Below are positions 1 through 32,000 of a DNA stretch of 32,000 bases, piece after piece. The notes below the pieces were generated by a model. The model had not been told where the DNA came from. It saw nothing but the letters and a program-made list of their open reading frames with translations, and made no database searches. The DNA is taken from positions 1,650,001 to 1,682,000 of the forward strand of contig NC_007517.1 of NCBI RefSeq assembly GCF_000012925.1. The letters are read 5' to 3'. Both the position numbers and the translations under genes were made by a program. This DNA comes from Geobacter metallireducens GS-15 (GTDB lineage: Bacteria > Desulfobacterota > Desulfuromonadia > Geobacterales > Geobacteraceae). Each line of letters opens with the position of its first letter. Within the stretch, counting starts at the first letter, position 1.

Positions 1-1
1 G

Positions 2-1018
2 ATGCGTGTCCATGGGGATGAGCTGCTCTACGCGGCTCGCAAGATACTGAATATCGCCCCGGGCATAAGGGGATATGGCCGTATGGTTTCCGCGCTGCTT
101 CCCTGCCTGACCGGTGTCGGCTGCCTCTACCAGGCCGTTGCCACGGCCCTTGACCGGCGCAGGTATCCGCCTCCCGGAAGGCTCCTGAAGATCGGCGGCA
201 CCGACGTGCATTTCCACGCGACCGACCGGCGCGGTGCGCCCACTGTTGTTCTCGAAACAGGGCTGGGGGGGATGTCTTCCGCCTGGGGATGGATTCAGCC
301 CGAAGTTGCCAAATTCGCCCGGGTCGTCTCCTATGATCGTGCCGGTCTCGGTTGGAGCGCCCCCGACGATCTCCCCCGGACGGCGCTCACCGTGACCCGG
401 CGGCTCCGGGCACTGCTCCATGACGGAGAGGTCGAGGGCCCCTATGTGCTGGTCGGCCACTCCATGGGGGGTATGTTCATGCGTTTTTTTGCCGATCAGT
501 ATCCCGGGGATGTGGCCGGGATGGTGCTGATTGATGCCGCCCACCCAGATCAGCACAGAAGAAGCCCGGCAATCCGCCGGCACATGAGTTCCGGTTTCCG
601 GATGCTGAGAGGTGTCCCGCTTCTGGCAGGGCTCGGGTATGTCCGCATGACCGGCTTTTTCAGTTCCTGGGCCGTGGGATTGCCCGAGCGTCATGCCGCG
701 GAGGCGGAGGCGTTTCTCTCTTCCTACACCCATTTGAAAACCACCCGCGACGAGTCCCTTGCCTGGGATGCCGTATGCGCCGAGGTCCGGAGCACCGGAC
801 GACTCGGCGACAGGCCGCTGGCAGTGGTCAGTGCGGGAAAGGATGTGCTTCCCGGTTCCCATGAGCTGCAGTCGGAGCTCGCCGCCCTCTCTTCGCGCAG
901 CATCCACCTCACCGTGGAAGGGGCCGACCACGTCACCCTCGTTACCCATCGTCAGCATGCCATGGCGGTTGTCGACGCAATCCGCCAGGTGGTGCAGATG
1001 GCCGACCGCGAACGATAA
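2..1018 (+). CDS. alpha/beta-fold hydrolase
   Basis: 338-aa ORF with a nucleophile elbow 'GHSMGG', an upstream 'VVLETGLGG' oxyanion-type region and a late 'GADH' His region. The N-terminal stretch 'MVSALLPCLTGVGCLY' is hydrophobic. The ATG sits at nt 2, so the true start may lie outside the window or at an internal Met. Confidence 0.8.
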   Translation: MRVHGDELLYAARKILNIAPGIRGYGRMVSALLPCLTGVGCLYQAVATALDRRRYPPPGRLLKIGGTDVHFHATDRRGAPTVVLETGLGGMSSAWGWIQPEVAKFARVVSYDRAGLGWSAPDDLPRTALTVTRRLRALLHDGEVEGPYVLVGHSMGGMFMRFFADQYPGDVAGMVLIDAAHPDQHRRSPAIRRHMSSGFRMLRGVPLLAGLGYVRMTGFFSSWAVGLPERHAAEAEAFLSSYTHLKTTRDESLAWDAVCAEVRSTGRLGDRPLAVVSAGKDVLPGSHELQSELAALSSRSIHLTVEGADHVTLVTHRQHAMAVVDAIRQVVQMADRER

Positions 1019-1181
1019 AGGAATCTCCTGCCCAATGCCGTTTTCCGATCGTGAACCCTGCCTCAGTAACTCAGACGTGGCAGAGAGTACACATTCCCGA
1101 AGCACCGCCCCGTTATGCTTTTGTGGCTGATAAAGAGCATGGGGATGGACGGCGGATCATACTCCAGAGGATACTTTCATT

Positions 1182-2999
1182 ATGCAGACAATCGTGGATT
1201 TACTTGAGGAGAGCTGCCGCAGGTTTCCGGACAAGACGGCTCTTCGTTGCAAGAATGGGGGGAGGTGGCAGGATGTTTCGTACAGAGATTTCAGGATCGC
1301 TTCCGACAGGATTGCCACGGGCCTCGTGAATAGCGGTTTCAGGGCCGGCGACCATGCGGCGCTTCTGGCGCCGTCGTCCCCCCGGTGGATGATGGTCTAC
1401 CTGGGAATCCTGAAGGCAGGGGGAGTCGTCGTTCCCGTGGACAAGGAGCTCAAGAGTCTCGAACTGCGGCACATCCTCTCCGACAGCGGGGCACGGGTGC
1501 TCTTTACGGAACGTTCTTCCCTTGAGACTGTCCTGGCCATGGGGGAGGACGTCCCCGCTCTCGACCTGATCGTAACGCTTGACGGGGGGAACGGAAATAG
1601 GGGAGGGGACGAAGACGAAACAAGCGGGGAGCAGCCGGATGACAGCCTTCAACTCCATCACGAGAAGAGTCCCATGATGGGAACCCTGGCCAGGCAATTC
1701 AACGAGCTCCTCGATGCCGAGGCTTCCGGAGATGCGTCGGGACAGGGGGCGGGACTCACGGGTAGCGCCGGGGCCGGAATAGCTGCCGATCAAGTGAAAA
1801 TCCTCCCCTACGAGAAGCTCCGTGGCACAACCGCCATCTCCCCCAAAGGGCCGAGTCCCCTGGATACCGCCATCATCCTGTACACGTCCGGCACCACCGG
1901 CCGCTCGAAAGGGGCCATGCTGAGCCACGCCAACATCACCTCGAACATCCTCGCGACCAGCGCTCATTTCAATCTGGACGAGCGGGTACACACCCTGTCG
2001 TTTCTTCCCATCAACCACGTGTTCGAGCAGGTCTGCGGCATCCTCCTCCCGCTCTCGCTGGGGGGGACGGTCTCCTTTGTCGAGTCCCTGAAAAAACTCG
2101 GCGACAACCTGGCCGAGGTGAAGCCGACCTTCCTTCTGGGGGTGCCGGCGGTCTACCGGATGATCCTGGACCGGATCACCCGGAATATCGAATCGAAAAT
2201 CCTTTCGCGTCTCCTCTATTCGTTCTCCCTGACCCGCCCGCTGATTAAGGCGAAGATCCGGAAAACCCTGGGGAAAGGGACCATTTTCGTCAGCGGCGGC
2301 GCGGCGCTCGACCCGGATGTTGCCGCCGGACTTGTCCGCCTGGGGGTGACGATCTGCCAGGGTTACGGCATAACCGAAACGTCGCCGGTCATTTCGGCCG
2401 AGTGTCCCGGTGCCATGCGGCTGGGGACGGCGGGACGGGTGCTTGCCGGGGTTGAAGTCAGGATCACCGATCCCAATGACGAAATGGTGGGGGAGATTCT
2501 CGTCAAGGGACCGAACGTCATGCAGGGTTACTACCGGGATGATCCGGCCACGGCCGAAGTGCTGGTCGACGGCTGGTACCGCACCGGCGACCTCGGCTTT
2601 CTCGATGGGGATGGATTCCTTTCGATCCGTGGCAGGGTCAAGAATCTGATCGTTACCGCCAACGGGAGAAACGTCTACCCGGAAGAGGTGGAAAACGAAA
2701 TCCTCAAAAGCCCGTACATTGCGGAGGTGGTGGTCCATGGCCGGCGGGTCGGCGCCGTGGCCGAAGAAATCCATGCGATGGTCTACCCCGATGGCGATGC
2801 CCTTGATGACTATCGGAGGAGCCAGGGCAAGAATTCCCTTTCGGGGGAAGAGGTGGCAGCGCTCGTCCGCGCCGAGGTGCAAGCCGCCTGTGAAAAGCTT
2901 GCACCCTACAAACGGGTGAAGAGAATCACCATTCGCACGGATGAATTCCCGAAAACCACGACCCGCAAGATCAAGCGGTTTGCGGTGCAGGCCGCTTGA
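1182..2999 (+). CDS. AMP-forming long-chain acyl-CoA synthetase (COG1022/FAA1-type)
   Basis: 605-aa ORF carrying ANL-superfamily motifs 'YTSGTTGRSKGA', 'GYGITETS' and 'YRTGDLG', plus a C-terminal 'TTTRKIKR' lysine motif. The 607-aa ORF on the opposite strand has no motifs and is treated as a shadow ORF. Confidence 0.9.
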   Translation: MQTIVDLLEESCRRFPDKTALRCKNGGRWQDVSYRDFRIASDRIATGLVNSGFRAGDHAALLAPSSPRWMMVYLGILKAGGVVVPVDKELKSLELRHILSDSGARVLFTERSSLETVLAMGEDVPALDLIVTLDGGNGNRGGDEDETSGEQPDDSLQLHHEKSPMMGTLARQFNELLDAEASGDASGQGAGLTGSAGAGIAADQVKILPYEKLRGTTAISPKGPSPLDTAIILYTSGTTGRSKGAMLSHANITSNILATSAHFNLDERVHTLSFLPINHVFEQVCGILLPLSLGGTVSFVESLKKLGDNLAEVKPTFLLGVPAVYRMILDRITRNIESKILSRLLYSFSLTRPLIKAKIRKTLGKGTIFVSGGAALDPDVAAGLVRLGVTICQGYGITETSPVISAECPGAMRLGTAGRVLAGVEVRITDPNDEMVGEILVKGPNVMQGYYRDDPATAEVLVDGWYRTGDLGFLDGDGFLSIRGRVKNLIVTANGRNVYPEEVENEILKSPYIAEVVVHGRRVGAVAEEIHAMVYPDGDALDDYRRSQGKNSLSGEEVAALVRAEVQAACEKLAPYKRVKRITIRTDEFPKTTTRKIKRFAVQAA

Positions 3000-3046
3000 A
3001 CAGGGTAATGCGATGGGTCGCAATCACTTTCGTGTCAGCCGGGGTG

Positions 3047-3193
3047 TCAGCTGTTGAGCAAGTCCGCGATTTCCTTTCCGTAGTATGCCACGTTTGCTTC
3101 ACGGTACGAATCCCTGAGCTTCCGCAGCTTTTCGATCTGACAATCCAACTCGGAGAGACCGCCTATGGTCAGTTTCCAGTTCAGTAACTTCAT
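3047..3193 (-). CDS. small hypothetical protein (48 aa), last gene of the partner-switching operon
   Basis: Not in the ORF track because it is too short; translated by hand as MKLLNWKLTIGGLSELDCQIEKLRKLRDSYREANVAYYGKEIADLLNS. AAGGAG lies 6 nt upstream of the ATG. It starts 27 nt downstream of the STAS gene stop on the same strand. Confidence 0.4.
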   Translation of the reverse strand: MKLLNWKLTIGGLSELDCQIEKLRKLRDSYREANVAYYGKEIADLLNS

Positions 3194-3220
3194 GGGAGTG
3201 CTCCTTTGAGTCGGGGCAAT

Positions 3221-3532
3221 TCATTGTTCGAGGGAGGCCAGGAGGAAAATGCCGGTCATCTTGAACAGAATCGCGTTTACCTGGCTAAGTCCCCGGATGG
3301 TAATCCGGGCATCTTTGTCATCCCTGAGATCCTTCAGAAATCTGAGGAGAAAGGCAATCCCCATGGAGTTGATCCTGCCGGAATCGCTGAAATCGCACCG
3401 GACGTTCGGCCCATTCACTCTCGCGGACAACTCGCGGACTGACTGCTCTGCGCTGGCGTCGATGTTTCCGTAAAAACGGACGACATCGGTAAGCCCTTCA
3501 CGCGTAACCACAACTCGGAAATCTGTTCCCAT
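3221..3532 (-). CDS. STAS-domain anti-sigma-factor antagonist (SpoIIAA/RsbV-like)
   Basis: 103-aa ORF whose size and sequence pattern ('VVRFYGNIDASAEQ...', 'DFSDSGRINSMGIAFLLRFL') are typical of STAS. AAGGAGG lies 8 nt upstream of the ATG. It is adjacent to a PP2C phosphatase and a GHKL kinase-like gene. Confidence 0.8.
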   Translation of the reverse strand: MGTDFRVVVTREGLTDVVRFYGNIDASAEQSVRELSARVNGPNVRCDFSDSGRINSMGIAFLLRFLKDLRDDKDARITIRGLSQVNAILFKMTGIFLLASLEQ

Positions 3533-3597
3533 AATTAGTCCTCCTTTTTAGTTGTATGCCTCCCTCCTCCCTGAGTGATGCACTGTAATGTCAGTGT

Positions 3598-4572
3598 TCA
3601 GGCGCAGTCGCGCAACGCTGTTATGTGGAATCCCTTCGCCTCGGGCAGATCTTCGCAGCGGGCGAGACGCACATGACCACGTACGACGGTCTCTCTTCCC
3701 GGCGTGATGGAGACATGGAGGTGGTCGACGAAGCGCCAGATGAGAAACAGGCCCAATCCCCCGTCAGTGGGCGGAATCCCGTCCCGTGCCCTGTTTTTGC
3801 TGAGATGGTCAAGGATATCTTCCGGCCGGAGGCTGCCCCAACCGTCTCTGACCTCCAGGGCCAGGTTTTCTCCGTCGAAGCCAAAGCGAAACACAATTCG
3901 CTCGTCGGGAAGAATCTCACGGAGTTCACCCTTGCGGAAGATTCGAGTGCCCTGGTGATCACGGGGTGCTCCGTAAAGGGCATTCTCGATCATCTCGTCA
4001 GCAATGAGCGCTGCCCGTTGCCGCAGGAATTCGGCTTCGGTCGTCTTACCATTCACAGCCTTTTCCAGAAGCCCTATGAGGGTTTCTTTCTGGCTACTGG
4101 AGGTGAGGGTAAATTCGCTGACCTCTGTTCCCTGTCTGAGACAGGCGGACATCCGCTCATTCCTGCCGGCCGCGATGGATGCAACGGCAATGCTCAGGGT
4201 GGATTCCACGGGACAGTAACTCTTTGGAGAGAGCCGTGTCGGCGCCACGACAAGGTTCACGATCCCGTCCCTGAAGAGCGGGCCGATGTCGGGGAACGGC
4301 TCGGATGCCGGCGAGATAAGCAGAATCTCCGTGCCGGGAAAGAGGCTCCTGATGAGAGTTGTGATGCCAACCCCCCTGTCGGGATAAAAGGAGGCTGACA
4401 GCAGGATGAACTGGGGGCTCGGCGCCAACCCCCACGCTTTGTTCACCGACAAAAGGGGAGATTCTCCCGTCACGATAGAGATCATTCCGGGGATGGCTTC
4501 CAGGTCGGCCTTCCAAAGCCGTTCGTCGGCATCATTTCTGAAAAAAGCAAGGGATGGGGTGTTCATGCTCAT
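3598..4572 (-). CDS. GHKL (HATPase_c) anti-sigma-factor/serine-kinase-like protein with a ~170-aa N-terminal extension
   Basis: 324-aa ORF. The C-terminal half has an N-box-like 'EMIENALYG', a G1-like 'VRDGWGS' and a G2-like 'GGLGLFLIWRFVD'. Its start overlaps the upstream phosphatase stop (ATGA). I could not assign the N-terminal half. Confidence 0.75.
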   Translation of the reverse strand: MSMNTPSLAFFRNDADERLWKADLEAIPGMISIVTGESPLLSVNKAWGLAPSPQFILLSASFYPDRGVGITTLIRSLFPGTEILLISPASEPFPDIGPLFRDGIVNLVVAPTRLSPKSYCPVESTLSIAVASIAAGRNERMSACLRQGTEVSEFTLTSSSQKETLIGLLEKAVNGKTTEAEFLRQRAALIADEMIENALYGAPRDHQGTRIFRKGELREILPDERIVFRFGFDGENLALEVRDGWGSLRPEDILDHLSKNRARDGIPPTDGGLGLFLIWRFVDHLHVSITPGRETVVRGHVRLARCEDLPEAKGFHITALRDCA

Positions 4573-5783
4573 GGTACCTCAGGGGCACAACCGTCGAACG
4601 AGGCGATCAGGAGTGCGACATCGTCATCGAGGGCTTCGCTGGCGGCAAACGAGTGAATGTCCGTGAAGAGCTGCTCTTTCAGCTGGTCGGACGAGAGTTC
4701 CCGATGTTCGAGAAAAACAGCCTCGAACCGTTCATATCCGAACTGGCGGCCGGCGCTATCGGTGGCTTCCACTATCCCATCGGTATAGACAATGAGTCTG
4801 TCTCCCTCACGGAAGGGAATGGTCAGTTCCGTGTAGCCTCCGTCGCGTTCAAATCCGAGGGGAAACCCGGAAACCACCTCGATGCGCTCCATGTACGTAG
4901 GAATTGTGCGGTAAAGATAGGGAAAGGTATGACCGGCATTTGCGATGGTGGCTATCCGCTGCTGCTGATTTATGCTGATAACGACGCACGTCATGAGAAG
5001 GTTTTGACGGGCAGTGGCCAGAATGGCGTTGTTCATGCCGGACAAGAGCCGAGCCGGCGTGGTGGCGCCTGCTGCGATAAGGGTGTGAAGGCTCGCCTTG
5101 GCCGCGGTGGTTACCATCCCGGCCTGGATTCCGTGGCCGCTCACATCACCCATGACGATGCAGACCGTTGAATCGGGGAGTCGGATGTAATCGTAAAAAT
5201 CTCCTCCGATCTCTGTGGATGTGGTCATGCTTGCAGAGATTGCAATGTTGTTGAACCGCGCTGAATCGAGGGGAAGGAGATCCTGCTGGATACTCCTCGC
5301 ATTGTCGACCTCCGCTCTTATGCGGGCGGTAAGCCGATTGAGGGTCTGCAAGAGAGCAGCCTGGGTTCTGGATATGCTCATCATGAGTTCCGCCACCGAG
5401 GCGATGCCGATGCAGCATTTTCCATCCATGACCGGAAACGAATCGGTTTCCAGTCTCGGATCCACCTCGATAAGCCGTTCGAGGGCGCTGTTTACGTCGA
5501 CTCCCGCATTCATGGTAAACGGACACTCATCAAGAAGTTCCCTGATCGGTTTCTTCCCGTAGAGTTCCATGGTAAAAGGTCGGCCGAGGTGTTTGAAAAT
5601 CAGAACCTTGCGGTTGATGATTCCCAGGAACTCACCTTCGTCAATAATCGGCAGCGTGAGCAGCGTTGCATCGCCCTGAAAAATTTCCACAACTTCGCGC
5701 ACCGTTACGTTCGGGGAGACTCCGGCATTCGGCACCGCGATGTCCCGCAAAATCGGTACACTGCTCTCACAATAATCCGTCAT
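4569..5783 (-). CDS. CBS-pair + PP2C/SpoIIE-family serine phosphatase (RsbU-like)
   Basis: 404-aa ORF. The N-terminal region contains two CBS-like units. The C-terminal region has SpoIIE motifs 'GGDFYD', 'GDVSGHGIQAGM', 'ANAGHTFPY' and 'LIVYTDGIVEA'. Confidence 0.9.
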   Translation of the reverse strand: MTDYCESSVPILRDIAVPNAGVSPNVTVREVVEIFQGDATLLTLPIIDEGEFLGIINRKVLIFKHLGRPFTMELYGKKPIRELLDECPFTMNAGVDVNSALERLIEVDPRLETDSFPVMDGKCCIGIASVAELMMSISRTQAALLQTLNRLTARIRAEVDNARSIQQDLLPLDSARFNNIAISASMTTSTEIGGDFYDYIRLPDSTVCIVMGDVSGHGIQAGMVTTAAKASLHTLIAAGATTPARLLSGMNNAILATARQNLLMTCVVISINQQQRIATIANAGHTFPYLYRTIPTYMERIEVVSGFPLGFERDGGYTELTIPFREGDRLIVYTDGIVEATDSAGRQFGYERFEAVFLEHRELSSDQLKEQLFTDIHSFAASEALDDDVALLIASFDGCAPEVP

Positions 5784-6146
5784 GATTTATCCGTTCTCAA
5801 AACCGCTGGGTCATCAGAGCATAGCGCTGCAACTGCTGTCTCATTAATTACTATCGGCAGCAAATGTGATGGTCACGTTACAATTGAATGATATTTTCGA
5901 GTGCCGGCAAGCAATGTCGTCACGGCGGTCATTGCCCGCATACACTGCTGGTTCCGTGCTGTTGTCCGAGATGGCTGCTCTGGGTGCCTCGTAACTGGAT
6001 CATTATTGTTACAGTGGTGTAAATTCTTGTTGTGATTGACACAAATCTCTTTAGTTTTAATTGAAATCCTGAGAGAGTCTGTATTATTCCCTATGGGGCT
6101 TCCTGTCGGAAGCTCGCTACACATGCAATCCATCCGGAGGATCGAC

Positions 6147-6671
6147 ATGAAAAAATCGCTGCAAGATCTGCAAAAGATTCGTGGAATCGGTGAGGTGCTT
6201 GCCAAACGTCTGGTTGAGGCCGGTCACGACACCTATGAGAAGCTTCAAGCCCTCGGCGAGGATGGGCTGCGGGCTGTGAAGGGGATCAATCCCCGGGCGA
6301 TCGGCTCGATTCTCTCCCAGGCCGCCGAACTGGTCGAGTCCAAGGGAAAGGAACGGGCCCGCCGGGTCGAGGAACTCCGTTCCGCGGCACTCACCCTGCG
6401 CGGTCAGGTGGAGGAGATCGCGCGCAGCGTCAGGGACCGTTTTGCCGACGAGGTGCAAGGCCAGGGGGGCAAGAAGCTCGAAAAACAGTTCACCAAGATC
6501 ATGACATCCTTTGACCGGGTTGAAGGAAAGCTGGAAAAGCGCACGAAGCGGGCCGCCAAGGGACTGGCCAAGGCCGAGAAACGGCTGGCCGGCCTTGTGG
6601 ATGGAACTATGAAGGATGTCGAGAAGGGTGTCCGGCGTGCCCGAAAATCCCTCAAGAGGATTCTTGCCTGA
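6147..6671 (+). CDS. helix-hairpin-helix DNA-binding protein with a basic coiled-coil tail
   Basis: Hairpin-type motifs 'LQKIRGIGEVLAKRLVEAG' and 'LRAVKGINPRAIGSIL' are present, and the C-terminus is Lys/Arg/Glu-rich. I prefer the ATG at 6147 because GGAGG lies 6 nt upstream. The track start at 6036 has no RBS and adds a non-proteinlike N-terminus. Confidence 0.7.
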   Translation: MKKSLQDLQKIRGIGEVLAKRLVEAGHDTYEKLQALGEDGLRAVKGINPRAIGSILSQAAELVESKGKERARRVEELRSAALTLRGQVEEIARSVRDRFADEVQGQGGKKLEKQFTKIMTSFDRVEGKLEKRTKRAAKGLAKAEKRLAGLVDGTMKDVEKGVRRARKSLKRILA

Positions 6672-6881
6672 CGCTGCTACACGTATGAGTTCCCCGGAAA
6701 GCTGATCGCGGTTGAAAGGCTGGACGGATCGGAGGAGCGCCACGGGTGGCCCTTGCGGGTTGCCAGGCTCAGACCGCCGATTCTTGACGCTGATTTTACA
6801 TTCCTGTCCTTCATCCGTGACATTCCCCGTCTATAGTCCGAACATTAATTTCAGCTTGACCCGTAACTCCTTTTTTGGTTG

Positions 6882-6910
6882 GGGAAGGAGGAAACTCCTT
6901 CCCATTTTTT
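6882..6910 (+). terminator. rho-independent terminator-like hairpin
   Basis: GGGAAGGAG-GAAA-CTCCTTCCC forms a perfect 9-bp stem with a GNRA-type loop, followed by ATTTTTT. It lies 210 nt after the HhH gene stop and 83 nt before the zinc-ribbon ORF. Confidence 0.6.
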
Positions 6911-6992
6911 CCGCAACGGGATCTTCCCGCCACCCCACCCTCAGCACGTGCCGGATTTACCTGAAATTGACTGAATATCGAGGAGAACCCCC

Positions 6993-7133
6993 ATGCATTG
7001 TCCCGCATGCAACGCAGAAGTAATCTACTTTTTCGGCAAAACCCTGAAGGGACGTCAGCGTTTCGTCTGCAATAGCTGCGGCCGTGAATTCGAAACCGGT
7101 TCCCCGTCTCCGTCGAGTCGTTGCTCCCGATGA
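6993..7133 (+). CDS. 46-aa stand-alone zinc-ribbon protein (IS1/ISXO2-type transposase N-terminal finger-like)
   Basis: Not in the track because it is under 60 aa; hand translation is MHCPACNAEVIYFFGKTLKGRQRFVCNSCGREFETGSPSPSSRCSR. It follows the pattern CPxC-x17-QRFxCxxCGRxF. AGGAGA lies 6 nt upstream of the ATG. Its stop TGA overlaps the ATG of the next ORF (ATGA at 7130-7133). Confidence 0.55.
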   Translation: MHCPACNAEVIYFFGKTLKGRQRFVCNSCGREFETGSPSPSSRCSR

Positions 7134-7891
7134 ACGATGTCGACCGTGTCACTGTATCCACCCCCAAACATGCAAGAATATTCCTCTTCATCGCCGCATC
7201 GCTGCTGTCGACACTCTCGCTGATGATATCCGGAGCCATTGACTGTTCAGCATCGCCCGACGCACGCGAATCCCGTTACGAGATATTCTCCCGCGGACTG
7301 CGAGTCGGCAGTCTTACAACGTCATTCTCCCACGCCAGGTACAATGACCGCAGAGCTCTCCGCTTCGAGTCCAACACCCGGGTGAAGGCGAACCTTCTGG
7401 TCTATTCCGTATCCTATGAAAGCCACGAAACGGCCCTGGTGACGGAAGAGGGGACAGTCACCTACACGCGGAGCGACCGAAGGAAGGGACAGCAGCTGGA
7501 GGCTACCGGGCGGCTCGAAAGGGATCGGTTCATCCTCGATGTGACGGAGAACGGCAACCGGCGAACCCTTCTGTTTGACAAAAGCCGCTATGACCACACA
7601 ACGATGGAGTGCCCCGAAACCCTCATGGGCCGGGTAGGGGAGGAGATGTCGCTTCGTCTTCTCGACTTCGAGAGCCTCTCCATCGTTACCCGCCGCTACC
7701 GCTGGGTCAAAACCGAGGATGTCATAGTGGAGGGAAAGCCGGTCCGCTGCCGTGTCATCGATTTTGAGGATTCCCACAAGAAAGGACGGCGCTGGATCAA
7801 GGCCGACGACCTGGGCGTCATCATCGCCCGGCAGGACGGCAAGGGGAAGGATGGTTCCTATTCGCTGCGGATGACGAAGCTGGGGGATTGA
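7130..7891 (+). CDS. secreted/periplasmic beta-rich protein of unknown function (DUF3108/DUF6134-like; family uncertain)
   Basis: Signal-peptide-like N-terminus 'ARIFLFIAASLLSTLSLMISGAIDCSA'. The remainder has an alternating beta-strand-like composition. I prefer the ATG at 7130, which overlaps the upstream stop, over the TTG at 7121. Confidence 0.7.
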   Translation: MNDVDRVTVSTPKHARIFLFIAASLLSTLSLMISGAIDCSASPDARESRYEIFSRGLRVGSLTTSFSHARYNDRRALRFESNTRVKANLLVYSVSYESHETALVTEEGTVTYTRSDRRKGQQLEATGRLERDRFILDVTENGNRRTLLFDKSRYDHTTMECPETLMGRVGEEMSLRLLDFESLSIVTRRYRWVKTEDVIVEGKPVRCRVIDFEDSHKKGRRWIKADDLGVIIARQDGKGKDGSYSLRMTKLGD

Positions 7892-7990
7892 TACTTATTT
7901 GGGGGCATCGTTACAAAACATTTAATCAAGCTTAATGTTGATGTAATAATTATGCCTTAGGGTATGCACCCAGGAATCGGGGTGCCGTCC

Positions 7991-8020
7991 GGACCGCTTC
8001 ATATTCCGCGGATCCGTAGA
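7991..8020 (+). repeat. possible degenerate copy of the island junction repeat
   Basis: GGACCGCTTCATATTCCGCGGATCCGTAG aligns by eye with 15491-15519 (GGACGCTTCCCATATTGCCTCGTCCGCAG). About 24 matches over ~33 columns with 3 gaps. This could be chance. Confidence 0.25.
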
Positions 8021-8058
8021 CCGGGTACTTTGCTGACTTGATTGTTCAAGACCCAGAA

Positions 8059-8100
8059 AGCCCGCAGCGAGAGATTAATACTCTCGTTGCGGGCTTTTTC
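8059..8100 (+). terminator. strong terminator-like hairpin in the rhs upstream region
   Basis: AGCCCGCAGCGAGAG-ATTAATA-CTCTCGTTGCGGGCT forms a 15-bp stem with one G:U pair, followed by TTTTT. It lies 168 nt after the stop of the 7130-7891 gene and 53 nt before the rhs ATG. Confidence 0.65.
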
Positions 8101-8152
8101 CTTTGGTGCCTGCAGACAATCAGTTCTGAATGAATTTTTCCAGGGGGGGATC

Positions 8153-11100
8153 ATGGGGGGAACCAGGTATCTCATTGTGGGAATACTGCTCATGGCGGTA
8201 TTGAGCCTCTGCCGGGCGTCATTCGCCGACACGGTGACGTACGGCTATGACGATTTCGGACGCCTTACCGCTATGACCACTGTCGATGCGACGAGGCTCA
8301 CCAGGATCAGCTACCTCTACGACAACGTCGGCAATTTCACGAACCAGACCGTAACTGTGGGGATTCTCGTGAACATGCCGGACGCCAACCTCAGGAATGC
8401 CGTGTGCAGCGCGCTGGGGAAGAATCCTTCCGATCCGCTGACCAGGGATGACCTGGCACTCCTCACCACCTTAAGCGCCGCGGGAAAGGGGATAAGCGAC
8501 CTGACCGGCCTGGAGTGGGCGGTTAACCTGACCAGCGCCGACCTGCGCAACAACAACATCACCTCAACCGCGCCGCTGGCCGGATTGACCAAGCTGACCG
8601 TCCTGCAACTGGACGGCAACCCCGTTGCCACGACAGCGGCAGTGCCCGCCATGGGCACCGTCGGCCTCGTGCTGGCAACCCTCCTGCTGATGCTTCTCAC
8701 CATGAGCCAGCGATTCAGGCTCCCCGGGCGCTTCATCGCCCTGCTCGGGCTCTGTTTCAGCCTGTCGGTCACCACCGTCAACGCCGCCGACGGCCCCGCC
8801 GGTCCGGGGTGGCTGGAAGTCCAGGGCACACCGGTGACTCCCCAGGAGGCGGACGCATTCTACCAAGCAAAGGGCGTCATCCAGCCCCTCTCCGCACCGC
8901 TCGGTTCCATTACGCCGCAATCGGCCACCACCGCCACCCCCGAGATAGCCGCCCTTGCCCGTTCCCTCAAGAATGACCCGAGACTCATCTACGAATACGT
9001 CCGCAACAACGTCGACTATGCTCCCTACTTCGGCTCCCTGAAAGGGGCCACACTCACCGCCATAGAGGGTTCCGGCAACGACTTCGACCAGGCCTCCCTC
9101 ATGATCTCGCTGCTGCGCGCCAGCGGCTACACCGCCCAGTACGTCTACGGCACCATGACCATTCCCGTCGGCGGCGACCCCAACCAGAAGGATATGCAGC
9201 ACTGGCTGGGAGTGGATGCCACCAGCAGCGTCATCGGCACCGTCCTGGCGAACGGCGGCATCCCCTACAGCCAGTCGGGAACCTCCTTCACCGTAAACCG
9301 CGTCTGGGCCCAGGCCACCATCGCCGGCGCCACCTACCTCTTCGACCCGGCCTTCAAGCCCCATCAGACCATCACCGGCATTGACCTGAAGACCGCCATG
9401 GGGTACAGCACCAGCGGCCTTCTTGCGGCGGCCGGCGGCACCGTGGGGACCGATTACGTCCAGAGTCTGAACGAAGCCGGTCTCAAGAGTGCCCTGGACG
9501 GCTACACCCTGAACCTGGCCGCCTACATCCGGGCCAACTACCCCAACGCCAAAACGTCCGAAATCATCGGCGGCAGTGCCATCGTCCCCCAGACCCTTGC
9601 CGCGTTCCCGACCAGCCTCGACTTCGCCACCACGGTCACCGCCACTTGGACCGACATCCCTGACGCCTACGTCCACAAGGTGAGAATCCAGCACGGCAAG
9701 ATCGACCAGACCTTGAACATCCCCGACCTCGCCGGCCAGAAGCTCTCCATCGTCTACCGCACCGGTTCCATAACCACGGCTTCGGCAGTGGCGGCGCCCG
9801 CAACGACTGAGCCGCAGGTGAACCTCGCGCCGCTTCCTACCGCCACCACCCCCGTCGACGGTCAGTTGACCATCACCCCGGCGGGTCCGACCGACACAAC
9901 CCTGCCGAACATCATCGTGCCGGGCTCATACCTGGACGGGAGCAAGACAATCGTCCCCATGGCCACGGGGTCGGCAAATTTCGGCTCCATCTATCCCGCC
10001 TCGGCAGGGGCAAGCTCCACCTCGATGACGTGGGGGCCCATCACCAACCCCAATTCCGTGACCGTCCAGATAGTCGTCACGCTCACGAGTAACCCGCAAG
10101 GGGCATATTCCATTACCCAGTACGCCGGGACAAACAATGTCGCCCCCGGCGCAAGCATAAGCCCGAAGGTGGTCTTCTCCAACGCCGGCCAGACGGCCGG
10201 CACCAAGACCGGACAGCTCCACATCCAATGGTTCTACAACGGGACACCGATTACCGGCGCCGACTCTTACTACGACCTCACCGGCTATGTCGCCAACGCC
10301 ATGTCCCTCGGGGGCTACGGCCTGAACGCCCAGGCGTACATGAACACGCCGTACACCGGCAACGCCCGGCTCAGCAACAACGGCTCCCTCCCCCTGGCCG
10401 TCACCGCCAAGACCCTCACCGGCACAGGCGCGGCCCGCTTCCAGCTCGTCTCCGGCACCGCCGCCACAACCCTGGCCGCAAGCACCTTTCAGGACATCCC
10501 GGTAACCTATCTGGCCGATGTCCACGGCACCCAAACGGCCTCCATCAACATGGGCTTCACCTACGACGGCATGACATACAGCGCCACCAACTATCTGCCC
10601 TTGCAGGGCCAGGCCATCTACAAGCCCGACTTCACCGGCTCGCTCGGGTTCAACGCGGGCACCCCCTATCTCGCCTATCCGGTGGACGGCACCGCCCACC
10701 TTGCCAACGCCGGGAGCCAGCCCCTCACCGTGACCGGCTTCAGCATCACCGGCACCGATGCCGCCCGGTTCACGATCACCGGCGGCAACGCGGCAGGCAC
10801 CATCGCCTCCGGCGGCCACCGGGACATCACTATCCGCTATCTGGCCAACAGCGTCGGCACCCATAGCGCCACCCTGCACATCACCTATACGTACGACGGG
10901 ATCGCCAACTCCATCGACCTTAACCTTGTCGGCCAGACCCTCTCCACACCGGTGGCCCAGCTCTGGCTTGACGACACGATGCTGGCCGAGGAACTGGAAC
11001 CTGTCACCGGAGTTGACCTCAGCACGATGACCATCTCAGTCATGCACCAGTATACGGGCAGCTTCGCCGACCAGTCGGTGAACTACACCCTGACGCGCGG

Positions 11101-14100
11101 CTCCACCTACGCCATCGTCTATGATTTCGGCGGCAGCCGCCTCGGGAAGCTCCTGGAGAAACGGGAGCGGCAGATGCAGGCCTACCGGGAATCGGGGCTT
11201 GCCGACACCTCCCGGCAGGTGCTCACCGAATCCCTCAACGTCATCGGCCAGACCTGGATGCGGGACACCACCCTGGACGCCAACCTTCTCAGCCAGATCG
11301 GCGGGGTCATCGATCTGCGCCAGCACCGCTTCGGCATCGTGGCCCAGGAAACCGGCTACTACATCGACGTGAAGGCGCAGGTGTCCACCGTTTCCCCCAT
11401 CCACGGCGACACCATTGCACGGGATGCCTACTTCAGGACCACCGGCCACCTGGCCAGCGCCATGGAGCACGGCGTGCTGGAACAGATGCAGGCGAACAGC
11501 CCGGCGGTATCCACGGTGAAGCTTCTGCAACTGAACAACGCCGCCGGGAAAAAAGCCTTCATGGTCACCTCCGCCAACTACGCCGCCATCAAGCCGCAGC
11601 TTGCCAACTACAGTACAGATGATCTGAACAGCTTCCAGACCAGCGTCACCAGCGGCAACACCCTCATCCTCCCGGAAAACGGCAAGATCCCCCTGCAAGT
11701 CTGGTCGGGCAAAGGGTACATCGATTTCAACATGGGGGGCACTTCCCGGCACGTGGGGATGATCATCGGCGGGGGGTACAACGGGGGGTACGGGGCTATC
11801 AAGGCGCCTGTGGCGGTTAATACAGAAATGGCCCACGTGAATGTGAATCTCTCGCCCCAGGCCACCATCCCGAAAATAGGCAGCGTTGATCCCGTTGACA
11901 TGGCGACCGGCTTCTGGATGTACAGCAACACCGATCTTACCCTGTCCGGCGGGGCGGGGGGCTTGAGCCTCAGGCGTTCCTACAACAGCGGCAGCAACAA
12001 CATAAAGGACTCACTCGGTTACGGTTGGTCCCATAACTATCATCTTTACGTGGAACCCCACTCAAGCACCCCCTTCGGCCTCGGCCAGCGCCAGCCCGTG
12101 GACGCCGCGGCCCTGATCGTCGCCTCGGTCGCCACCCTGGATGTCATGAACGGCACCCCTGACGTGAAATCATGGCTGACGGGAGCGCTCATCGGCAAAT
12201 GGGCAATGGACACCCTCACCAACAACGCGGCCGGCTGCCACCTGGAGACTGACGTCCTCACCTTCGTGAAGCTGCCGGACGGCTCATTTGCCTCGCCTCC
12301 CGGCGTCACCTCAACGCTGGTGAAAAACGGCAGCCTCTACCAGGTAAATGAACGCTTCGGCCGCACCGTCACCTTTGACGGCAGCAACAACGCCAACGCC
12401 ATGACCGACGCCGACGGCAATGGGGTCACCTTCACCTACACCGGCGGGAAACTCAGCAAGGTAACCGACAATTTCGGCCACAGCCTCGACTTCACCTATA
12501 CCGGGGATCTCCTCACCTCCGTGACCGACAAGGCGGGGCGCAGCGTTGCCTACGGCTACACCGGCACCGACCTCACCACCTACACCGATCCGGAAGGAAA
12601 GGTCTGGACCTATGGGTATGACACCAGCCACCGGATTCTGACACTGAAAAACCCCCGCACCGTCACCACCGTCACCAACGTCTACGATGCCTTTGGCCAG
12701 GTACAGAGTCAGACCATGCCCAGGCAGACCGGCACCGCCACCTACAACCTCTACTTCAACGGCTACCGCAACATCGAGGAGGACGGCACCGGCCACCAGA
12801 CCATCTACCATTTCGACGAGCAGAAACACCTCCTGGGGGTGGAGAACACCCTGGGCCAGAGAACCACCAGATACTACGACGGTCAGGGGCATGTGGTCGC
12901 CGAGACCGATCCCCGAGGGTTCAGCACCGGCTATCTCTATGACGGCAACCATAACCTGACCAGAGTAACCGACCCGTTCATCAGGTACACCGACACCACC
13001 TACGACAGCCAGTTCCGTCTTACCGACGTGACCGACCCCCTGGGGCACACGACTCACACCGATTACGACACCAAGCATCACCCCGTCAAAACCACCGTCT
13101 ACCCGGCCACAGGCCAATCCATCTACACCCAGAAAAGCTACTATGCCAACGGCCTCGTGAACACCACCACCGACGGCAGAGGTGTCATCACCACCCTGAC
13201 CCAGGATACCTACGGCAACCCGGCCACCAGCAAGACCTCCACGGCCCCTGCCATCACGTATGTCTACGACGGAATCGGCCGAATGACCTCCCTCACCGAC
13301 CAGGAAGGGGCCAAGACCTCCTTTACCTACGACAAGAGGAGCCTCCCCACCGGCAGCACCGACCCGCTGACCAAGAACACCTCGCTCACCTACTACGACG
13401 ACGGCACCCTCTGGACGAAAACGGACCGCAACGGCAAGACCACCACCTTCACCTACACCCCTACCGGCAAGACGAACAGCATCGCCTATGCCGGGGGGAC
13501 AAGCGTAACGTACACCTACGACCAGGACGACAACCTGACCAAAATGCTGGACTCTCTGGGGACAACCACCTACGGCTACGACGACGCCAACCGCCTCACC
13601 AGCACCACCGACCCACGGGGCTTCGCCATCGGCTACGACCGCGACGCCAACGGCAACATCTCCAGAATCACCTATCCCGGCAACAAGACGGTGAGCTACA
13701 CCTACGATGCCCTGAACCGGATCAAAACCGTCACCATCGACTGGCTCAATAAAACCGCCACCTACACCTACGACGATGCAGGAAGGATGCTTGATCTTAC
13801 CCACTTCAACAATACCTACACCCGCTACACCCACGACAACGCCAACCGGCTCACCGCTCTCGAAAACCGGCTCTCCAACGCCGGAAGCCCCATAGCTACC
13901 TACGCCTTCACCCTGGACGGAAACGGCAACCGCACCGGCGTCACCCAGACCGTGCCCATCGCGCTGAACGCCACCGCCTCAAACACGAATTTCACCATGA
14001 ACCTCCAGAAGAACCGCCTCGCCCAGGCTGGGAGCACCAGCTTTACCTACGACAACGAAGGGCAGCTTGCCACCAGGACAGGTGACATCTATACTTTCGA

Positions 14101-15037
14101 CGACGCCCATCGGCTGACCAATATCACCGGCTCGGTCAGCTACCAGTACAAATACGACGGCGCCGGGAACCGCCTGGAGGCGACCCGAAACGGCGTAACA
14201 ACGAGGTACATCTACGACGCCAACGGCAATCTCCTGGCCGAGGCGGACGGCACCAACGCCATCACCCGTTACTACATCTACGGCAATGGCTTGCTCGCCA
14301 TGGTGGCCTCGGGCAACCAGCCGTACTGTTACCACTTCGACGCAACCGGCCACACCGTGGCCTTAACCGATGCCGGCGCTAATGTGGTGAACAGGTATGC
14401 CTACACTCCCTTCGGGGCTATCGGCAACCAGCAGGAAACCATCAGCCAGCCGTTCAAGTATGTGGGAAAATATGGCGTCATGAGCGAGCCGAACGGCTTC
14501 TATTACATGCGAGCACGGTATTATGATGCCAGCGTCGGCAGGTTCATCAGCGAAGACCCCAAGGGCTTCGACGGTGGGGATGTGAACTTGATGGTTTATG
14601 TTGGCAACAACCCCGTCATGTTGATTGATCCTAATGGTTTAAGTGCTTTCGGAAAAATCTGGAACCTTCCCAATACCCTATTAGGACTGGCTTGGGGCGG
14701 TATTGGAATGCTTGGAGGTGCACACGCATCCATTGGAAACAATGCAATTCAATTCGAAAAACATCCTTTTATGTTTGGCGCGATTACATTAGGGAACACC
14801 ATATCTTACGCAAAAGACTTCGGACCAAATACAATGCTGGACAATGGCACTGTTGGTAAGCATGAATCACAACATACGATTCAGGGTGAACAGTTGGGGC
14901 CGCTTTATCTTCCTTCCAACATTCTTGGTTTAGCCGCAGGACAAATAATCAATGGAAATACACATGGCCCTGCAAATTGGAACGAAAGAGGGCCACAATC
15001 AACACCGCCAAGTCCTTGGGGAGGATATGGAAAATGA
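8153..15037 (+). CDS. RHS/YD-repeat polymorphic toxin, Sec-signal-bearing, 2294 aa
   Basis: The ATG at 8153 is preceded by a G-rich SD and followed by the signal peptide 'MGGTRYLIVGILLMAVLSLCRASFA'. There are dozens of YD repeats of the form 'YxYDxxGNL/R..'. An N-terminal plug 'DPVDMATGFWMYSNTDLTLSG...RSYNS...GYGWSHNY' is present. The RHS-associated core ends with 'YYMRARYYDASVGRFISEDP...NNPVMLIDPNGL'. The track start at 8042 (TTG) runs through the upstream terminator hairpin and is rejected. Confidence 0.95.
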   Translation: MGGTRYLIVGILLMAVLSLCRASFADTVTYGYDDFGRLTAMTTVDATRLTRISYLYDNVGNFTNQTVTVGILVNMPDANLRNAVCSALGKNPSDPLTRDDLALLTTLSAAGKGISDLTGLEWAVNLTSADLRNNNITSTAPLAGLTKLTVLQLDGNPVATTAAVPAMGTVGLVLATLLLMLLTMSQRFRLPGRFIALLGLCFSLSVTTVNAADGPAGPGWLEVQGTPVTPQEADAFYQAKGVIQPLSAPLGSITPQSATTATPEIAALARSLKNDPRLIYEYVRNNVDYAPYFGSLKGATLTAIEGSGNDFDQASLMISLLRASGYTAQYVYGTMTIPVGGDPNQKDMQHWLGVDATSSVIGTVLANGGIPYSQSGTSFTVNRVWAQATIAGATYLFDPAFKPHQTITGIDLKTAMGYSTSGLLAAAGGTVGTDYVQSLNEAGLKSALDGYTLNLAAYIRANYPNAKTSEIIGGSAIVPQTLAAFPTSLDFATTVTATWTDIPDAYVHKVRIQHGKIDQTLNIPDLAGQKLSIVYRTGSITTASAVAAPATTEPQVNLAPLPTATTPVDGQLTITPAGPTDTTLPNIIVPGSYLDGSKTIVPMATGSANFGSIYPASAGASSTSMTWGPITNPNSVTVQIVVTLTSNPQGAYSITQYAGTNNVAPGASISPKVVFSNAGQTAGTKTGQLHIQWFYNGTPITGADSYYDLTGYVANAMSLGGYGLNAQAYMNTPYTGNARLSNNGSLPLAVTAKTLTGTGAARFQLVSGTAATTLAASTFQDIPVTYLADVHGTQTASINMGFTYDGMTYSATNYLPLQGQAIYKPDFTGSLGFNAGTPYLAYPVDGTAHLANAGSQPLTVTGFSITGTDAARFTITGGNAAGTIASGGHRDITIRYLANSVGTHSATLHITYTYDGIANSIDLNLVGQTLSTPVAQLWLDDTMLAEELEPVTGVDLSTMTISVMHQYTGSFADQSVNYTLTRGSTYAIVYDFGGSRLGKLLEKRERQMQAYRESGLADTSRQVLTESLNVIGQTWMRDTTLDANLLSQIGGVIDLRQHRFGIVAQETGYYIDVKAQVSTVSPIHGDTIARDAYFRTTGHLASAMEHGVLEQMQANSPAVSTVKLLQLNNAAGKKAFMVTSANYAAIKPQLANYSTDDLNSFQTSVTSGNTLILPENGKIPLQVWSGKGYIDFNMGGTSRHVGMIIGGGYNGGYGAIKAPVAVNTEMAHVNVNLSPQATIPKIGSVDPVDMATGFWMYSNTDLTLSGGAGGLSLRRSYNSGSNNIKDSLGYGWSHNYHLYVEPHSSTPFGLGQRQPVDAAALIVASVATLDVMNGTPDVKSWLTGALIGKWAMDTLTNNAAGCHLETDVLTFVKLPDGSFASPPGVTSTLVKNGSLYQVNERFGRTVTFDGSNNANAMTDADGNGVTFTYTGGKLSKVTDNFGHSLDFTYTGDLLTSVTDKAGRSVAYGYTGTDLTTYTDPEGKVWTYGYDTSHRILTLKNPRTVTTVTNVYDAFGQVQSQTMPRQTGTATYNLYFNGYRNIEEDGTGHQTIYHFDEQKHLLGVENTLGQRTTRYYDGQGHVVAETDPRGFSTGYLYDGNHNLTRVTDPFIRYTDTTYDSQFRLTDVTDPLGHTTHTDYDTKHHPVKTTVYPATGQSIYTQKSYYANGLVNTTTDGRGVITTLTQDTYGNPATSKTSTAPAITYVYDGIGRMTSLTDQEGAKTSFTYDKRSLPTGSTDPLTKNTSLTYYDDGTLWTKTDRNGKTTTFTYTPTGKTNSIAYAGGTSVTYTYDQDDNLTKMLDSLGTTTYGYDDANRLTSTTDPRGFAIGYDRDANGNISRITYPGNKTVSYTYDALNRIKTVTIDWLNKTATYTYDDAGRMLDLTHFNNTYTRYTHDNANRLTALENRLSNAGSPIATYAFTLDGNGNRTGVTQTVPIALNATASNTNFTMNLQKNRLAQAGSTSFTYDNEGQLATRTGDIYTFDDAHRLTNITGSVSYQYKYDGAGNRLEATRNGVTTRYIYDANGNLLAEADGTNAITRYYIYGNGLLAMVASGNQPYCYHFDATGHTVALTDAGANVVNRYAYTPFGAIGNQQETISQPFKYVGKYGVMSEPNGFYYMRARYYDASVGRFISEDPKGFDGGDVNLMVYVGNNPVMLIDPNGLSAFGKIWNLPNTLLGLAWGGIGMLGGAHASIGNNAIQFEKHPFMFGAITLGNTISYAKDFGPNTMLDNGTVGKHESQHTIQGEQLGPLYLPSNILGLAAGQIINGNTHGPANWNERGPQSTPPSPWGGYGK
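8369..8627 (+). other. leucine-rich-repeat segment of the rhs product
   Basis: 'LTTLSAAGKGISDLTGLEWAVNLTSADLRNNNITSTAPLAGLTKLTVLQLDGNPV' fits the LxxLxLxxNxI periodicity. It is preceded by one YD-repeat pair, 'TYGYDDFGRLT...YLYDNVGNFT'. Confidence 0.65.
8939..9362 (+). other. transglutaminase-like fold domain with substituted catalytic residues
   Basis: 'GSGNDFDQASLMISLLRASGYTAQYVYG ... NRVWAQATIAGATYLFDP' matches the transglutaminase-core pattern G-x-C-x-x-F...R..G.PAR.V.G ... H.W.......W..FDP. However, Asn (nt 9077-9079) replaces the Cys and Arg (nt 9299-9301) replaces the His. Confidence 0.5.
9968..10951 (+). other. array of three Ig-like (choice-of-anchor-D/ASH-type) repeats in the rhs product
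   Basis: Three ~105-aa units share '...NxG..PLxVTxxxxTGxxAxRFxxxxG.....xxxxxxDIxxxYLAxxxGTxxAxxxxxYxYDG...'. Confidence 0.6.
11885..14641 (+). other. RHS shell (plug, YD-repeat cocoon and RHS-associated core ending in DPNGL)
   Basis: See the rhs CDS evidence. The aspartyl autoproteolysis-type motif 'PVMLIDPNGL' ends at nt 14641. Confidence 0.85.
14642..15034 (+). other. C-terminal toxin tip (131 aa), putative zincin-like metallopeptidase/membrane-active domain
   Basis: This is the sequence after DPNGL. It contains a Gly-zipper-like stretch 'LLGLAWGGIGMLGG', then 'AITLGNTISYAKDF...GKHESQHTIQGEQ' with an HExxH motif. GC content is roughly 40% against >60% in the shell, judged by eye on sampled 60-mers. 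Confidence 0.55.
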
Positions 15038-15453
15038 AGCGCTTCTTTTTGTTTGTACTTTTTTTAATTATGAACTTGAATCTTATTGGTTGTGATACAC
15101 TTTATCGTTCTCGAATATATATACGCACGTTACCTTTTCTCTCTACAACAGATGCTGAATATATAATAAAGGAATTTTCATTGCATCATGGATACACAAT
15201 TAGACAAAGTGACAAAAATGATCCTTGGGTAAAACAAGAAATAGGAGTAGAACAACCTGTAACTATCTGGATAGCTCAAAAAAAATATGAACCAACTATA
15301 TTGTTTACTACAATGACAGATGCTGCTGCCGTGAGGTTAATTCAATTGTCAGGTGCTATTCGTCCTTCAATACATCGGAAATATACAGAGGAATTGTATT
15401 TGTTATTGAAGGATAAATTCGGGGGAGATAACGTAAGTCTTCTTGAAAACTGA
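15034..15453 (+). CDS. cognate immunity lipoprotein (139 aa)
   Basis: The ATG overlaps the rhs stop (ATGA at 15034-15037). Lipoprotein signal 'MKRFFLFVLFLIMNLNLIGC' contains the lipobox LIGC. GC content is very low, about 25-35% in sampled stretches. Its position immediately 3' of the toxin tip is canonical for immunity genes. Confidence 0.75.
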   Translation: MKRFFLFVLFLIMNLNLIGCDTLYRSRIYIRTLPFLSTTDAEYIIKEFSLHHGYTIRQSDKNDPWVKQEIGVEQPVTIWIAQKKYEPTILFTTMTDAAAVRLIQLSGAIRPSIHRKYTEELYLLLKDKFGGDNVSLLEN

Positions 15454-15470
15454 GGAGGTTCTTCCGCAGA

Positions 15471-15506
15471 AGGAACGAGGAAGGAACGAGGGACGCTTCC
15501 CATATT
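15471..15506 (+). repeat. junction repeat copy R1 plus an upstream half copy
   Basis: Half copy AGGAACGAGG lies at 15471-15480. It is followed by AGGAACGAGGGACGCTTCCCATATT at 15482-15506. R1 differs from R3 by one missing A and one A/G mismatch. Confidence 0.8.
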
Positions 15507-15520
15507 GCCTCGTCCGCAGG

Positions 15521-15547
15521 GAGGAAACCAGGGACACTTCCCATATT
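15521..15547 (+). repeat. junction repeat copy R2
   Basis: GAGGAAACCAGGGACACTTCCCATATT matches 26 of 27 nt of copy R3 at 16120-16146. It lies 23 nt upstream of the start of rhs homology in the orphan fragment. Confidence 0.85.
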
Positions 15548-15570
15548 ATTAGGGAGTCCCTTATTTCCCC

Positions 15571-16120
15571 CCAGCTCCTTTCCGGCACCGCCGCCACAAC
15601 CCTGGCCGCGAACAGCTTTCAGGACATCCCGGTAACCTACCTGGCCGATGTCCACGGTACCCAATCGGCCTCCATCAACATGGGCTTCACCTATGACGGC
15701 ATGACGTACAGCGCCACCAACTATCTGCCCTTGCAGGGCCAGGCCATCTACAAGCCCGACTTCACCGGGTCCTACGGCTTCAACTATGGCACCCCCTATC
15801 TCGCCAATCCGGTGGACGGCACAGTCAGACTGGTTAACGCCGGGAGCCAGCCCCTCACCGTGACCGGCGTCAGCATCACGGGCGCCGATGCAGTCCGGTT
15901 CCAGATTACGGGAGGCAACCAGAACGGCAACCTTTCTCCCGGCCAATACCGGGACATCAATGTACGCTATCTGGCCAACAGCGTCGCAACCCATTCAGCC
16001 AATGTGAACGTCAGCTACACCTACGACGGAGTTGCCAACACGCAGGACCTCGGCCTTTCCGGTCAAACCCTCTCCACGCCGGTGGCCCAGCTCTGGCTGG
16101 ACGACACGATGATCGCCGAG
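15571..16120 (+). pseudogene. orphan, frame-preserving copy of the internal rhs segment 10441-10990 (half of Ig-like repeat 2, all of repeat 3, and the 'QLWLDDTM' junction)
   Basis: Colinear alignment at a constant offset of 5130 with no indels. My hand count is 87 mismatches in 550 nt. The frame is open throughout, but there is no ATG, RBS or signal peptide. Homology ends abruptly at both flanks. The track ORF 15443-16261 reads through non-coding repeats and starts at TTG. Confidence 0.8.
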
Positions 16121-16146
16121 AGGAAACGAGGGACACTTCCCATATT
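16120..16146 (+). repeat. junction repeat copy R3
   Basis: GAGGAAACGAGGGACACTTCCCATATT starts exactly where homology to rhs ends. The three copies fall in three different phases of the nominal ORF (NEGRFPY / TRDTSHI / KRGTLPI), so this is a DNA-level element rather than a coding one. Confidence 0.85.
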
Positions 16147-16288
16147 TAATAGGTCATTAGCCACTCTCAACCCTAATGTATCTTCTAATTTCTGGCCTTC
16201 ACTGCGGAGCCACAAGCTTTTTTCCCATCTGCCACTGAGTTGTAACCGGGCTCTGGCATAAGGGAAGAAAACGACGGGAGCTCCGACC

Positions 16289-17371
16289 ATGATCACAAAT
16301 GCTGTCATTCCCCTGGCCCGAAGAGCTATGAGCACCCACCCCGCCCTCATGGGGATGGCCACCGCCACCTCCGGTTTTATCCGGCAGATGTCCATTAAGA
16401 CATTCTCCCCAAGGCTCAGGCGCAGGGAACTGGCCCTGCGGAACGAACTGCCAAGCATCCACACGGTCCGTAACCACTTGTTCAAAGAGAAGGGACAGGG
16501 AGAGGTTCCCACTATAGTCATCGGGGGGTTCGTTCCCGATGCCACCGAGGCGGTGGAGTTCCAGCGGGAGATCTTCCGGCGCCACGGTTCCGTCTACTAT
16601 ATTAATTTCTCCCGCTCCGGCTTTTCGGCTCCTTTCTTTTTCGCTCAACTGGCGGACCTGATTGAAGAGTTGAACCGCAAGGGGCAGAAGCCGATCATTT
16701 TTTCCGTCAGTTTCGGCTGTAGTCTGGTGTCCCGCTTTTTCCGGGACGGTCACGACACAGGCCTCTCCATCAGGGGGACAGTGTTGACGAGCCCGGTCCT
16801 TTGCATCGAGGATCTGGTCCGCCCCGAAGGGGAGCGGCGCGGAGGAGTCAGGATGCTGGAGAGCAACCTGAAGCGGATTCTGCGGGCTGAGACCACCAAG
16901 GGGGATGAGTTGAACCGCCAGATCGAGCGGGCTCGCCGCTGCTTCCAGGCCCTCTTTGAGGCAGGGGCCGAGAATCGGGTCCTGTCGAACCGACACCTGT
17001 CCATACGGAAAAGGATCATGGGGGTTCTGGAAAGCACTTCCTGTCTAGGCGGATACGAAAGGGTCATGGCCCTGCGGGATGCCCCGACGACAACGGACGG
17101 CACGGTTTTCGGGGGACCGGCCCTGGTGCTCCTGGCCGAGAAGGAAGACGAACTCCTGGTTAACACCTCCCCGACGCTTGCGGCCCTTCGGGACTCGGAA
17201 ATCCGCGCGCGGCTCTTCCCCCGGGGCAAGGTGCGGACGGTCATGTCCCCCGCAAGCGGCGACGCCGTGGCCCATGCCTCCCTCATCTTCCACCAGCACT
17301 GCTATAATCCCCTCATCGAGGCGTGGTACGACAGACTCACAACGCCGCTGCGCCTGGCGGTGGTTTCGTGA
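16289..17371 (+). CDS. alpha/beta-hydrolase-like protein of unknown specificity
   Basis: 360-aa ORF containing 'PTIVIGGFVPD' and a nucleophile-elbow-like 'SVSFGCS' (SxSxG variant). A late 'DAVAHASL' could carry the catalytic His. GGGAG lies ~10 nt upstream of the ATG. Confidence 0.65.
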   Translation: MITNAVIPLARRAMSTHPALMGMATATSGFIRQMSIKTFSPRLRRRELALRNELPSIHTVRNHLFKEKGQGEVPTIVIGGFVPDATEAVEFQREIFRRHGSVYYINFSRSGFSAPFFFAQLADLIEELNRKGQKPIIFSVSFGCSLVSRFFRDGHDTGLSIRGTVLTSPVLCIEDLVRPEGERRGGVRMLESNLKRILRAETTKGDELNRQIERARRCFQALFEAGAENRVLSNRHLSIRKRIMGVLESTSCLGGYERVMALRDAPTTTDGTVFGGPALVLLAEKEDELLVNTSPTLAALRDSEIRARLFPRGKVRTVMSPASGDAVAHASLIFHQHCYNPLIEAWYDRLTTPLRLAVVS

Positions 17372-18951
17372 CGGCATCTTCCCCCTTCAGGGCACTGACG
17401 GCGCCGGCCCTGGATCTGATGCTGAAAAGCGGCGCCTCAGCCCTTGCCAGGAACTTCGAGTCCCGCGACTCCGTGGCCTGCCAGCGGGAGATGCTGCAGC
17501 GCCTGGTGGCGGTCGGAGGGGGCACCAGATTCGGCCGTGATCACGGACTGGCGGAATTGGCGGGAGAGCCCATCGACCGGCTTTACGCTCAATACCGCCG
17601 ACGGGTCCCGATCCGTACCTACTCTGACTTCTGGAACGAGTACTTTCAGGAGGGGCTTCGGGAGGAGAATGGCAGGAAGCGGCTTCTTCTGGAAGATGCC
17701 ACCTGGCCGGGCAAGATCCCCTTTTTCTGCGAAACCTCGGGCACCACTGCCCCCACCAAGTACATTCCATTCTCACGGGAGATGTTCGCCGCCAACAAGC
17801 GGGCCGCCCTGGACATGACCGCCTGCTACCTCCACCGCAACCCCAGGAGCCGTCTCTTCCAGGGAAAGCTCCTCTATATGTCCGGAAACACGAATCTCAC
17901 GGATCTGGGGGATGGGGTCAAAAGCGGCGACATGAGCGCCATCACCCTGCGTCATCGCCCCTTCTTCCTTAAACCCTTCGTTGCGCCGGGAATACGGGTG
18001 GCAGCCCTGCCGTGGGAAGAAAAGGTGGTGGAGTTGGCGGGGATGCTCCTCTCGGACCGCTCCATCCGGGGGATCTCCGGCGTTCCCCCCTGGATCATCC
18101 TGCTGCTGCAGCGGGTGGAGGAGATGGGGCACCGCTCCCTCTCGGAGCTTCTGCCCAATCTCGAACTCATCATCCACGGCGGCACCAGCATGAAACCCTA
18201 CCGCCGGGAATTCGACATTCTCTTCCGCAACCGACTTCCCAACTATCTGGAGGTACTCCCTTCATCGGAAGCGTTCATGGCCTTTCAGCTCCTGGGGGAG
18301 GAGCGGATGCGCCTTGCCCCCCACTACGGGGTATTCTTCGAGTTTGTCCCCTTCGAGGAACTTGACGAGCGGGGAGTGCCAGCCCCCGACGCCCCGGCGA
18401 TTCCCCTGGAGGAGATCGAGACCGGGCGGCGCTACGCCGTCATCCTTACCACCTGCTCCGGGCTCTGGCGCTATCATATCGGCGACACCATCCGCTTCAC
18501 CGACCGGGAGCCCCTCTTTATCGAATTCACGGGCAGGGACAAGTTTCTGGACCGCTTCGAGGAAAAGGTAACCCAAGGAGAAGTGGAGGAGGCGGTGGCC
18601 CGGCTTAACCAGACGGGTGGCATAGAGGTGCGGGAATTCATGGTGGGCCCTGACATCGCAAGCCGGCGACACGTGTGGGTGCTGGCGGTTGGAGAGATGA
18701 ACGAGCGTGATAGCGGAACCCTGGAGCGTCTTCTGGACGCAACCCTTCGATCCCTGAACGCCGACTACGCCACGTTCCGGGAACAGGGACGAATTGCGCC
18801 ACCGCGGGTTGTGACGGTGGAAGAGGAACTCATCTACCGCTGGTCACGGGAGGTGCGGGGAAAGCTCGGTGGCCAGAGTAAAATCCCCCACATCGATCCG
18901 ACGGTTGACGGAGAGATGATTATGAGCCTGACGGAATTCGCCGGCCATTGA
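17368..18951 (+). CDS. GH3-family acyl-acid amido synthetase (adenylating enzyme)
   Basis: 'FCETSGTTAPTKYIPFS' matches the GH3 P-loop-like motif SSGTT..K.IP. Also present are 'YMSGNTNL', 'IHGGTSMKPY' and 'GLWRYHIGDTIRF'. I prefer the GTG at 17368, which overlaps the upstream TGA (GTGA). Alternative starts are the ATG at 17419 and the track ATG at 17323, which lies inside the upstream gene. Confidence 0.8.
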   Translation: MTASSPFRALTAPALDLMLKSGASALARNFESRDSVACQREMLQRLVAVGGGTRFGRDHGLAELAGEPIDRLYAQYRRRVPIRTYSDFWNEYFQEGLREENGRKRLLLEDATWPGKIPFFCETSGTTAPTKYIPFSREMFAANKRAALDMTACYLHRNPRSRLFQGKLLYMSGNTNLTDLGDGVKSGDMSAITLRHRPFFLKPFVAPGIRVAALPWEEKVVELAGMLLSDRSIRGISGVPPWIILLLQRVEEMGHRSLSELLPNLELIIHGGTSMKPYRREFDILFRNRLPNYLEVLPSSEAFMAFQLLGEERMRLAPHYGVFFEFVPFEELDERGVPAPDAPAIPLEEIETGRRYAVILTTCSGLWRYHIGDTIRFTDREPLFIEFTGRDKFLDRFEEKVTQGEVEEAVARLNQTGGIEVREFMVGPDIASRRHVWVLAVGEMNERDSGTLERLLDATLRSLNADYATFREQGRIAPPRVVTVEEELIYRWSREVRGKLGGQSKIPHIDPTVDGEMIMSLTEFAGH

Positions 18952-18980
18952 CCAAGGCGATACCTTCCCGGCTTCCGCCT

Positions 18981-21152
18981 TCAGAAGAGCAAACTCTCCA
19001 ACCCCAAGGTTCTCCTGAAATCCCACAGATTCATGAACAGGGCGTCGAAGCGCAGCCGGCGCGCCTGTTCCTCTTCCCGCTTCCAGAAATGAAGCTCGCT
19101 TACCGGATAGAGATAGCCGAATCCGTAGGCGGTCAGGTCCGTCCGCTTACGCGCCACAAGGCTCACCGGGTAACGATATCCCGCCTCCTGTTCCTTTACG
19201 AGAACCAGTGCCCGTTCACGAACCGCCGCCGCCCTGGCAAGAAGCCGGAGCGCCCCGGCTCCGGGCCGCTTCTCGCGCGGCAGCTGTCGTTGGGCCATGA
19301 TTGCACGGATGGTGAGTGCCCGATGACCGGCCCGCAGGGCCGTGGCCGTGAGACTCCGCTCCAGTTCCCGCGAAATTCCCCGTAACCCTTCCTTACCATT
19401 CGGAACCGTTGTCACGAATCGTTTCGATTCCCTCCTGATTTCCAGAGCAAGCCGTTCCATCTGCCGGCTGAATTCCTCCAGATCGGCCACCGTTGCCGCA
19501 GGTAACGCTGTTGAGCGCTTTGATGCGATGAGTTCTCCGTACCGGAACGGCGGCTCCGGCTGGAACGGCTTGTTCAGGGGCCACGGCATCTCGGAAAAGG
19601 GGGCCAGGGCTGCGGTATAGCGGAGAAGCTCCCGCTCCTTCAGGTAGTGCTCCTGGAGGGTGAGGGCCTCTTGCCAGAGCTGCCGGAGACGGCGGTCGGG
19701 AAAGAGATCGCCGAGCACGGAGAGGGGGGACGTCGCCTCGTCGCGGCCGCTGGAAGCATGCCGCCACGACCAGCGGGCGATGCTCCAGTCGGTGAGCCAG
19801 TTGCCCCACTCCCAGCCCGAGGTGAAGGTAAGGTGTCCGGTCACGCCAAGGCGCTCCATGGTCATCATGTCGTGGTGACGGGCCGAGAGATAGGGGAGGA
19901 GCATCTGGGGGACGGAATTGTCGAAGGCGACCCAGTAGGACGATTCGGGCCAGTACCAGGTCTCCCGCCGCCGCGATTCCTGTTCGGCCAGCTTCAGCAT
20001 GAAACGCTGATTAGTGTTGCCGTAGACCGGGGCTTTTTCCTCCGATGCGGAGTAGCACATGACCGTGTGCACGAGGATGCCGCAGTCTCGCGGCAGGTCG
20101 TCCACCGGCGGCGGGGTGCCGTTCGCCTCTTGGGCGCCGGGACGGATAACGTGGGTGGCGTGGAAGAAGCGGGCGCCATGGCGCTTGATCACCTGCTCCG
20201 CCGCATGGTTGCGCAGGGAGGGAGCGAGCCGGTCGATGCGGGGCAGATGCTCGCCCGTGGCGCTTTCGAGAGTGACGAAGTCCCAGGGGACCTGGAAGAG
20301 CCAGTCAAGGTTCCGGTCGATCTGGCGCCGGTAAAAAGGCCTCAGGAGCTTCACCGTCTGAAATGCCTGCTGCTGGAGCATGGAGAGGGATATCTCCACC
20401 CCCACGGCGATCCCCCGCTGGTGGGCATACTCCACGAAAGCCCGGGCGTGGGGAGGCCAGCGGTCGCGATCCACACCCCGCAGGAGGAAAAACTGCATCG
20501 TGTTCTGGCCGTTGCGCGCCAGCCAGTCGATATATTCCTTCACATCGGCGAGGGCGCCGGGATACGAGGGGTCGTGGAGTTGGGTCGCCAGTTCGGTGGG
20601 GTGAAGGGTATGGAGGTGGAACCCGCGGCTGGCGAAGCGGGGGGTGGCGCTCCAGCGAAAGCGGCTGGTGAGTGGCCACGTGGCGTGGCGGGGAACGATG
20701 GTCTGCCGGGGGTGGATGAAGCGGTAGCCGAGCCGCTCCTGGAGGAGACCGTAGAGGCCGTTGCTGATCCCCGCTGCCGTGGTGGCCGAGAGAGTCAGTA
20801 CCGTGGCGTCTCTGACGTGGCGGGAGTTCCAGGTGTATGATTGGGCTGTGCTGTCTCGAAGGGATTCCGTGGTGCTTTGGGGAAGGGTAGGGAGAACCAG
20901 GCGGATGGAGGCCTTGGAATCGTTCAGGGTGATCCGGGCGTCGGGGAACCCTTTTTTCATGAGACGAAGCGTGTCATCGACGGTATTTCTGGCCACCGGG
21001 GCGGCAAGAAGCGACGGTGGGGCGATAATGCCGACGGAAAGGGGGCGGGCGTCGGCGGCTGAGCAGAAAACCAACCAGCCGGCCATGATGAAGAGAACGG
21101 GTGACAGGAGCACTGCCACCCGTTCGATGCGAGGAAACGGGGAAACTGTCAA
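18981..21152 (-). CDS. secreted protein, possibly glycoside-hydrolase-like (GH20-domain-2/DUF4838-like N-terminus + TIM-barrel-like core); function uncertain
   Basis: 723-aa ORF with a signal-peptide-like 'VAVLLSPVLFIMAGWLVFCSAADA'. The N-terminal 'LTLSATTAAGISNGLYGLLQERLGYRF' resembles the G..YG.y.lLe.lG.rf motif of hexosaminidase-like domain 2; this comparison is from memory. The start is TTG with no clear SD, so the start coordinate is uncertain. Confidence 0.65.
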   Translation of the reverse strand: MTVSPFPRIERVAVLLSPVLFIMAGWLVFCSAADARPLSVGIIAPPSLLAAPVARNTVDDTLRLMKKGFPDARITLNDSKASIRLVLPTLPQSTTESLRDSTAQSYTWNSRHVRDATVLTLSATTAAGISNGLYGLLQERLGYRFIHPRQTIVPRHATWPLTSRFRWSATPRFASRGFHLHTLHPTELATQLHDPSYPGALADVKEYIDWLARNGQNTMQFFLLRGVDRDRWPPHARAFVEYAHQRGIAVGVEISLSMLQQQAFQTVKLLRPFYRRQIDRNLDWLFQVPWDFVTLESATGEHLPRIDRLAPSLRNHAAEQVIKRHGARFFHATHVIRPGAQEANGTPPPVDDLPRDCGILVHTVMCYSASEEKAPVYGNTNQRFMLKLAEQESRRRETWYWPESSYWVAFDNSVPQMLLPYLSARHHDMMTMERLGVTGHLTFTSGWEWGNWLTDWSIARWSWRHASSGRDEATSPLSVLGDLFPDRRLRQLWQEALTLQEHYLKERELLRYTAALAPFSEMPWPLNKPFQPEPPFRYGELIASKRSTALPAATVADLEEFSRQMERLALEIRRESKRFVTTVPNGKEGLRGISRELERSLTATALRAGHRALTIRAIMAQRQLPREKRPGAGALRLLARAAAVRERALVLVKEQEAGYRYPVSLVARKRTDLTAYGFGYLYPVSELHFWKREEEQARRLRFDALFMNLWDFRRTLGLESLLF

Positions 21153-21169
21153 TGAAGGAGACCGGTTGA

Positions 21170-23581
21170 CTAGAAGTTGGCAGCCTTGCCCGGCTGCCGC
21201 AGAATGGTGCTGTAGGCATCTCCGGTGAGGGACGCCCCCTGCTCGGCAAAGGCCCGGGCATTGCGGCCCATGGTGTGCATCAGGTCCGGATCGCGCACGA
21301 GGGTGAGGAGGGAGGCGGCAAGGCCGTCCTCGTCCATGTGCCGCAGAATGAGGCCTGTTTCTCCCTCGACCATGAGCTCATGGGGCCCCCCTTCGTCCGA
21401 GACGATTACCGGGAGTCCCGAGGCCTGGGCCTCAAGGACCACGTTACCGAAGGTGTCGGTGGTGCTCGGGAAGACGAAGGCGTCGGCTGAGGCATAGCAG
21501 CGCTGCAGTTCCTCTCCCTCCCGATAGCCGGTGAAGTGGACCGGGTATCCGGCCAGCCGCGCCTCCATTTCGGCCCGGTAGGGGCCATCCCCCACGACAA
21601 TCAGCCAGGCCGGTGCGCCGTAGTCCACGATGCGGATAAAGGCGTCAGCCAGAAGCTCCAGGTTCTTTTCCCGGGAGACCCGCCCCACGTAGAGAAATTT
21701 CACCCCTTCGCCGATCCCGTGGCGTTTCCAGTAGTGGGGATCCCGCCGCTCGGGAGTGTAGGCGTCGATATCGACCCAGCGGGGGAGGGGACGGGTCTTT
21801 TCTTCCGGCAATCCCTGTTCCACCAGCTGCCGCCGGGTGCTGGCGGATGGGACCATCACCTCGGACAGCTGGCCGTAGAACCAGATCATGTAGTTCCAGG
21901 CGGCTTTTTCCAGCATCTCGTCGTTGGTCAGGTCGCGAACGTACTGGGGAATATCGGTGTGGTAGGTGCCGGCGGCGGGGATGTCCATGAGCCGTGCCGC
22001 CATGAGGCCCAAGAGCCCGATGGTCCCGGGAGTGCTCACGTGGATGGAGGTGAAGCCTTCCCGCTCAACGAAGTCGATCACATCGAGAATGGGAGGGAAG
22101 TGGAGGCGGATCTCCGGGTACTCGGGGAGGACGAAGTCGCCGATGGACGTGAAGTTCATGACGCCGTCGGCGTGGCCGGTCGCCCGGGGGGACGAGGTGA
22201 TGACCGTGAGTTCTATTCCCCGGCTGCGGGCCGTGGCAATAAGCCGGCGGATGGTGATGGCCACGCCGTTGATCTCGTCCAGGGTGTCGGTGAAGAGGGC
22301 GATCTTTTCGCGCTGATTCCCCTGGTTGGCGAGGGGGAAGCGGTCGGCCAGCTCCCGCATCAGCTCCTTGCCCCGGTGCTGATGGTGGAACGCCAGGTAG
22401 TAGGGGGAGATGAGGAGATGGACAAGCCCGACGGTGCTCAGGGACTGGATTATGGAGAAGATGCCCGAGGAGAATGAGAGCTTGGTCAGCTTTTCCGAAT
22501 AGAGGTAGAGCATCCGGTTGGCCAGGTAGCTGGTGATGGCGAAGATCTTCCGGTTGCGGGTCTCGGGGCTGATCCGGGCCATGAATCCCGTGTCGTTCAG
22601 CACCCGTCTGGCCTCCCGGTCCAGAACCTCCTCGAAGCTGGCTCCGCCGCGCTGCTCGTAAATCTCCGGGAGGTTCCTGCGCACCAGGAGCCGCAGCCGC
22701 TCCCGCAGGGTCATCTTCCTGCTGGTCTCGAACATGCGATTGAGGAGGGCATTCACGAAGGGGGTGGAGCGGTTTGTCCCCCCGTCGAGCCGTTCACGGT
22801 AGAAGTTGTAGGCAATCCCGTAGAGGCTGTGGGCCAGGGTCAGGGCGTCGCCGTCCTCGCCGTCGGCCCAGGTTTCGCGGTTGAAGACGGCGTCCAGAAA
22901 CCCCGCCGGCGTCTCGCCGCGCTGGGCGGAGGTCCAGGCCCGGCCGATGAAGAGCCCGCCGTGGTCGTCGGAACCGCCGACACGTCCCTTGATCCAGGGC
23001 TCAGGCCCGGTGGGGACAATGCCGTGCTTCTCGGCAAGTCGTTGGATACGCTCGGGGGTCAGGGTGTTCAGAAGCTCGTCGGTGAAGCCGTTGAAACGCT
23101 TGGCCCTGGCACCGTTACGCACTTCGATGGTGTTGAAGAGGAGGAGCAGCTTTTCGATGTGGTCGGCAGAGAGCTTGTCGTTCTGGGCATAGAGGGGATG
23201 GGCGAGAAAATGGGCAATGCGTTTCTCGTGCAGATAAGAGGCCAGCTCGAAAACGTTTCGCCGAAGCTGCATGAGATCCTGGAAGACGCTTTCCCTGAGT
23301 CCCAGGGCCACCACGTGGACCTTGCAGCCGTCTTCGGGAAAGTAGGAAGTGAGCTCGGCACCGATGATGACGCCGGGAAGATGGGCAATCTCCAGGGCGC
23401 CGGTGATGGTGTTGTGGTCGGTGATGGCCACGTAGTCCATGCCGGCCGCTTTGGCCGTGTCATAGATGTGCCGGGGTGAGGTGAAGCTCTCAGGGCACTT
23501 GAACTTGCGCAGCGCCCAGTAGGTAGGCTTGTTGGAGTGGCTCGAATGAACGTGAAGGTCGCATCGGTACTCTGTTTTCAT
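21170..23581 (-). CDS. PHP-domain phosphoesterase fused to a GT4 (group 1) glycosyltransferase
   Basis: 803-aa ORF. The N-terminus has 'CDLHVHSSHSNK...YVAITDHNTITG' (PHP metal ligands). The C-terminus has 'FPSTTDTFGNVVLEAQASGLPVIVSDEGGPHELMVEGETGLI' (GT4 E-x7-E region). A hydrophobic linker 'GIFSIIQSLSTVGLVHLLISPYYLAF' connects them. Confidence 0.9.
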   Translation of the reverse strand: MKTEYRCDLHVHSSHSNKPTYWALRKFKCPESFTSPRHIYDTAKAAGMDYVAITDHNTITGALEIAHLPGVIIGAELTSYFPEDGCKVHVVALGLRESVFQDLMQLRRNVFELASYLHEKRIAHFLAHPLYAQNDKLSADHIEKLLLLFNTIEVRNGARAKRFNGFTDELLNTLTPERIQRLAEKHGIVPTGPEPWIKGRVGGSDDHGGLFIGRAWTSAQRGETPAGFLDAVFNRETWADGEDGDALTLAHSLYGIAYNFYRERLDGGTNRSTPFVNALLNRMFETSRKMTLRERLRLLVRRNLPEIYEQRGGASFEEVLDREARRVLNDTGFMARISPETRNRKIFAITSYLANRMLYLYSEKLTKLSFSSGIFSIIQSLSTVGLVHLLISPYYLAFHHQHRGKELMRELADRFPLANQGNQREKIALFTDTLDEINGVAITIRRLIATARSRGIELTVITSSPRATGHADGVMNFTSIGDFVLPEYPEIRLHFPPILDVIDFVEREGFTSIHVSTPGTIGLLGLMAARLMDIPAAGTYHTDIPQYVRDLTNDEMLEKAAWNYMIWFYGQLSEVMVPSASTRRQLVEQGLPEEKTRPLPRWVDIDAYTPERRDPHYWKRHGIGEGVKFLYVGRVSREKNLELLADAFIRIVDYGAPAWLIVVGDGPYRAEMEARLAGYPVHFTGYREGEELQRCYASADAFVFPSTTDTFGNVVLEAQASGLPVIVSDEGGPHELMVEGETGLILRHMDEDGLAASLLTLVRDPDLMHTMGRNARAFAEQGASLTGDAYSTILRQPGKAANF

Positions 23582-23674
23582 GTTTGCCAGTATGCACTGC
23601 CGAATTTACAGCCTTATGACCGTTCCGTGAATTGTCGGTTACAGCGTCATTCAGAAGGAACCAACTGTACGCAC

Positions 23675-24232
23675 TCAACTTCCTCCCTGGCCACGTAATT
23701 GAGCCATCTCAGCCGAAACGGCCCGAATCTCCCGGAGCTTTTCTTCTGCTTCGCGGCGTTTCCTGTCCCGGTCCGCACGTTCTTCTCCCGGGGCAGTTTT
23801 GAGACATTCCTGCCGCTCCCGCTGCAGGATACGGATCCGTTCAGAGAGTTCCCGGTAATAGGGAGACTGGACAGGCATCGCCGGCGTGTCGCCGCCATAA
23901 CTTGGAGAAGAATAGGTCTGTTCGGTCGCGGTCTGAGTGATTACAGCTTGGGGATACGTTGAAGCGGAAGCCGTGTAGTCGACCGGTTTGTCCTTGTCGT
24001 GTTCGGGTTTGCCGACCAACTCGACTTCGTAGTGGTCAGGATGATTTTCAAATCGCTCGACCAGATACGGTTCTTTGGCCTTAGGGGGAGGGGTGGGCAA
24101 TTCGGGAGTACCGGGGGTGCCGTACAGTTCGACGATTATCCGGTCGGGAAGCTCGATAATTCTCGGCGTGGCCTCGGCAATGGTGGTGAAGAGCAGCAAT
24201 GAAACAAGAACCAGACCGGTGCGGGTGGTCAT
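23675..24232 (-). CDS. secreted hypothetical protein with a Pro-rich linker and a charged coiled-coil tail
   Basis: 185-aa ORF with signal peptide 'MTTRTGLVLVSLLLFTTIAEA'. GGAGG lies 6 nt upstream of the ATG. I recognised no family. Confidence 0.6.
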   Translation of the reverse strand: MTTRTGLVLVSLLLFTTIAEATPRIIELPDRIIVELYGTPGTPELPTPPPKAKEPYLVERFENHPDHYEVELVGKPEHDKDKPVDYTASASTYPQAVITQTATEQTYSSPSYGGDTPAMPVQSPYYRELSERIRILQRERQECLKTAPGEERADRDRKRREAEEKLREIRAVSAEMAQLRGQGGS

Positions 24233-24244
24233 GGCAAACCTCCG

Positions 24245-24289
24245 TCACAAAAGATTAATCCCGGAAAGGCCATGGGCCTTTTCCGGGAT
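24245..24289 (-). terminator. strong hairpin + T-rich tail, either a terminator or a 5'-leader structure
   Basis: On the minus strand, ATCCCGGAAAAGGCC-CAT-GGCCTTTCCGGGAT forms a 14-bp stem with one bulged base, followed by TTAATCTTTTGTG. It lies 255 nt after the Lgt-like stop and only ~12 nt before the SD of the 185-aa gene. Confidence 0.5.
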
Positions 24290-24547
24290 ATCCTGTTTCC
24301 CAGACGGCTGGTCAGCTGAACCCGCAGGGTGGTCAGTTAGGGAAAGGCTGTATTGGGCTGTGACCCCACCAGGAAGAGGATGCGGTGCGTATTCTGTCGC
24401 TCGGAACGACTGATGCGCTTTATCCTGTTCGGGCTTCCTGGTGCCGTAGGCAAGGTCAGCAAAGGTCCCGTTGTCTAATTTCTCCTATTCATACACGGTC
24501 GATATGACGATTCTATTAAGAAAGAATAAAAAGTCGGTTACGGCCGC

Positions 24548-25591
24548 TCAAACACGCTCCCGGTGCACATGGAAGAAGATGCGCGAGCCGGTGACGGTGC
24601 TTCGGCCGGTATAGAACAGGATCGCAAGCCAGATGCATTGCAGGGGGAGGATGGCGGCCGGGGTCCAGAGGGCAGCGGCGATCCTGCCGGGATCGGGAAT
24701 GATTGGCGTCTCTCCCCGGAAGTAGAAGGCGGTGGCGGCTCCATAGGCAACCGCCAGAATCCCCATGATCTGGTAGGCGGAGATGCGGTTGTCGCCCCGG
24801 TAGTCGTCCCGCAGGAATTCGGACACCGTGCGCCAGAGCTGGGTGATTCCCATGGCGATGAGGAAGGCGAGGGCGAACTGTCCCGAAAGGAAAAGTGCTG
24901 CGCTGGCCAGGGCCGTGGCGGTGTAGAGGACGGCGGTGATCCCCTGGATCGGCACCAGGGGGATTCCGGCCAGGTTTCCGGCGTAGCTTGCCTTTTTCGT
25001 TTCGCTCCGGAAGATGAAGGCCCTCCGCGTCAGAAGGCGGCCGATGAGCGGGTGTGCAGCCGACAGGGGCTTGCCGTAGCAGCAGCCGAAGCTGATGCAG
25101 GCGAGTCGGCCGAATCCTTCCCCCAGGGCATAGGCGCTTGCCACGGCCGCCAGGAGCGCCATGACCGGCAGCCGTCCATCGGCTGGGGCCAGGAGCCGGT
25201 TCATGAGGCTCACCACGAAGGGGGCGGTGATGGTGCCCACAAAGACCGCCCCACCCACGGTGAAGGTGTGGCGCTTCCCCTCGACGATCCGCGCCACCAG
25301 CCGCGATGCCGGGACACAGAGCGCAAGGGTCACGCCAAGGGTGGAGAGGGTGAGGACGAGCGGCGCACCGAGGCTTGCAGCCAGGGCCAGAAAGAGGAGG
25401 GCCGCGGCTCCGTAGGCGTTGGCCGACAGGATGCCGTACCATGTGATGTTCACGCCCTGCCAGCTGCCGTCGGCCTCGCGGGATACCGGCACGGCCGCCG
25501 CCATCTGCCAGCGCTCCGCCGGCAGAAATCTGATTCCCCACCAGAGGTAGATGGCTGACAAAACGGCAGTGACTACTATGAATAGGGTCAT
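24548..25591 (-). CDS. prolipoprotein diacylglyceryl transferase (Lgt)-family membrane protein, paralogue-like
   Basis: 347-aa polytopic membrane ORF. 'GFGRLACISFGCCYGKP', 'IPLVPIQGITAVLY' and 'LWRTVSEFLRDDYRG...ISAYQIMGI' match Lgt-family (PF01790-type) conserved blocks as I recall them. AGGAG lies 6 nt upstream of the ATG. Confidence 0.7.
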   Translation of the reverse strand: MTLFIVVTAVLSAIYLWWGIRFLPAERWQMAAAVPVSREADGSWQGVNITWYGILSANAYGAAALLFLALAASLGAPLVLTLSTLGVTLALCVPASRLVARIVEGKRHTFTVGGAVFVGTITAPFVVSLMNRLLAPADGRLPVMALLAAVASAYALGEGFGRLACISFGCCYGKPLSAAHPLIGRLLTRRAFIFRSETKKASYAGNLAGIPLVPIQGITAVLYTATALASAALFLSGQFALAFLIAMGITQLWRTVSEFLRDDYRGDNRISAYQIMGILAVAYGAATAFYFRGETPIIPDPGRIAAALWTPAAILPLQCIWLAILFYTGRSTVTGSRIFFHVHRERV

Positions 25592-25608
25592 GGACGGCTC
25601 CTGATGGT

Positions 25609-26607
25609 TCAGTTCGTTACCGCAACGGCGATGAGCGAACGGACCTTGACGTCGGTTTCGACCAGGGGGCGCCCGAAACCGTGGGAGAAGCGGCTCGCGG
25701 CCCGGGTGTCGTGCATGTTGCGCACGATGTCGTCGGCAAAGTGCATCCGGTCCCGCTGGAAGATGAGGACATCGGTGCTGCTGCCGGGGCGGTAGAGGCT
25801 CTTGGGCACCCCTCGGCGAAGGAACATGCCGGGCTCGACGGGGCGCGGGGCCGTGTACCCCTCATAGCTGTAGCACTGCACGATCTGGCCGATCATGAGG
25901 GCCACCACCTCGATCATCGCCACGAGCCCCACGCCGGTTCCCCCCGGCACGTCGGTATCGATGACCGTCACCACCCGTCGGTTTTTGGAGAAAGGGGTCG
26001 CTTCGATGACGACGGCTCCCGGGTTGCATGAGTGGTAACCGCCGTCGATTTCATAGATGTCGCGCACCGTTCCCGCCACCGGGGTATGGTTGTAGTGGTA
26101 TTTGTCCGGCGTCAGGCGGAACACGGCGAATTCCCCGCCGGTGAACGCCCGGAGCCATTCCTCCTTGTGGCGGCCCAGCAGCTCCTCGAAGTCGAAGAAC
26201 TTTTCCTTGAGGAAGAGGGCCGAGGTGTCACGAAACGATCCGACCAGCACCCGGGCGTCAGCCGGCGAGACCACGGCCCACTGCACCTCGGGCATGGGAC
26301 GGCACTGCTCGTAGCGGATCCTCCGTTCAAAGACCTTGCGGGGCGTGTCGAGGGACTCGGGCGGATCGAGGCACTCGTCCAAGTCCACTCCGCATTCTTC
26401 CAGAAAACGGCGGTTGCTGCCGAAGGGGAGGTCGAAGTTGATGAAGCCGAGCAGACCCGACGACCAGCTACTGGTGGCCATTTTAAAGAGAAACGGCGCG
26501 TTTTCCCGCGCCCCGTGGTAGAGGAGCCGGATCAGCCGGTCGCCGAAGAGTCGTTCGTTGCAGACAGATCCGCTTTCACGTTCGATGTATTGATGCTGGT
26601 CAATCAT
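25609..26607 (-). CDS. psd: phosphatidylserine decarboxylase-family pyruvoyl enzyme
   Basis: 332-aa ORF. 'FRLTPDKYHYNHTPVAG' fits the PSD pattern L.P.DYHR.H.P..G. 'YRPGSSTDVLIF' is a GS(S/T) self-cleavage site. The ATG overlaps the stop of the upstream 812-aa gene (ATGA at 26604-26607). Confidence 0.85.
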   Translation of the reverse strand: MIDQHQYIERESGSVCNERLFGDRLIRLLYHGARENAPFLFKMATSSWSSGLLGFINFDLPFGSNRRFLEECGVDLDECLDPPESLDTPRKVFERRIRYEQCRPMPEVQWAVVSPADARVLVGSFRDTSALFLKEKFFDFEELLGRHKEEWLRAFTGGEFAVFRLTPDKYHYNHTPVAGTVRDIYEIDGGYHSCNPGAVVIEATPFSKNRRVVTVIDTDVPGGTGVGLVAMIEVVALMIGQIVQCYSYEGYTAPRPVEPGMFLRRGVPKSLYRPGSSTDVLIFQRDRMHFADDIVRNMHDTRAASRFSHGFGRPLVETDVKVRSLIAVAVTN

Positions 26608-29042
26608 TGCAAGTGCCTCACCTTGTGGGCGTTGATACGTGCTGCGGCATGCTCTGTATCGTTCGCAATACTGGCAATAACCAGCGCGATGACCGTCCGC
26701 AGCGACTCGGCCGGCAGGTTTTCGTCGAGTAGGTCGCGCCTGACTCGCCGAAGGTAGGAGGCGCCGCCGCCTCCGCCGGTCAGATCAGCCAGGAGTGTGG
26801 CGGTCGAAGAATCACCTTCCGTCGCCTGCCGGTCGAGGGCAGTGAGCCGTTCTTCGAGCATGTCGAGGGCCTCGCTCAGGTGTCTGAAGCGAAGCCCTTG
26901 CCGATAAAACGATTCCGCCCCCCGGTTGAAATCCGCGGCAGGGGTTGCCATAGCCGAGCGAGTGCCGGTTCCGGCCAGGATTCCCCGCGTGAGCCGTCCC
27001 GCCGCGGTAAGGCGGTCAGGGAGCTCCAGCCGCGCGGTCAGTTCCTCCATCCTCTCTTTCATCCCCAGCATCTCGATCAGGTCTGCGCCATCGGTCATGA
27101 GGGTGCGCACCAGGGCACGGCGGTATTCCTCCACCCGGACCCGAAGGTAGCCCGGGTAGCGCCGGCTCTGCCTGCTGCCGTCCGTCCGTTCGAGAATCGA
27201 CCTGAGGAGCCGGTTGCGGGTGGCCCGGCGGATGTAGATGGTGGGGACTCCCATGGCCGCGGCGAAGAAGATCTGGCGACGCTCGCTCTCGATGACCGGA
27301 TTGTCGGGGATGTCCCGGTGGCTCAGTTTCCCTTCCGCCATGAGCTTGTAGGCAAAGAGGATGACCAGATTCTGGAGGTCGGCGGCGCCCCCCAGGTCGT
27401 CTTCAAAGGACTCGAAGAGGCTGTAGTGGCGCCCCTCGAAGCCGGAGAAGCCCACCACATGCTTCTCGCGGAGCTTGCAGAGGAGATAGACCGACATCTG
27501 AGCGTCGAATATCCCCAGCTCGGCCAGATCGCGCCGCAACCGGTCGCCGTTGCCGACCCTGCCGTCCAGGGCCGGGCTGCGAGTGGTGGAGAGGAGGCTT
27601 ACCAGGTAGTCGATGAGGCGGAAGTCCGGCACGACGTCGCCGGTGAGGCCGAAGAGCCTGCTGATGGAACGGTCGAGCCATTCGGGGCCGAAGGGGGTGA
27701 TGACGTTGCCGAAAAAGGAGAGCCGCGCCTTTTTTCGCCACCGCCGCCAGAGCATCCGCAGGTGGGTGTAGTCCAGTTCGTGGGGGAGGAATCCCAGGGC
27801 CCGCTCCGGGTGAAAGTCGGTGAATCCGAGCCGGTAGGGGGCTGCCGTATAGGTACCGACGAAGAGGGGGAGAAAGTGTTCCGTCGCCTTGATGACCAGA
27901 TCCCCCAGGTGTTTCTCGTGATGGGGCGTGAACCCGGAGGAGGGATCATCGAGGGCGGCGCCCAGCCGCAGGCTTCCCAGGGAGAGGTGGGTGCCGTTGT
28001 TGGCGAGGCTTACGTCAGAGACGCTCGGCAGCACCACCAGGTTGTTCTGGATGATCCCCGCGTCGCGCAGCTTGGCCACGGTGTTGAGGCGGCTGCGGGA
28101 GAGGACCTGGTGGCAGAGGTGCATGTAGCGGTGTTTCTCTTCCCCCCGGTCCCATCCGGAAAGGCAGGGGCTCATGAAGAGATCCCGGTAGAAGGAGTCG
28201 GCGATGAGGCCGTTCAGCTCCTTCTGGCGGACCGGCGGATGGGGTGCCAGATAAACCATGGCCCGTTGTCCGTTGGCGGAGAGGCCGAAGGCGGTATTGG
28301 CGTACATGATCAGGAGTTGCGTCAGAAGATAGCGGATGGCCTTCTCCCGGGCCACCCCCTTGCCCGGACCGCTGCCGGAAGCAGTGGTGACCACGTGGAA
28401 CGAGAAGGTCTCCGGGGAGGTGTTGTCGTTGAGGAAGTGCCCCATGAGGCGCTCCCCCGTGGCACGGATGGCGGGATGGGCGCTGGTGCCGGCGGCATCG
28501 GCCAGGGCCAGCTTGATGAGGTAGCTTACGGGGAGGCGAAGCCACTGTTCGCCGTCTTTCAGGGCGATGAAGCGTCCCGCGTCGCTCCGCTCCCCCGAGG
28601 CAAGATCGGACTTGTTCGCCCTGAGATCGGCGGTGAAGACCCGATCGGCAAAGGGTGAGAGCATCCGGCGGGGAAACCGCACCCAGCTGTTCTCCCAGAC
28701 CTGTTCGCGGTTGCGGGAGAGAAAGCGCTCCAGACCGGACACGGCGCTCCGAGGCGCTTCTCCGGCAGCGGCGCGCCGGGCGATGGCGGCAAAATAGACC
28801 GATTCCTCGATGGCAAGGGGAAGGTCGACGTCTCCCCGTTGTCCGGCGACTGCCGCCTGAAGTTCGGTTTCAGTGCCGGCGGTGGTGTCGCCGGCGGCAA
28901 AGGGGAGCGACGGGGCTCGAACCCCTCCATTCTGCAACTCGGTACCTATTCGGGCCAGGATGTCCGGTATGGGCTCCGACTGTACGGACTCGGTCCTGAT
29001 GTTATTCAACAAGTGCAAGGCATTGTTGTTCGATTGCGACAA
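26604..29042 (-). CDS. large (812 aa) cytoplasmic protein of unknown function
   Basis: Long ORF with protein-like composition and no TM segments or signal peptide. It is translationally coupled to psd. I recognised no catalytic motif by eye. The start is TTG, with AGAGGG 4 nt upstream. The first internal Met is near residue 127, so the start is uncertain. The antisense 592-aa ORF is a shadow ORF. Confidence 0.8.
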   Translation of the reverse strand: MSQSNNNALHLLNNIRTESVQSEPIPDILARIGTELQNGGVRAPSLPFAAGDTTAGTETELQAAVAGQRGDVDLPLAIEESVYFAAIARRAAAGEAPRSAVSGLERFLSRNREQVWENSWVRFPRRMLSPFADRVFTADLRANKSDLASGERSDAGRFIALKDGEQWLRLPVSYLIKLALADAAGTSAHPAIRATGERLMGHFLNDNTSPETFSFHVVTTASGSGPGKGVAREKAIRYLLTQLLIMYANTAFGLSANGQRAMVYLAPHPPVRQKELNGLIADSFYRDLFMSPCLSGWDRGEEKHRYMHLCHQVLSRSRLNTVAKLRDAGIIQNNLVVLPSVSDVSLANNGTHLSLGSLRLGAALDDPSSGFTPHHEKHLGDLVIKATEHFLPLFVGTYTAAPYRLGFTDFHPERALGFLPHELDYTHLRMLWRRWRKKARLSFFGNVITPFGPEWLDRSISRLFGLTGDVVPDFRLIDYLVSLLSTTRSPALDGRVGNGDRLRRDLAELGIFDAQMSVYLLCKLREKHVVGFSGFEGRHYSLFESFEDDLGGAADLQNLVILFAYKLMAEGKLSHRDIPDNPVIESERRQIFFAAAMGVPTIYIRRATRNRLLRSILERTDGSRQSRRYPGYLRVRVEEYRRALVRTLMTDGADLIEMLGMKERMEELTARLELPDRLTAAGRLTRGILAGTGTRSAMATPAADFNRGAESFYRQGLRFRHLSEALDMLEERLTALDRQATEGDSSTATLLADLTGGGGGASYLRRVRRDLLDENLPAESLRTVIALVIASIANDTEHAAARINAHKVRHLQ

Positions 29043-29136
29043 GAGGCCCTCTCGTTCGGTATGTAGCGAGACATAAATTGCTGCAAGATACTATTTACCG
29101 GCTCCTGATGCCTGCTGTTAACGCCAGGTGAATGTT

Positions 29137-29379
29137 CTATGCAGCAGGCCGGTAGCAGGTGCATACGCCGCACTCGCATTCGTGCAGTTCAGCGACCCCA
29201 TGCACCAGTTCCAGCTCGCTCTCCGCAAAGGAGGAGCAGTACCCTTCCAGATTGAACCGGTACACCACCCCTTCGCCCTGGTCATTGGATATTCTGGCCG
29301 TGGTCCCCGGTTCCAGTTCTTCCCTTTCATCCTTCCTTCCGATGAATCGTACGAGATCGCCTTTGACTAACATGCGCAT
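29137..29379 (-). CDS. small (80 aa) protein with a C-terminal CxCxxCxC cluster
   Basis: GAGGAGG lies 7 nt upstream of the ATG. The sequence is MRMLVKGDLVRFIGRKDEREELEPGTTARISNDQGEGVVYRFNLEGYCSSFAESELELVHGVAELHECECGVCTCYRPAA. It is on the same strand as the 812-aa gene and ends 94 nt upstream of it. Confidence 0.6.
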   Translation of the reverse strand: MRMLVKGDLVRFIGRKDEREELEPGTTARISNDQGEGVVYRFNLEGYCSSFAESELELVHGVAELHECECGVCTCYRPAA

Positions 29380-29626
29380 TTCCTCCTCACTCGTTTTACG
29401 TGGCTGACAAATAGAGAGTACCGGGCCGGTGTTGCCGTGAGGTGACGGTCAGGAAAAAACCGTGAAAAATTGAGATGTGGACCCACCACCGCCCCCGAGA
29501 ATGGCTGATGTGCCGTGGTGATGAATTTGGCAAAAATTAATAATCCTGTCGTTCCAATGTAACAGTCCGGGCGTAGGCTTGCCTGCATCGGAACCATCGG
29601 TACCCACTCTACTGACGAGGTGAACC

Positions 29627-32000
<2,374 letters not shown>

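Follow-up and report, generated by a model that had tools for sequence, protein, structure and literature searches.

At least five bacterial phyla carry a three-gene cassette that most likely builds a new membrane lipid, and a literature search found neither this cassette nor such a lipid described. The cassette, analysed here in a 32,000-nucleotide stretch of DNA from Geobacter metallireducens GS-15 (the window), encodes a large soluble protein, a protein of the phosphatidylserine decarboxylase (PSD) family and a polytopic membrane protein of the Lgt family. Our preferred but tentative reading, to which we give a probability of roughly 0.4, is that these proteins form a self-contained, phosphate-starvation-linked pathway, which would convert phosphatidylglycerol into a phosphorus-free, cysteine-derived aminolipid, with head-group synthesis at the cytoplasmic side of the inner membrane.

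The three-gene cassette and its conservation

The features concerned, with positions in the window, are:

26604..29042, minus strand: gene for the large soluble protein, 812 aa (ORF from the TTG at 29042)
25609..26607, minus strand: gene for the PSD-family decarboxylase, 332 aa (Pfam PF02666)
24548..25591, minus strand: gene for the Lgt-family polytopic membrane protein, 347 aa (Pfam PF01790)
29137-29379, minus strand: Cys-rich ORF, 80 aa (from the ORF list)
24258..24289, minus strand: palindromic hairpin with a 12-bp stem and a U-rich tail (by folding)
21170..23581, minus strand: gene for PHP-GT4, 803 aa, in which a PHP phosphoesterase domain is fused to a GT4 glycosyltransferase (by Pfam)
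18981..21152, minus strand: gene for a membrane protein without family assignment, 723 aa

The cassette genes are translationally coupled within the window: the stop codon of the 812-aa gene overlaps the start codon of the 332-aa gene (ATGA), and the 17-nt spacer before the 347-aa gene contains AGGAG. The hairpin (-26.1 kcal/mol, z = -3.0, with none of 200 shuffles equally stable) is likely the terminator of the three-gene unit. The original prediction had described this anatomy of same-strand ORFs, ATGA overlap, 17-nt gap with a Shine-Dalgarno sequence and strong hairpin, and all of it holds. In the protein collection, the large gene is represented by a version of 801 aa starting at the TTG at 29009, as opposed to the 812-aa ORF used here.

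The same prediction had counted a fourth member, the Cys-rich 80-aa protein, and this part has to be given up. The ORF is preceded by a good Shine-Dalgarno sequence and is unique to the window: no homologue was found in 80 related loci, including L001, the closest relative (whose 812-aa homologue is 81% identical), and the exact sequence is absent from a collection of 15 billion proteins. Because the ORF has no homologues in related loci, the unit consists of three genes rather than four, and the 80-aa protein, not being conserved, is neither a member nor a substrate of the pathway.

The three-gene linkage was surveyed in 80 genome loci from the Desulfobacterota, Acidobacteriota, Nitrospirota, Nitrospinota and Planctomycetota. 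Across these five phyla, the large gene is followed by the PSD-like gene in 74 of 75 loci, and this in turn by the Lgt-like gene in 68 of 69. In the reverse direction, starting from the Lgt-like gene in metagenomes, linkage was found in 67/69 cases for the PSD-like/Lgt-like pair, which makes the Lgt-like gene the tightest partner of the PSD-like gene, and in 42/48. Some contigs carry the Lgt-like gene alone, others the PSD-like and Lgt-like genes with no large gene nearby, and in Geomesophilobacter (L004) no Lgt-like gene adjoins. Homologues of the 812-aa protein thus keep their linkage to psd- and lgt-like genes, clearly contrary to the outcome that was to refute the original prediction, and this linkage, together with equivalog scores below cut-off (see below), bears out the earlier proposal of a dedicated, co-functioning pathway distinct from housekeeping psd and lgt.

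The large protein, a candidate ligase

Judged by its sequence, the 812-aa protein founds an unannotated family. It has no Pfam, NCBIfam or PDB sequence match (in Pfam not even at E = 10), and neither a signal peptide nor transmembrane segments are predicted. Its homologues number more than 2,900, every one named hypothetical, and their 741 representatives at 50% identity include no distant known relatives. Structure prediction suggests a candidate assignment. Two independent AlphaFold models (pLDDT 74 and 79), in which the best-conserved segments are the worst modelled, both gave GshF as their best Foldseek match (probability 0.80 and 0.77, E 0.2-0.3), with further matches to GshA, YbdK, type III GS, PafA, Dop and GlnA, none of them at E <= 0.001; in the second of these searches, seven of 15 matches came from the glutamate-cysteine ligase (GCL)/glutamine synthetase (GS) superfamily. 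This check, which had been proposed for the protein, therefore yields GCL/GS-type proteins as the best matches, although none is significant (E >= 0.2), and hhalign comparisons of the family with YbdK (E 0.09-0.12) and GshA (E 0.27-0.56) are likewise not significant.

Five motifs, matched by eye and without statistics, are collinear with those of GshA and YbdK: ExE, E, GxH, (L/I)PxxxG..S/A-P/A and ExR. As in the GshA/GshF/YbdK superfamily, a G-x-E-x-E strand, a second Glu strand and a G-x-H strand are followed by an (I/L)P-x-x-x-G...S/A-P helix and E-x-R, with invariant charged residues on predicted beta-strands. The invariant residues are E58-x-E60, E117, H352, P392 and E536-x-R538 (or D473-x-R475), and all except P392 and D473/R475 lie on predicted strands. 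Neither sequence nor profile comparison links the protein significantly to that superfamily, whose members it exceeds in length by about 300 residues; it has an insertion of about 150 residues and, at the C-terminus, a helical domain of about 170. The earlier statement that no catalytic motif could be recognised in it needs qualification in view of the collinear GCL/GS-type motifs. We consider the protein a candidate ATP-dependent carboxylate-amine ligase with a glutamate-cysteine ligase/glutamine synthetase-like fold. In keeping with this assignment, a gamma-glutamylamine-cyclotransferase-family (GGACT) gene adjoins the large gene in L007 (Pfam 41-48 bits), L098, L105, L113 and L115.

The PSD-like and Lgt-like proteins

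The 332-aa protein matches PF02666 (PS_Dcarbxylase) over profile positions 4-195 of 198 (E 5e-37, 127.9 bits against a cut-off of 22) and is closest to true phosphatidylserine decarboxylases, but it falls far below the cut-offs of the housekeeping Psd equivalogs, with 116.4 against 371 bits for NF001941, the best of them, and 71.7 against 111.75 for TIGR00163. Among 50 family members P115-x-D117, Y170-H171..H174-P176 and P274-G275-S-S277 are invariant. In an alignment to E. coli Psd (25-30% identity over the core), D117, H171/H174 and G275-S correspond to D90, H144/H147 and G253-S254, which comprise the Asp, the two His and the Gly-Ser cleavage motif (GS(S/T) in the family) of the self-cleaving enzyme; by this alignment, the pyruvoyl-forming machinery is intact. 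Neither a signal peptide nor a transmembrane segment is predicted. Unlike Psd, the protein carries an invariant Cys194 and a distinct N-terminal region, and unlike housekeeping psd its gene has no adjacent pssA and is paired with the Lgt-like gene.

The 347-aa protein matches PF01790 (LGT) with 39.6 bits (cut-off 24.9, E 5e-10), the match spanning positions 8-239 of the 240 in the profile, and scores 35.9 bits against a cut-off of 334 for the housekeeping lgt equivalog NF000778; a profile of its family did not find the PDB Lgt, nor did tblastn with E. coli Lgt detect the Lgt-like genes at E 1e-3. About nine transmembrane helices are predicted, two more than in E. coli Lgt. Equivalents of Y26/G27, R143, G150/G154, the P-x-Q motif, R239, E243 and R246 are kept, and R162, R254, E258 and R261, invariant in 28 sequences, correspond to R143, R239, E243 and R246 of the E. 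coli enzyme, which bind phosphatidylglycerol and diacylglycerol (PMC4728403). Because this binding centre is kept, the same donor chemistry is plausible, in which phosphatidylglycerol gives up its diacylglyceryl group and glycerol phosphate is released.

The acceptor site, in contrast, has changed. The essential His103 of the E. coli HGGL motif, the proposed binder of the lipobox peptide (PMC4728403), is lost, HGGL being replaced by T-F-T-V-G-G-A, and in place of N146 and E151 there are invariant cysteines, C165 and C170, with a third, C171, next to them (motif GRLACISFGCCYG). The charge bias of the loops is also inverted: over the 28 Lgt-like members, Lys and Arg average 21.3 on the side of the active site but 2.1 on the opposite side, whereas E. 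coli Lgt has six on its periplasmic side, where its active site lies, and 13 facing the cytoplasm. With our own helix assignment and the positive-inside rule, the active site is predicted to face the cytoplasm, where the enzymes encoded in the same operon reside. The residue changes, this predicted topology and the operon shared with cytoplasmic enzymes together make an exported lipobox protein an unlikely acceptor. Classical lipoprotein modification, one of the functions first suggested for the locus, is therefore unlikely and was not borne out, and we predict that the protein transfers diacylglyceryl to an acceptor other than a lipoprotein. With His103 lost, the chemistry could also be altogether different.

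Phosphate and lipid genes around the cassette

Genes for phosphate acquisition and its control recur near the cassette. Within some 12 kb of it, 21 of the 80 genome loci carry pstS, pstCA, pstB/phnC or phoU, in at least eight different arrangements, and 12 of 41 long metagenome loci also have Pho/pst neighbours. In Citrifermentans bemidjiense, genes for a PhoB-like regulator, a PnpS/PhoR kinase (408 bits) and PhoU (229 bits, both scores above cut-off) are located between the large gene and the PSD-like/Lgt-like genes. The G. metallireducens window contains no pst or pho genes, and its three matches to an E. coli-type Pho box consensus, none of them at the cassette promoter, are at chance level (1.65 expected).

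In Geobacteraceae, candidate olsI/olsH aminolipid genes and genes for an acyl-AMP ligase, alpha/beta hydrolases and a lipid-type GT4 recur in the surroundings; the candidate olsI/olsH genes, which are also present in the G. metallireducens window, are confined to this family. The original prediction had also suggested an envelope-glycolipid context, which gains some support from the PHP-GT4 gene: about a dozen loci have it in the vicinity of the cassette, and in L088 and L089 it separates the PSD-like gene from the Lgt-like gene. Its product has Pfam GT4 domains and a weak PHP match, and among NCBIfam models it scores best (128 bits, below cut-off) with that for GlcN-PG synthase, a lipid glycosyltransferase. 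The 723-aa membrane protein has no Pfam match; in L088 a homologue (53% identical) is encoded in the interval from the PSD-like gene to PHP-GT4, in L119 another lies near the cassette, and L001 has one too. Both genes are lineage-specific accessory genes.

A proposed pathway

The canonical substrates of the three enzyme families appear to intersect at cysteine or a beta-substituted amino acid, which speaks for the preferred pathway. In the first step, the Lgt-like enzyme would take the diacylglyceryl group off phosphatidylglycerol, releasing glycerol phosphate, and transfer it to a small thiol, either free L-cysteine or gamma-glutamyl-cysteine, to give a phosphorus-free thioether lipid. Next, the free alpha-amino-acid end of this lipid would be decarboxylated by the PSD-like pyruvoyl enzyme; S-diacylglyceryl-cysteine closely resembles phosphatidylserine. 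The 812-aa enzyme would form an amide at the expense of ATP, most likely a gamma-glutamyl amide, acting either before the first step, to produce gamma-Glu-Cys, or on the amine that results from the second. Overall, a phospholipid would be turned into a phosphorus-free aminolipid and its phosphate recovered.

A wider version of this proposal, which we regard as doubtful, is that there is a whole class of phosphorus-free thioether glycerolipids (S-diacylglyceryl-cysteine, S-diacylglyceryl-cysteamine and gamma-glutamyl derivatives), made directly from phosphatidylglycerol by a cytoplasm-facing Lgt paralogue that acts together with a paralogue of PSD and a new GCL-superfamily branch, and replacing phospholipid under phosphate starvation in at least five phyla.

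Alternative explanations

Among the other explanations, the one that survives best, although we think it unlikely, is that the cassette acts on an existing lipid, which stays phosphorus-containing or is ornithine-type, and modifies its head group. The PSD-like enzyme, whose nearest relatives are true phosphatidylserine decarboxylases, would produce an amine (phosphatidylethanolamine-like, or free cysteamine or taurine), the ligase would use ATP to amidate this amine or a lipid carboxylate, and the Lgt-like protein would play a supporting, phosphatidylglycerol-dependent role. The candidate olsI/olsH genes directly upstream of the cassette in several Geobacteraceae and pgsA 2.5 kb upstream in C. 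bemidjiense would fit, and the reaction would resemble the ATP-dependent transfer of taurine to ornithine lipid, an amidation that is biochemically known but still without a gene (PMC12971839). This explanation leaves the Lgt-like enzyme without a clear role despite its near-constant pairing with the PSD-like gene, relies on olsIH neighbours restricted to one family when the cassette occurs in five phyla, and accounts less naturally for the phosphate-starvation link.

It is quite improbable that the cassette modifies a protein or peptide, with the Lgt-like enzyme lipidating a Cys of a specific small cytoplasmic or inner-leaflet protein that the other two enzymes process. Protein cysteines are the only known acceptors of Lgt, and in several lineages the large gene does have small Cys-rich or Zn-ribbon-like ORFs as neighbours: a five-Cys protein of 64-72 aa in 14 Desulfurivibrionaceae loci and a seven-Cys protein of 101 aa in three Acidobacteriaceae loci, besides small proteins of 63 and 74 aa in Geobacteraceae. 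The ORFs of different lineages are mutually non-homologous and missing from most loci, however, and the 80-aa ORF is an unannotated singleton, so that thiol-lipidation of a Cys-rich partner, as first suggested, finds neither a conserved substrate nor the histidine proposed to bind the lipobox. Moreover, pyruvoyl decarboxylases require a free alpha-amino-acid group, and a cysteine within a peptide has none.

Little weight can be given to a pathway for a soluble small molecule (a low-molecular-weight thiol or gamma-glutamyl-amine), possibly serving against arsenate or oxidative stress accompanying phosphate limitation, with the Lgt-like protein as anchor, exporter or unrelated membrane partner. 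Relatives of glutamate-cysteine ligase make gamma-Glu-Cys, and the PSD family includes the free-amino-acid decarboxylase PsiD, a weak PDB match of the PSD-like protein. Eleven loci have thioredoxin-type arsenate reductase genes near the cassette, and the GGACT-family genes beside the large gene would fit as well. Against this, the Lgt-like family keeps without exception the residues with which Lgt binds phosphatidylglycerol and diacylglycerol, which argues that a lipid substrate is retained, and the neighbouring lipid genes point to membranes.

That ordinary housekeeping psd and lgt genes lie by chance beside an unrelated hypothetical gene, as the annotation of near-identical G. grbiciae genes as ‘phosphatidylserine decarboxylase’ and ‘prolipoprotein diacylglyceryl transferase family protein’ might suggest, is very improbable given the equivalog scores (116 vs 371 and 36 vs 334 bits), the blank tblastn search, the absent His103, the predicted inverted topology and a three-gene order kept across phyla.

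Significance and comparison with known systems

If the aminolipid pathway exists as proposed, it would join the glycolipid, betaine-lipid and ornithine-lipid routes as a fourth enzymatic means of sparing phosphorus in membranes, and one used by environmentally dominant lineages, including iron and sulfate reducers, Nitrospira/Nitrospina, Acidobacteriota and anammox-related Planctomycetota. The Lgt fold, to our knowledge so far known only for lipoprotein maturation, would have been turned around in the membrane and reused for small-molecule lipid synthesis, more than 2,900 ‘hypothetical’ proteins of some 800 residues would gain a function, and sediments and aquifers limited in phosphate would be predicted to contain a sulfur-bearing lipid biomarker. 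The conserved cassette remains a well-defined target in tractable hosts such as G. metallireducens and C. bemidjiense even should the chemistry differ from the one proposed.

The known systems for membrane remodelling under phosphate starvation with which we compare the cassette are PlcP with the Agt glycosyltransferase, BtaAB for betaine lipids, and OlsBA/OlsF/OlsHI for ornithine lipids. The cassette resembles them in its pst, phoU and phoBR neighbours and in the predicted conversion of a phospholipid into a phosphorus-free polar lipid, and in Geobacteraceae its proximity to candidate olsI/olsH and a lipid-type GT4 adds a further likeness. In contrast to all three, the cassette would move diacylglycerol from a phospholipid straight to a thiol with no free diacylglycerol, its head group would be cysteine-derived, and its enzymology would be entirely different.

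Organization of the locus in Geobacter metallireducens

The block singled out in the original prediction lies on the minus strand of the window and has the following features.

29137-29379, minus strand: 80-aa Cys-rich ORF
26604-29042, minus strand: 812-aa ORF (the large gene), TTG start; the protein collection has an 801-aa version
25609-26607, minus strand: 332-aa ORF, Pfam PS_Dcarbxylase (E 5e-37)
24548-25591, minus strand: 347-aa ORF, Pfam LGT (39.6 bits, cut-off 24.9)
24258-24289: palindromic hairpin with a U-rich tail, closing the block (-26 kcal/mol, z = -3.0)

The ORFs, the two family assignments and the hairpin had been described correctly, as had the tight packing of the genes: the stop codon of the large gene overlaps the start of the phosphatidylserine decarboxylase-like (PSD-like) gene in an ATGA, and a 17-nt spacer containing AGGAG separates the latter from the gene related to the lipoprotein diacylglyceryl transferase Lgt (Lgt-like). 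Rfam gives no RNA element in the 23.5-30 kb region of the window and a sigma-70 promoter scan gives no match. The 80-aa ORF, which had been counted as a fourth member, falls outside the unit. Its exact sequence is absent from the protein collection, and no related locus carries a homologue; in L001, where the large protein shares 81% identity, another gene stands at this position. Because the ORF is neither conserved nor annotated, it is rejected both as part of the operon and as a substrate.

The galE and glmS genes next to the block encode extra isoenzymes (Gmet_1486 and Gmet_1487), which are missing from G. sulfurreducens and are all that the G. metallireducens genome paper mentions of the locus (PMC2700814). 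Just upstream of galE lies a 61-aa ORF (29627-29812, plus strand) with one hydrophobic helix and no family assignment, which is kept in L001 (9555-9779).

Conservation of the three-gene cassette

The large, PSD-like and Lgt-like genes, roughly Gmet_1483-1485 by locus tag, form a conserved cassette; in Citrifermentans bemidjiense the large gene is Gbem_1868. Across 80 genome loci that cover Geobacteraceae and many orders of Desulfobacterota as well as Acidobacteriota, Nitrospirota, Nitrospinota and Planctomycetota, the PSD-like gene comes directly after the large gene in 74 of the 75 whose downstream sequence is long enough and is itself followed by the Lgt-like gene in 68/69, the exception being Geomesophilobacter (L004), where the first two genes are present without an adjacent Lgt-like gene; other gene families are each found in at most about 20 of the 80 loci. 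Reciprocally, a search of metagenome contigs that began with the Lgt-like gene places the PSD-like gene upstream of it in 67/69 cases and the large gene in 42/48. Homologues of the 812-aa protein are therefore linked to psd- and lgt-like genes, as the proposal of a joint lipid or lipoprotein-modification pathway had required. Departures include an Lgt-like gene on its own (L091, where it adjoins polyamine-type genes, and L127) and PSD-like and Lgt-like genes with no large gene nearby (L133, L153, L155 and L166, the last with a DksA-like ORF between the two). A full-text literature search turned up no account of the cassette or its locus tags and no lipid that would match. A reading as a defence system was also considered and rejected, PADLOC being without matches.

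The 812-aa protein, a candidate carboxylate-amine ligase

Homologues of the 812-aa protein number more than 2,900 and are without exception named hypothetical; at 50% identity there are 741 representatives, and distant annotated relatives are absent. No curated family covers it, and neither the single sequence nor the profile finds a family match in Pfam, NCBIfam, PDB or PADLOC; the sole PDB profile matches, to NifB, are at chance level (E 0.25) and were discarded. Two AlphaFold models were made, one of the full-length protein (48 sequences, pLDDT 74) and one of residues 30-640 (143 sequences, pLDDT 79), both of them poorest in the most conserved segments. The best PDB match of both is the bifunctional glutathione synthetase GshF, at Foldseek probabilities of 0.80 and 0.77, and the matches also include GshA of E. 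coli, YbdK, type III glutamine synthetase, PafA, Dop and GlnA. Of the 15 matches from the second search, 7 fall in the carboxylate-amine ligase superfamily; no Foldseek match reaches statistical significance (E >= 0.2). Alignment of the family profile with single E. coli YbdK and GshA sequences by hhalign is likewise not significant, the YbdK comparison singling out, at that level, the FLPLF...AAPY motif. By inspection, the invariant residues occur in the same order as the active-site motifs of the superfamily:

Motif 1: G-T-E58-T-E60-L-Q (YbdK G-I-E-L-E-M-Q, GshA G-L-E27-R-E29)
Motif 2: W-E117
Motif 3: N-G-T-H352 (GshA G-V-H150)
Motif 4: F-L-P392-L-F-V-G-T-Y-x-A-A-P-Y (YbdK F-V-P-H-F-I-A-L-S-A-A-S-P-Y)
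Motif 5: F-E536-G-R538 or D473-F-R475-L-I-D (E-V-R-x-x-D)

One piece of independent support for a ligase comes from neighbouring genes of the GGACT/AIG2 gamma-glutamyl(amine) cyclotransferase family. In L007, such a gene (9418-9846, minus strand; 41-48 bits, above the cut-off) lies 77 nt upstream of the large gene in divergent orientation, related copies adjoin the large gene in four Desulfuromonadales/Geobacteraceae loci (L098, L105, L113 and L115), and Citrifermentans bemidjiense (L085) has a possibly degraded copy at 9099-9497. We consider membership of the carboxylate-amine ligase superfamily likely, not established.

Divergent PSD-like and Lgt-like enzymes

The complete set of self-processing residues is invariant in the PSD-like family (P-x-D117, H171/H174 and G275-S-S277, aligning to D90, H144/H147 and G253-S254 of E. 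coli Psd), and the protein should be an active pyruvoyl decarboxylase. An enzyme of this type requires a free alpha-amino acid on its substrate.

The Lgt-like family retains the equivalents of Y26/G27, R143, R239, E243 and R246, which bind phosphatidylglycerol and diacylglycerol in the E. coli Lgt structure (PMC4728403). It differs from E. coli Lgt in the loss of His103 of the HGGL motif, which is essential there and has been proposed to bind the lipobox peptide (PMC4728403), in the replacement of N146 and E151 by invariant cysteines (motif GRLACISFGCCYG) and in two extra predicted helices. The family profile finds no match to Lgt in the PDB, and its hhalign comparison with the single E. coli Lgt sequence is not significant. 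By our own helix assignment and the positive-inside rule, the loops on the active-site side of 28 family members carry on average 21.3 Lys+Arg (range 15-26) and those on the opposite side 2.1 (range 0-5), whereas E. coli Lgt has 6 on its periplasmic active-site side and 13 on the cytoplasmic side. On this prediction the active site should face the cytoplasm, which fits the PSD-like and large proteins, neither of which has a signal peptide or transmembrane segment, and argues against exported lipoproteins as acceptors.

Phosphate-starvation genes near the cassette

The genes found most frequently around the cassette encode a PnpS/PhoR-type kinase, in many cases immediately upstream, a PhoB-type regulator, PstS, PstA, PstC, PstB/PhnC, PhoU, a putative porin with no family match and a thioredoxin-type arsenate reductase, with PstS, PstA and PhnC scoring above curated cut-offs. 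In 21/80 genome loci, pst, phoU or phnC genes are found within ~12 kb of the cassette; the distinct arrangements number at least eight and come from several phyla. Among the 41 long metagenome loci, 12 have such genes as well. In L085 (C. bemidjiense Bem, CP001124, 10001-20086), other genes interrupt the cassette, the order being large gene, 74-aa Zn-ribbon-like ORF, kinase, PhoB-like regulator, PnpS/PhoR kinase (408 bits), PhoU (229 bits; both above cut-off), PSD-like gene and Lgt-like gene, with pgsA 2.5 kb upstream. The window itself has no pst or pho gene, and a search with the E. coli-type Pho-box consensus gave chance-level matches only. In Geobacteraceae, the cassette also has lipid genes around it, among them an OlsI/OlsH-like pair and a glycosyltransferase fusion (both described below). 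Overall, the neighbouring genes suggest a link with phosphate starvation and with membrane lipids.

Other genes in the window

Homologues (56-68% identity) of two further window genes, an alpha/beta hydrolase (2-1018, plus strand) and an AMP-binding, acyl-adenylate-forming enzyme (1182-2999, plus strand), lie near the cassette in nine Geobacteraceae loci (L003, L004, L062, L093, L113, L115, L116, L117 and L122). A SpoIIE/CBS PP2C-type phosphatase (3598-4572, minus strand) and a HATPase_c_2 protein (4569-5783, minus strand) resemble partner-switching regulators; because their homologues directly follow the Lgt-like gene in C. bemidjiense and L098, the arrangement suggests that a block of ~19 kb was inserted between these two genes and the Lgt-like gene in G. 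metallireducens. A candidate polymorphic toxin of 2331 aa, which combines RHS repeats, DUF6531, a transglutaminase core and LRR domains, is encoded at 8042-15037 (plus strand) by a gene with strong negative GC skew. GC content is low (0.48-0.53) at 14-16 kb, around the part that encodes its C terminus, and a toxin tip and immunity genes may lie there.

Proposed pathway and alternatives

We favour, with a probability of roughly 0.4, a membrane-lipid pathway linked to phosphate starvation. To our knowledge, Lgt is the one known family that moves diacylglyceryl from a phospholipid to a non-phosphate nucleophile, a thiol, with release of glycerol phosphate. The substrate of PSD is a lipid-borne beta-substituted amino acid, and glutamate-cysteine ligase couples glutamate with the amino group of cysteine. 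By analogy, the three canonical chemistries would meet at cysteine, and for this reason we propose three cysteine-based steps. The cytoplasm-facing Lgt-like enzyme would alkylate cysteine or gamma-Glu-Cys with diacylglycerol from phosphatidylglycerol, the PSD-like enzyme would decarboxylate the free amino-acid end and the 812-aa ligase would, before or after these steps, make a gamma-glutamyl (or similar) amide, yielding a phosphorus-free thioether aminolipid and releasing phosphate. In other thiol-alkylating enzymes Zn activates the thiol, and the three invariant cysteines of the Lgt-like enzyme could conceivably bind Zn for this purpose. The thioether lipid as the specific product is tentative, and less likely than the general model. 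The analysis shows the gene linkage, which residues are kept or missing and the presence of Pho genes nearby; the fold of the large protein, the topology, the acceptor, the sequence of reactions and the product are inferred.

It is unlikely that the cassette elaborates the head groups of phospholipids or ornithine lipids. The window contains a pair of overlapping genes resembling the recently described OlsI/OlsH ornithine-lipid pair, homologues of which have been reported in Geobacterales (PMC12971839):

16289-17371, plus strand: 360-aa protein, weak alpha/beta-hydrolase match
17323-18951, plus strand: 542-aa GH3-family protein

In L004, L005 and L062, the same pair precedes the large gene by 1-3 kb in the same orientation, and in L003, L054, L090, L102 and L117 it lies in the vicinity of that gene.

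Lipidation of a small Cys-rich protein, which we regard as improbable, draws on the small Cys-rich ORFs, lineage-specific and not homologous to one another, that several lineages have next to the large gene; Pfam has a family for none of these ORFs:

Desulfurivibrionaceae (L028, L030, L032, L034, L038, L039, L043-L046, L053, L065, L074, L075): 64-72-aa five-Cys ORF, upstream of the large gene
Acidobacteriaceae (L069, L070, L076): 101-aa seven-Cys ORF
Geobacteraceae (L003, L005, L062, L085): 63- and 74-aa CxxC ORFs

The 80-aa ORF of the window may be a similar case, or spurious. Production of a soluble thiol or gamma-glutamyl-amine is distinctly improbable, and plain housekeeping psd and lgt are highly improbable: scores against the NCBIfam equivalogs (116 bits for psd, cut-off 371; 36 bits for lgt, cut-off 334) mark both proteins as distinct from the housekeeping enzymes by sequence, copies of which were not seen in the loci compared.

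The favoured lipid pathway has further company downstream of the cassette:

21170-23581, minus strand: PHP phosphoesterase domain fused to a GT4 glycosyltransferase (PHP-GT4)
18981-21152, minus strand: 723-aa membrane protein

Both genes lie between the PSD-like and Lgt-like genes in the metagenome locus L088, as does PHP-GT4 in L089, and the adjacent extra galE/glmS copies could provide its sugar donor. With a phosphoesterase and a lipid-type glycosyltransferase in one protein, PHP-GT4 recalls the PlcP/Agt remodelling pair. On the favoured reading, the cassette itself would be a phosphorus-sparing system of lipid remodelling whose three enzymes are divergent members of known superfamilies.
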